From: Chloroflexota bacterium
Lineage (GTDB): Bacteria; Chloroflexota; Dehalococcoidia; GIF9; UBA5629
Assembly (NCBI GenBank): GCA_020354105.1
Contig: CP070642.1
Location: 1,541,044-1,584,044 of the forward strand
Length of the DNA: 43,001 nucleotides
Direction of reading: 5' to 3'
The position numbers and the translations under genes are program-made. The stretch's first letter is position 1, and each line of letters starts with the position of its first letter. Below the pieces are notes generated by a model. That model did not search any database and was not told where the DNA came from. It saw only the letters and a list, made by a program, of their open reading frames with translations. Shown here in pieces: positions 1 to 43,001 of this stretch.

Positions 1-662
1 TAGTTAATAAAGCCTAACACGTCGAAATCAGACAGGTTATCAATAATAAATTGGCGTTCAGCATCATCATGTGTTTTCGAACCGACAATGTAGTACTTTT
101 TTACGCCCAGGTCTTTGGCTAAATCTCGGATTGCCCGAGCTGTCTGAAAGCTGCGCTGCCCCGGTTCAACTACTATGATAAAAGCATCCACACCTTTAGC
201 TGTTCCTCGTCCTAGGTTCTCTACGCCGGCATCCATGTCCATGACGACCACTTCGGATCTACTTAAGACCAGATGGCTGACCAGACTCTTGAGTAGAGCT
301 CCTTCTGGACACAGGCACCCGCTACCCCCTTTTTTGACAGTTCCCATGACCAGGAGTTTTATACCGTTCTTTTGAATTGAAAACTTCTCAGGAATATCGT
401 CTACCTTGGGATTTAGCTTAAAAAATGTGCCAAAACTGCTAGGCCTAGCTCCTGTGCGTTCCTGTATCAGCTCCTGGAGGTCGGCGATTGGAGTTATGCG
501 GCTGGCTTCGTCGGCACTGACGCCTAATGCTGTAGCTAAGTTAGCATCGGGATTAGCATCAATGGCTATAACCTTATTGCCTTCGGCAGCATATATCCGA
601 GCCAGAAGGCTTGTTAGCGTAGTTTTGCCTACACCACCCTTACCGGTTATAGCTAGTTTCAT
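1..662 (-). CDS. cooC: CooC/AcsF-type MinD-family nickel-insertion ATPase (CO dehydrogenase/ACS maturation factor); C-terminus runs off the window edge
   Basis: Absent from the ORF track because the frame stays open to position 1. Hand translation of the minus strand from ATG 662..660 gives MKLAITGKGGVGKTTLTSLLARIYAAEGNKVIAIDANPDANL...GTVKKGGSGCLCPEGALL...VVMDMDAGVENLGRG. It has the deviant Walker A GKGGVGKT and the CxC metal motif typical of CooC. Track ORFs 175..375 and 406..810 (+) are antisense shadows. Confidence 0.7.
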   Translation of the reverse strand, partial: MKLAITGKGGVGKTTLTSLLARIYAAEGNKVIAIDANPDANLATALGVSADEASRITPIADLQELIQERTGARPSSFGTFFKLNPKVDDIPEKFSIQKNGIKLLVMGTVKKGGSGCLCPEGALLKSLVSHLVLSRSEVVVMDMDAGVENLGRGTAKGVDAFIIVVEPGQRSFQTARAIRDLAKDLGVKKYYIVGSKTHDDAERQFIIDNLSDFDVLGFIN

Positions 663-830
663 ATCACATGCTAGTGTGCTGAGGAGGATATTGTTGGTGA
701 TAGAGTATCACAGCCCATGGAGTTATCATTTCTGCAACGAATCTGAATGGAGTATATCCGATGGTGGAGCCAAAATCAAGGTTTTTCGAATGGGTTCTCA
801 AGTTAATTAGAGCAATGCTATAATAGGACG

Positions 831-1694
831 ATGCGCATTGCTATCATTGGATTAGGTCTTATCGGCGGTTCGATAGGCTTCGCTTTAAAACAAGCAGGTT
901 GGCGAGGGGCAGAAATAATCGGTTATGCCCGCCGTCGAGAAACAGGCTCTTTGGCTCTGGAATTAGGTGCTGTTGATGAGATTGAGTTAGACCTCCGTAA
1001 TGCAGTCAAAGATGCTGATATTGTCATTATTGCTACACCAGTACTGACTACAAAAGATGTTTTCAAGCAAATAGCTTCTGTATTGCCCGATGGCTCTATC
1101 GTTACCGATACTGCCAGCACTAAGATGCAGGTTATGCAATGGGCGAAAGAGTTGTTACCATCAAGGGTGAGCTTTGTTGGTGGACATCCCATGGCAGGCA
1201 AGGAAATTTCAGGTATTAGAGCTGCTAATGACGATTTGTTCCATAATTGCATTTATTGTTTGACACCATTACCACAGACTAAACCAGCAGCAGTGCGGAT
1301 TGTAAAAGATATGGTTAATAAACTGGGAGCTATTCCCTTGGTCATTGAGGCTGAAGAGCATGACAGATTGGTAGCTGGCGTTAGTCATTTGCCGTTATTA
1401 CTATCGGTGGCTCTGGTCTCAGTAACTACCAAGCATCCATCTTGGCAGCACATGTCACGTCTGGCAGCTAGTGGTTACCGTGACCTTACCCGTCTGGCTT
1501 CGGGAAATCCAGAGGTCAGTGCACATATTTGCCTTAGTAATCAGGCCGCTATTGTCTCCTGGATTGATGCGTTTATCGAAGAGTTGCAAGGACTACGTGG
1601 ATTGATAGCTGATGGCACAGATGACATAGAGGAGGCCCTAGCTCTTGCCAATGAGGCGAGGCAGAAATGGCTGGAAAGACGCTGCAAAAAATAA
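831..1694 (+). CDS. tyrA: Prephenate (arogenate) dehydrogenase
   Basis: 287 aa. N-terminal Rossmann motif MRIAIIGLGLIGGSIG, a GGHPMAG motif, and a position directly upstream of aroA, overlapping it. Confidence 0.85.
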   Translation: MRIAIIGLGLIGGSIGFALKQAGWRGAEIIGYARRRETGSLALELGAVDEIELDLRNAVKDADIVIIATPVLTTKDVFKQIASVLPDGSIVTDTASTKMQVMQWAKELLPSRVSFVGGHPMAGKEISGIRAANDDLFHNCIYCLTPLPQTKPAAVRIVKDMVNKLGAIPLVIEAEEHDRLVAGVSHLPLLLSVALVSVTTKHPSWQHMSRLAASGYRDLTRLASGNPEVSAHICLSNQAAIVSWIDAFIEELQGLRGLIADGTDDIEEALALANEARQKWLERRCKK

Positions 1695-2980
1695 TCTCAT
1701 CGCCTAAGCAATTGGTTGGAGAGATTGCTGTACCCGGTGATAAATCTATTTCGCATCGTGCTCTCATATTCAATAGTTTGTCTCTGGGTAGCAGTAAAAT
1801 CAGCAATCTATCGCCAGGTAAAGATTGTGTATCGACCATAAATTGCTTGAAGGCACTCGGAGTGAAGCTAGAAAAACAGAAAGATAAGCCATCAGACATG
1901 CTCCTTCATGGAGCCAGTGGTACAGGCTTGACTGAAGCTAAAGATATTCTCAATGCAGGAAACAGTGGTACAACGATGCGTCTTCTCAGCGGAGTGCTTG
2001 TATCTCAACCCTTTCTTTCTATTCTTACTGGGGATTCTTCTCTTCGCTCTAGGCCGATGAAGCGTCTGGTAGAGCCTCTTCGTTTGATGGGTGCTGAAAT
2101 CTATGGGCGTGATGACGACTCTTTCGCCCCCTTGGTTATCAGGGGTAAGAAACTTGCAGGTGTGGATTACACTCTGCCTGTGCCCAGTGCCCAGATTAAA
2201 TCGGCGATATTGCTGGCCGGGCTTTTTGCTCAGGGCAACACTGGCGTGAAACAGCCTCAGCCATCCCGTGATCATACTGAGCGACTGCTCAAGCTGATGG
2301 GTGCCAAGATTGAAATTGAAACCCATCATGTTTCCTTAACACCATTGAGTGTCCCCTTGGTCGCAGTTGACATCCGTGTGCCCGGTGATATTAGCTCAGC
2401 TGCCTACTGGCTGGTTGCTGGTGCTATTCATCAGAATGCTAGAATTAGGATAGTAAATTGTGGCGTTAATCCAACACGGACCGGGATTATCGATGTGCTT
2501 TCAGCTATGGGTGCCAAGCTTAGACTGGAGAATCAGCGATTGGAAGGCAATGAGCCTGTTGCTGATTTGTGCGTAGAGTCTAGCCGTCTGAAGGCTATTG
2601 AAATCGGTGGAGCTATAATTCCTCGCTTAATCGACGAAATACCCCTGTTGGCTGTAGCGGCCTGCGTGGCTCAAGGCAAGACTGTAATCAGAGATGCTGG
2701 TGAGTTAAGAGTTAAAGAATCTGATAGAATTGTGACAACAATTCGAGAATTGTCCCGCCTTGGTGCCAGGATTGAAGAATTATCTGACGGCATGGTTATC
2801 CATGGAGACAGGGCATTACGAGGTGCAGAAGTGAAGAGTCATGCTGATCACCGACTAGCGATGAGTTTGGCGGTTGCTGGCTTGATTGCAAGGGGGAAAA
2901 CCTCAATCCAAAATGCTCGTGTGGCAGAAATATCAAACCCGAATTTTTGGAAGGAATTGGGAGGGCTTGCTAGGTATTAG
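1667..2980 (+). CDS. aroA: 3-phosphoshikimate 1-carboxyvinyltransferase (EPSP synthase)
   Basis: 437 aa. Shows VPGDKSISHRALIF, NAGNSGTTMRLL and ELRVKESDRI, the classic EPSP synthase motifs. Overlaps tyrA by 28 nt. Confidence 0.93.
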   Translation: MAGKTLQKIISSPKQLVGEIAVPGDKSISHRALIFNSLSLGSSKISNLSPGKDCVSTINCLKALGVKLEKQKDKPSDMLLHGASGTGLTEAKDILNAGNSGTTMRLLSGVLVSQPFLSILTGDSSLRSRPMKRLVEPLRLMGAEIYGRDDDSFAPLVIRGKKLAGVDYTLPVPSAQIKSAILLAGLFAQGNTGVKQPQPSRDHTERLLKLMGAKIEIETHHVSLTPLSVPLVAVDIRVPGDISSAAYWLVAGAIHQNARIRIVNCGVNPTRTGIIDVLSAMGAKLRLENQRLEGNEPVADLCVESSRLKAIEIGGAIIPRLIDEIPLLAVAACVAQGKTVIRDAGELRVKESDRIVTTIRELSRLGARIEELSDGMVIHGDRALRGAEVKSHADHRLAMSLAVAGLIARGKTSIQNARVAEISNPNFWKELGGLARY

Positions 2981-3029
2981 GATCAATATGCTTAGCATGG
3001 TTTTAAGAAAGAACTGATGAGGAATAAAA

Positions 3030-3653
3030 GTGACTCGTGACAAGTTGAATAAGACTCAATCTACATATCCTCTCTTTATTGTTATCTCTGGTCCCTCTGG
3101 TGTTGGCAAGGATGCAGCATTAGATAATATGAAGAAGGCAGGTTTTCCCTTCCACTATGTTTTGACTGCTACTACTCGTCTGAAACGCCCTGCAGAGAAA
3201 GACGGTGTTGCTTACCGGTTTTTATCCGAAGATAAATTTCGTCAAATGATTGGAGCAAACCAGTTTTTGGAATGGGCGAAAGTTTATGGCAACTACTATG
3301 GTGTGCCTAAGCAAGAAGTAAAGAATGCTTTAAAACAGGGGTTGGACACCATCGTAAAAGTGGATATTCAGGGGGCGACTACTATCAAAAGCATTTTGGC
3401 TGATGCCGTATTGATTTTCCTAATGCCTCCGTCCATGGACGAGCTAGTTAACCGACTGAAACAGCGTTATGGATTGTCTTCTGAGGAGTTAGACTTGCGA
3501 TTAAGTAAGGCTCAGGAAGAAATAGAAAGCTTGTCTATTTTCGATTATGTCGTAGTAAATCATACAGACGACCTGAACCTTACTGTTGACCAGATAAATG
3601 CAATAGTTGTTGCTGAAAAGTGTCGGTTAAAACCAAGAGTCGTAACTTTGTAG
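3030..3653 (+). CDS. gmk: Guanylate kinase
   Basis: 207 aa with a GTG start. P-loop ISGPSGVGKD, a TTR motif (TATTRLKRPAEKDGVAYRF) and EWAKVYGNYYG are typical of Gmk. Confidence 0.85.
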   Translation: MTRDKLNKTQSTYPLFIVISGPSGVGKDAALDNMKKAGFPFHYVLTATTRLKRPAEKDGVAYRFLSEDKFRQMIGANQFLEWAKVYGNYYGVPKQEVKNALKQGLDTIVKVDIQGATTIKSILADAVLIFLMPPSMDELVNRLKQRYGLSSEELDLRLSKAQEEIESLSIFDYVVVNHTDDLNLTVDQINAIVVAEKCRLKPRVVTL

Positions 3654-3719
3654 GAACCTCCAGCGCTGCCAGTAATGTAAATATCCTGACAGATGCGGAA
3701 TGGATGAGCTATTTTGCAC

Positions 3720-4199
3720 TTAAGTGAAGTCCAGTACCTCTAGAATCTTGTTTTCTTTGGCCCTCATCTGTTGGTTCTCATGAGGAAGCTCATGGTCATA
3801 CCCCAAAAGGTGCAGTACACCGTGAACGATTAACAATGATAGCTCTCGCTCTATACTATTCCCCTGCTGTTGTGCTTGCTTGACAGCTTGAGGATACGAA
3901 ATTACTACTTCACCCAGATGGTGTATCCCATCGGGTGGATCTACAAATGGGGATTCAACTTCTTGATTCTTGCTCGGAACCATATGAAAGGCGAGCACGT
4001 CGGTAGATTTATCATCGCCACGATAGGTTCTATTTAGCTTCTGAATTGTCTTGTTATCGGTGATGACCAATCCCATCTCTGCTGCTGAGACAATACCCTC
4101 GATCTCAAGGGTTTTTAGCACTATTTCTTGAAGCTGGTTTTCATTCAGGCAAATATTTAAATTCTGCTTTACAGAGATATTGATTTCTGGCTTGGTCAT
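3720..4199 (-). CDS. ybeY: rRNA maturation endoribonuclease YbeY
   Basis: 159 aa with the zinc-binding motif HGVLHLLGYDH near the C-terminus. Confidence 0.9.
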   Translation of the reverse strand: MTKPEINISVKQNLNICLNENQLQEIVLKTLEIEGIVSAAEMGLVITDNKTIQKLNRTYRGDDKSTDVLAFHMVPSKNQEVESPFVDPPDGIHHLGEVVISYPQAVKQAQQQGNSIERELSLLIVHGVLHLLGYDHELPHENQQMRAKENKILEVLDFT

Positions 4200-4268
4200 G
4201 ATCTATTCCCACCAAAGCATAATATCAGAATAGCTTATCTCAATAAAGACCTACCAATATTCATTTTG

Positions 4269-4298
4269 TTGAAAGCAATAAAAAAACTGTGATATATT
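4269..4298 (+). promoter_or_regulatory. Candidate sigma70-type promoter for tRNA-Ser
   Basis: TTGAAA (4269..4274), an 18-nt spacer, then TATATT (4293..4298) preceded by TGa (extended -10). It lies about 29 nt upstream of the tRNA 5' end. Confidence 0.4.
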
Positions 4299-4326
4299 GA
4301 GCCTGGGTTTTATCCTGTGTAGCTGG

Positions 4327-4418
4327 GGAGGGATCGCATAGTGGTCTAGTGCGGCCGCCTGCTAAGCGGTTGCTCCGAGAAATCGGGGTCATGGGTTCGA
4401 ATCCCATTCCCTCCGCCA
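4327..4418 (+). tRNA. tRNA-Ser (anticodon GCU), class II with a long variable arm, CCA encoded
   Basis: Hand-folded. Acceptor GGAGGGA/TCCCTCC, anticodon stem GCCGC/GCGGT with loop CTGCTAA, a 20-nt variable arm, T-arm ATGGG-TTCGAAT-CCCAT, discriminator G and CCA. Confidence 0.9.
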
Positions 4419-4420
4419 TA

Positions 4421-4448
4421 TCGATATACAATATCAGGCATATATCGA
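4421..4448 (+). terminator. Weak AT-rich hairpin immediately after tRNA-Ser (possible terminator or processing signal)
   Basis: TCGATATA (4421..4428) and TATATCGA (4441..4448) are perfect reverse complements around a 12-nt loop, followed by CTTTCTC. The stem is AT-rich and there is no clean U-tract. Confidence 0.25.
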
Positions 4449-4597
4449 CTTTCTCAATATGGGCTTATAGCCAAGCCTGTTTGTAATTGAGTTGGAGACA
4501 CTAATTTCAAGACTTTTTGTCCGTTAAATACTCAGACATAAACAACTATCCTACTATATGATATAGGACTGACCCAAATAACTTCGGAGGTACATAC

Positions 4598-5809
4598 GTG
4601 AATCAGCCATTGGAAGGAATTAGAGTTTTAGAGCTTGGGATGTTTCATGCTGGACCTGGTGGTTCTGCTATCCTAGGTGACCTAGGTGCGGAGGTAATAA
4701 AAATAGAACAGCCGGGCTCAGGTGATCCGATTCGGAAATTGGATTTCGTGGGACAGGTGCACCTGCAGCTCGAAGGAGGGCGTAGTATATGGCATGAAGG
4801 TGCTAACCGCAGTAAGAAGAGTGTAACCATAGACTTGAATAAGGAAGAAGGCAGGGAAATAGCTTATCGACTGGTGAGTAAGTCAGATGTTTTTCTTGCC
4901 AGTGTGCGTAGACCGGCTGTGGAGAAACTTAAAATGGATTATGCCACATTATCTAGGATAAACCCAAAGATTATTTATGCCTGGGTTTCAGGCTATGGTC
5001 CAAATGGTCCTGATCGTGATGTGGGTGCCTTTGATTATCAGGGACAGGGCAGGTCAGGGATGATGTTTTGTGTAGGAGAGCCGGACATGACACCGCTTGT
5101 CTCCCAGTTTGGGATTATCGACCAGGCTACATCGATTATGGCCAGCCACGAGATAATTACCGCTTTATTCATGCGCGAGCGTTTTGGAATTGGACAGGAA
5201 GTACATGTTTCCATTTTAAGCACTGCTCTCTATATGCTCTATTGCAATGTTCTAATTGCTCTCGTTGGTGGTTTCGAAGCCCCTCGGCATAAACGGGCAA
5301 CTGAGCACCCACTTAGAAATTATTACAAATGTGCTGATGACCGCTGGTTTATCTTAACAGCAGGTATTTTTAACAAGTATTGGCCATCGCTTTGTCAGGC
5401 AGTAGGACACCCTGAATTGGAGAATGATGAAAGGTTTGACTCGGCTGAGAAACTGCGCGTTAATTCCGGGCAGCTCGTTGCTTTTTTCGATCAGCTTTTT
5501 GCTACCCGCCCCAGAGACGAATGGCTCAAAGTTCTTGCCGGATATGATTTACCCGTGGCTCCGGTTAACAGATTGTGTGAACTTATCGATGATCAACAGA
5601 TAATGGAGAACAAATATATTATGGATTTTGATCATCCTAAATTAGGGAAGATAAAGATACCCGGTTATCCTGTCCATTTTAGTAAGGCTGATGCTGGAAC
5701 TAAAACTGCTGCCCCAGAACTGGGAGAACATACCTCATCTGTTTTGAGAGAGATTGGTAGCTATTCGGACAAGGAAATAGCCCAATTCAGGGATGAGGGT
5801 ATAATTTGA
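4598..5809 (+). CDS. Family III CoA-transferase (CaiB/BaiF/Frc family)
   Basis: 403 aa with a GTG start. The N-terminus PLEGIRVLELGMFHAGPGGSAILGDLGAEVIKIE is the signature opening of family III CoA-transferases. Confidence 0.85.
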   Translation: MNQPLEGIRVLELGMFHAGPGGSAILGDLGAEVIKIEQPGSGDPIRKLDFVGQVHLQLEGGRSIWHEGANRSKKSVTIDLNKEEGREIAYRLVSKSDVFLASVRRPAVEKLKMDYATLSRINPKIIYAWVSGYGPNGPDRDVGAFDYQGQGRSGMMFCVGEPDMTPLVSQFGIIDQATSIMASHEIITALFMRERFGIGQEVHVSILSTALYMLYCNVLIALVGGFEAPRHKRATEHPLRNYYKCADDRWFILTAGIFNKYWPSLCQAVGHPELENDERFDSAEKLRVNSGQLVAFFDQLFATRPRDEWLKVLAGYDLPVAPVNRLCELIDDQQIMENKYIMDFDHPKLGKIKIPGYPVHFSKADAGTKTAAPELGEHTSSVLREIGSYSDKEIAQFRDEGII

Positions 5810-5849
5810 CTTTGCTGCGGAACTGCGAAGGAAATTCTGAAAGATCGTA

Positions 5850-7121
5850 ATGAACGTGCCCAAGTATTACATTTGGACAATCGGTTGCCAGATGAATAAA
5901 GCAGAGTCTCAACGAGTGGCGGATTATCTAGAAGTACTCGGTTATAAGGCAGCACCTGTACTACAGAGTGCTGACTTGGTTGTACTCAATACCTGTGTAG
6001 TCCGACAGAGCGCTGAAAGCAAAGTTATTGGCACCCTTGGCTATCTCAAAGGTGTTAAGTATGAAAAGCCTGACTTTTCTATTCTAGTTACAGGTTGCTT
6101 TGTTGATTCTGATGTTAAGCGGCTTGAGCATAACTTCCCGCAAGTTGATCTGTTCTTCAAGCCTGGTGATTATATCGGATTGCGAAACTGGGCTAAAGAG
6201 AAAGGCATTGATATACTTGAGGATATAACAAGTTTGTCTTCGGCCAAGAATGTAGCAGTTAGTGCTTTTGTACCCATTATTCAAGGTTGCAATAATTTCT
6301 GTTCATACTGCATCGTACCTTACCGGCTGGGTAGAGAGCGAAGTCGTCCCATAGAGGATGTGGTTCGCGAGGTTACAGAGTTGGTAAGACGGGGGGCAAA
6401 GGAGGCCACTTTATTAGGCCAAAATGTTAACTCTTATGGACATGACCTTCCGTCACAACCTGACCTCGGCACATTGCTAACAGAGTTAAATTGTGTTGAA
6501 GGATTGGCTAGGATTCGTTTTTTAACTAGCCATCCTAAAGACGTGACCCAGAAGTTTATCCGAGATATCGCTTCCCTGACAAATGTCTGCGAGTATATGA
6601 ACCTTCCTCTCCAGGCAGGAGATAATGATGTGCTCAAAGCTATGCGAAGAGGATATACTGTCGAACAGTACCGACAACTTGTTGGTAATATCCGCAATTG
6701 TATCTCTGGGATAGCCCTGGGTACCGATGTCATCGTTGGCTTTCCCGGAGAAAGCGAAGAGCAATTTGAGCGCACATTAGCCATGCTTGAGGATATTAGG
6801 TTTGATACTGTTCATGTTGCGGCTTATTCTCCACGCCCTAATACCATTGCTGCAAGGAAATATGATGACAATGTTTCGCCTGATACTAAGAAGGAACGCC
6901 TGAACAAAGTTGAGACACTTCAAGCTAAGGTAGCTGGTGATATTAACTCTTGGCTTAAAGGCGAGAAGGTAGAGGTTTTGGTGGAGGGCAATAAAAGTGG
7001 TAAATGGTATGGGCGCACACGGAACAACAAACTGGTCTTTTTTGAGAGTGATGCTGATTGCCTAGGACAACTGGTAGATGTTACTATAACTAAGACTAGT
7101 CCGTGGGCATTGCAAGCATGA
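5850..7121 (+). CDS. miaB: Radical-SAM methylthiotransferase, MiaB-type (tRNA ms2i6A synthase)
   Basis: 423 aa. UPF0004 N-domain (YIWTIGCQMNKAES, LNTCVVR), radical SAM CNNFCSYCIVP, and a C-terminal TRAM-like segment. Assignment to MiaB versus RimO/MtaB is not certain. Confidence 0.8.
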   Translation: MNVPKYYIWTIGCQMNKAESQRVADYLEVLGYKAAPVLQSADLVVLNTCVVRQSAESKVIGTLGYLKGVKYEKPDFSILVTGCFVDSDVKRLEHNFPQVDLFFKPGDYIGLRNWAKEKGIDILEDITSLSSAKNVAVSAFVPIIQGCNNFCSYCIVPYRLGRERSRPIEDVVREVTELVRRGAKEATLLGQNVNSYGHDLPSQPDLGTLLTELNCVEGLARIRFLTSHPKDVTQKFIRDIASLTNVCEYMNLPLQAGDNDVLKAMRRGYTVEQYRQLVGNIRNCISGIALGTDVIVGFPGESEEQFERTLAMLEDIRFDTVHVAAYSPRPNTIAARKYDDNVSPDTKKERLNKVETLQAKVAGDINSWLKGEKVEVLVEGNKSGKWYGRTRNNKLVFFESDADCLGQLVDVTITKTSPWALQA

Positions 7122-7157
7122 TCGCAAAGGTTGGTAGTAAACTAAAAAGTTTGAATA

Positions 7158-8699
7158 ATGATTTATGATTACATAGTAGTTGGCAGTGGTATTGCTGGGC
7201 TTTACACCGCCCTTCTGGCCAAAGAAGCAGGCAGTGTTCTTATCTTGACTAAGGGTGGCGTTGAAGATTGCAATACTAGACACGCCCAGGGTGGAATTGC
7301 TGCCCCTATCGGAAAGAACGATTCTCCAGAGCTTCATTTCCAAGACACTATGAATGCAGGTGATGGCTTATGTGACTCTGAGGCGGTGCAAATTCTGGTT
7401 AATGAAGCACCAGACCGAATTGCAGACCTTATAAAATTCGGTGTTCCCTTTGATACATTGGATGGAGAGATTGCTTTAACAAGAGAAGCTGCACACAGTG
7501 TTCCTCGCGTAATACATGCTGGTGGTGATGCTACTGGCGAGCATATCGAAGTTACTCTAAGCAGGAGAGTACGCATGTCTTCAATAAAGGTCTTGGAATA
7601 CTGTTTAGCCACACAGATTATATTAGAAGCTGGGAAGGTCAAAGGTGTTAGAGCCATCGATTGCCGTAGTGGTTTAATCGAAGAGTATGAATGCCGCTTT
7701 GTCATTCTGGCTACAGGTGGTGCTGGACGACTGTTTAAATATACAACAAACTCTGATATAGCCACTGGTGATGGGCTTGCGCTAGCTTTTCAAGCCGGTG
7801 CTGAAATCACGGATATGGAATTCTTTCAGTTTCATCCGACTGCTGTTCGCCTTCCCGGGGTTCCGCCGTTCCTTATTAGTGAAGCTGTACGTGGAGAAGG
7901 CGGTATCTTACGCAATGTAGAAAGCTATCGGTTTATGCCCGATTATGTGTCTGAAGCTGAGTTGGCACCTAGGGATGTAGTAGCTAGGAGCATTCTCTAT
8001 GAGATGAGAAAAACTGGTAGCGACCGAGTATTTCTGGATGTCACTCATATCCCTGCCCGGAGAGTTGCTACACGCTTCCCTCATATTTATCGCTTCTGCC
8101 TCGATCATGGTTTGGATATCACCAAAGGACTTATCCCTGTAGCTCCAGCCGCCCATTACTTGATGGGTGGTGTTAAAGTCAATACGTGGGGGGAGACAAA
8201 TATCGAAGGATTATTTGCTGCTGGTGAAACTGCTTGCACTGGTGTCCATGGCGCCAATAGGCTAGCCTCAAACTCTTTGCTTGAAGTTGTTGTTTTCAGT
8301 AAACGGATTCTAGAGAGAACTCGTGAGATAACCAAGGCTACTCCAACATCGGCTACTAATAAGACCGACTGTTATCACCTTGAAGAACGAAAAAAATTAA
8401 AGACTGTCTCACGGCTTAATTTATCAAACCTAGAATCTCTTCTTTGGGACAAAGTTGGCATAGTTCGTTCTGGTGACGGCCTGTCTGAAGCTGTGGATAT
8501 TCTAGCTACCTGGCAAGCTTTGTTGTCTCAGCCAACAGATCGTCCTTCATATGAGTTAAACAATATGGTGTTGAATGCTCGCTTCATGGCAGAGGCAGCT
8601 TTGCTTCGCAAAGAAAGCCGTGGTGCTCATTTCCGTACAGACTTTCCCAAATCTTCGCCAGATTGGCAAAAACATATTGTTTTCAGGGCAAAGAACTAG
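7158..8699 (+). CDS. nadB: L-aspartate oxidase
   Basis: 513 aa. FAD motif DYIVVGSGIAGL, then HAQGGIAA, HPTA, and a C-terminal ESRGAHFRTDFP typical of the NadB/succinate dehydrogenase flavoprotein family. The size fits NadB. Confidence 0.88.
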   Translation: MIYDYIVVGSGIAGLYTALLAKEAGSVLILTKGGVEDCNTRHAQGGIAAPIGKNDSPELHFQDTMNAGDGLCDSEAVQILVNEAPDRIADLIKFGVPFDTLDGEIALTREAAHSVPRVIHAGGDATGEHIEVTLSRRVRMSSIKVLEYCLATQIILEAGKVKGVRAIDCRSGLIEEYECRFVILATGGAGRLFKYTTNSDIATGDGLALAFQAGAEITDMEFFQFHPTAVRLPGVPPFLISEAVRGEGGILRNVESYRFMPDYVSEAELAPRDVVARSILYEMRKTGSDRVFLDVTHIPARRVATRFPHIYRFCLDHGLDITKGLIPVAPAAHYLMGGVKVNTWGETNIEGLFAAGETACTGVHGANRLASNSLLEVVVFSKRILERTREITKATPTSATNKTDCYHLEERKKLKTVSRLNLSNLESLLWDKVGIVRSGDGLSEAVDILATWQALLSQPTDRPSYELNNMVLNARFMAEAALLRKESRGAHFRTDFPKSSPDWQKHIVFRAKN

Positions 8700-8776
8700 A
8701 CTCAGAAGATAAGCCATGCACTTGTAACTATCTCGGCTGATGTACAAATCTTGCTCACATCGGAAATAGACTGCTG

Positions 8777-8785
8777 TGTTATAAT
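8777..8785 (+). promoter_or_regulatory. Candidate extended -10 promoter upstream of the FrhB-like/iorAB genes
   Basis: TGtTATAAT (TG 8777..8778, TATAAT 8780..8785). No convincing -35 at 17 nt. Confidence 0.3.
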
Positions 8786-8899
8786 TCCATATTGTGCTAT
8801 GGCGTAACCCGGAGAATTTTTGTTGGAGGCACTAATTCTTCATGCTGAAGGTATCATCTAAGATTTTCATAATAGTTCTAATACCGGAAGGAGAGTATT

Positions 8900-10015
8900 A
8901 TGGCTGCAGAATCTAAGGGTTGCAAGGGGCTGTTCGATGAGGTTATAGATGCAGGGCTGTGTACCTTGTGTGGTGCCTGTACGGGCAGATGTCCTTACTT
9001 GGCTTACTACCAAGGCAGAATAGCACTTTTGGATAATTGCACTAGAATTGATGAAGCGCAATGCTATGATTATTGCCCACGGACTCATATAGATATGAAT
9101 GCAATTAGTCAAAAGATCTTTGGGGTACAATATAGTGATGGTGAGATAGGCAATACAAAAGAGGTGTTAATAGCAAGGTCAACAGATGCCAATATCACAG
9201 AAAAAGCGCAGTATGGTGGTGTAGTAACCACACTCTTATCATTAGCACTGGATGAAGGGTTTATTGAAGGTGCTATTTTGACGAAGACTTCAGATGGCAA
9301 GACTCCGAGCCCTTTTCTGGCTCAGGCTGTTAATGACATACTTCAATGTGCTGGTTCTAGTTATATGGCCTGCCCTGTTTTAGAAAGGTATAACCAAATT
9401 CCCGAAGACAACAGTGACAAGCTGGGAATAGTTGCCATGCCATGTCAAGTCTTAGCTGTGGCCAAGATGAAAGCAAACCCGCCCGCGAATAGAGCCAGCA
9501 TAGATAATATTAGGTTGGTTATTGGACTTTTCTGTACCTGGGCATTGTCTCCGCAAAACTTCTATCAATTTCTGAAGGAAAATCTTGATTTGTCGGAGGT
9601 CAAGAAATTTGATATTCCTCCTCCACCAGCGAACAGATTTGATATTTTCACTGCGTCAAGCAAAACCTCATTCCCACTAGAAAAAATCAGAAAATTCACC
9701 ATGCCTACCTGTGCTTATTGCTTAGATATGACGTCAGAGTTCGCTGATATTTCAGTTGGCTCAGTTGAAGACATTGAAGGCTGGAATACTGTCATTGTTC
9801 GCACTAAAATTGGCGCTGAACTTATGGAAATGGCTAAGAAGAAAGGGAAACTTCAAATCGATAAGTTGCCTTCGGCAAGCTTGGCACATTTGAAAGAGGC
9901 GTCCTTGCTTAAAAAGAAGCGTGCATTGAACGAGATCATCAAAAGGAGTGGTGACAGGAATAACCTGATTTATGTTGGTTTGTCTACTAAGTTGGCCGAG
10001 AAGATACTGGAATAG
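8900..10015 (+). CDS. FrhB/FdhB-family iron-sulfur flavoprotein (coenzyme F420 hydrogenase/dehydrogenase beta-subunit-like)
   Basis: 371 aa. N-terminal ferredoxin-type cysteines CTLCGACTGRCP...CYDYCP are followed by the FrhB_FdhB N/C-domain pattern (AQYGGVVTTLL, GLFCTW, AYCLDMTSEFADISVGS). RBS GGAAGGAGAG lies 6 nt upstream. Confidence 0.75.
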   Translation: MAAESKGCKGLFDEVIDAGLCTLCGACTGRCPYLAYYQGRIALLDNCTRIDEAQCYDYCPRTHIDMNAISQKIFGVQYSDGEIGNTKEVLIARSTDANITEKAQYGGVVTTLLSLALDEGFIEGAILTKTSDGKTPSPFLAQAVNDILQCAGSSYMACPVLERYNQIPEDNSDKLGIVAMPCQVLAVAKMKANPPANRASIDNIRLVIGLFCTWALSPQNFYQFLKENLDLSEVKKFDIPPPPANRFDIFTASSKTSFPLEKIRKFTMPTCAYCLDMTSEFADISVGSVEDIEGWNTVIVRTKIGAELMEMAKKKGKLQIDKLPSASLAHLKEASLLKKKRALNEIIKRSGDRNNLIYVGLSTKLAEKILE

Positions 10016-10044
10016 ATGGAGCAGCAAACAAGGAGGTAATTGAT

Positions 10045-11982
10045 ATGGCTAATATTGAGATTGATGCACCTGGCACCAGTCAGCTTTTTATTGGCAATGA
10101 AGCTATTGCTCGTGGGGCATTGGAGGCGGGGATCGGATTCGCTGCTGCCTATCCGGGGACACCATCTTCGGAAATATTAGGTAGCTTAGCCCAAATAGCT
10201 AAAAAAATGAATATCTATGCGGAATGGTCAATAAACGAAAAGGTAGCCATGGAAGCTGCTGCCGGTGCTTCCTATGCTGGTATTAGATCTCTTGCTGCAA
10301 TGAAGCAAAATGGGATAAATGTGGTGTCTGATTTTCTGGCAAATCTAGTTATGAGTGGTACAGGTAAGGGGGGGCTGGTTTTAGTAAGCTGTGATGACCC
10401 GTCGGCTATATCTAGTTCCAATGAGCAGGATACACGGCCGATAGCCAAATGGCTGGATATTCCACTGGTGGAACCAGGTGACTTTCAAGAGGCCAAGGAT
10501 ATGACAAAATGGCTCTTTGACCTTGCTGAAGAATTGGGCACTCTCTGTATGTTGCGCAGCGTAACTCGTATTGCACATGCACGGGGCAATGTGAAACTAG
10601 GCGAGCTGCCTAACAAGCAACAAAAGGCATATTTTGAACAGATACATGATTTAAAAAACGTGATGCCAACTAGATATATACCAATACCGAGCCCGGTGCG
10701 GCACTTGTTCTTGCACGCTAAAATGGACAAGGCTCTAGAGAAATTTGAATCATCTTTATTTAATCGATATATCGGGCCGGATAGAGCCGATTTGCTGATC
10801 ATAACTTGTGGTAGTTGTTGGCTTTACTCTCAAGATGCGATAGAGGCACTGAAATTGAGAGACAGGGTTGGTATTCTCAAACTGGGTACATTGTGGCCAT
10901 TGCCAGAAAAGTTTGTCATGGAACATCTGAATAAATCGGATAAAGTCTTATTTGTGGAAGAGATCGACCCCTTTCTAGAGCGGAGCGTTATGGAATTAGG
11001 CGGCAGTTTTCCGCCAAAAGCAATACGCCCTACTTTTTATGGCAAGCGTTCAGGGCATATTAATGCCTATGGGGAGTTAAATCCTGATATGGTCATAAAA
11101 GCTGTATCCACAATACTAGGTTTGACATATAAAGCTCGTGATGCCGACTATGGCAAGAAGGCTGAAGCAGTTGCCAAAAGCAATGTTCCAGAAAGGAGTA
11201 TGACTTTCTGTGCTGGATGTCCTCATCGTGCTACATTTTGGTCAATCAAGAATGCGCTTAAATTAGATGGGCACGATGGTGTTGTTACTGGTGATATAGG
11301 ATGTTACTCCATGGCATTGGGACCTGCTGGATTTTTTCAGGTTCGGACGATGCATTGCATGGGCGCTGGCGTTGGCGTGGCTAATGGACTGGGAAAGCTG
11401 GGGCAGTTTGGTTTTAACCAGCCAGTGCTCGCAGTGGTTGGTGATTCTACTTTCTACCACGCTACTATACCGGCACTGATAAATGGAATTTACAATCAAT
11501 CTAATTTTATCCTTATCATTCTCGATAATAGTGCCACAGCTATGACAGGATTCCAACCTCATCCTGGTACCGGTATGACAGCTATGGGAGAGCCTACGAA
11601 AGTAATAAGTATGGAAGCCCTATGCCGCTCTTTGGGTGCACGCGTTGAGGTCTGTGACCCCTTTGATTTGAATAATACAACAGCGATATTGTTGGAGATG
11701 ATGGCCGAGGGTGGTGGTGCTAAGGTAGCTATAATGAGGCGACAGTGTGAGCTGGTGAGGGCTAAAAAGGAAAAGCCACCATATAAAGTGCGCGTAGATG
11801 CCGAGAGATGTATTGGAGAGGCTTGTGGTTGTGATAGGTTGTGTACCAGAATTTTCCTTTGTCCTGGGCTTATATGGGACAAAAAAACTGGCAAGTCTAA
11901 GGTAGACGAAGTGATTTGTAATGGGTGTGGTGTGTGTGTAGATGTATGCCCACAAGGAGCTATCATAAAGGAGGCAGCATGA
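10045..11982 (+). CDS. iorA: Indolepyruvate:ferredoxin oxidoreductase alpha subunit
   Basis: 645 aa. GNEAIARGALEAGIGFAAAYPGTPSSEI, TPP-binding GDIGCY...GDSTFYH, and C-terminal 4Fe-4S motifs (CNGCGVCVDVCP). Confidence 0.88.
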   Translation: MANIEIDAPGTSQLFIGNEAIARGALEAGIGFAAAYPGTPSSEILGSLAQIAKKMNIYAEWSINEKVAMEAAAGASYAGIRSLAAMKQNGINVVSDFLANLVMSGTGKGGLVLVSCDDPSAISSSNEQDTRPIAKWLDIPLVEPGDFQEAKDMTKWLFDLAEELGTLCMLRSVTRIAHARGNVKLGELPNKQQKAYFEQIHDLKNVMPTRYIPIPSPVRHLFLHAKMDKALEKFESSLFNRYIGPDRADLLIITCGSCWLYSQDAIEALKLRDRVGILKLGTLWPLPEKFVMEHLNKSDKVLFVEEIDPFLERSVMELGGSFPPKAIRPTFYGKRSGHINAYGELNPDMVIKAVSTILGLTYKARDADYGKKAEAVAKSNVPERSMTFCAGCPHRATFWSIKNALKLDGHDGVVTGDIGCYSMALGPAGFFQVRTMHCMGAGVGVANGLGKLGQFGFNQPVLAVVGDSTFYHATIPALINGIYNQSNFILIILDNSATAMTGFQPHPGTGMTAMGEPTKVISMEALCRSLGARVEVCDPFDLNNTTAILLEMMAEGGGAKVAIMRRQCELVRAKKEKPPYKVRVDAERCIGEACGCDRLCTRIFLCPGLIWDKKTGKSKVDEVICNGCGVCVDVCPQGAIIKEAA

Positions 11983-12596
11983 CTAAAAAACAATTGATGA
12001 AAGATCCACTTAACTTAGTCATTACTGGTGTTGGGGGACAAGGTAATGTAATGATATCTCTAATAATCGGCAATGCTTTTGTGAGGGATGGCTACATTGT
12101 GACTGTTGGGGAGACATATGGGGCATCACAGCGTGGTGGCCCAGTCATGAGCCATATGAGAATATCCAAAGAGACCCAGTATAGTCCTTTTATTCCTGAT
12201 GGTTGTGCTGACATTATTCTTGGCATGGAGCCGGTGGAAACGCTTCGGATGCTGGGTAGATATGGCAACCCGCGTGTCATCACCATAATAAACCCCAGAC
12301 CCATATATTCTATTGATGTTACTGGTGGTCATGCTGAGTATCCTGATTTAGACAAGCTGGTTGAGATTGTAAAAGAACTATCAGCTCAGACATGGATTAT
12401 CAATGCCACCGAAGAAGCACAGAAAATGGGAAGCCCTATGTTTGCCAATGCTATTCTCATTGGTGCCCTAATAGGCTCTGGTGTTTTGCCGCTGGACAAG
12501 AAGTCGGTGGAACCTGTCTTGCGTGAGACCTTCCCTAAGGAAATCGAAGCCAATCTGGTAGCTTTCAATAAGGGTATCAAATTTGTAAAGTCTTAG
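11979..12596 (+). CDS. iorB: Indolepyruvate:ferredoxin oxidoreductase beta subunit
   Basis: Start moved to ATG 11979 (MTKKQLMKDPLNLVITGVGGQGNV), which has RBS AAAGGAGG and an ATGA overlap with the iorA stop. The track start 11925 lies inside iorA. Confidence 0.85.
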   Translation: MTKKQLMKDPLNLVITGVGGQGNVMISLIIGNAFVRDGYIVTVGETYGASQRGGPVMSHMRISKETQYSPFIPDGCADIILGMEPVETLRMLGRYGNPRVITIINPRPIYSIDVTGGHAEYPDLDKLVEIVKELSAQTWIINATEEAQKMGSPMFANAILIGALIGSGVLPLDKKSVEPVLRETFPKEIEANLVAFNKGIKFVKS

Positions 12597-12720
12597 AGAT
12601 CACCCTCTTGATTTAAGACAACGTCTAAATTTTTATCCTATCAGGCTCATTAATCTATTCTCTATAACACCGGGCTGTCTATTGTTCTCATTTTTTTCTT
12701 CCTAACTCTCACCTAGGGGC

Positions 12721-12749
12721 TTGACAAATGATAAAAACATGTGTACACT
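12721..12749 (+). promoter_or_regulatory. Candidate lexA promoter
   Basis: TTGACA (12721..12726), a 17-nt spacer, then TACACT (12744..12749). Confidence 0.5.
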
Positions 12750-12757
12750 TGTTTTTA

Positions 12758-12799
12758 GAACAATCGTTTGTAAAACGTAAGTTTGTAAAACACGTGTTT
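12758..12799 (+). promoter_or_regulatory. Three tandem Cheo-box-like (GAAC-N4-GTTC type) putative LexA operators
   Basis: GAACAATCGTTT (12758..12769), AAACGTAAGTTT (12773..12784) and AAACACGTGTTT (12788..12799, a perfect 12-bp palindrome). Their starts are spaced exactly 15 bp apart, between the -10 and the lexA start codon. Confidence 0.55.
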
Positions 12800-12817
12800 G
12801 ATAAAGGGTATATTTAG

Positions 12818-13465
12818 ATGAGAAAGCCTGGTGTAAGTGAGACGAGGCGACGGATATTCAAATTTATCCGTGATTTTATTGAAGAAAGAGGTTATGCACC
12901 TACGGTTAGAGATATTCTAAAAGGGTGCAATATAAGTTCGACGGCAGTTGTCCAGCATCACTTGAATATACTTGAGAGAGAAGGTCACATTCATCGTGAT
13001 CCGGAGGTCTTCAGAAGTATACAGCTCATTGATAAAAGAAATATTGTTAGGGTTCCCCTGTTAGGCAATATTTCTGCAGGTGCGCCAATACCTGTGCCAG
13101 ATTCGGGGACCTGGGATAATGAGGCGGCAGAGATGTTAGAGTTGACTGATGAGTTGACTCAAGGCAAGGAAGTCTATGCCTTGAAAGTGAAAGGTATTTC
13201 AATGGTTGATGCCCTGATTGATGATGGAGACATTGTTTTAATGGAGTCGGCGAACACGGCCAACGATGGGGATATGGTTGCTGTCTGGCTAAAAGACAAG
13301 CACGAGGTAACTCTAAAGAGGCTGTTTCGAGAGCAGCAGGTGATTCGCCTTCAGCCGTCTAATTCTCAAATGGAGCCACTCTATGTAAACTTTCAAAATG
13401 TCGAGGTCCAGGGGAAAGTTGTAGGAGTTATCAGGAAATTAGGAGACAAGAATAAGAGGCGATGA
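12818..13465 (+). CDS. lexA: LexA repressor (SOS regulator, S24 peptidase)
   Basis: 215 aa. N-terminal winged-helix region (YAPTVRDILKGCNISSTAVVQHHLNILEREGHI), cleavage-site region GNISAGAP, Ser in VKGISM and Lys in VTLKRL. Confidence 0.92.
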   Translation: MRKPGVSETRRRIFKFIRDFIEERGYAPTVRDILKGCNISSTAVVQHHLNILEREGHIHRDPEVFRSIQLIDKRNIVRVPLLGNISAGAPIPVPDSGTWDNEAAEMLELTDELTQGKEVYALKVKGISMVDALIDDGDIVLMESANTANDGDMVAVWLKDKHEVTLKRLFREQQVIRLQPSNSQMEPLYVNFQNVEVQGKVVGVIRKLGDKNKRR

Positions 13466-13501
13466 TCGCCTTTATTTATAAATATAAGATGGAGGTTAGA
13501 A

Positions 13502-13756
13502 ATGGCTAAGCTACTTGAGAAACCAGAAGAGTTGAAAGTGACCACTAATATTGAAGGCACGCCATTAACTATTGCCAGAAATGGCAAAGCGGAGCGCGTG
13601 ACCAGAATTTATCAACAATGGCAGGTATCTGAGCAACTCTTCGAGCAGGAGATTCTAAAGAGTTACTTTAGGGTTAGGACGAGCAAAGGCATTATTTGTG
13701 ATATTTATCGTGATGCGGTGTCAAGTTCTTGGTATCTGGGCCGTGTTTACGATTAA
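13502..13756 (+). CDS. Small conserved protein resembling the DUF6504-type module seen with SOS mutagenesis (imuA-imuB-dnaE2) cassettes
   Basis: 84 aa, 36 nt downstream of lexA. The C-terminal pattern YFRVRTSKGIICDIYRDAVSSSWYLGRVYD matches, from memory, the R.YFRV.T..G....LYRD...W.L.RVYD signature. The family assignment is a recollection and has not been searched. Confidence 0.5.
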   Translation: MAKLLEKPEELKVTTNIEGTPLTIARNGKAERVTRIYQQWQVSEQLFEQEILKSYFRVRTSKGIICDIYRDAVSSSWYLGRVYD

Positions 13757-13839
13757 AGCTGAATGAAATTACTAAGAAGCTCTAGTTTATCGCTAAATTG
13801 CGAATTAATGTTATTGGTTTAAGGGAGGAGGTTTGTTTA

Positions 13840-14115
13840 ATGATGCAGGCAGTAAGAGATAGAGTTCAATGTTCGCGGTGTGGCTGCATTGCAATGCCCG
13901 ATGCAACTAAGTGTCCCAAATGCGGTGCTTCATACAACGGCAATGGAGCAAAAGAGGCAGTTAGTGTGGTTAATTGTATTTCAAGCCCAAAGATAGAGGA
14001 TGCAGATACTAGAGTAGTAAGGGCCTACTATCAGCTTACGTGTAGTCATCATGGCAGGATTCATGTTAAAACCACTGTAATTGGTTCTCCCATCAAGTGT
14101 CCTTTTTGTCAATAG
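13840..14115 (+). CDS. Zinc-ribbon protein, unknown function
   Basis: Start set at ATG 13840, which has RBS GGGAGGAGG 8 nt upstream (the track uses TTG 13798). It has CSRCGC...CPKCG and a C-terminal CPFCQ, i.e. paired CxxC knuckles. Confidence 0.55.
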   Translation: MMQAVRDRVQCSRCGCIAMPDATKCPKCGASYNGNGAKEAVSVVNCISSPKIEDADTRVVRAYYQLTCSHHGRIHVKTTVIGSPIKCPFCQ

Positions 14116-14167
14116 AGGTAGAGGTGGTAGTATGATGCTTGGTGATTGTTGCGAAGGCAGTTGTTCA

Positions 14168-14851
14168 CTAAGATTTAGCAAGTGCAATTAAAGCCTCTTT
14201 GGTGTTAACCAAGTTTATGCCTATGTTCTTTAATTCTTGTAGCCCTCTTTTATAAATTTGTGAAACAGCATCTTCTACAAGTACAATTCTGAAATCCCGT
14301 TCACTAGCCTCATAGATTGTTGTGCGTGGGCAGTTAGGGAAATTACATCCGCACAGCATAATGGTATTAATGTCCAGATCTTGCAGGTGCTTCTCCAAGG
14401 GAGTCTTGAAAAATGCTCCCCACCTCGGCTTATACATTATCCATTCGTTCGATCCAATCGGTTGAAATTTTCCCTTTAGGAGATTTGCCGCATCTAGCCT
14501 GATTCCTAGTGTGGGTTTTAATTCTTCCATCAGTTCAGCTCCATCGCTTTCTGGGGCGAGGATCTGTTTTCCAAGCTCGATAATTTTTCTGCGACAGGCA
14601 TCAGCGTTGGAGCCATCAGGCGAATAAAGTCTGACAACATGTATTATTGGTCGCTGGGAGCTCCTGAAAGCTTGTACAACGCTTTGTATTTTGGGCAGAA
14701 CATCAATTGTACCGGGAATCTCAATTGGGGTGCCGGGGATTGTACAATCACGCTGCACATCGATAGTAAGCAGGGCGACTCTCTTGTAATCTGGACTTAT
14801 GTACTCATTCATTCTAGAGATTCGTTGCAGTTCAATTGGTGTGGAAGCCAT
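14168..14851 (-). CDS. Isochorismatase-family cysteine hydrolase
   Basis: 227 aa. Catalytic Asp context ALLTIDVQRD, Lys in YKPRWGAF, and Cys context IMLCGCNFPNCPRTT. Confidence 0.82.
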   Translation of the reverse strand: MASTPIELQRISRMNEYISPDYKRVALLTIDVQRDCTIPGTPIEIPGTIDVLPKIQSVVQAFRSSQRPIIHVVRLYSPDGSNADACRRKIIELGKQILAPESDGAELMEELKPTLGIRLDAANLLKGKFQPIGSNEWIMYKPRWGAFFKTPLEKHLQDLDINTIMLCGCNFPNCPRTTIYEASERDFRIVLVEDAVSQIYKRGLQELKNIGINLVNTKEALIALAKS

Positions 14852-15075
14852 CCATCTTTGGCTCTAAGTCCTTCTTGTAGCTGAAGCCACATAATTTCCT
14901 TGGGTAGTCTAACACAATTATCCATGCTGCTCAATCAGTCTGAAGCTAAATTGCACTTAACTACCGGCTGTCTGTCCAAGGGACTATTAAACTTACGGGA
15001 CTAATTTGAGTGGTAGTATGAATTTTGGGGCAAGTTATGATGTTAGTTCTTACAGATTAGGTCTTTGAAGATGTT

Positions 15076-15924
15076 TTATACTTTTAGTTGCATGCCATCA
15101 TAGGCAAAGCGTATTTTTGGATCATTAGATTCCAGAGCGCGGTAATCGTCATAGCTGAGATTCCAGTATTCCTCCAAATGAGCAAAGATAACCCTCTTGG
15201 CTTGCAGGTATTTGACTAGCTCCATGGTTTGCTCAAAGGTATAAAGGGTTTTTCTGGAAATATGGTCGGCTGGATATTTGAAACCATGTCTCAGCCCTTT
15301 CTCAAATATCCCAGGCTGAATGATAAGAAAATCGGCTTGCTGAACCTCACTTCTGTGTTCAGGAAAAGGCTTGATATCACAGGTAGCATAGACCACCTTG
15401 CGACCTGCTTTTTCAAGAACGTAAACGAAGGCCAGTTGGGAACCACGGTCGACAGGGATTGCGGTTATCCTAACATCTCCTACCTTGATCTTGTCATGAA
15501 AAAACTTTAGCTTCAGAAAGCCACTTTCCTGGTAGAAATCGACTACGGGACCGTACTGAGACCTGAGTTTCTTTACGCTTCCACTCAGTTGTTCAGGCAG
15601 CAGCAAGCAAATCTGCTTTTCGGGATAGGCACGCCAAGTACGGAAGTCCAGCGCAATCTGCTCTACTACCCGAAGCCCCTCCACATGGTCGGGGTCTAAA
15701 TGAGATAAGATAAGGTAATCGACATGGCGAATAGACGAACGATTAAGCAGACTTACAATCTCCGCCGGTGTGTCTATCAGCAGGTTGATATCATGCAGAA
15801 AAACGGAAGGCCCTGCCCTAGCATACGGAACGCCTTTCTTTCTGGCTTCCTTACAAACCCGGCATTGACAAAGCGGTTTGGGGATTACAGCACATCCCCC
15901 GGAGCCCAATATTGTCCACTTCAT
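15076..15924 (-). CDS. MBL-fold metallo-hydrolase, PhnP/PqqB-like
   Basis: 282 aa. The N-terminus WTILGSGGC...PLCQCRVC (a CxCxxC structural zinc motif as in PhnP/PqqB) and the degenerate His motif LSHLDPDH. Confidence 0.72.
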   Translation of the reverse strand: MKWTILGSGGCAVIPKPLCQCRVCKEARKKGVPYARAGPSVFLHDINLLIDTPAEIVSLLNRSSIRHVDYLILSHLDPDHVEGLRVVEQIALDFRTWRAYPEKQICLLLPEQLSGSVKKLRSQYGPVVDFYQESGFLKLKFFHDKIKVGDVRITAIPVDRGSQLAFVYVLEKAGRKVVYATCDIKPFPEHRSEVQQADFLIIQPGIFEKGLRHGFKYPADHISRKTLYTFEQTMELVKYLQAKRVIFAHLEEYWNLSYDDYRALESNDPKIRFAYDGMQLKV

Positions 15925-15988
15925 TCGATGTGAGAAGGCCTCCCTTATTCTCCCTATCTGCGTTCATAAATCAGACGACGAATACAAG

Positions 15989-17476
15989 CTATGAGGTCAC
16001 CTTTTCCAGCTCACGAAAGAAGGCTGGTCTAAGTGGGTCCCATCTACCCACCAGTCTGTCAAAGGCGGGCTGCGGGAAAGTCTGCTTGAATATTCTATAA
16101 TAGTACAACTCTTCCACTGAAGACAGGTAGGGATGGCCCTCTACCTTATTGAATTTCTCCAGTTCACTCTGAGATATTTCTTTCTCAGCTTGCGCACGCA
16201 TGATATAGGCTACTCCTGAACCCTGGGCGAAGAACCGCTTGGTTTGATAGATGATGTGGTCAGGTAGGCACCCCTCAAAGGCCTGCCGTAAAATCCATTT
16301 TCCGTTTTGCTCTTCCCCGTGAATCTTATGTTTTATCGGAATCTTCATACTGAAATCCATTACCTTTGAGTCGAGAAAAGGGGTACGGCTCTCATAGGAA
16401 TTTGCAGCATTCAGCCTGTCCAACCTCTGCAAGGCGGTATTATGAGCAACATTAATAAGTCTATCGACGATACTGGCGACTTCCTCGGGGTTATTCCCCT
16501 GTTTAAACTGGCCATCATACCCCGCAAAGAACTCGTCTGCACCTTCACCGGTGAGTACGCACTTGGTATGCGGGCTGACAAAACGTCCGGCGAGAAAATT
16601 AGCTATGGCACCATGAACACAGCTTTCCTCGTACATCTCCTGATGATGAATGGCTAGAGGTAATATCTCTTTAATCTCTTTTTCACCGAACATTAATATA
16701 TGGTGTTTGATGCCCAGATATTTAGTAACGTCCTTGGCCAGTGGTAGGTCCTGCCCTCCTTCCATGCTCACGGTAAAGCATTCGATATCGGCCTTTATCT
16801 CATGTGCCATATATGTTATCAGACTGCTGTCTAACCCGCCGCTCAGGAGTACCCCCCCCACCGCATTATCTTTCATGCGCTTTTCCACTGCTTCCATCAG
16901 AAGCTTGCGGACTGCCTTTTTGCCCTGCTCGTAGTTTTTGAATTCAGGAGTTTCTATAGCTTCAGATTTAAATTTCTGAAAGCCCAGTTCCTGCGAATAA
17001 ACATAGCCGGGTGGGAATTCCTTCACATCATCGGCTATACCTACCAGAGCCTTTGCCTCTGAGGCAAAGCATAGTCTGCCATCACTGTGCCCGTAGTAAA
17101 GAGGCTTTATACCGGCCCAATCGCGAGCCAGAATCATTTCACCACTATCTGATACGGCACAGGCAAAGTCTCCATCCAGCTTCTGGGCAAGCCCGGCGCC
17201 ATACTTAGCATACAAGTGCAGCACAGCCTCGGCGTCAGACATATTACCCTTCTCTGGATTATAGACACGCCCATCGAGGGTAACAGCTCTCTTGCCCTCC
17301 GATGCATAGTGCGAGACTGGCTTTGAGTTTCCTCCTACATTCAGTTCAAGGCATCCGATATGCACATCCCCATCCCGGTTCGTCCAGGTCTCATGCGGGC
17401 CTCTATACCTGATCTTGTCAAGTATTTGAGCTAACTCACCGTTGTCAGTCCCTAAAATTCCTGCGATTCCTGCCAC
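15989..17476 (-). CDS. Asparagine synthetase B-family adenylating enzyme lacking the N-terminal Cys nucleophile
   Basis: 495 aa. GTG start with RBS AAGGAGAG 5 nt upstream. The N-terminus is MAGIAGILG where class II amidotransferases have MCGI. PP-loop LLSGGLDSS is present. Confidence 0.85.
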   Translation of the reverse strand: MAGIAGILGTDNGELAQILDKIRYRGPHETWTNRDGDVHIGCLELNVGGNSKPVSHYASEGKRAVTLDGRVYNPEKGNMSDAEAVLHLYAKYGAGLAQKLDGDFACAVSDSGEMILARDWAGIKPLYYGHSDGRLCFASEAKALVGIADDVKEFPPGYVYSQELGFQKFKSEAIETPEFKNYEQGKKAVRKLLMEAVEKRMKDNAVGGVLLSGGLDSSLITYMAHEIKADIECFTVSMEGGQDLPLAKDVTKYLGIKHHILMFGEKEIKEILPLAIHHQEMYEESCVHGAIANFLAGRFVSPHTKCVLTGEGADEFFAGYDGQFKQGNNPEEVASIVDRLINVAHNTALQRLDRLNAANSYESRTPFLDSKVMDFSMKIPIKHKIHGEEQNGKWILRQAFEGCLPDHIIYQTKRFFAQGSGVAYIMRAQAEKEISQSELEKFNKVEGHPYLSSVEELYYYRIFKQTFPQPAFDRLVGRWDPLRPAFFRELEKVTS

Positions 17477-17509
17477 AATTGCTCTCCTTTTCTAAATTTC
17501 AGAATGATT

Positions 17510-18202
17510 TTACTGCGCTCCTGCTTTCTGAAAAGAATCGAGTACATTGATGGCATGAAAACCATCAACACAGTAGGCATCAGCACCTATTTCCTTGGCA
17601 TATTCGTCCGAAACAGCTGCACCTCCGATCAATACCTTGACCTTGTCTCTGATTTTGCTTTGTTTCAATGCTTCGATTACTTCCCTCATGACCAGCATGG
17701 TAGTAGTCAGGAGAGCAGAAAGCCCTAAAAACTGCGTCTCCGACTCCTTGACAACCTCCACAATCTTTTCCGTGGGTACATCTATACCGAGGTCGACCAC
17801 TTCATAGCCAGCTCCTTTGAGGAGAACAGCGACAATGTTCTTACCGATATCATGGATATCCCCCTTTACTGTGGCTATGACGAATTTACCCTTCGTTTGT
17901 ACGTCGGAGGCTTCCAGGTGCGGTTTTAAGATCTCCATGGCTTCACCAACAGCTTCTGCAGAAGCTAACATGTCAGGGATGAAGTATTCTTTTTGGGCGA
18001 ATTTTTCGCCAACAACTTGCATGCCTGCAGTCAGGCCCTGGGTGATTATTCTCTCCAGAGGAATGTTATTGTCAAGTGCTGACTGCGTCAATTCCACAAC
18101 TCCTGGCTTTCCTGATAATGCTTCGTCTATTCCTTCATCATCAACTGTCCTTCTTCCCTGTATGACATTTTCCTTAAGTACGGCTATGATATCTTCAATC
18201 AT
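17510..18202 (-). CDS. Corrinoid (cobalamin-binding) methyl-carrier protein, MtbC/MttC/MtgC-like (CoP1)
   Basis: 230 aa. N-terminal B12-binding cap helix bundle plus a Rossmann domain with the DxHxxG motif (KGDIHDIGKNIV) and SALLTTTM. Confidence 0.9.
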   Translation of the reverse strand: MIEDIIAVLKENVIQGRRTVDDEGIDEALSGKPGVVELTQSALDNNIPLERIITQGLTAGMQVVGEKFAQKEYFIPDMLASAEAVGEAMEILKPHLEASDVQTKGKFVIATVKGDIHDIGKNIVAVLLKGAGYEVVDLGIDVPTEKIVEVVKESETQFLGLSALLTTTMLVMREVIEALKQSKIRDKVKVLIGGAAVSDEYAKEIGADAYCVDGFHAINVLDSFQKAGAQ

Positions 18203-18204
18203 TG

Positions 18205-19746
18205 CTAGCTCCTTCCTTCATACACGTTTAGCCTGGGTAATAAGCCGGGAATCTCCTGAAATATCTTAGAGGTTGTAATCGAATCTATATGTTCTACAGG
18301 CTTTGCCAAAAGCTCATTCATTCTCTCGTAGGCTAGTGCGAACACATTATCGCTTGCCAGATCTCCTTCAAAAGGATAAGGTGGCGAGATCTCTCCGCTA
18401 CGCATAACGGGGCGAATGTGGCGAATGTACATCTTCTGAGGCGTTGCGACCACCTCTCTTATCTGCGTCAGGGTTTCAGAAATCTCCTTTTCGCCGATCA
18501 GCGCTGGCTTCAGTAAGAATTTGATCATCTGGAAATGGGCATCATCCAAGACTGCTTGGAGCAGGCAAAAGATGGCATTGCAATCAAGGAGGCCATAGGC
18601 ACAATGCAGAAACTGTGGTCCACTCAAAGTGACGACTAAATCTGAGAACAATCTCCCTATAGACGATTGCTGCCCCGGTATCTTGGCATCACAAACACCT
18701 GATGTAGAGTAGTTTGGTATCTTGTAGAACCTTGCCATTTGCACGCAATCGATGTTGTACTGGCTAGTTTCAACAGAACCGTATGAGTCACCAAGGGTGT
18801 CCATCCGTGCTCTTACTGGCACGCTCCCATAAAGAACCGGCGTCCCCTTATTTACCAGTTGGCTCAGCGTTATGCCAGCTAATACTTCAGCATTTATTTG
18901 AGCCATAATACCGGATTCCCTGATAGGAGCGCTGGTACCGGCTTGAGGTGACGATGAAACCACCACAGGCAGGCCTCTTCGACAAACCTCAATAAAAGTA
19001 TCTGTTGTATCCTCAACGAACTGTAAAGGGCTTTTTACTAAGCAGGTAATAAAGGAAATAATGGGGTTTTCCTTGAGCTGCTCTTTGCCCCCTACTATCA
19101 ACTCCGCCATCCTCACAACGTTGTCCAGTTGGTGCAAGCTAGTAAGTCCTGACATAACATGCTTGGTGGTATTATTCAAAGAGGCAAAGAACTTATTGAC
19201 GTCTTTGTTATCTTCCGTAATGTCTTTGTCTTGGATATTTACAGTACGAATGTAGCCATCCACAGTCTGCAGATGCTCACAGACATGGGCTGACTTGCAC
19301 AAGTCAGCAACTGTTCCGCGCCGGGGATGGAACTCAGGTACCCTAATCTCAGTAGCAGGCTCGGATTTTCTGACATAGGTTTGGAAATCAACGTCCAGCC
19401 AAGTATTCGTTTCAGAGCCGGTAATAAAGAATACCCGTGGCTCATCCCCTTTCATTACTAGGATATTTTCAAGGTTCCTTGCACCCAGCTTGACTGTCTT
19501 GTTTGTACTATCCACGGCACTGAGGACGAGTTCCTCGGGTATTCTTATCAGCCAGCTGGGATTATCTCCGGAGGAAACTGTTGTCACATCTGCGCCATTG
19601 CTGCGAAATATCTCCGCTGCATCCTTATTGAAAGATATTAGACCAGGATCACTTAGAATCTCCATGGAAGCGTGGTGAATCTGCTGTACCTGCTCATCGG
19701 TAATCCTTTCATAAGGCGTGCGCACTAAAATTCCTTCTCTGGGCAT
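18205..19746 (-). CDS. MttB-superfamily (COG5598) methyltransferase, non-pyrrolysine (MttB-1)
   Basis: 513 aa. Family hallmarks NNTTKHVMSG and the opening ITDEQVQQIHHASMEILSDPG. No in-frame TAG. RBS AGGAGG. Its stop lies 2 nt before the CoP1 start. Confidence 0.9.
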   Translation of the reverse strand: MPREGILVRTPYERITDEQVQQIHHASMEILSDPGLISFNKDAAEIFRSNGADVTTVSSGDNPSWLIRIPEELVLSAVDSTNKTVKLGARNLENILVMKGDEPRVFFITGSETNTWLDVDFQTYVRKSEPATEIRVPEFHPRRGTVADLCKSAHVCEHLQTVDGYIRTVNIQDKDITEDNKDVNKFFASLNNTTKHVMSGLTSLHQLDNVVRMAELIVGGKEQLKENPIISFITCLVKSPLQFVEDTTDTFIEVCRRGLPVVVSSSPQAGTSAPIRESGIMAQINAEVLAGITLSQLVNKGTPVLYGSVPVRARMDTLGDSYGSVETSQYNIDCVQMARFYKIPNYSTSGVCDAKIPGQQSSIGRLFSDLVVTLSGPQFLHCAYGLLDCNAIFCLLQAVLDDAHFQMIKFLLKPALIGEKEISETLTQIREVVATPQKMYIRHIRPVMRSGEISPPYPFEGDLASDNVFALAYERMNELLAKPVEHIDSITTSKIFQEIPGLLPRLNVYEGRS

Positions 19747-19820
19747 CCGATACCTCCTTCTAAGATTTCAGCTTGGGTAGCGTTTAGAATTTAGGTGCTG
19801 TTTTTAAGCAAAGTCCTTGC

Positions 19821-20513
19821 TCACGCAGAACCAGCGTCGAATAGCGATTCCACTACCCGGACTGCATTAAAGCCATCTGCGCCATAACCATCTGCGCCTA
19901 TACTTTTAGCGAAATCCTCTGAGACGGGAGCTCCGCCTATGATTACCTTAACCTTGTCTCTTAATCCGGCATCATTAAGCGCCTGAATGACGTCTGCCAT
20001 GTTTGCCATGGTGCTGATAAGCAGCGCTGATAATCCTAGTAATTGAGGCTGTTCTTCTCTAACTGCCTCCACAATCGTCGAGGTATCGATGTCGTTTCCC
20101 AGGTCCTTCACTGTGTAGCCCGCACCTCGGAGCAGTATCGATACTATGTTCTTGCCAATGTCGTGTAGGTCTCCCTTCACAGTAGCTACGATTATCTTAC
20201 CCTTAGCCTTGATCCCGGTTCCGGCTAGATGAGGCTCCAAAATGTCCATAGCTGCTCCAACTGCTTGAGCAGCTGCCAACATATCCGGGATGAAATACTC
20301 CTTGGCCTCGAATTTCTGACCCACAATTTCCATACCCTTGGTAAGCCCTTTGCTAATTATGTCCTGGGGGTCTATCTTCTGAACCAGCGCTGCTTCAACG
20401 AGTTCAGTAACTCCAGGCTGACCAGCCATTCCTTCTTCGAAGCCCTCATCGTCCTTGGTAATTCTTCCCTGGATGACATTCTCTTGGATTAACTTTAATA
20501 TGTCTTCTGCCAT
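19821..20513 (-). CDS. Corrinoid methyl-carrier protein (CoP2)
   Basis: 230 aa with KGDLHDIGKNIV (DxHxxG). About 60 percent identical to CoP1 over the first 96 residues by hand alignment. Confidence 0.9.
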   Translation of the reverse strand: MAEDILKLIQENVIQGRITKDDEGFEEGMAGQPGVTELVEAALVQKIDPQDIISKGLTKGMEIVGQKFEAKEYFIPDMLAAAQAVGAAMDILEPHLAGTGIKAKGKIIVATVKGDLHDIGKNIVSILLRGAGYTVKDLGNDIDTSTIVEAVREEQPQLLGLSALLISTMANMADVIQALNDAGLRDKVKVIIGGAPVSEDFAKSIGADGYGADGFNAVRVVESLFDAGSA

Positions 20514-20535
20514 TTTTGTCCTCCAGTCTGCCTAC

Positions 20536-21345
20536 TTAGTCAACTATTTTGCCTTGCCTGTAGGCTTTGATATAACCTTTGCATAACGCATCTTTGCCTG
20601 TGAGCATGTCACTTATTCTGACCAAGCTCATAGCCTTGCCATCCAGCGGGTCAAGGATTGCCGCATCAAGGCCGGCATAGGCAGCCATCAGCAGAAAGGC
20701 GCGGTTCACCAGCTTTCTATTTGGCAAGCCGAAAGATATATTGCTCAGTCCCATTACCGTCTTTGCTTCAGGATAGCGAGCCTTTATCTGCTCTATCGTC
20801 TTCAGCGTTACAAGTCCTTGCCTAGAATCTACAGCTATGGGCAACACTAGAGGATCAAAGTATATCTGTTCCGCCGTCATGCCTATACCGGTCAAGTTTG
20901 TCAGTATTGCTTCACAGGCCTCCAATCGCCGCTCGACCGTATCTGGTATGCCCTCGGAGCCCATTGCCAGTGCCACCAGCAACGCCTTGCGTTTGGCTGC
21001 TAAAGGCCCGATGGATTCTAGCCTCTCAGGCTCCGCAGTGACTGAGTTGATCATCACCGTTTCGCCACTATAGTTGCCCAGAGCAACTTCAATGATACGT
21101 GGGACATCACTATCAATGGTGAGCGGTTTATCCGTAACCGCTTGGACCGTCTTTACCAGCCATTCAATGCTCTCTGTCTCCTGTCCCTGAGTACCCTGTC
21201 CAGCACCTACATTTACGTCTATAAAATCAGCTCCGGCTTCAGCCTGAGCCTTTGCCATACCTTCAATAAATTCTCTATCCCTTCCGGCAATTGCCTCAGC
21301 AACCGTCTTATTTGATGCATTGATACACTCCCCTATTACCAGCAT
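20536..21345 (-). CDS. Methylcorrinoid:tetrahydrofolate methyltransferase (pterin-binding domain, MtgA/MtrH/AcsE-like)
   Basis: 269 aa. VIGECINASNK, ADFIDVN, LTIDS, MINSV and GLSNISFGLPNR are typical pterin-binding (DHPS-like TIM barrel) motifs. Confidence 0.85.
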   Translation of the reverse strand: MLVIGECINASNKTVAEAIAGRDREFIEGMAKAQAEAGADFIDVNVGAGQGTQGQETESIEWLVKTVQAVTDKPLTIDSDVPRIIEVALGNYSGETVMINSVTAEPERLESIGPLAAKRKALLVALAMGSEGIPDTVERRLEACEAILTNLTGIGMTAEQIYFDPLVLPIAVDSRQGLVTLKTIEQIKARYPEAKTVMGLSNISFGLPNRKLVNRAFLLMAAYAGLDAAILDPLDGKAMSLVRISDMLTGKDALCKGYIKAYRQGKIVD

Positions 21346-21348
21346 ACC

Positions 21349-22788
21349 CTACTCCACAATTCCTTTAATCTCCGCCAGTACCTGGCTCCTTACCTCTGCA
21401 GGCAAGCTATACTTGTGCGCTGCGATTATCTCTTTCACCTGCTCCGAGGCTCTTTCCCACGTGCTTTTTCTGCCATTGTTTTCCCATTCTTCCCTGCTGT
21501 GCCTGTCGCTCAGGGAAGGTTGATAGTGCTCATTGCGCATAAAACGTCTGGTGTGTTTGGCTGCGATGAAATTGCCTCCGGGTCCGACTTCCTTGATGAG
21601 ATCGAAGGCCAGCGTGTCTTCGTTAACCTTTATACCTTCGACTGCCCTCATGACCATTCCCAGTATCTCATTGTCTATTACATACTTCTCGTAGCATACC
21701 GTCATGGCGAATTCCATTAACCCTGCGGCATCGTGAATGAAATTTGCGCCAGACAGCGCACAAAGTAGATTAGTAAGGGCCGACTCATAACCACACTGAG
21801 CATCCAATATCTTGGAGTCGGTCATACCGGCCGTGGCATAGAAGGGAAGCTTGTAGAACTGGGCCATCTGAGCGCCCGCTGCATTGATTAACCCCATCTC
21901 AATTGATCCAGCAAGGTATTTCAGGTCAGTAAGGTCGGTATTGGTGGCCACAGAGCCCAGCATAACCGGAGTTCCCGGGTTTACAACTTGTGTAAGCATT
22001 ACGCCCATCAGGGAGTCCACAGTCTGGATTGCCAGGTTCCCCGCAAGTGTAATAGGTGACGTTGCCCCACATAATGGCTCCGCCGGGCATGCCAGAGGCA
22101 CGCCGCTCTTGGCGATGGTCAACAATAGGTCACCATAGGTGCTGTCCATCTTAAGAGGGCTTATACTACAGGTTATCATGGATATAAGAGGACGTTCCCT
22201 GAGCTTTTCTGCAGAGCCTGTGATGAGTTCTGCCATCCTTATAACCTGTTTCACTCCGTCGATCGTATAAACGCCCCCCATGACATGCTTAGTTGTATTG
22301 TCCAGGCCGGTGAAGAAACGGTTGACGTCCACACAATCCAATTGAAGCTCAGTGGGATAGGTTGGCAGCAGGAAAAAATGGATGTTTTCAAGGCCGTCAA
22401 CCAGTCTAGCGATGTTTTTGAGGTCTTCAAGTATGGCAGATTGCTTCGTATCCGTATCCGGATGGTAAACGTAAAGTGCAGTGCCCCCTGTACCTGCGTA
22501 CACCCGCTGACCTCCCAAAGCAATATCATTCTTCTCTTGCTGCCCGCAGAGTTTGATCTCGGAGGGCGCTGTACTAATCAGTTCCATGACCCTATTCTCA
22601 GGCAAGCGTACCCGCCGCATTTCCCAGTCAACCTGAGCCCCAGCTTGCTCAAAGAGGTACAACGCAGTTTTTGAATTTACTTCGAATCCCACCTCCTCTA
22701 TAATCCGCATGGCAGTATGATGCACCATACCGATAGCCTCGTCTGTAAGAGGTTTGAAACTGCCTCCGGGCAATCCTCTTCGAATCAT
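21349..22788 (-). CDS. MttB-superfamily methyltransferase, non-pyrrolysine (MttB-2)
   Basis: Start set at ATG 22788 (MIRRGLPGGSFKPLTDEAIGMVHHTAMRIIEEVG). The track start 22869 would overlap the upstream gene by 70 nt. DNTTKHVMGG is present and there is no in-frame TAG. The start remains somewhat uncertain because GGAGG sits 14 nt upstream. Confidence 0.88.
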   Translation of the reverse strand: MIRRGLPGGSFKPLTDEAIGMVHHTAMRIIEEVGFEVNSKTALYLFEQAGAQVDWEMRRVRLPENRVMELISTAPSEIKLCGQQEKNDIALGGQRVYAGTGGTALYVYHPDTDTKQSAILEDLKNIARLVDGLENIHFFLLPTYPTELQLDCVDVNRFFTGLDNTTKHVMGGVYTIDGVKQVIRMAELITGSAEKLRERPLISMITCSISPLKMDSTYGDLLLTIAKSGVPLACPAEPLCGATSPITLAGNLAIQTVDSLMGVMLTQVVNPGTPVMLGSVATNTDLTDLKYLAGSIEMGLINAAGAQMAQFYKLPFYATAGMTDSKILDAQCGYESALTNLLCALSGANFIHDAAGLMEFAMTVCYEKYVIDNEILGMVMRAVEGIKVNEDTLAFDLIKEVGPGGNFIAAKHTRRFMRNEHYQPSLSDRHSREEWENNGRKSTWERASEQVKEIIAAHKYSLPAEVRSQVLAEIKGIVE

Positions 22789-22799
22789 ATGTGTATGCT

Positions 22800-23522
22800 C
22801 TACCTCCTTCCTAGACAATTGCGCTTGCTGCAAGTTCTGCATGGGTTGTAGGCCTCTATATCTGCGCAAGAGGGACCGATACCGACAATGCCGGATATTG
22901 ACTTCTGTGGGATCATTAGATATCCCGCGGTTAATCGGACTCCTACTGAGTCACTATCAATCAAGCGAAAAAGCTGTTTCTGTTGCCTTATGCTCCAATC
23001 ACAGTAGCCTGGGCTGAAACGCCGGCTGACACAAAGCCCTTTGACCGAGGCCATTTTTCTTATCTCAGCCTCCATCATTTCAGCCATTTGCTCAACAGCG
23101 CTTGACCCTACTGCATCCAGTACATAGGACTCAAGTATAAGCCCATCATCACCCAGACAAGTCGCCTTTTCTTCAAGTTTATTGCCTATTGTCACTAGAA
23201 AAACCCCGACTTGCTGACATTTTTCCAAGAGTCGCGCGATGACATGACTTCGGAACATGACGAAGTCTCCAATGAACACGTCCCTTTCCCGCACCGTGTC
23301 GATATTTTTAACAACATATGAATATGATGGTTTTATAATCTTTTTTACGAACTGAACATACTCATTGATTAAAGCGGCGATTCGAGGTGATGGCTCACAA
23401 TCACCTTTGTAGCCGATACGGCTTAAAACTTGTCGTTCGTCTACTTCGATTTCTAGTTGCACGGCTGAGGTTTTAGTAATCATGATGTCCCACAATGATT
23501 CAAAGTCAATACCCTCAAACAA
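22800..23522 (-). CDS. Standalone methionine-synthase (MetH) activation-domain-like protein with a C-terminal Cys cluster
   Basis: 240 aa. RRFSPGYCDWSIRQQKQLFRLID...GVRLTAGYLMIPQKSISGIVGIG parallels E. coli MetH RPAPGYPACPEHTEK...LTESFAMWPGASVSG. The C-terminal tail is C-X8-C-X2-C-X4-C. The track start is TTG 23522; ATG 23483 is an alternative. Confidence 0.72.
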   Translation of the reverse strand: MFEGIDFESLWDIMITKTSAVQLEIEVDERQVLSRIGYKGDCEPSPRIAALINEYVQFVKKIIKPSYSYVVKNIDTVRERDVFIGDFVMFRSHVIARLLEKCQQVGVFLVTIGNKLEEKATCLGDDGLILESYVLDAVGSSAVEQMAEMMEAEIRKMASVKGLCVSRRFSPGYCDWSIRQQKQLFRLIDSDSVGVRLTAGYLMIPQKSISGIVGIGPSCADIEAYNPCRTCSKRNCLGRR

Positions 23523-23810
23523 ATAGCTGCAAGGTGGATTACGTCAGGTGAGATATGAACGGCACAGAAGAGGTGGAGCAAAACTGGGTAGGGTTAAGGT
23601 ACGTAAATCACAAAAATATCAGCATACCTTGCCTTTCAACCATGTGTGACCATCTTTAATGTTAAGATATGCCACACCTTGTCAAAAATAAGAGAAGATA
23701 CCCCTCACCTAAATTAACACTCTGGTGCTTTGGGCTCTTTCCCGACGTGCATTAGTAACTATTTACTTGTTCTCCTGGATGCTGTATATTATATCACATT
23801 GAATGCTGAT

Positions 23811-23838
23811 TTGCACCCTTCTCAATTGCCATTATAAT
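23811..23838 (+). promoter_or_regulatory. Candidate sigma70-type promoter for the plus-strand genes
   Basis: TTGCAC (23811..23816), a 16-nt spacer, then a perfect TATAAT (23833..23838), in the 384-bp divergent intergenic region. Confidence 0.45.
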
Positions 23839-23945
23839 AGCAGATGAACTGCCGGATCTTCGCCATTAACTCCAAAGGTTGCAGTTCTATTTAGCCACTA
23901 CGAATTGTGAGGTACAAATGGCCGCAGTATGCTTGCAAAGAGGAC

Positions 23946-24266
23946 ATGATGGAGACATTTAGGGTTGAAGCAGTTGTTGATGGGAACACGTTTGAGGTGT
24001 CTCCTCCCTGGGAATTGAGCGGAGAAACTGGAAATATTGTGCAAGCGATAGGCTACAATGCGCCAAAGAGTGGCAAGGGAGCAGTGGCTGCTGAACAAAG
24101 GCTTTCCATTCTTATGCAGAACAAGAATGTTGAATTAGAAGCACCGCAGGGCATAGAAGGCGGCAGATTGCTCTGCAAAGTGTACTTTCAGGGCATTAAC
24201 CTTGCAGATTATTTCAAAGCGTATAAAGAGCAGGATGATGAACCGATTGAAGAACTCGAGGAGTGA
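23946..24266 (+). CDS. Small staphylococcal-nuclease (SNase/OB-fold)-like protein with substituted catalytic residues
   Basis: About 106 aa from ATG 23946 (the track uses GTG 23907). VVDGNTFEV...IVQAIGYNAPK...GGRLLCKVY aligns by eye with SNase IDGDTVKL...FRLLLVDTPE...YGRGLAYIY. The counterparts of D21, R35, D40 and E43 are N, Q, N and K. The tail is acidic. Confidence 0.5.
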   Translation: MMETFRVEAVVDGNTFEVSPPWELSGETGNIVQAIGYNAPKSGKGAVAAEQRLSILMQNKNVELEAPQGIEGGRLLCKVYFQGINLADYFKAYKEQDDEPIEELEE

Positions 24267-24510
24267 ACTAGATATTCTTTCCGGCACCACTGGGGGTCGT
24301 CAATCTCCCACACATACTTTCATGTCATCTGTGGCTTGTCAACAATTCTGTCCTAGTATGTGTCCTTTCTTGCTCATGCCCTGGTAAAAAATTGCATTGA
24401 CTATTAGATTCCCAGTATAGTGATAATGCCTGGTAACATCGTCCAGACGACAATTATTTGTGGCATCCATAGTGCTGGCGTAAATATAGAATGCAAAAAG
24501 AGGGCCGATA

Positions 24511-25305
24511 GTGATAATTGTAGGAGAGAAAATAAATACCAGCCGGAAGAGTATAGAAGAAGCTGTTAAAAATCGTGATACCTCATTCATCGTCAGAGTA
24601 GCTAGAGAGCAAGCCGAAGCGGGCGCTAACTATATTGACGTCAATGCCGGAACCTTTTTGGATAAAGAAACAGACTACCTGAGTTGGCTGGTTGAGGCAG
24701 TGCAAAGTGAAGTTGACATACCACTAGCGCTGGATAGTCCTAACCCGAAAGCTCTGGCCGAAGCGATAAAGCGCCATAAAGGTGTGCCGATGATTAATTC
24801 CATTTCGCTTGAGGAGGACCGGCTCCAATCCCTGCTTCCTATAATCTCCGCTCAGCCCTGCAATGTAGTAGCACTCTGTATGTCTCAAACATCTATGCCC
24901 ACCACCGTGGAAGAAAGGGTGGCGGTAGGTTCGGAACTTATCAAAAAGCTTACCGGTGCAGGTACTCCTCTGGAGATGATTTATGTGGACCCTCTAATAC
25001 AGCCTATCTCCGTAGATGTCAACATGGCACTAGCTGCCCTCGGAGCCATTCGGAAAATCATGCACGATTTCCCAGGCGTGAATACTATCTGCGGCCTCTC
25101 CAACGTCTCCTTCGGCCTACCGAAGCGCCGCATAATCAATCGCAACTTTCTGTCTCTGTGCATTTCCTACGGTCTGTCTGCTGTAATTATGGACCCAGCT
25201 GACAGGGAACTGATGACAACTCTGATTACTGTGGAGATGCTCCTTGGCCGGGACGAATATTGTGGAAACTATATCGAGGCTTATCAAAATGGGCACCTTG
25301 AATGA
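24511..25305 (+). CDS. Methylcorrinoid:tetrahydrofolate methyltransferase (pterin-binding domain), second copy
   Basis: 264 aa with a GTG start and RBS AGAGGG. VGEKINTSRK, ANYIDVN, LALDS, MINSI and GLSNVSFGLPKR. Confidence 0.85.
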   Translation: MIIVGEKINTSRKSIEEAVKNRDTSFIVRVAREQAEAGANYIDVNAGTFLDKETDYLSWLVEAVQSEVDIPLALDSPNPKALAEAIKRHKGVPMINSISLEEDRLQSLLPIISAQPCNVVALCMSQTSMPTTVEERVAVGSELIKKLTGAGTPLEMIYVDPLIQPISVDVNMALAALGAIRKIMHDFPGVNTICGLSNVSFGLPKRRIINRNFLSLCISYGLSAVIMDPADRELMTTLITVEMLLGRDEYCGNYIEAYQNGHLE

Positions 25306-25389
25306 GTACAATGTTTGATTTTTATGGCTTTTCAGGGGCAACTGTGGTAAACGAGCGACAATCCTAAAACGAGCGAAAGGAGGTTGAAG

Positions 25390-26028
25390 ATGAACGACTT
25401 TAAGGCACTATCTGAAGCTGTGAACAAGGGAGATAACAAGACTGCCTTGGTAGAAGTCCAGAAATCGCTGGACGCTGGTAGCAGTGCCGAGGAGATTCTA
25501 AACAAAGGACTGATTACTGCTATGAACGAGGTGGGAGACAAATTTTCCAAGGGGCTCATATTTGTTCCACAAATGCTACGATCTGCTAAAACCATGCAAG
25601 AGTGTACTAACTTGCTCCAGCCGTTTTTCCAGGAAGGTGATATCACCTCCAAAGGAAAGGTGCTGATTGGGACGGTCAAGGGAGACCTGCATGACATCGG
25701 CAAAAACCTGGTTTCAATGATGTTAGAGGGTGCAGGATTTACTATAACAGACTTGGGAGTGGACATACCCCCTGAAAAGTTTGTGGAGAAGACGAAGGAG
25801 GTAAAACCAGATATAATCGGTTTGTCTGCGTTACTCTCCACTACTATGCCAGCCATGGCCCAGACCATAGAGGCTCTGCAGAAAGCCGGACTAAGAGATC
25901 AAGTTAAGATAATAATTGGTGGCGCTCCTGTAACCGAAAAATACGCACAACAGATAAATGCGGACTCATATGCGCCCGACGCAGGTTCTGCCGTAAACAA
26001 AGCCAAAGCGCTGCTTGGCATCTCCTGA
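25390..26028 (+). CDS. Corrinoid methyl-carrier protein (CoP3)
   Basis: Start at ATG 25390, 6 nt after AAAGGAGG (the track uses TTG 25384). KGDLHDIGKNLV (DxHxxG) and SALLSTTM. Confidence 0.9.
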   Translation: MNDFKALSEAVNKGDNKTALVEVQKSLDAGSSAEEILNKGLITAMNEVGDKFSKGLIFVPQMLRSAKTMQECTNLLQPFFQEGDITSKGKVLIGTVKGDLHDIGKNLVSMMLEGAGFTITDLGVDIPPEKFVEKTKEVKPDIIGLSALLSTTMPAMAQTIEALQKAGLRDQVKIIIGGAPVTEKYAQQINADSYAPDAGSAVNKAKALLGIS

Positions 26029-26053
26029 GAACATATCATTGAAGAGGTGAGTT

Positions 26054-27502
26054 ATGAAATCCTCGGAAGTTCCAGGCTTTCGCCCCCGACTAAAAGTGCT
26101 CAATCGTGAGCAGGTACTGGCTATTCATAGTGCTGCCTTGGAAATCTTGGAAAAGACAGGGTTCAAGATGGAGCACCCGGGTGCACTGAGAATGCTGCTC
26201 AATGCTGGCTGCAAGGTCAGCGGTCAAGATTGGGTTAGGCTTCCTGTCAAGCTTGTTGAAGATGCCTTGCGTTCAGCTCCTAGGCAGATTGATCTCTATG
26301 ACCAGAAGGGTAACAAAACAATGCCTCTGGTTAACGGCAACTATTTCTATGGCACTGGCTCAGATGCTACTTTCACTGTTGACATTGAGACAGGCCAGCG
26401 CCGCAGATCCACCCTAAAAGATGCCGCCAATTTTGCCAGGCTTATCGATGGACTGGAGAACATGGATTTTGCCATGTCTATGTCAAATCCGGTAGATGCT
26501 CCTATCGAAGATATCTACGTCTATGTTTTTGCTGAAATGATAAAAAATACCAATAAACCTATTGTGTGCATCGCAGATAGCGGTAGAGACATCGCCAAAA
26601 TATACCAGATTGCCTGCCAGGTGGTCGGTAGCGAAGAAGCGCTACAGCAGAAACCATTTATCCTCAATTATTCGGAGGCTATCAGCCCGCTGCGTTTTCC
26701 TGAAAACGTAATGGAGAGGCTCATTTTCTGTGCCGAAAAGAAGATACCTGTCTGCCTCCCCTCTGGATCCAATGCCGGAGGCGGAGCACCGATCACCCTT
26801 GCCGGAGCAATGGCTCTGGGAATAGCAGAGAATTTGATAGGATTGGTGGTACACCAACTTGCCGGCAAAGGTTCTCCCTTTCTGTTTGGCCCCAATGTCA
26901 GTACTCTGGACATGAAATCAACCATCGTTTCGTACGGGTGCCCGGAATGGAGCTTGACACAGGCGGCTCTTGCCGACATGCGAGATGAACTATATGGGTT
27001 GCCCATCTGGGCTTATGCCGGAGCCACCGATGCAAAATTAATGGATGCCCAAGCGGGAGCTGAGGCTATGTTTTCCATCGTCACCGCCATGCTTTCCCGG
27101 GCTAATTTAATCCACGATGTAGGTTTTCTCGAATACGGGAGCACCTCCTCCCTTGAAATGGTTACTATGGCTAATGAACTGGTCGCCATGAGTCGTTTCT
27201 TCACCGCTGGCATTACGGTAAATGAGGAAACCATGGCTCTGGAAGCCATAGAGAGGGTAGCAACTGGTGCCCCGGGTTCCATTTTCTTAATGGACGACCA
27301 TACCTTTGAACACTTTATGCAAGCTCAGTTTTTACCGAAGCTTCTAGACCGTTCCCGCTATGATTCTTGGGAGCAATCAGGTTCTTTCGATCTCTATAAG
27401 CGCTGCAATATCGAAGCCAAGAGAATCCTGTCAGAACAACAAGTGGAACCTAAGTCCACTGAAGTACTCAAAGGAATTGAGCAAATCCTCCAAATGCGCT
27501 GA
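26054..27502 (+). CDS. MttB-superfamily methyltransferase, non-pyrrolysine (MttB-3)
   Basis: 482 aa. The opening VLNREQVLAIHSAALEILEKTG and overall family pattern. No in-frame TAG. Confidence 0.9.
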   Translation: MKSSEVPGFRPRLKVLNREQVLAIHSAALEILEKTGFKMEHPGALRMLLNAGCKVSGQDWVRLPVKLVEDALRSAPRQIDLYDQKGNKTMPLVNGNYFYGTGSDATFTVDIETGQRRRSTLKDAANFARLIDGLENMDFAMSMSNPVDAPIEDIYVYVFAEMIKNTNKPIVCIADSGRDIAKIYQIACQVVGSEEALQQKPFILNYSEAISPLRFPENVMERLIFCAEKKIPVCLPSGSNAGGGAPITLAGAMALGIAENLIGLVVHQLAGKGSPFLFGPNVSTLDMKSTIVSYGCPEWSLTQAALADMRDELYGLPIWAYAGATDAKLMDAQAGAEAMFSIVTAMLSRANLIHDVGFLEYGSTSSLEMVTMANELVAMSRFFTAGITVNEETMALEAIERVATGAPGSIFLMDDHTFEHFMQAQFLPKLLDRSRYDSWEQSGSFDLYKRCNIEAKRILSEQQVEPKSTEVLKGIEQILQMR

Positions 27503-27515
27503 CGGAAGTTCGAAT

Positions 27516-28961
27516 ATGGGAAAGAGTTTACCAGTTTTCAAACCGCTTCCACCTGCAGATGTAAGAAGAATTGATCAGGCAAGCCGTCAGATACTGAAAC
27601 GCATCGGTATAAGAATCAAAGATGACGCTATCCTAGACAAGTTGAAGAAGGCGGGAGCAAAAGTAGATTACCATAATCAGAGAGTGCGTTTTGAAGAGGA
27701 ATGGCTTGACGAGCTCCTCAGCCGCGCCCCGTCCAAGTTTACCTTATACTCCAGAGACGAAAAACATAATCTACCCTTGGGAGAAGGTGAAGTCCATTTT
27801 GCTAATGGGGGACGGGTGTTTCGCATTATCAATATTGCGGATGGTGATTACCGTCTCACCATGCTAAAAGACATAGCTCACACTGCCACTCTGGTGGATC
27901 GCCTGGAACATATCCGCTTCTATGTCATAGCGTGCCAGGCACATGACGTGGAGCCGCAATATTATCATTTGAACGACTTTTGTAATGCTTTCAACAATAC
28001 TAACAAGCATGTAATGGGAGGCTGCGATAATGTGGAAGGGGTAAGACAAGTCTGGAAACTAGCCAGTTTAATAGCTGGTGGTGAAGACAGACTCAGAAAA
28101 AAGCCCTTCTTTTCTGTGATAACCAACCCTATAAGCCCGCTTACCATCGGGCCCAACGCCGCCAAAATTCTCAGTTTCTGTGCTATACATGGTATTCCTG
28201 TAACCTGTGCATCGGCACCTATAGCTGGCGCCACCTCGCCAGTTACATTAGCAGGTACTCTTGCCCAGATGCATGCTGAGGTGCTGGCAGGAATATCTAT
28301 CACACAGATATTCTTCCCCGGAGCCAAGGTGCTTTACGGCGCAGTGCCCACAACTATGGATTTGAGAAACATGGAGTTTTCCATGGGCTCATCAGAAATG
28401 GGCATGATGAGTGCTGCTGCAGTCCAGCTATCAAAGCTCTACCATTTGCCTATTCGTGCTTCTGCAGGCGTTACCGAGTCTAAAAGACCTGACATTCAAT
28501 CAGGCGTTGAGAAGAGTTTTTCCAATCTGATGGTTGCTATGGCCGGAGCAGACTGCGTTCTCTTGGCAGCTGGAATGCTTGATTCTGGCAATTCCGTTTC
28601 TTATGAGCAATATGCTATAGACAATGAAATCATTGGGATGGTATATAGAGTGCTTTCTGGCATTAGAGTGAATAAAGAAACTCTCAGTTTGGATGTAATA
28701 GAGCAAGTAGGTCCCGGCGGAAATTATATTATGGAAGAACATACTGTCGATTGTATGAGGGAGGAATTTTTCTATCCTGGCTTAAGCATACGCTACAATT
28801 TTGATATTTGGGAGGAACGAGGGCATCCTGATATGTTGAGCCGTGCCAACGACATGGTTCATAATATTTTAACAGAACACGCAGAGGGCAAAGACGGGCT
28901 TTTAGGCACAGATATGCTCCGAGAGATAAGAAAAACCTTCCCTGAAATAAAGAATATCTGA
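27516..28961 (+). CDS. MttB-superfamily methyltransferase, non-pyrrolysine (MttB-4)
   Basis: Start set at ATG 27516 (MGKSLPVFKPLPPADVRRIDQASRQILKRIG). The track start 27360 lies inside MttB-3. NNTNKHVMGG is present and there is no in-frame TAG. Confidence 0.9.
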   Translation: MGKSLPVFKPLPPADVRRIDQASRQILKRIGIRIKDDAILDKLKKAGAKVDYHNQRVRFEEEWLDELLSRAPSKFTLYSRDEKHNLPLGEGEVHFANGGRVFRIINIADGDYRLTMLKDIAHTATLVDRLEHIRFYVIACQAHDVEPQYYHLNDFCNAFNNTNKHVMGGCDNVEGVRQVWKLASLIAGGEDRLRKKPFFSVITNPISPLTIGPNAAKILSFCAIHGIPVTCASAPIAGATSPVTLAGTLAQMHAEVLAGISITQIFFPGAKVLYGAVPTTMDLRNMEFSMGSSEMGMMSAAAVQLSKLYHLPIRASAGVTESKRPDIQSGVEKSFSNLMVAMAGADCVLLAAGMLDSGNSVSYEQYAIDNEIIGMVYRVLSGIRVNKETLSLDVIEQVGPGGNYIMEEHTVDCMREEFFYPGLSIRYNFDIWEERGHPDMLSRANDMVHNILTEHAEGKDGLLGTDMLREIRKTFPEIKNI

Positions 28962-28962
28962 A

Positions 28963-29574
28963 ATGACAACATCGCATAAAACAAGAACAACCACACATAT
29001 AATTGCTTGCGCAGTGTTTATGGCAGCAATAGAACATCTTCAACTAAAGAAAAAGTTTCCCAATATTCGTTTGACCTATTTGCCAGCTAGATTACATCTT
29101 AGACCCGCGGAGTTGAAGAAATGCTTGCAAAGGGAGGTAAGCAGATCTCAAGCAAAGGGTGAACGGGTAATATGCCTCTACGGGGACTGTTTTCCAGATA
29201 TAGATGGCTTCTGTAAAAGGCATAGCATTATCAAGGTGCCGGGCTCTTACTGTTATGAGATGCTGCTCGGCAGCGAGCGATTCAATCAGCTCATTGATGA
29301 GACAACAGGAACCTACTTTTTGGAGGAGGGGTTGATTATCAACTTCGAAGATTTCTGTATGGAACCCCTGGATCTCAAAGATGAGGAAATTCGGCGACAA
29401 TGTTTTGAACACTACAAGAAGCTGCTCTATATACGTCAGCCTTCAGATCCGAACCTTATACCTAGAGCTAGCGAATTGGCCCAATTACTAGAGCTATCCC
29501 TGGAAATTCAAGATGCGGATTATTCTCATATTGAAAAGTCACTTACTGAATCGCTCACGGGTGGTGTATGTTAA
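28963..29574 (+). CDS. DUF1638-family protein (unknown function, recurrently linked to corrinoid methyltransferase loci)
   Basis: 203 aa. Its ATG is 1 nt after the MttB-4 stop. The pattern HIIACAVF...LPARLHLRPAELKKCLQ...VICLYGDCFP...GSYCYEMLLG...GTYFLEEG fits my recollection of DUF1638. Confidence 0.65.
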   Translation: MTTSHKTRTTTHIIACAVFMAAIEHLQLKKKFPNIRLTYLPARLHLRPAELKKCLQREVSRSQAKGERVICLYGDCFPDIDGFCKRHSIIKVPGSYCYEMLLGSERFNQLIDETTGTYFLEEGLIINFEDFCMEPLDLKDEEIRRQCFEHYKKLLYIRQPSDPNLIPRASELAQLLELSLEIQDADYSHIEKSLTESLTGGVC

Positions 29575-29657
29575 ATACTGCTAAAGAAATCAAGCCCACT
29601 GCACGTAATAGGAATAAGCAAGCGATAAAACCGCGCCAAAAAAAGGAACGCAGGCAA

Positions 29658-29891
29658 ATGAAAGTCTGGCTCCATGTCTTTCCCAAGGATATCTGGGTGC
29701 CAGCGCAGTATGGAGAGACTATATGGGCGGCATTGCGTAGGGCTAACATCGAGCTGGACAGCGATTGTGGTGGAGCAGGCAACTGTGGAAAATGTAAGAT
29801 AAAGGTCCTTTCAGTAGTTGACCCACCAACCAAAGCAGGACAGAAACTGCTCGACAAAGACGCACTGCAGGAGGGTTTCCGTCTTGCCTGA
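29658..29891 (+). CDS. N-terminal plant-type 2Fe-2S ferredoxin domain of a RACE-type corrinoid reductive activase, ending at in-frame TGA 29889..29891
   Basis: MKVWLHVFPKD...DSDCGGAGNCGKCKIKV...EGFRLA-stop. It has C-X5-C-X2-C but the fourth Cys codon position is occupied by TGA. ATG 29658 is preferred over track ATG 29568, whose 30-residue K/R-rich extension overlaps the DUF1638 gene. Confidence 0.7.
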   Translation: MKVWLHVFPKDIWVPAQYGETIWAALRRANIELDSDCGGAGNCGKCKIKVLSVVDPPTKAGQKLLDKDALQEGFRLA

Positions 29892-29912
29892 CGTACTAAA
29901 GTAAAGCGAGAT

Positions 29913-31529
29913 TTGGCTATCTCAACGGAAAAAGCAGACACAGGGCTGGACTATCTAAAGATTCTAACCACCAGCCATGTTCTCCGTAGTAGGTATATTC
30001 CGGTTTCGCAGCTTGAGCCACTTATAGAGAGGCGACTCGTCACCCTGCCCTCTGAGTCCCGCAACGAAAGGCTTTCGTATTTGAGCTGGGTAAAGCTGGG
30101 ATTGGGCGCCGAATACAGCGACCTGCAAGCCTCGATTCACTGTCTTCGCACACTGCCCCAGATGTTGAAGAAGACTAAGTCCAGCGGGGTGGCTGTACTC
30201 CATAATAACTCTTTAATTGCCTGGCAAGACCCTGAGAAATCGAAAAACGGCTATGGATTGGTCTTTGACCTCGGTACCAGCACCATTGTGGGTAAGTTAA
30301 TCAACTTGTCAAACGGTAGTGAGGCCTCCGTCGATTCCTGCCTCAATGGGCAGAGATGGCACGGCTCAGACGTAATAAGTCGCCTTAACTACGTTAAACA
30401 GAATCCCACAGGAGGTCTGCGTACTTTGCATAATCTTCTGGTGGACGACCTCAATAACATAACCAGTCACCTCCTAGAAGCTACTGGCCTCAAAGCAGAT
30501 GATGTCCTTATTGCCGTTGCTGCAGGAAACACCACCATGCAGCACTTTCTGTTAAATTTATCTCCCGATGGTATAGCCGAAGCACCATTCTCACCTATAG
30601 TGACCGATGGCTTGATTGTAAATGCGGCCGACGTTGGCCTAAGATTGAATCCGGCAGCCTTGCTCTATATTATGCCCGCAAAATCAGGCTACATCGGCGG
30701 GGACCTGATTAGCTTCGTGCTAAACTCGGGCGTTTCTGAACAAGAGGATGAAATCATTCTTGGACTGGACCTCGGTACCAATGGGGAAATATTTCTCGGC
30801 AATGGCAAAAGGCTACTGACATGCTCAGCAGCCGCCGGTCCTGCCCTGGAAGGAGCGCGAATCTCCTCCGGGATGATAGCCAGGGCGGGTGCACTGGAAG
30901 GCGTCAGAATCGAACAGGGACAACTGCATTACCGCGTAATCGGGAATATCAAGCCCAAGGGCCTCTGCGGTAGTGGACTGGTCGACCTGGTGGCAGTTCT
31001 ATTACATTGTGGTGTAATCGACCCCGAAGGCTCCATTCGCCCAACTCGAAAAGCAGAATATCAGAATTTAAATTCAAGAGTAATCAAGCGGTCATATTGC
31101 TATGATTTTCTCGTTGCTACCGAAGAAGAAAGCTTCCACGGCCGGCCGATATACCTTACTCAAAAAGATGTTCGCGAGCTGCAGCTTGCCAAGGGGGCTA
31201 TAGCTGCCGGTGTGCACACACTGATGGACGAATTAGGCATCGGGCTTGAGGATATCAAACATGTATATCTGGCTGGTGCATTGGGGAATTACATTGACCC
31301 CATCAGCACTTTGCGAATCGGCCTTCTTCCAGGAATTAATGTTGAGCTCATCAAGTCGTTAGGAAACGCTGCCAGCCTAGGAGCTTCCATGGTTCTGTTG
31401 TCTAGGAAGCACTGGCAGATGGCAAAAGACGTGGTCAATTTCATGGAGCATGTCGAGCTTTCCTACCGCCACGACTTCAATCAATACTTCGTTCAACATA
31501 TGGGCTTCCCTGAAAAGAACATATGGTAA
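29913..31529 (+). CDS. ASKHA-fold ATPase portion (DUF4445) of a RACE-type corrinoid reductive activase; same frame as 29658..29891
   Basis: 538 aa as tracked from TTG 29913. YGLVFDLGTSTIVGK, AGNTTMQHFLL, GLDLGTNGEIFLG and CSAAAGPALEGARISSGM are ASKHA/RACo-like motifs. No stop other than TGA 29889 separates it from the ferredoxin domain. Confidence 0.8.
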   Translation: MAISTEKADTGLDYLKILTTSHVLRSRYIPVSQLEPLIERRLVTLPSESRNERLSYLSWVKLGLGAEYSDLQASIHCLRTLPQMLKKTKSSGVAVLHNNSLIAWQDPEKSKNGYGLVFDLGTSTIVGKLINLSNGSEASVDSCLNGQRWHGSDVISRLNYVKQNPTGGLRTLHNLLVDDLNNITSHLLEATGLKADDVLIAVAAGNTTMQHFLLNLSPDGIAEAPFSPIVTDGLIVNAADVGLRLNPAALLYIMPAKSGYIGGDLISFVLNSGVSEQEDEIILGLDLGTNGEIFLGNGKRLLTCSAAAGPALEGARISSGMIARAGALEGVRIEQGQLHYRVIGNIKPKGLCGSGLVDLVAVLLHCGVIDPEGSIRPTRKAEYQNLNSRVIKRSYCYDFLVATEEESFHGRPIYLTQKDVRELQLAKGAIAAGVHTLMDELGIGLEDIKHVYLAGALGNYIDPISTLRIGLLPGINVELIKSLGNAASLGASMVLLSRKHWQMAKDVVNFMEHVELSYRHDFNQYFVQHMGFPEKNIW

Positions 31530-31655
31530 GATAATCTTATATTTAGTCGAGGTGTTTGGAATATTTCCGCTATCGTTGTAACCTGTAATGAGCTTTCTAC
31601 GTTGGCCAGCCTTTGAGAAAGACCATCAGATCTGTTTCGTACCTATCTATATCCA

Positions 31656-31731
31656 TGGTCGGGGTGAGAGGATTTGAACCTCCGACCTCATGGTCCCAAA
31701 CCATGCGCGCTAGCCACTGCGCTACACCCCG
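31656..31731 (-). tRNA. tRNA-Pro (anticodon UGG), CCA encoded
   Basis: The reverse complement folds by hand. Acceptor CGGGGTG/CACCCCG, anticodon stem CATGG/CCATG with loop TTTGGGA, T-loop TTCAAAT, discriminator A and CCA. Confidence 0.9.
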
Positions 31732-31801
31732 CAGCGAAAAAAGTATAGTTCAATTAGTTTGATATAGTCAAGGAGTCACGCGCGGTTATTGTCTAGTGTT
31801 G

Positions 31802-32521
31802 TTATTTACAGGTGGGACAGGTATCGAAGAAATCCTCAGGCAGATTCCACTTTGTCTTGATGTAGTCTAATTGCTTTTCCGGTGCCCAGTAATTCCCGCA
31901 TACTTTACATTTTTTGAGTTTGAATTCTACCTTCCAGTTGTAGATTATCCGAGTTTCTTTTCTATCCTCCATTTTTATGGCGCCGGTTGGGCATATATAG
32001 AAACAGGAACCGCAGCCTATGCAATCCATTGCTGGTTCGAGAAAGGGAGCAGCAGGCTCCTTAGTTATACCGCGATTGACCAGGCTAATAGCGCTTACCC
32101 CAACAACTTGTTCACAGGCTCTAACGCATAAACCACACACAATGCAGTCATTGTCTTCCAAATACTCAGGCTTGAAAGATGGTTGCTCAATTCCCATCTG
32201 TGATGCGAGTTCTCGTATCACTTTATTTTTGGAGCACCGTGCCAGTAATAATTCTAAGATCATTTTACGGTTACTGGTAATTCTGGGAGAGTCAGTTTTC
32301 ACTTTCAATCCTTCTTCCACGGGATAAAGACAGGATGTCACTATCCTGGTACGTGCTCCTTTAGTAACTTCTACTATGCAAAGCCTGCAGGCACCATATG
32401 GCTCTAAAGCTTCGTTATGGCATAAGGTGGGAATGTCAATGCCATTATCTCTGGCTACCTGAAGTATTGTCTGGTCTTTTTCAGCCTTAAGTTCACGTTC
32501 GTTTATAGTAAAGGTTACCAT
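31802..32521 (-). CDS. NuoG-N-terminal/HydA-N-terminal-like iron-sulfur protein (2Fe-2S plus 4Fe-4S clusters) without a catalytic domain
   Basis: 239 aa. MVTFTINERELKAEKDQTILQVARDNGIDIPTLCHNEALEPYGACRLCIVEV (2Fe-2S and His-ligated cluster region). Two ferredoxin motifs, CIVCGLCVRAC and CIGCGSCFYICP. A C-terminal CKVCG...CPTCK pair. Confidence 0.8.
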   Translation of the reverse strand: MVTFTINERELKAEKDQTILQVARDNGIDIPTLCHNEALEPYGACRLCIVEVTKGARTRIVTSCLYPVEEGLKVKTDSPRITSNRKMILELLLARCSKNKVIRELASQMGIEQPSFKPEYLEDNDCIVCGLCVRACEQVVGVSAISLVNRGITKEPAAPFLEPAMDCIGCGSCFYICPTGAIKMEDRKETRIIYNWKVEFKLKKCKVCGNYWAPEKQLDYIKTKWNLPEDFFDTCPTCK

Positions 32522-32522
32522 C

Positions 32523-34382
32523 TTATTCTCTGCCTACGGCTACTAGTTTACAGACGTCGTAACAAACTCCACACTTGATACACTTCGACTCCTCCAGAGC
32601 AACCGGTTTCTTCTTGCCCAGGAAAGTTATAGCATCTTGAGGGCAAGCTTTAACGCAAAGCCCACAGCCCGGGCATTTTTCTTCTATTATGTAGTAATGA
32701 ATTAGCGCCTTACAGACACCTGCTGGGCATTTCTTCTCTTTAATGTGTGCTTCGTACTCGTCTCTGAAATAGCGAATAGTGGTAATAACTGGATTTGGTG
32801 CTGTGTTACCAAGGGCACAGAGAGAGCTGTCTACGAGAGTGGCGGAAAGCTTTTCCAGAAGATCGATATCTTCTTCGCTGCCCTTACCATCGGTGATATC
32901 ATCCAGAATTTGCCGCATTCGCTTTATTCCCTCACGGCATGGCACACATTTACCGCAAGATTCTTCTTCGAGGAAGGTTAGAAAGTATTTAGCGATGTCT
33001 ACCATACATGTGGTCTCATCCATGACAATCATGCCGCCTGAACCCATCATTGAACCAGCCTTGGTCAGTTCGTCGAAATCTACTGGTAAGTTAAGTAATC
33101 GTTCGGGGAGGCAGCCACCAGAGGGTCCACCGGTCTGCACTGCCTTAAATTTCTTCCCTTCCCGAATACCACCGCCAATATCATAGATAATTTCCTTTAA
33201 GGTTATACCCATTGGTACTTCTACCAAGCCTGTGTTGTTGATCTTCCCTACCAGGGAAAAGATTTTTGTTCCCTTGCTATCATCGGTACCTAAGGTGCGG
33301 TACCAATCAGCTCCTTTATTGATTATCACGGGCACATTAGACCAGGTTTCTACATTGTTCAAATTGCTCGGTTTATCCCACAGTCCCCTTTCCACTGTGT
33401 GGACGTATTTAGCTCTTGGTTCTCCAACCTTACCTTCTAGGGATGCCATTAATGCCGTAGACTCACCGCAAACGAAGGCACCTCCGCCTCTGGTTATGCG
33501 GACATTGAAATCAAAACCTGAGCCTAATACATTGTCTCCGAGCAGCCCTAGCTGTCGTGCTTGATCTAAAGCCAGTCTTGAATTTTCTACAGCCAATGGG
33601 TATTCATGTCGCACATAGACATATCCCTCATGGCATCCGATAGCGTAAGCGCCTATGATTAGTCCTTCGAGGACACTGTGGGGGTTACCTTCGAGTAGGC
33701 TTCTATCCGCATAGGCTCCTGGGTCACCTTCATCGGCATTCACAATGACGTACTTGATGTCTCCTTGTGCATTACGGCATGATTCCCATTTGGTTCCTGT
33801 GGGAAATCCACCACCACCTCGCCCTCTAAGACTAGAATGCTTAATCTCCTCAATTATTTGCTCTGGCGTCATTGCGAAAAGGGCCTTGGCTAAAGCTGAA
33901 TAACCGCCTATTGCGATGTAATCTTCAATGCTCGTTGGATCTATATCACCGTTGCTGCCGAAAATGATTCTCTCTTGTTTCTTATAGAATGGTACTTCGC
34001 GCTGGTGCTCGTTTTTTTTGCCGGTAGTGGGATCAGTGTATAGCAGCCGTTCTATGATGCTGTTTTGGGTGATTGTTTTATCCAGTATTTCAAGAACATC
34101 TTCAGGCTTTACTCGCTGGTATAAAATGTCACCTGGCTGAATAACTACAAGCGGACCCTTCTCACAGAAGCCGTGGCAACCCGTGATTTTTATGTCAACT
34201 TTATTTGCTATCCCCTGTTTTGCGATTTCATTCTTGAAAGCGTCGGTGACTTTCGCACATCCATATGCATGGCAGCCGGTGCCACCACAAATAGTAATTC
34301 GCTGCTTGTCTTTGCGGTTTTTCTTCTCTAGTTCTTTTCGCAGAGCTGTTAAGTCTTCTTTAGAGTTTAGTTTATTTAGCAT
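32523..34382 (-). CDS. NuoF/HydB/HndC-like NAD(P)H- and FMN-binding iron-sulfur flavoprotein
   Basis: 619 aa. N-terminal thioredoxin-like 2Fe-2S (ICGGTGCHAYGC), FMN/NADH region GRGGGGFPTGTKW, the SLBB/4Fe-4S motif ESCGKCVPCREG, and a C-terminal 2x[4Fe-4S] (CPGCGLCVKACP, CIKCGVCYDVC). Confidence 0.88.
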   Translation of the reverse strand: MLNKLNSKEDLTALRKELEKKNRKDKQRITICGGTGCHAYGCAKVTDAFKNEIAKQGIANKVDIKITGCHGFCEKGPLVVIQPGDILYQRVKPEDVLEILDKTITQNSIIERLLYTDPTTGKKNEHQREVPFYKKQERIIFGSNGDIDPTSIEDYIAIGGYSALAKALFAMTPEQIIEEIKHSSLRGRGGGGFPTGTKWESCRNAQGDIKYVIVNADEGDPGAYADRSLLEGNPHSVLEGLIIGAYAIGCHEGYVYVRHEYPLAVENSRLALDQARQLGLLGDNVLGSGFDFNVRITRGGGAFVCGESTALMASLEGKVGEPRAKYVHTVERGLWDKPSNLNNVETWSNVPVIINKGADWYRTLGTDDSKGTKIFSLVGKINNTGLVEVPMGITLKEIIYDIGGGIREGKKFKAVQTGGPSGGCLPERLLNLPVDFDELTKAGSMMGSGGMIVMDETTCMVDIAKYFLTFLEEESCGKCVPCREGIKRMRQILDDITDGKGSEEDIDLLEKLSATLVDSSLCALGNTAPNPVITTIRYFRDEYEAHIKEKKCPAGVCKALIHYYIIEEKCPGCGLCVKACPQDAITFLGKKKPVALEESKCIKCGVCYDVCKLVAVGRE

Positions 34383-34397
34383 TTCACAAATATTTGG

Positions 34398-34847
34398 TTA
34401 CTCGAATTGATTCAACAAGCTGTCAACTTTCTCAGTACTTATCTGTCCGAAATATTCTCCATCAATCTTTATCACAGGTCCTAAAGCGCATGCCCCCATG
34501 CAGTTGACTGTCTCTAACGTAAATTTGCGGTCCTTGCTAGTTCCGCCTCGCTTGATAGTTAAATCTCGTTCGATCTTTTCTAGGATTCTGGCGGCACCTC
34601 TGACATGACAGGCAGTACCCAGACAAACATTAATCAGGTGTTTACCTCTAGGTTCGAGACTGAATGCTCTAAAAAAAGTAGCTATGTCGTACACTCGACT
34701 TACAGGAACAGACATGGTTTCACTTACCTGAATAAGGGCTTCTTTGGGCAGATAATAGTATTCAGTCTGGATATCCTGAAGTATGGAAACAAGTTGGCCC
34801 TTGTCACCATTGTATTTATTTATGATAGCGTTAACCTTGTCTCTCAT
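34398..34847 (-). CDS. NuoE/HydC/HndA-like 2Fe-2S thioredoxin-fold subunit
   Basis: 149 aa with CLGTACHVRG...CMGACALGP. Its ATG overlaps the upstream gene's stop (ATGA). Confidence 0.88.
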   Translation of the reverse strand: MRDKVNAIINKYNGDKGQLVSILQDIQTEYYYLPKEALIQVSETMSVPVSRVYDIATFFRAFSLEPRGKHLINVCLGTACHVRGAARILEKIERDLTIKRGGTSKDRKFTLETVNCMGACALGPVIKIDGEYFGQISTEKVDSLLNQFE

Positions 34848-35779
34848 TGTTGATAATTATTTCTGGCAGCTCTTTCTTTAAGTTTTGAGTATTTAGCAGC
34901 CACTCTTTCTTGGATTTGGGATATTGTCTCTTTTGAAAGATGTCTGAATCTGCCTTGCAGTTTAAAGTAATCCTCTATAGGACGTAGCTTTGGGAAATCT
35001 AAATTCAGAGTATATCTGTCCCCTTCAACTTCATAGATAGGGAATATGCCTGTCTCAACAGCCAGTCGTCCTGCTCTGATTGTTAAATCGGAAGCTAGCC
35101 GCCAGCCGGTGGGACAGACCGACAATATATGAATGTACGATGGCCCATTGACTTCCACAGCTTTATTGATTTTGTTCATAAGGTCAAAGGGGTAGCTGTG
35201 GCATGCTGTGGCTACATAAGGTATGCCATGAGCAACAGCGATAGCCGGCAAATCTTTCTTCCATGTAGTCTGCCCGATGCTAACCTTGCCCGCTGGCGAG
35301 GTCGTGGTAGATGCTCCAAATGGAGTGGAACTGGAGCGTTGAATGCCGGTATTCATATATGCCTCGTTATCAAAACATATGTATATAAAATCATGGCCTC
35401 TCTCGAGGGCACCGGATAGAGCTTGAAAGCCAATGTCAGCAGTCCCCCCATCGCCAGCCATAGCTACAACCTTGGTTTTATTGTTATATTTACCCTTACG
35501 TGTCAGAATTTTTATGCCGGCTTCTATCCCGGAAGCCACAGCTGCGGTATTCTCAAACAAAGTGTGAATCCAGGGGACTTCCCAGGAGGTGGAGGGGAGT
35601 GGTGAGGAAACGATTTCCATGCAGCCTGTGGCATTGGCAATTATTATATTTCTGCCCAAGGCCTTGCATACAAGCCTTACAGCCAAGGCCTCACCACAGC
35701 CCATGCAAGCACGATGTCCTGGAGCAAAATATTCTTTGATCGTTACTAATCGTGGGACATATATGGCTAGACTTTCCAC
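34844..35779 (-). CDS. porB: 2-oxoacid:ferredoxin oxidoreductase beta subunit (TPP-binding)
   Basis: 311 aa. GHRACMGCGEA, AMAGDGGTADIGFQ (TPP GDG motif) and NEAYMNTGIQ. Its GTG start shares 1 nt with the alpha-subunit stop (TAGTG). Confidence 0.88.
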   Translation of the reverse strand: MESLAIYVPRLVTIKEYFAPGHRACMGCGEALAVRLVCKALGRNIIIANATGCMEIVSSPLPSTSWEVPWIHTLFENTAAVASGIEAGIKILTRKGKYNNKTKVVAMAGDGGTADIGFQALSGALERGHDFIYICFDNEAYMNTGIQRSSSTPFGASTTTSPAGKVSIGQTTWKKDLPAIAVAHGIPYVATACHSYPFDLMNKINKAVEVNGPSYIHILSVCPTGWRLASDLTIRAGRLAVETGIFPIYEVEGDRYTLNLDFPKLRPIEDYFKLQGRFRHLSKETISQIQERVAAKYSKLKERAARNNYQQ

Positions 35780-36954
35780 TATTCTCTGACTCCTATTATC
35801 TCGAATTCGTCAAGCTTGCCTCGCTTCGCCCTATTCATCCCATTATTAATTAGCTCTTCAAAACCTTGAATTGAAATCTCCCTTCCTCCGAGGCTACCTA
35901 CAAAACTTACGATCTTTGGCTTGGTCTTTAGCGGGTAAAGTGCTGCTTGTATTTCAGAACAGACCGGTGGGGCTCCTCCAAGAGAAAGAGCTCGGTCAAA
36001 GACGATGAGCAATTGGGCTTTGCTTACGGCTTGGCGTAGCTCCTCAGTTGGAAATGGCCGCCACAGACGCAGCCTTATCAGTCCCACCTTTTGACCCTCT
36101 GCCTGCATTTTATCGATAGACATCATGGCTGTCTCACTGAAACTCCCCATGCACAACAGCAAGACATCAGCATCTTCTGTTTTGTAACTTTCGACAGGTG
36201 CATAGTGGCTACCTGAAAGCTTGCCAAACTCTTGCCACACTTTGAGGATTACTTTTTTAGAGTCTCTTAATGCTACCTCATGTGCCTTTTTGGTCTCGGT
36301 GTAAATAGGTGGAGGACCAAATGCTCCCATAGTCACTGGCTTGTCTGGATTTAAGGGATAAGGATGCCGGTATTCGGGGAGGAATTTGTCTACAACTTTT
36401 TGTTCTAGAAGTTCAACAGATTCGATTGTGTGTGAAATGTAAAATCCGTCTATGTGGACTATTGTGGGTAGCAGGACAGTCAGGTCTTCGGCGATACGGA
36501 AGGCACATAGAACTAAATCAAAGGCTTGTTGAGCATTTTCGGCAAATATCTGAATCCAACCACAATCGCGGATCGCCATTGCGTCAGAATGGTCTGTCCA
36601 GATGCTCAATGGTGCTGAGAGTGCCCTATTAGCTACAGTCATCACTATTGGTAGTCTTAGTCCTGAGGCTACGTAGAGTACCTCATGCATGAGCTCAAGC
36701 CCCTGACTGGCGGTGGCAGTAAAAGTTCTAGCACCTACAGCTGAAGTCCCCAGGCAAGCACTCATTGCTGAGTGCTCTGATTCCACTGGAATATATTCGG
36801 CATCTAGCTCACCGTTAGCTACAAATTCGGCTAATCGCTCCACAATGTGAGTCTGTGGTGTAATGGGATAGGCAGCTATGGCTTCAACGCGAGCTAGTTT
36901 AATAGCCTCAGCTATTGCGAATGATCCCTCCATGCCTATTCGCTTTGTTGTCAT
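35779..36954 (-). CDS. porA: 2-oxoacid:ferredoxin oxidoreductase alpha subunit
   Basis: Start set at ATG 36954 (MTTKRIGMEGSFAIAEAIKLARVEAIAAYPITPQT), 2 nt after the gamma-delta stop. The track start 37017 lies inside the upstream gene. Confidence 0.88.
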   Translation of the reverse strand: MTTKRIGMEGSFAIAEAIKLARVEAIAAYPITPQTHIVERLAEFVANGELDAEYIPVESEHSAMSACLGTSAVGARTFTATASQGLELMHEVLYVASGLRLPIVMTVANRALSAPLSIWTDHSDAMAIRDCGWIQIFAENAQQAFDLVLCAFRIAEDLTVLLPTIVHIDGFYISHTIESVELLEQKVVDKFLPEYRHPYPLNPDKPVTMGAFGPPPIYTETKKAHEVALRDSKKVILKVWQEFGKLSGSHYAPVESYKTEDADVLLLCMGSFSETAMMSIDKMQAEGQKVGLIRLRLWRPFPTEELRQAVSKAQLLIVFDRALSLGGAPPVCSEIQAALYPLKTKPKIVSFVGSLGGREISIQGFEELINNGMNRAKRGKLDEFEIIGVRE

Positions 36955-36956
36955 CT

Positions 36957-37844
36957 CTATTCTTCCTCTACCATCTTTATAGCCTCTGTCCAGCATTCGC
37001 GGGCACAAATACCACATCCCTTACAGTAGTATGGATTGGCTTCGAAGTAGCCGTCCTTATTTTGTCCAATGCATCCCTCCGGACAGAAAAGGTAACAAAT
37101 TCCGCACTTGATACATTTCTGATGGTCCCATATTGGACTTTCTGATTTCCAATCCCCAGTACGATATTGCTTAGCATTCCCCGCCTCAGGGATGACACTG
37201 CCTGGTAATAATTCCTGCCAGGATGGAAATGTTTCTGTTTCGAACGTCTTGGTTGGTTTTTTGACAACGCCGCTAAGTTCAGCAATTTCAGTTTCTTTAT
37301 AGGCTCTGTGGCAGGCATCACTGTTACCCTTGGCTCTGGCACCGAAGCGCTCCTTTAGAGGTTCGGCTAGCGATTCTAGTTCTATTATATCGGTAGCCTT
37401 GACCAGGGCACCGAGCATTGTCGTGTTGACGATTGGAACGCCGATTGTATCTCGAGCAATGGAGGTGGCATTAACAACGGCTAGCTTCCATGATCCGTTG
37501 AATTCTGACTTTATGTCAACCACCGCTTTGGTGGTATTGATTACTATAACACCACCTTCCTTTAGTCCTGCAGTGACATCTGTGATATAGATTAAGCCCG
37601 GGTCTAAGATTACCACGATATCGGGATTTATTACTGAAACCCTGGCTCTGATGGGAGTTTTATCGCTAACGCGGTTGAAGACTAGCACCGGTGCTCCCCT
37701 TCTTTCTGGACCGAAGCTGGGAAATGCTTGAGCAAATTTGCCTTCTTCTATAGCTGCCAGTGCCAGCAGTTCAGCTGACGTTACTGCTCCTTGACCGCCT
37801 CTTCCATGCCAGCGAATTTCGATTATCTTGTCTCTTTTTTCCAA
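36957..37844 (-). CDS. porGD: 2-oxoacid:ferredoxin oxidoreductase gamma-delta fusion subunit
   Basis: Gamma motif EIRWHGRGGQGAVT and a C-terminal delta-type 2x[4Fe-4S] (CIKCGICYLFCP, CKGCGICARECW). Start proposed at TTG 37844, 10 nt after GAGGAA. The track TTG 37862 would begin 2 nt from the tRNA-Arg 3' end with no RBS. Confidence 0.82.
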   Translation of the reverse strand: MEKRDKIIEIRWHGRGGQGAVTSAELLALAAIEEGKFAQAFPSFGPERRGAPVLVFNRVSDKTPIRARVSVINPDIVVILDPGLIYITDVTAGLKEGGVIVINTTKAVVDIKSEFNGSWKLAVVNATSIARDTIGVPIVNTTMLGALVKATDIIELESLAEPLKERFGARAKGNSDACHRAYKETEIAELSGVVKKPTKTFETETFPSWQELLPGSVIPEAGNAKQYRTGDWKSESPIWDHQKCIKCGICYLFCPEGCIGQNKDGYFEANPYYCKGCGICARECWTEAIKMVEEE

Positions 37845-37864
37845 GTTAGTTAATTTCCTCAAAA

Positions 37865-37936
37865 CGCCCCTGGAGGGACTCGAACCCTCGCGCCCGGCTC
37901 CGGAGGCCGGTGCTCTATCCCCTGAGCTACAGGGGC
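37865..37936 (-). tRNA. tRNA-Arg (anticodon CCG), CCA not encoded
   Basis: The reverse complement folds by hand. Acceptor GCCCCTG/CAGGGGC, D-arm GCTC-AGGGGATA-GAGC, anticodon stem CCGGC/GCCGG with loop CTCCGGA, T-arm GAGGG-TTCGAGT-CCCTC, discriminator G. Confidence 0.88.
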
Positions 37937-37943
37937 TTTGGTT

Positions 37944-37972
37944 ATTTTAAACGCTGCTGTGTTATTTGGCAA
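37944..37972 (-). promoter_or_regulatory. Candidate sigma70-type promoter driving tRNA-Arg and probably the downstream oxidoreductase operon
   Basis: On the minus strand: TTGCCA (37972..37967), a 17-nt spacer, then TAAAAT (37949..37944). The -10 ends 7 nt before the tRNA 5' end. Confidence 0.5.
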
Positions 37973-38019
37973 TTACGCAGTATAGGTACCTCGGGCTCTG
38001 AAGTGAGTGCTTAAAATGC

Positions 38020-39315
38020 TTATTCATCTTGCCGCAAAGTCTTGCCTGTGTTTTTAGCCGATGCAGAGGGCAACTTAAAAAATGGCTTTAACATCGCTGG
38101 CATTATAAGAGTTGTGACCACACTGACTGCAACTGCTGCACCAAATAGGTCTCGGCCTATGGCTCCTGCCAAAAGTCCAGCCCCGGCAATAATCAGACCT
38201 ACCTCACCCCTCGGCACCATACCTATGCCGACTATCATGCTCTCGGTATGGGTCATCTTGCCTGCAAATCGGGCTGGGATATAACATCCAGCGATTTTAC
38301 CAAGTACAGCGACTATTGTCAAAATAACTGCTACTATGGCTCCACCCCAAAGTAATCGCATGTCGACTTGCATGCCCAGATAACAGAAGAAGAAGGGGGC
38401 AAGAAACAGCATTATTGGTCTTGTTTTATCCAGAATATCCTCTCGCTCACCGGTAGCGGCAAACATAAGTCCGGCTACATAAGCACCGACCACAGGATGC
38501 AGTCCGACCAGTGTGACCAAGTACGCTATGATAAAGCCCACTATGAGCGCAAAAATGGGTATTGTTCCCGATTTTCTGAAAGGATGCAGAAGGAATCGTG
38601 ATATATATCTGTTTAACTTTACGCCGATTATTAACAATGCAAACCAGACGGCAAAGCCAATGGCAAAGATTTTGAGAGCATCTAAACTTACATGAACCAT
38701 GTTTAGCTCACCGCCAGCTTTTGCTGCGGCGCTTACTCCGACGACAATGGATAAAATAACTATGCCAATTATATCGTCGATCACAGCTCCAACAAGTATA
38801 GTGGTTCCCGCCTTTGTTTGGAGTTTGCCCATCTCCATCAGAATCCTTACGGTTACACCTATACTGGTAGCTGTCAGGGTAGCACCTATGAAGAGCCAAC
38901 CAGCTATTCCTGCCTCTGGAACTAGCCACATGGTGATAAAATAACCGAAGATAAAGGGGAAGATAACGCCTCCTACAGCTACTAGGGCGCCGGTTATCCC
39001 CTGTTTTATGAAAGCTCCGACATCGGTTTCGACTCCAGCGACAAAAAGCAAGGTGACAACTGCTATTTCTGAAATAATCTCCATAACGTTGAATTCATGG
39101 AGTCCAAAAGCACCTTGGATAGTGGCAAAATGTAGGATTATCGGATCATTGATAAGTCCGCCTAAGGCAAACGGTGAGATAATAATTCCTGCGACCAGTT
39201 CGCCTAAGACTGGCGGTTGCTTTAAATAGCGCTCAAACAGCTCGCCGCCTATTCTAGCTGCCAGCAAGATTAAGCCGAAGGTGAGCAGAAATTTAAAGTA
39301 TATGCCGATTTCCAT
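38020..39315 (-). CDS. Cation:proton antiporter, CPA2 (Kef/NapA-type Na+/H+ exchanger family)
   Basis: 431 aa and highly hydrophobic, with about 12 predicted helices. The opening LAARIGGELFERYLKQPPVLGELVAGIIISP is typical of the Na_H_Exchanger family. Confidence 0.85.
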   Translation of the reverse strand: MEIGIYFKFLLTFGLILLAARIGGELFERYLKQPPVLGELVAGIIISPFALGGLINDPIILHFATIQGAFGLHEFNVMEIISEIAVVTLLFVAGVETDVGAFIKQGITGALVAVGGVIFPFIFGYFITMWLVPEAGIAGWLFIGATLTATSIGVTVRILMEMGKLQTKAGTTILVGAVIDDIIGIVILSIVVGVSAAAKAGGELNMVHVSLDALKIFAIGFAVWFALLIIGVKLNRYISRFLLHPFRKSGTIPIFALIVGFIIAYLVTLVGLHPVVGAYVAGLMFAATGEREDILDKTRPIMLFLAPFFFCYLGMQVDMRLLWGGAIVAVILTIVAVLGKIAGCYIPARFAGKMTHTESMIVGIGMVPRGEVGLIIAGAGLLAGAIGRDLFGAAVAVSVVTTLIMPAMLKPFFKLPSASAKNTGKTLRQDE

Positions 39316-39755
39316 CAGGTTTTCTGATTCTCCACCGAATTGAGTAGTATGTCGAAATAACTTATTTCACCTATAACTTTCATATCTTTATCCACTACAG
39401 GCAGCTCATAGAAATTCTGATAGAGCATAGTATTTATAGCATCTTCAACACTGTCGTTGACGTGAACGCTTATCGGAGCACTCATTATATCCTTTGCATA
39501 ATTTGAGCTGAGAAAATGCAGAACCTCGTGTCCTGCGAAAAAGCGACCTCTGACACCTCCAAATTTGCGCACCTCGAGTGCCTCTAGGATATCTTTAGGT
39601 GTAAGTAGACCTTTAAGTTTGCCTTCTTTATCTACAACACAGGCTATTTTGCCTCTTGTCCTGGCAGCTACTTTCTTCACTGCTTCATATATTGGCATGT
39701 CTTCTGATACAGTGTTGCATTCAGCTGTCATTAATTCTCCTACCGACTTTTTCAT
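39315..39755 (-). CDS. CBS-domain pair protein
   Basis: Start at ATG 39755, after GGAGG (the track uses TTG 39767). Two CBS repeats (VGELMTAECNTV...ACVVDKEGKLKGLLTPKDIL and AKDIMSAPISV...LPVVDKDMKVIGEISYFDIL). Its stop overlaps the antiporter ATG (TGATG). Confidence 0.8.
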   Translation of the reverse strand: MKKSVGELMTAECNTVSEDMPIYEAVKKVAARTRGKIACVVDKEGKLKGLLTPKDILEALEVRKFGGVRGRFFAGHEVLHFLSSNYAKDIMSAPISVHVNDSVEDAINTMLYQNFYELPVVDKDMKVIGEISYFDILLNSVENQKT

Positions 39756-39895
39756 AGCTACCTCCAAAACTCGATAATTGTGTAAATCTAGTCAAGTTTA
39801 TCAAATTCGAGATTGTGATTTTATCTAGCGCCGACTCATAACCATGGTCGGTACATTACGAGTCATATTTCAGTTTTCGGTTCCAAAATTAGTGG

Positions 39896-42622
39896 TTAAC
39901 CAGTAGAAGCTGGAGCTACGCCTTTGGGTCTCAGAAGTGAACTGATTAGTTTGTAGATCTCGGCGGCAATAAAAATTGTAGAGGCTGATAATATGGCTAT
40001 TGTCCAATCTGTCAGAGTCAAGGCATATGTATTGAATGGTCCTTGCAGGAAAGGCAAGTAAACTACCAATCCTAACATTATGCATTCCCAGCCTATAGCT
40101 AGTAGTAACCACTTGTTAGCAAAGGGGCCAATCTTAAACAGGGAATATTCTAGAGACCGACAGTTAAAAGCATTAAAAAACTGGACTAAGATTAGGGTAA
40201 CGAAACACATGGTTTGAGCTTCACTGTGGTCTCTACCCGAACTCAATGCCCACAGGAAGACCGCTAACGCGACTAGAGTTGTCCAGATCCCGGCGCTGGT
40301 CAAATACCTAAGTACAGGGCCTGTGAAGATGCTTTGCTTGCGAGGACGAGGCTTTTGATTCATAATGTCAAGTTCAGGTGGGTCGACAGACAAAGCTATG
40401 GCAGGTAAACCATCTGTAGCCAGGTTAACGTATAAGATTTGAATGGCTGTAAGTGGTATAGTTCCTGCAGGTAACCCAAAAAGTGGACCAAATAAGATAA
40501 CAATCGCCATTAGTAATATTTCACCCAAATTGCAGGAAAGAAGATAGACCAGGTATTTTTTAATGTTCCCGAAAATACCTCTTCCCTCTTCTACGGCAGC
40601 TACTATGGAGGCAAAGTTGTCATCAGTCAGCACCATATCCGCCGCTTCTTTACTGACATCGGTACCGGTAATACCCATAGCCACACCAATGTCAGATTTC
40701 TTAAGTGCTGGTGCGTCATTCACCCCGTCCCCTGTCATAGCTACTATGTGTCCTCTTTTGGTTAAAGCCTCTACAACACGGAGCTTGTGTGCAGGGGAAA
40801 CCCGTGCATAAACTTCTATTTTCTCCACCATGGCTTCAAATTCTTCATCACTAATGTTGTCAATATCAGTTCCGCTGAGAGCGACACCTTTTTTGAGTAT
40901 GCCCAGTTCTTTAGCGATTGCGACCGCAGTTAGCTTATGGTCACCGGTTATCATAACTGATTTGATTCCAGCCTGGTCGCAAAGTTTTACTGCTTCCTTA
41001 ACTTCTTCACGAGGTGGGTCTATCATGCCGACTAGTCCGGCAAAAACCATATCTTCTTCTATTGATGCTGTTGTATCAGCAGTGTCAGGAAGTCGTTTGT
41101 ATGCTAAGCCTAAAACGCGGAGAGCATCCTCCGCCATTTTGTGGGACACGGAAAGAATGTTACCCTTGCTGTCGTCGTTTAATTTTATCTCTTGACCATT
41201 CTGGTAAATATGGCTGCAAGAATTCAAGATTACCTCAGGTGCCCCTTTGGCATAGGCTGTCCTCCCTTCTGTTGTCTGATGCACAGTAGTCATCCTCTTC
41301 GTCTCGGAGGAGAAAGGAATTTCGTGGATGCGAGGGAATTGGCTCTGAAGTTTGTCTTGCCACAAATTGGCTTTAGCTGCAGTTACTACCAAGGCACCTT
41401 CGGTAGGGTCGCCCTTGATTTTCCAGGTACCATCAATATATTTAAGAGTGGTATCGTTGCACAGGCTGCCTATCTGGAGCAGCATTTGTAAGGCCTTTTC
41501 CTTTTCAATATGCAGCTTCTTGTCATCGAAAGTGAATTCACCTTTGGGCTCGTAGCCTACTCCGGTGACATCAATCAGCTTGTCCTCAACATAGATGCGC
41601 CGTATCGTCATTTGGTCCTGGGTTAGTGTGCCTGTCTTGTCTGAACAAATAAATGTGGTAGAACCAAGAGTTTCTACTGCCGGTAGCTTTCTAATCAGGG
41701 CGTTACGACGTACCATTCTCTGAACCCCAAGAGCCAGTGAAATGGTGACTACAGCAGGTAATGCTTCGGGAACAGCCGCTACTGCCAAACTCACCCCCCA
41801 TATGAGCATTTCTAAAATCTCATGTCCTCTTAGGACGCCAATCCCGGCTAGGATGAAGCATAACGCTAAGGCACCGATGCCAATCCACTTTCCCAACTGG
41901 TCCAGGTTAATCTGAAGTGGTGTCTGCTCCTTTTTAACTTCTTGGAGCATGGTGGCAATCTTCCCAAACTCTGTTATCATCCCTGTGCCTGTGATAACTG
42001 CCATGCCCCTGCCATAAACAGCCGCTGTTCCCATGAAGACCATGTTTTTTCTGTCACCAACGCTGATTTCTGTTGGCAGAACTTTATTTGTTTTCTCTAC
42101 GGGAACGGATTCACCGGTTAGAGATGCCTCTTCTACTTTTAGGTTGACTGCCTCAATTAAACGTGCATCTGCTGGTATCCGGTCGCCAGTTTTGAGAAAA
42201 ATAATATCTCCGGGTACCAATTCATGAGCGGTGACCTCAATTTCCTTGCCCCCTCTCAATACTGATGCTGTAGGCGCTGCCATTCTTTTAAGTGCTTCCA
42301 TGGCTCGTTCTGCCCTATATTCTTGTATGAATCCCAATCCAGCAGCAAAGAGGACGATGACTAAGATAACAATGGCATCAGCTATTTCACCCGTGATAGC
42401 CGATAGGGCTACGGCGACAAGGAGGATAATAATTAAGAAGTTCTTAAACTGTTCTAGCAGGATTGCCCATGGGGAGACTCGCTCCTTTCCAGCGAGTTCG
42501 TTGGGACCGAATTGAGCCAAGCGATGTTGAGCTTCTTCATTGCTTATGCCATTGCGGTCCGAGCTCAAAGAAGCTAAGACTTCTGATATGTCTAAGTTAT
42601 GCCAGTTTTTGTTTGTTTCCAT
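39896..42622 (-). CDS. P-type cation-transporting ATPase, type IIA (Ca2+-ATPase/PacL-like)
   Basis: About 908 aa. Phosphorylation motif CSDKTGTLT, TGES, MITGDH, and hinge TGDGVNDAPALKKSDIGVAMG. ATG 42622 is preferred; the track uses TTG 42634. The start is uncertain. Confidence 0.9.
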   Translation of the reverse strand: METNKNWHNLDISEVLASLSSDRNGISNEEAQHRLAQFGPNELAGKERVSPWAILLEQFKNFLIIILLVAVALSAITGEIADAIVILVIVLFAAGLGFIQEYRAERAMEALKRMAAPTASVLRGGKEIEVTAHELVPGDIIFLKTGDRIPADARLIEAVNLKVEEASLTGESVPVEKTNKVLPTEISVGDRKNMVFMGTAAVYGRGMAVITGTGMITEFGKIATMLQEVKKEQTPLQINLDQLGKWIGIGALALCFILAGIGVLRGHEILEMLIWGVSLAVAAVPEALPAVVTISLALGVQRMVRRNALIRKLPAVETLGSTTFICSDKTGTLTQDQMTIRRIYVEDKLIDVTGVGYEPKGEFTFDDKKLHIEKEKALQMLLQIGSLCNDTTLKYIDGTWKIKGDPTEGALVVTAAKANLWQDKLQSQFPRIHEIPFSSETKRMTTVHQTTEGRTAYAKGAPEVILNSCSHIYQNGQEIKLNDDSKGNILSVSHKMAEDALRVLGLAYKRLPDTADTTASIEEDMVFAGLVGMIDPPREEVKEAVKLCDQAGIKSVMITGDHKLTAVAIAKELGILKKGVALSGTDIDNISDEEFEAMVEKIEVYARVSPAHKLRVVEALTKRGHIVAMTGDGVNDAPALKKSDIGVAMGITGTDVSKEAADMVLTDDNFASIVAAVEEGRGIFGNIKKYLVYLLSCNLGEILLMAIVILFGPLFGLPAGTIPLTAIQILYVNLATDGLPAIALSVDPPELDIMNQKPRPRKQSIFTGPVLRYLTSAGIWTTLVALAVFLWALSSGRDHSEAQTMCFVTLILVQFFNAFNCRSLEYSLFKIGPFANKWLLLAIGWECIMLGLVVYLPFLQGPFNTYALTLTDWTIAILSASTIFIAAEIYKLISSLLRPKGVAPASTG

Positions 42623-42642
42623 GAGCGAGGCCAAATTGTAGA

Positions 42643-43001
42643 CTAGCTAAACATGGGTACTAGCATAAGCATAGCGCCTCCAGCTACTACTGAGGCGATT
42701 TGCCCAGCGGTATTAGCTCCGGCAGCGTGCATCAGCAGATGATTTTGAGGGTTTTCTTGAAGGCCCATCTTCTGCACTACCCTGGCCGACATAGGAAAAG
42801 CTGAAATGCCTGCGGCGCCAATCAAAGGATTAATTTTTCGACCGGATAGAACATACATTATTTTCCCGAATATAACGCCGGCAGCCGTATCCAGAGCAAA
42901 GGCAATTATTCCCATAACGAATATGAGTATTGTCTCGGGTTTGAGGAACTCAGATGCTATCATCATTCCACCTACGGTGAGACCTAGCAGAATGGTAACA
43001 A
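42643..43001 (-). CDS. Na+-translocating decarboxylase beta subunit (OadB/GcdB/MmdB family), C-terminal part; the gene continues beyond the window
   Basis: The frame is open to the window end (VTILLGLTVGGMMIASEF...). NPLIGAAGISAFPMSARVVQ...NHLLMHAAGANTAGQIASVVAGG matches the conserved C-terminus of OadB-type subunits. Confidence 0.78.
   Translation of the reverse strand, partial: VTILLGLTVGGMMIASEFLKPETILIFVMGIIAFALDTAAGVIFGKIMYVLSGRKINPLIGAAGISAFPMSARVVQKMGLQENPQNHLLMHAAGANTAGQIASVVAGGAMLMLVPMFS

Follow-up and report, generated by a model that had tools for sequence, protein, structure and literature searches.

The MtgB-MtgC-MtgA proteins of Desulfitobacterium hafniense (PDB 2QNE and 9YCE) form a glycine betaine:tetrahydrofolate (THF) methyltransferase system, in which a non-pyrrolysine (non-Pyl) methyltransferase of the MttB superfamily (MT1) works with a small His-on corrinoid protein and a pterin-binding methyltransferase (MT2). 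MttB-MttC of Methanosarcina barkeri (PDB 7XCL), from the same superfamily, is a Pyl-dependent trimethylamine methyltransferase with coenzyme M as methyl acceptor. In Eubacterium limosum, divergent non-Pyl MT1 enzymes (MtpB, MtcB, MtyB, and MthB) outnumber their partner corrinoid proteins and MT2s, and the pathway leads to THF (PMC8604678, PMC12155760, PMC13080624). The glycine-betaine motif of MtgB has been defined experimentally as Y97, R312, H348, and F356, and R312 is conserved in MtgB, MtcB, MtpB, MtyB, and MthB (PMC13080624). Regarding corrinoid repair, DUF1638 beside a RamA/RACo-type activase is the B12 reactivation pair of the split methionine synthase and MtgBCD systems of Phaeobacter inhibens and Ruegeria pomeroyi, genetically defined in P. 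inhibens (PMC5764234), and the split methionine synthase of T. maritima (TM0268/TM0269) includes a stand-alone MetH reactivation domain, TM0269.

The genes described here come from the genome of an uncultured marine-sediment Dehalococcoidia bacterium, in a stretch of 43 kb (43,001 nucleotides) that we refer to as the window. They comprise four MttB-family genes, three corrinoid proteins, two methyl-THF methyltransferases, a MetH-activation-like gene, DUF1638, and a reductive activase (RACo). All 12 genes listed in the initial annotation were found where it had placed them, in the same order and on the same strands. However, what it had treated as a single "supercluster" is actually two separately inherited, adjoining operons, conserved independently and juxtaposed in this genome. 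Its limits (positions 17510 to 31529) do contain the listed genes, but the conserved minus operon extends to 15076 through an AsnB-like and an MBL-fold gene. We give a probability of about 0.6 to the reading that these are two corrinoid-dependent methyl-transfer operons, in which methyl groups would pass from MT1 to corrinoid protein to THF, each with its own Co(II) repair. The features of the region are as follows.

15076 to 15924, minus strand: MBL-fold hydrolase (Pfam Lactamase_B_2, 57 bits), with which the conserved minus operon ends
15989 to 17476, minus strand: AsnB-family (asparagine-synthase-like) protein (Pfam Asn_synthase and GATase_7)
17510 to 18202, minus strand: CoP1, corrinoid protein, predicted partner of MttB-1 (Pfam B12-binding and B12-binding_2)
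18205 to 19746, minus strand: MttB-1, MT1 (Pfam MTTB, 181.6 bits)
19821 to 20513, minus strand: CoP2, corrinoid protein (Pfam B12-binding and B12-binding_2)
20536 to 21345, minus strand: MT2a, methyl-THF:corrinoid methyltransferase (Pfam Pterin_bind; NF005719, 299 bits)
21349 to 22788, minus strand: MttB-2, MT1 (Pfam MTTB, 362.4 bits)
21726 to 21825, minus strand: Rfam PYLIS_3 match within MttB-2 (55.1 bits; gathering score, 38)
22800 to 23483, minus strand: stand-alone MetH reactivation-domain protein, TM0269-like (PF02965, Met_synt_B12, 42 bits)
23699 to 23835, no strand: conserved non-coding block of the divergent intergenic region (stretches of 20 to 31 nt identical in the window and in related loci L001 and L002)
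23907 to 24266, plus strand: 119-aa small ORF preceding the plus operon, with conservation limited to L001 (81%) and L002 (78%)
24511 to 25305, plus strand: MT2b, methyl-THF:corrinoid methyltransferase (Pfam Pterin_bind; NF005719, 329 bits)
25384 to 26028, plus strand: CoP3, sole corrinoid protein of the plus operon (Pfam B12-binding and B12-binding_2)
26054 to 27502, plus strand: MttB-3, MT1 (Pfam MTTB, 280.4 bits)
27516 to 28961, plus strand: MttB-4, MT1 (Pfam MTTB, 354.3 bits)
28963 to 29574, plus strand: DUF1638 (PF07796, 101 bits), partner of RamA/RACo-type activase
29568 to 31529, plus strand: RACo-type reductive activase (Pfam Fer2, followed by Raco_middle and RACo_C_ter)

The four MttB genes (MTTB gathering score, 25) are, as had been claimed, amber-free and uninterrupted, being ORFs without any kind of internal stop. 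The start of MttB-2 is most likely the ATG at 22788 rather than the TTG at 22869, while MttB-4 starts at 27516, although its ORF opens at 27360 (the database form has 481 aa). MT2a and MT2b, both above the NF005719 cutoff of 259, are 41% identical, and CoP1 and CoP2 are 58.5% identical. The corrinoid proteins differ from MtgC, reaching 208 to 216 bits against MtgC model cutoffs of 370; with TIGR02370, CoP1 scored 199.9 bits (under the 215.3 cutoff) and CoP3 202 bits. The DxHxxG motif reads DIHDIG in CoP1 and DLHDIG in CoP2 and CoP3.

Dozens of Dehalococcoidia species carry the minus operon. Its core was recovered as MttB-2 in 80 loci, the MetH-activation-like gene in 69, corrinoid proteins in 66, MttB-1 in 65, and MT2a in 53. 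The MetH reactivation-domain gene, with which the operon opens, lies directly upstream of MttB-2 in 69 of the 80. The AsnB-like gene, 33 nt downstream of CoP1 and predicted to be cotranscribed with it, comes after MttB-1/CoP in the same orientation in 40 of 46 loci, and an MBL ortholog occupies the equivalent relative position in 16 related loci as well as in L081 to L083. The AsnB-like protein scored 345 bits with NCBIfam AsnB, under the cutoff of 499, and lacks the N-terminal Cys nucleophile; N-termini in this group read MAGIAG, MASIAG, or MSGLA instead of MCGIAG. The plus operon is found elsewhere as a fixed set of six genes, MT2-CoP-MttB3-MttB4-DUF1638-RACo (L001, L047, and L081 to L086). 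The two operons stand tail to tail in L081 to L083 and L085, and on separate contigs of one MAG in L013 and L084. Relatives with MttB-4::DUF1638 (P0107) and DUF1638::RACo fusions link DUF1638 to both of its neighbors. Between the operons, the conserved non-coding block is probably a promoter or operator; promoter-like hexamers were located at 23762 to 23790 and 23810 to 23838, and no folding signal was detected in the block on either strand. The small ORF beside it had no match in Pfam or NCBIfam searches.

The divergence of the paralogs, which the initial annotation had placed in their N-terminal halves, is indeed deep but runs over the full length, with 26 to 37% mutual identity and 23 to 35% to MtgB and Pyl-MttB. 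Among solved structures, MtgB (27 to 32% identical) ranked first or second for all four, and 7XCL ranked first for MttB-4. Pocket-defining residues were taken from PMC13080624 and PMC9842639, and signatures were read off an alignment with MtgB and M. barkeri MttB at 23 to 35% identity rather than off structures. Each orthogroup showed its own conserved signature. That of MttB-1, the most divergent MT1 (23 to 27% identity to the reference enzymes), is S-E-S-Y-V-(H)C-N, conserved across 56 orthologs; its clade is isolated, with three full-length 50%-cluster representatives at 47 to 56% and then at most 41%. MttB-2 has G-T-E-Y-M-(H)D-A, invariant in 81 Dehalococcoidia sequences (71 to 93% identity). 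MttB-3 has S-D-G-W-A-H(D)-G, invariant but for one Ser at the Pyl position, and evolves very slowly (none of its best 120 homolog clusters falls below 80% identity). MttB-4, with G-R-A-R-V-L-G, alone among the four carries Arg where MtgB has R312. In its orthogroup R100 is kept in 115 of 120 homologs, while R314, the R312 equivalent, is Arg in 30 of 120, confined to the closest subclade, and Tyr in 87. This Arg/Tyr switching within one orthogroup suggests that, in these clades, substrate charge may not be readable from this residue.

At the Pyl position the paralogs carry V, M, A, and V (MttB-1 to MttB-4), the Met of MttB-2 being invariant. They lack the UAG of M. barkeri MttB, have its Tyr364 replaced, and all fall under the TIGR02369 cutoff of 525 (454 bits for MttB-2). 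MttB-2 nevertheless keeps the Gly110-Thr111 pair and a Tyr at the R312 equivalent, and the DNA that follows its Pyl position passes the Rfam PYLIS_3 threshold. This match starts at the Met322 codon, with AUG in place of the UAG of the model; we rejected it as a recoding signal and attribute it to coding-sequence homology to Pyl-type mttB.

In the alignment, the glycine-betaine motif of MtgB is absent from all four paralogs, and the R312 position is an invariant Tyr in MttB-1 and MttB-2 and an invariant Trp in MttB-3. These three also depart from the E. limosum enzymes, which all keep R312 going by their published description (PMC13080624). The earlier step from the lack of Pyl to glycine betaine, proline betaine, carnitine, or gamma-butyrobetaine is therefore weakened, and classical betaine substrates are poorly supported for MttB-1, MttB-2, and MttB-3. 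Because the anion-binding Arg that every characterized enzyme for acidic quaternary amines shares is missing and acidic residues are found instead, cationic substrates devoid of acidic groups, or else secondary or tertiary amines, appear more likely for them. MttB-4, with two arginines, could accept an acidic substrate.

These residues bear on the alternative that the paralogs are four independent catabolic demethylases, each delivering methyl groups from its own classical quaternary amine (one of those above or similar) to methyl-THF, which we regard as unlikely. In its favor, work of the Krzycki laboratory reportedly has one corrinoid protein and one MT2 serving several MT1 enzymes in E. limosum. 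The deep divergence, the two arginines of MttB-4 (R100 being near-invariant), and the lack of Pyl point the same way, as the characterized non-Pyl members named in PMC13080624 and PMC12155760 all use a quaternary amine. Against it, besides the pocket residues, the MT1 genes are passed on in constant pairs (MttB-2 with MttB-1, MttB-3 with MttB-4) and not as shuffled modules. Four different substrates, as first proposed, would agree with the divergence, but a fixed pair per operon fits a paired function at least equally. Moreover, the ORFs of 110 aa or more in the whole 43-kb window include no BCCT or ABC betaine transporter, nor is one conserved across the 80 loci. The block was correctly described as devoid of transporters and regulators, none of which is conserved beside the operon in those loci either; LexA (12818 to 13465) is the sole transcription factor in the window. 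Unlike in E. limosum, there is no linked kinase such as MthK.

In the two-operon reading that we prefer, the funneling of methyl groups to methyl-THF, as initially suggested, is the natural interpretation, because non-Pyl MttB MT1s are encoded alongside corrinoid proteins, their predicted cognate partners, and MT2s predicted to form methyl-THF. In either operon, the MT1 would demethylate an N-methylated substrate and load the methyl group onto the Co(I) corrinoid of the small His-on protein, and the MT2 would then transfer it from CH3-Co(III) to THF, feeding one-carbon metabolism. Oxidized Co(II) would be repaired in the minus operon by the TM0269-like domain, implying SAM-dependent reductive methylation, and in the plus operon by DUF1638 with the ATP-dependent RACo activase. 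Split methionine synthase and MtgBCD systems differ in that here both devices occur at one locus, one per operon, and are predicted to serve MttB-family MT1s.

It is improbable that the minus operon is instead an anabolic, split-MetH-like system whose methyl-corrinoid or methyl-THF goes into making methionine and one-carbon units and not into energy metabolism, an arrangement that would resemble the shared MtgBCD/methionine-synthase modules of Ruegeria and Phaeobacter. Its first gene does encode a MetH reactivation domain, whose best solved structure is 1J6R of T. maritima (TM0269; 1.1e-09), with RFSPGY aligned and the RxxxGY motif kept; MetH-like B12 and pterin modules are present, MttB-2 is very strongly conserved (71 to 93% across 80 species), and dual-use systems have a precedent (PMC12478193). 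However, the window and the conserved neighbors contain no homocysteine-binding (S-methyltransferase) domain, and only a fraction of Dehalococcoidia species has the operon (265 matches in the species collection). The operon is also apparently eroded in two closed MAG chromosomes, where a 167-aa MttB fragment (L051) and a 173-aa pterin-binding fragment (L080) were found, which argues against an essential role. This erosion counts against the two-operon scheme as well, as does the lack of any linked transporter that would account for uptake.

The activase gene, listed initially as RACE, is present but is not one ORF. Its Fer2 domain (29568 to 29888) is followed by an in-frame TGA (29889 to 29891) and 545 further codons, the TGA standing where the [2Fe-2S] domain has its fourth Cys (GFRLA*RTKV). 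This stop also counts against the proposed scheme. That the plus operon is decaying or non-functional in this genome, through the nonsense mutation in its dedicated activase, is a very doubtful explanation: the fourth Cys ligand is lost, a more than 90% identical relative (P0242) has TGC in the identical context (GFRLACRTKV), Cys is found in all site-spanning RACo homologs among the matches listed, and no SECIS-like fold was seen at the TGA (z-score, +1.2), but the 545 codons are undamaged, the remaining plus-operon genes are intact and highly conserved, and a single-base assembly error, read-through, or Sec insertion is possible, selenoprotein-rich MAGs occurring among Dehalococcoidia (PMC13326102).

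Judging from the sequences, the machinery would be of a familiar kind, and what appears new is a pair of well-conserved operons whose four substrate-binding enzymes have pockets unlike those of the known enzymes compared and seem to match none of the known substrate types considered here.

The gene order proposed in the initial annotation was matched by the ORF map and profile searches, which place the two divergent operons as follows.

Genes of the two operons, each from the ORF map and profile search (CoP, corrinoid protein; MT2, methyl-THF:corrinoid methyltransferase; RACo, reductive activase)
22800-23483, minus strand, MetH-activation-like protein
21349-22788, minus strand, MttB-2
20536-21345, minus strand, MT2a
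19821-20513, minus strand, CoP2
18205-19746, minus strand, MttB-1
17510-18202, minus strand, CoP1
24511-25305, plus strand, MT2b
25384-26028, plus strand, CoP3
26054-27502, plus strand, MttB-3
27516-28961, plus strand, MttB-4
28963-29574, plus strand, DUF1638
29568-31529, plus strand, RACo (split by a TGA)

The proposed gene bounds needed correction at the start of MttB-4, now 27516 (the 481-aa form, which is the form on record). MttB-1 to MttB-4 contain zero internal stop codons, as expected of the uninterrupted genes described before. They are also as divergent as had been claimed, with pairwise identities of 26-37% (highest for MttB-2/MttB-4), except that the divergence is spread over their full length and not limited to the N-terminal halves. 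All three CoPs scored above the gathering scores of the B12-binding cap and Rossmann profiles PF02607 and PF02310, carry the His-on DxHxxG motif (DIHDIG in CoP1, DLHDIG in CoP2 and CoP3) and reached 194-202 bits against TIGR02370, the model for MttC/MtgC-type cognate corrinoid proteins, slightly below its cutoff of 215.3. Both MT2 proteins (MT2a, 299.2 bits; MT2b, 328.7 bits) exceeded the cutoff of 259 for NF005719 (AcsE/MtgA-like). In each operon these components would form a standard three-component relay, with methyl groups passing from the MttB-family substrate:corrinoid methyltransferase (MT1) to the corrinoid protein, then to MT2 and THF. Upstream of the plus operon, a 119-aa ORF (23907-24266, plus strand) had zero family matches and is kept only in the two closest genomes (78-81%).

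To evaluate conservation, MttB-2 was scanned against one genome per species, which gave 265 relatives, and loci were counted among the best 80. All of these were Dehalococcoidia/Dehalococcoidales MAGs and single cells with identities of 71-93%, the closest among the matches listed being a Black Sea MAG. The core of the minus operon was widely retained in these 80 loci (MetH-activation-like gene in 69, MttB-2 in 80, MT2a in 53, CoPs in 66 and MttB-1 in 65), and the plus operon lay alongside it in only three of them (L001, L002 and L047). In other loci (L081-L086) the plus operon keeps a constant composition of MT2, CoP, MttB-3, MttB-4, DUF1638 and RACo. In L081-L083 and L085 it adjoins the end of a minus-type operon tail to tail, and one MAG carries the two operons on separate contigs (L013 and L084). 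Their juxtaposition recurs in more than one arrangement. Since they are found apart or differently arranged in relatives, the 14-kb supercluster of the initial annotation stands as to its genes and their order and not as one unit; it is two separately inherited operons side by side.

Some variation was found among these loci. MttB-3 is evolving much more slowly than the adjoining MttB-4 (best 120 clusters at least 80% identical versus 66-87%). Another form of the minus operon, seen at L010 9761-11008 and in comparable loci, combines an MttB-1 that is more distant (53-58% identity) with a single CoP and a 415-aa class-I SAM-methyltransferase-like gene inserted between MttB-1/CoP and the AsnB-like gene that follows. 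Two closed MAG chromosomes carry what seem to be eroded remains of the minus operon, an MttB fragment of 167 aa (L051, 12259-12762) and a pterin-binding fragment of 173 aa (L080, 11452-11973), with no corrinoid protein near either. An apparently split MttB-3 in L085 (at about 3240 and 4000), close to the Pyl-equivalent position, corresponds to runs of N and is an assembly artefact.

The activase at the end of the plus operon has all its domains (Fe-S, Raco_middle and ASKHA C-terminal) and is not one intact polypeptide. An in-frame TGA (29889-29891) takes the place of the fourth [2Fe-2S] Cys ligand (context GFRLA*RTKV). Intact homologs are 616-657 aa long. At this site the L001 and L047 orthologs read TGC, and among the best 120 homolog clusters listed every full-length member has Fer2 with the Cys. 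Most likely the TGA is a nonsense mutation or a base error, and a rival view of the plus operon is that it has locally decayed through this stop. Selenocysteine was considered because a Cys ligand is the residue replaced and because selenoproteins abound in some Dehalococcoidia MAGs (PMC13326102); this abundance keeps the idea alive as a slim chance. We rate it unlikely because a relative with more than 90% identity shows Cys in the same context, no second TGA-bearing homolog was present among the 120 clusters listed, no significant SECIS-like fold was found downstream of the TGA (a weak hairpin occurs also in a Cys-encoding ortholog) and the window contains no other candidate recoded in-frame TGA. 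An apparent second split RACo (protein P0223, L087 560-600) proved to be a poly-C frameshift with the Cys intact, that is, an assembly artefact.

DUF1638, whose role is to our knowledge known so far from genetics only, precedes RACo. In relatives it is fused to MttB-4 (P0107, 682 aa, L081 10001-12049) or to RACo (P0185 and P0197, about 850 aa), and these fusions suggest that DUF1638 would touch both the methyltransferase and the activase, bridging the two. In Phaeobacter, B12 reactivation needs DUF1638 together with a RamA-like protein, and the pair co-occurs across alpha-proteobacteria (PMC5764234). The gene that opens the minus operon encodes a PF02965 protein (42.4 bits, gathering score 25). 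It resembles Thermotoga maritima TM0269 (1J6R, 1.1e-09), which serves a split MetH as a separate reactivation protein, and its RFSPGY aligns with RISPGY at the putative SAM-binding motif RxxxGY. Thus, the operons have separate and unlike predicted corrinoid repair devices, TM0269-like in the minus operon and DUF1638 plus RACo in the plus operon. The minus operon could instead be an anabolic system similar to a split MetH, as its TM0269-like gene might be taken to mean, but the homocysteine domain is not present, and the eroded appearance of the operon in the two closed chromosomes also counts against this.

All four MT1 proteins belong to the COG5598 superfamily by Pfam MTTB (PF06253, gathering score 25), with 181.6, 362.4, 280.4 and 354.3 bits for MttB-1 to MttB-4. 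In the same order they reached 260.6, 454.3, 370.7 and 447.3 bits against TIGR02369, all below its equivalog cutoff of 525 bits; this is the sole NCBIfam model bearing on the Eubacterium limosum enzymes MtpB, MtcB, MtyB and MthB. Their identity to the solved relatives matched, the glycine betaine enzyme MtgB of Desulfitobacterium hafniense (2QNE and 9YCE), Methanosarcina barkeri Pyl-MttB (7XCL) and a Sinorhizobium protein (4YYC), was 23-35%, and MtgB and Pyl-MttB are likewise far apart (31%). The glycine-betaine site of MtgB is made up of Y97, R312, H348 and F356, and R312, which binds the acidic group, is reported as conserved in MtgB, MtcB, MtpB, MtyB and MthB, the last a phosphocholine enzyme; acidic quaternary amines are the substrates of all five (PMC13080624). 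The MttB structure defined Gly110-Thr111, Met249, Pyl334 and Tyr364, of which Gly110-Thr111 and Tyr364 are fully conserved in Pyl-MttBs (PMC9842639). Aligning the paralogs with both enzymes gave seven pocket positions, with Y97/G110 and H348/Y364 as shared columns.

Pocket residues in the order Y97/G110, T111, M249, R312, Pyl334, H348/Y364, F356
MtgB: Y G L R L H F
Pyl-MttB: G T M Y Pyl Y G
MttB-1: S E S Y V C N (H before C)
MttB-2: G T E Y M D A (H before D)
MttB-3: S D G W A H G (D after H)
MttB-4: G R A R V L G

Where M. barkeri has Pyl334, none of the four has UAG; the residues there are Val in MttB-1, Met in MttB-2, Ala in MttB-3 and Val in MttB-4. The complete Pyl-MttB set of Gly110-Thr111 and Tyr364 is likewise missing from all four, Gly-Thr being kept by MttB-2 only and the Tyr364 column reading C in MttB-1, D beside a His in MttB-2, H in MttB-3 and L in MttB-4. 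MtgB differs from every paralog at its glycine-betaine binding motif, with Y97/R312/H348/F356 aligned to S,Y,C,N in MttB-1, G,Y,D,A in MttB-2, S,W,H,G in MttB-3 and G,R,L,G in MttB-4. While R312 is common to MtgB, MtpB, MtcB, MtyB and MthB, only MttB-4 has an Arg there; MttB-1, MttB-2 and MttB-3 have invariant Y, Y and W. The earlier model of four non-Pyl paralogs acting on classical betaines is therefore weakened, as the motif comparisons count against it, with the MtgB motif absent from all four and the R312 Arg from three.

These signatures are conserved inside their own orthogroups. That of MttB-2 is invariant in 81 sequences, including the Met at the Pyl position, and that of MttB-3 in the best 120 clusters listed, bar one Ser at the Pyl position. 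Among 56 MttB-1 orthologs the S, E, Y and preceding H are invariant and two subtypes exist at the last two positions; in an exhaustive search this clade was small and isolated, with three full-length representatives at 47-56% and the next at 41% or less. For MttB-4, Arg100 is nearly invariant, and the R312 position has Arg only in the nearest 30 of the 120 homologs listed and Tyr in 87. At the T111, R312 and Pyl positions, close relatives of MttB-4 read R-R-V and others R-Y-L or R-Y-V, two subtypes that are a possible specificity switch inside one orthogroup. The best 120 homologs of MttB-3 and of MttB-4 carry generic names only. Because the pockets of MttB-1, MttB-2 and MttB-3 contain acidic residues, these enzymes may take cationic substrates that have no acidic group; MttB-4, with its two arginines, may take an acidic one. 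As a precedent within the family for non-amine substrates, the chloromethane enzyme CdmB was discarded, because its paper cites MttB just to compare kinetics.

An Rfam PYLIS_3 match inside MttB-2 (21726-21825, minus strand; 55 bits versus a gathering score of 38) begins exactly at the Pyl334-equivalent codon, here AUG (Met322), where Pyl-type mttB has UAG. It was rejected as a Pyl recoding signal because of this AUG, because the model contains few pairs and because similar, weaker matches occur in MttB-3 (26 bits) and MttB-4 (22 bits). The match is coding-sequence similarity to Pyl-type mttB and a false positive for recoding, and it shows MttB-2 as the paralog nearest to true MttB around the active site.

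An AsnB-family gene (15989-17476, minus strand) follows MttB-1 and its CoP, on the same strand in 40 of the 46 loci long enough to judge. The window protein is below the AsnB model cutoff, and N-termini in this group are mostly MAGIAG, MASIAG or MSGLA and not MCGIAG, so that the Cys, and therefore the glutaminase nucleophile, is missing. Next comes a gene of the MBL fold (15076-15924, minus strand), with MBL genes present in 16 loci. The AsnB-like/MBL association may concern the fate of the demethylated product. No conserved gene was found upstream of the MetH-activation-like gene in related loci. As had been noted for the block, there is no betaine-type transporter, nor is there one anywhere in the 43-kb window, and LexA is the only regulator in that window. 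Between the divergent operons, the intergenic block 23699-23835 contains runs of 20-31 nt unchanged between the three closest genomes (window, L001 and L002) and overlaps promoter-like hexamers; no RNA folding signal was found in it, and promoter and terminator scans did no better than with shuffled sequence. The flanks (10045-12596 and 31802-37862) encode two 2-oxoacid:ferredoxin oxidoreductase sets and a NuoE/NuoF-like flavoprotein set with Fe-S subunits, and in L081-L083 POR genes directly follow RACo. The flanking oxidoreductases are a possible low-potential electron source for corrinoid reactivation.

The best-supported reading is that each operon would run the MT1/CoP/MT2/THF relay with its own fixed MT1 pair, and that the substrates of at least three of the MT1 enzymes are probably not classical betaines. 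A more specific joint reading, to which we give a probability of only about 15%, is that MttB-2 would be a Pyl-independent methyltransferase acting on a cationic amine that lacks an acidic group, for example a methylamine, tetramethylammonium or a choline-like compound, that MttB-2/MttB-1 and MttB-3/MttB-4 would strip successive methyls off one compound or act as heteromers, and that the product left after demethylation would be processed by the Cys-less AsnB-like enzyme. Behind it stand the invariant Met of MttB-2 at the Pyl site, its retained Gly-Thr and Tyr and the Glu and Asp added to its pocket.

In anaerobes, sets of several MttB paralogs with unknown specificity are familiar, and E. limosum has dozens of MttB-family members, so the architecture itself would not surprise a specialist. 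A literature search found no description of the operon in Dehalococcoidia. What is new is a set of four uncharacterised orthogroups, strongly conserved in a major uncultured sediment lineage, whose predicted pockets fall outside the residue definitions of known enzymes, together with the two kinds of reactivation module and the Cys-less AsnB-like enzyme linked to them. Lacking the substrate signatures of the characterised members compared, the four MT1 proteins are therefore clonable targets to widen the substrate range of the MttB superfamily, and the fusions of DUF1638 with MttB-4 and RACo give it a testable physical role. Dehalococcoidia are among the most abundant marine-sediment bacteria, and their diet is largely unknown. 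The minus operon is kept at 71-93% across dozens of their species, and MttB-3 of the plus operon is at least 80% identical in more than 100 clusters. Both operons point to methylated nitrogen compounds as a probable regular one-carbon source for these Dehalococcoidia, and the joint reading, if true, would provide the abundant subseafloor members with a way to feed the folate pathway from methylamines or osmolytes independently of Pyl.

Follow-up and report, generated by a model that had tools for sequence, protein, structure and literature searches.

Six minus-strand genes, porCD, porA, porB, bfuC, bfuB and bfuA, adjoin or overlap across positions 31802-37844 of the window (the whole 43,001-nt stretch of DNA that was analysed) and are predicted to encode a single soluble Por-Bfu-type enzyme made of several subunits, coupling pyruvate to NAD+ and ferredoxin by electron bifurcation. 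We consider this reading probable, though well short of certain. A sequence-only reading of the window had suggested a POR wired to a hydrogenase-less HydABC/Bfu-type module, possibly bifurcating; as a prediction this is supported by synteny, the cofactor set of BfuB, a WorA-like BfuA, the retention of BfuA with the POR and the lack of an [FeFe]-hydrogenase domain. The idea itself is not new, since Schut et al. 2022 (Front Microbiol 13:946711, PMC9304861) named such a cluster "Por-Bfu" and predicted it to be an electron-bifurcating enzyme. The window operon is, as judged from its gene order, its flanking tRNA genes and the clade of its BfuB, the ortholog of the Dehalococcoides mccartyi Por-Bfu cluster. 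The operon and its surroundings comprise the following features.

31656..31731, minus strand: tRNA-Pro(TGG), directly downstream of the operon (ARAGORN); flank conserved in related genomes.
31742-31771: promoter-like match ahead of tRNA-Pro (promoter scan).
31802..32521, minus strand: bfuA, short NuoG-N/HydA-N-type subunit with A1 [2Fe-2S], A2 and A4 [4Fe-4S] and a C-terminal CxxC...CxxC zinc-finger motif (Pfam).
32523..34382, minus strand: bfuB, NuoF/HydB-type FMN/NAD(H) subunit with N-terminal [2Fe-2S], NuoF [4Fe-4S], B2 (Zn or 2Fe-2S) site and C-terminal 2x[4Fe-4S] (Pfam).
34398..34847, minus strand: bfuC, NuoE/HydC-type [2Fe-2S] subunit (PF01257 over the full length, E 6e-49).
34844..35779, minus strand: porB, TPP-binding POR beta (PF02775).
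35779..36954, minus strand: porA, POR alpha (PF01855 and PF17147, POR_N/PFOR_II).
36957..37844, minus strand: porCD, fused POR gamma (residues ~7-187) and delta (residues ~215-295, 8 Cys for 2x[4Fe-4S]) (PF01558, Fer4, TIGR02175, TIGR02179).
37865..37936, minus strand: tRNA-Arg(CCG), directly upstream of the operon (ARAGORN); also flanks orthologous operons of other Dehalococcoidia.
37944..37972, minus strand: promoter-like match upstream of tRNA-Arg, sigma-70-like TTGCCA-17-TAAAAT (consensus scan, 10/12 matches; a consensus match only).

The two tRNA genes thus bracket the operon on either side. Within it, the porCD stop (TAG 36957-36959) lies 2 nt ahead of the porA ATG (36954), the porA stop and the porB GTG share TAGTG (35779), and the porB stop and the bfuC ATG share ATGA (34844-34847). 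A gap of 15 nt separates bfuC from bfuB, and the bfuB stop lies 1 nt ahead of the bfuA ATG (32521). All six genes are joined by overlaps or by junctions of at most 15 nt, and a minus-strand scan found no terminator-like site between them. The packing therefore stands as it was first described, ORFs and junctions alike, and the Por and Bfu genes of the window are co-encoded and translationally coupled as far as DNA sequence can demonstrate it. The 5' limit first given, TTG 37862, had to be corrected. It lies only 3 nt from the end of tRNA-Arg, and the start of porCD is likely TTG 37844, which is preceded by GAGGA and from which the homologues align. The spacing between tRNA-Arg and porCD leaves no room for a promoter. 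The gap between porB and bfuC is also small in related loci (at most 20 nt in 28 of 39, median 2 nt; these figures are approximate, the start codons having been picked automatically), so the tight junctions are no chance feature of the window genome.

The order porC(D)-porA-porB-bfuC-bfuB-bfuA was found in 41 loci including the window, spanning Dehalococcoidia, Syntrophus/Syntrophales, Syntrophorhabdaceae, Desulfobaccales, SAR324 and 'Pseudomonadota' MAGs. A synteny check had been proposed together with the first description, and the six-gene order proved to be conserved across phyla. The flanking tRNA-Arg(CCG) and tRNA-Pro(TGG) are kept within Dehalococcoidia, D. mccartyi-group genomes included. 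In some lineages a single NfnA/GltD-like flavoprotein stands in place of bfuC and bfuB, this variant occupying the same tRNA-flanked site, and BfuA still follows porB; it does so as well in loci that lost bfuCB. That BfuA stays with the POR when bfuCB is swapped supports a POR wired to pyridine nucleotides through BfuA. The papers searched held no description of the operon type with an NfnA/GltD-like flavoprotein in place of bfuCB.

BfuA is an Fe-S subunit of 239 aa without a catalytic domain. Pfam and NCBIfam return NuoG-N 2Fe-2S and 2x[4Fe-4S], in agreement with the earlier description of a third subunit devoid of an H-cluster, molybdopterin or other catalytic domain. Sixteen Cys are invariant in the BfuA alignment, comprising the cluster ligands 34/45/48/64, 126/129/132/136 and 167/170/173/177 and the zinc-finger residues C205/208/235/238, which align with Cys of WorA. 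The His-ligated A3 cluster is absent from BfuA (no HxxxCxxC motif), as is A5. Having A1, A2 and A4, neither A3 nor A5 and no catalytic domain, the protein corresponds to a Type 2 Bfu. Among solved structures the best match is WorA (9mqx_A, full-length alignment, E 1e-46), and Foldseek also ranks this chain first for an AlphaFold2 model of BfuA, the model being of low confidence (11-row alignment, pLDDT 66, below 50 in the 4Fe-4S domain). BfuA ends 1 residue past its last Cys, whereas WorA runs 13 residues further; the Por-Bfu homologue of WorA has been described as having the zinc finger and lacking the C-terminal helix (PMC12318220). With A1, A2, A4 and a zinc finger it has the architecture of WorA, in line with the prediction of BfuA as a WorA-like adaptor.

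BfuC contains only four Cys (Cys75, 80, 116 and 120), corresponding to the one [2Fe-2S] cluster (C1) of the Bfu family. BfuB matches 7t2r_B, 9mqx_B and 8a6t_B (E ~1e-240) and carries PF01512 and PF10589, with the GRGGGGFPTG motif of the FMN/NAD(H) site at residue 187. Its ligand Cys and His are 97-100% conserved in 34 POR-linked orthologues: C32/37/69/73 of the N-terminal [2Fe-2S] at 97%, C476/479/482/522 of the B1 [4Fe-4S] without variation, and both the B2 site (C459, H546, C552 and C557, which map onto the NiFe-HydB B2 ligands) and the eight Cys of the C-terminal 2x[4Fe-4S] (C570/573/576/580/601/604/607/611) at 100%. T497, aligned with C476 of NiFe-HydB, is Thr in 24 and Cys in 7 of the 34. 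The full HydB/HndC architecture first ascribed to this NuoF-like subunit, with N-terminal 2Fe-2S, FMN/NAD site and C-terminal 2x[4Fe-4S], was confirmed by Pfam and NCBIfam. BfuB thus has the extra clusters B2-B5 of the Bfu family, which are absent from the non-bifurcating NuoF/HoxF/FdsB (PMC9304861). As read from the alignments, every cofactor-binding residue of the structurally characterised electron-bifurcating HydABC, NiFe-HydABCSL and WorABCSL cores is present in BfuC, BfuB and BfuA. A phylogenetic placing of the NuoF-like subunit, likewise proposed at the outset, puts the window protein in a Chloroflexota clade (SH-aLRT 99) together with the Dehalococcoides Por-Bfu BfuB, 28 of the 33 rows of this clade being POR-linked.

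On the POR side all four PorABCD parts are present, namely a TPP-binding beta, an alpha (domains I/II), a gamma and a delta with 2x[4Fe-4S] (Pfam, NCBIfam; PDB 9bt4 subunits). PorCD matches 9bt4_E, 9bt4_G and 5c4i_B (fused OOR delta subunit), and the eight Cys of its delta part lie at 244-284. Among related loci, 17 have PorC and PorD fused and 36 have them split. Profile matches cover the POR subunits from one end to the other, and no insertion marking a special docking surface was found in them.

Canonical-looking POR subunits are what one would expect if the operon encoded two separate enzymes, an ordinary free-ferredoxin POR and an independent BfuABC that uses the same ferredoxin pool or a partner elsewhere, co-transcribed for pathway reasons only. 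Several observations speak for such an arrangement or count against a single enzyme. BfuA has no C-terminal helix of the kind that WorA uses for partner recruitment, the POR subunits carry no docking-type insertion, and the same genome has another bfuCBA that stands alone, with no catalytic partner beside it, so Bfu modules need not be encoded beside their partner. In 15 related BfuA loci BfuBC is present and no POR lies within reach. In the complexome of D. mccartyi CBDB1, PorA, PorB and PorG clustered together without any reported Bfu subunit; cbdbA684, which its place in the gene order marks as probably BfuB, was detected in just one of the analyses. However, a BfuABC with a catalytically empty BfuA would have no third substrate of its own, and porB overlaps bfuC in the window and lies close to it in most related loci. 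The association is kept across phyla, BfuA remains beside porB even where BfuBC was swapped or lost, and POR-linked BfuB and POR-linked BfuA each cluster in trees. We therefore regard two separate enzymes as unlikely, while taking this alternative more seriously than those that follow.

In the one-enzyme reading, electrons from TPP-bound pyruvate would pass to the PorB [4Fe-4S] and on to the two PorD [4Fe-4S] clusters, and from there to the ferredoxin-like A4/A2 domain of BfuA, which would replace free ferredoxin. A1 of BfuA would then deliver them to the FMN of BfuB, where oxidising 2 pyruvate with 2 CoA would obligately reduce one NAD+ and two ferredoxins in a coupled reaction. Run in reverse, as confurcation, NADH and reduced ferredoxin would drive the formation of pyruvate from acetyl-CoA and CO2. 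What would be gained by bifurcation is not obvious, since the standard potential of the pyruvate couple (E0' = -500 mV; Table 1, PMC9304861) equals that of ferredoxin. At an acetyl-CoA/CoA ratio of ~1, 20 mM CO2 and 50 μM pyruvate, we estimate from this E0' a potential near -420 mV, which lies between NADH (~-280 mV) and ferredoxin (~-500 mV), so that both directions could be open to the enzyme, close to equilibrium. RnfD was not found in the genome, nor was another PorA-type POR; hence the complex would link acetyl-CoA with pyruvate and at the same time act as a main site of NADH/ferredoxin coupling.

Pyruvate is reducing enough for direct reduction of NAD+ (Table 1, PMC9304861), and the parallel operons that have an NfnA/GltD-like flavoprotein suggest that plain NAD(P) coupling is used too. 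Both points would suit a non-bifurcating pyruvate:NAD+ oxidoreductase, with electrons passing from POR via BfuA and FMN to NAD+ and ferredoxin not obligatory. Such an enzyme appears improbable to us, because BfuB retains three features that non-bifurcating homologues lack (N-terminal 2Fe-2S, B2 site and C-terminal 2x[4Fe-4S]) and because the related Wor-Bfu, whose substrate is of equally low potential, did not reduce either acceptor on its own (PMC9304861). The literature searched contained no experimental demonstration of association, NAD coupling or bifurcation for any Por-Bfu. A 2-oxoacid other than pyruvate as substrate of the TPP enzyme (2-oxoisovalerate, 2-oxobutyrate or aryl-pyruvate) is more improbable still: PorA (488.6 bits against a cut-off of 550, NF040682 PorA_Arch) and PorC (209.3 against 225) fall below their NCBIfam cut-offs and VOR models also score well on the window POR subunits, but PorB exceeds that of the PorB equivalog (420.3 bits against 405, NF008819), the genome's sole further OFOR belongs to the Kor/Vor delta-alpha-beta-gamma type, and the D. 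mccartyi orthologue is treated as the pyruvate synthase required for growth on acetate.

Other assignments were rejected. An [FeFe]-hydrogenase HydABC does not fit, as the H-cluster domain PF02906 is absent from BfuA and was not found in the whole genome either (some stretches being masked). As a main reading, a BfuABC serving a hydrogenase encoded elsewhere was set aside on the same ground and because the only clear [NiFe] large subunit is encoded ~575 kb from the operon in a context of its own. A complex I N-module (NuoEFG) is at odds with a BfuA of 239 aa lacking the N5 motif and with the extra N- and C-terminal Fe-S domains of BfuB. The phenylglyoxylate:NAD+ oxidoreductase PadEFGHI was discarded, its models scoring 161-309 bits against cut-offs of 300-700 and the operon having no GltD-like gene. 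The apparent giant NuoF (1352 aa) and NiFe (738 aa) 'fusions' in the genome are artefacts caused by runs of masked N.

Should the proposal for Por-Bfu prove correct, the step between acetyl-CoA and pyruvate, which is a node central to anaerobic carbon metabolism, would be no plain ferredoxin reaction in Dehalococcoidia, syntrophs and their relatives. Its coupling to NADH by electron bifurcation would alter how energy and redox are budgeted when the metabolism of organohalide respirers and of subsurface Chloroflexota is modelled. Going further, we tentatively suggest, with rather less than even confidence, that POR and BfuA form a conserved 'socket' for interchangeable pyridine-nucleotide modules. 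With BfuBC it would make a reversible, obligately NADH- and ferredoxin-coupled pyruvate synthase/oxidase near equilibrium, letting Rnf-less Dehalococcoidia make pyruvate on half the reduced ferredoxin; with the NfnA/GltD-like flavoprotein it would make an NADP(H)-linked POR. The value of the present analysis is mainly confirmatory, in that the Por-Bfu cluster is widespread and a sister operon type with a swapped flavoprotein module is pointed out.

An OFOR-type TPP enzyme wired directly to a pyridine-nucleotide flavoprotein has precedents in PadEFGHI of Azoarcus evansii and in the Euglena pyruvate:NADP+ oxidoreductase, where the flavoprotein is a GltD-like FAD subunit or a P450-reductase-like domain fused to the enzyme. 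To our knowledge, neither has a NuoEF-type FMN core or ferredoxin-coupled bifurcation. NiFe-HydABCSL and FeFe-HydABC (PDB 7t2r, 8a6t, 7p5h) share with the window the BfuB/BfuC core and all its ligands, whereas the window has no H-cluster domain, no NiFe subunits and neither A3 nor A5 in BfuA. Closer is WorABCSL, the bifurcating tungsten aldehyde oxidoreductase of Acetomicrobium mobile (PDB 9mqx, PMC12318220). It too is a Type-2 Bfu, and its third substrate, again of low potential, is handled by additional subunits; WorA agrees with BfuA in its clusters and in the four Cys of the zinc finger, and WorB matches BfuB (E ~1e-239). Its partner, however, is the tungstopterin WorSL nanowire, recruited by the C-terminal helix of WorA. 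As BfuA ends at the zinc finger and the partner in the window is a TPP enzyme, the mode of docking must differ.

The D. mccartyi 195 Por-Bfu operon, "sandwiched between two tRNA genes" and the subject of a co-expression argument (PMC9304861), resembles the window in gene order, flanking tRNA-Arg(CCG) and tRNA-Pro(TGG), Type-2 BfuA (A1, A2 and A4, no A3) and BfuB clade. The D. mccartyi-group loci (G055, G079 and G133), 50-68% identical to the window in amino-acid sequence, were tied to it through a BfuB segment nearly identical to the 'Dm Por' row in a machine-read supplement of that paper, with differences such as GVGR vs GVKR. The host of the window operon is an uncultured marine-sediment member of the Dehalococcoidia, of another order than D. 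mccartyi and, on the present evidence, no organohalide respirer. Local differences from the known Por-Bfu are small: PorC and PorD are fused, giving six genes rather than seven.

Re-examination of the window sequence returned the six minus-strand open reading frames with the junctions described in the sequence-only reading. The porA ATG lies 2 nt after the porCD stop, porA and porB overlap in TAGTG and porB and bfuC in ATGA, 15 nt separate bfuC from bfuB, and bfuA follows bfuB after 1 nt. A consensus-match scan of the window revealed no terminator-like minus-strand sites between the six genes. ARAGORN placed a tRNA gene on either side of the operon:

37865-37936, minus strand, tRNA-Arg(CCG)
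31656-31731, minus strand, tRNA-Pro(TGG)

The start previously listed for porCD, TTG 37862, therefore abuts tRNA-Arg. Homologues align from TTG 37844, located behind GAGGA, which is likely the true start. Since the only good upstream promoter-like match precedes tRNA-Arg (within 37865-37972; consensus match only), the tRNA may form the 5' leader of the operon mRNA. A second such match, likewise consensus only, precedes tRNA-Pro (within 31656-31771). The operon lies between these two tRNAs in every Dehalococcoidia locus examined with enough flank.

Domain assignments (Pfam, NCBIfam) identified the first three products as a pyruvate:ferredoxin oxidoreductase (POR). PorCD joins a POR gamma subunit to a delta subunit that carries a 2x[4Fe-4S] dicluster, PorA comprises POR_N and PFOR_II, and PorB is the TPP-binding beta subunit, scoring 420 bits with the PorB equivalog (cut-off 405). 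The porCD fusion spans 36957-37844. PorC and PorD form one polypeptide in 17 loci (the window and 16 others) and are separate genes in 36, Dehalococcoides among the latter. The fused loci belong to the window's clade, two related genomes (G115 and G076) and one Desulfovibrionaceae MAG; the fusion is lineage-specific. Oxalate oxidoreductase delta (5c4i_B) is a solved precedent for such a gamma/delta arrangement.

By the same searches, BfuC is a full-length NuoE-type [2Fe-2S] protein and BfuB a 619-aa NuoF homologue with an N-terminal thioredoxin-like [2Fe-2S] domain and a C-terminal 2x[4Fe-4S] domain. BfuB matches bifurcating NiFe-HydB (7t2r_B), WorB of the bifurcating WorABCSL (9mqx_B) and FeFe-HydB (8a6t_B), all with E about 1e-240. 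Among 34 POR-linked orthologues, conservation is 97-100% for the ligand Cys/His residues at the N-terminal [2Fe-2S], NuoF cluster, Cys/His site B2 and C-terminal dicluster; together with the domains, this bears out the full HydB architecture proposed earlier. The published B2 ligands of NiFe-HydB (C438, C476, H525, C531, C536) align with C459, T497, H546, C552 and C557 of the window BfuB. Position 497 is Thr or Cys in most of the 34 orthologues, and by analogy with Thr-type enzymes the Thr suggests zinc rather than a 2Fe-2S cluster at B2. The BfuB tree places the window protein in a Chloroflexota clade (SH-aLRT 99; 28 of 33 rows POR-linked), which also includes Dehalococcoides genomes and gives the NuoF-like subunit the phylogenetic placement that had been called for.

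BfuA (239 aa) contains only [2Fe-2S] and 2x[4Fe-4S] ferredoxin-like domains, with no catalytic domain. Of the solved structures, WorA is closest to it (9mqx_A, E 1e-46, full length). An alignment of 11 sequences revealed 16 invariant BfuA Cys, four for cluster A1, eight for A2/A4 and four, at the C-terminus, that align with the zinc-finger Cys of WorA; it contained no His-ligated A3 motif in BfuA. One residue separates the last Cys from the protein end in the window BfuA, whereas WorA has 13 further residues. Type 2 Bfu, including Por-Bfu, have a BfuA without clusters A3 and A5 (PMC9304861), and the 2025 WorABCSL structure paper describes the Por-Bfu WorA homologue as keeping the zinc finger and missing the C-terminal helix (PMC12318220). 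In a D. mccartyi-group genome (G133, 1,469,720 bases; L037:7620-8400), bfuA is frameshifted just before the zinc-finger Cys pairs, so that the C-terminal 40 residues are read in a different frame, which may reflect either a genuine lesion or an error in sequencing.

The six-gene set is common to all close relatives with enough flank, and same-class genomes of 50-68% identity share the order tRNA-Arg(CCG)-porC-porD-porA-porB-bfuC-bfuB-bfuA-tRNA-Pro(TGG). When the 80 loci returned by a profile-based scan were pooled with others, POR-BfuCBA was present in 41 loci. Hosts include Syntrophus, Syntrophales, Syntrophorhabdaceae, Desulfobaccales, SAR324 and 'Pseudomonadota' MAGs. In 28 of 39 loci, at most 20 nt lie between porB and bfuC.

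In several lineages, a single gene for a protein of ~645 aa occupies the position of bfuC and bfuB, while porCDAB and bfuA are kept. The replacement protein combines NuoF C-terminal [4Fe-4S], Fer4_20 and pyridine-nucleotide/FAD domains; among solved structures it best matches the NADPH-binding part of NfnA in NfnABC (9n5u_A, E 6e-101). Variant operons were located as follows:

L034:5559-7490, plus strand, replacement flavoprotein gene
L035:2623-4572, minus strand, replacement flavoprotein gene
L089, L092, L101, L103, L107, L108 and L112, further operons of the replacement protein type

Within Dehalococcoidia the hosts are G150, G115 and three further MAGs (one without upstream flank), where the operons lie between the same tRNA-Arg and tRNA-Pro as in the window; other hosts are Desulfobacteraceae, Syntrophaceae/Syntrophales and 'deltaproteobacterial' MAGs. 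BfuA proteins from these variant operons group in a separate clade that spans phyla. A further Dehalococcoidia genome (G043, L033:4556-8252) carries tRNA-Arg, porC, porD, porA, porB, bfuA and tRNA-Pro; a flavoprotein gene is absent, and bfuA starts 53 nt after porB. BfuA thus remains with POR even where another NAD(P)H module takes the place of BfuC and BfuB, as would be expected if BfuA were the dedicated electron outlet of POR; this adds comparative evidence for the proposed coupling.

The window's genome (1.76 Mb) encodes four NuoF homologues and a second OFOR of the Kor/Vor type. A second bfuC-bfuB-bfuA set (G000:C1:1599595-1602714, minus strand; 192, 617 and 228 aa) lies ~16 kb beyond the window end with no catalytic partner gene adjacent, and its BfuA differs from the window BfuA in its Cys-rich C-terminus. 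One clear [NiFe] large subunit is encoded ~575 kb away. Neither an [FeFe]-hydrogenase H-cluster domain nor RnfD was found in this genome, absences that carry the caveat of masked N runs. These runs create spurious long ORFs out of unrelated genes (e.g. G000:C1:909176-913234 and 997095-999311), such as BfuB with ClpB and a PorC-like domain with the NiFe large subunit. At G000:C1:1633823-1638183 (minus strand), a 1027-aa protein combines a BfuB-type NuoF with a C-terminal half resembling GltD/NfnA; ahead of its gene lie a NuoE gene and a sequence encoding the C-terminal portion of a formate-dehydrogenase-like molybdopterin subunit.

The reading we favour for the predicted operon products, with somewhat better than even confidence, is a single Por-Bfu complex. 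Electrons would pass from TPP through the PorB cluster, the PorD clusters and BfuA A4-A2-A1 to the BfuB FMN, where the reduction of NAD would be tied to that of ferredoxin. From the E0' of the pyruvate couple, -500 mV (PMC9304861), and plausible metabolite levels we estimate ~-420 mV, a value between those of NADH and ferredoxin, so that an enzyme running reversibly and close to equilibrium is thermodynamically reasonable. Against a single complex, the D. mccartyi CBDB1 complexome reports only Por subunits clustering together, the WorA docking helix is missing from the window BfuA, and a stand-alone BfuABC is encoded in the same genome.

The definition of the Bfu family comes from Schut et al. 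2022 (PMC9304861), who also listed a predicted 'Por-Bfu (A-G)' and proposed that this bifurcating NAD/ferredoxin enzyme would use pyruvate as its third substrate. The idea of a POR wired to a Bfu-type module is supported, and thus re-derives a published prediction. In the literature searched, the term Por-Bfu was found in PMC9304861 and PMC12318220 only, a November 2026 review of PFOR diversity is silent on it, and no description of the swapped-module sister operon was found. The locus itself would not surprise a specialist; the operon variant and Por-Bfu biochemistry are the parts worth following. Three same-class genomes (1.36-1.52 Mb, single contigs) have a BfuB segment almost identical to the 'Dm Por' row of the Schut supplement. 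By shared synteny, tRNA flanks, BfuB and BfuA features and the BfuB clade, the window locus is an orthologue of the published Por-Bfu exemplar of Dehalococcoides mccartyi.
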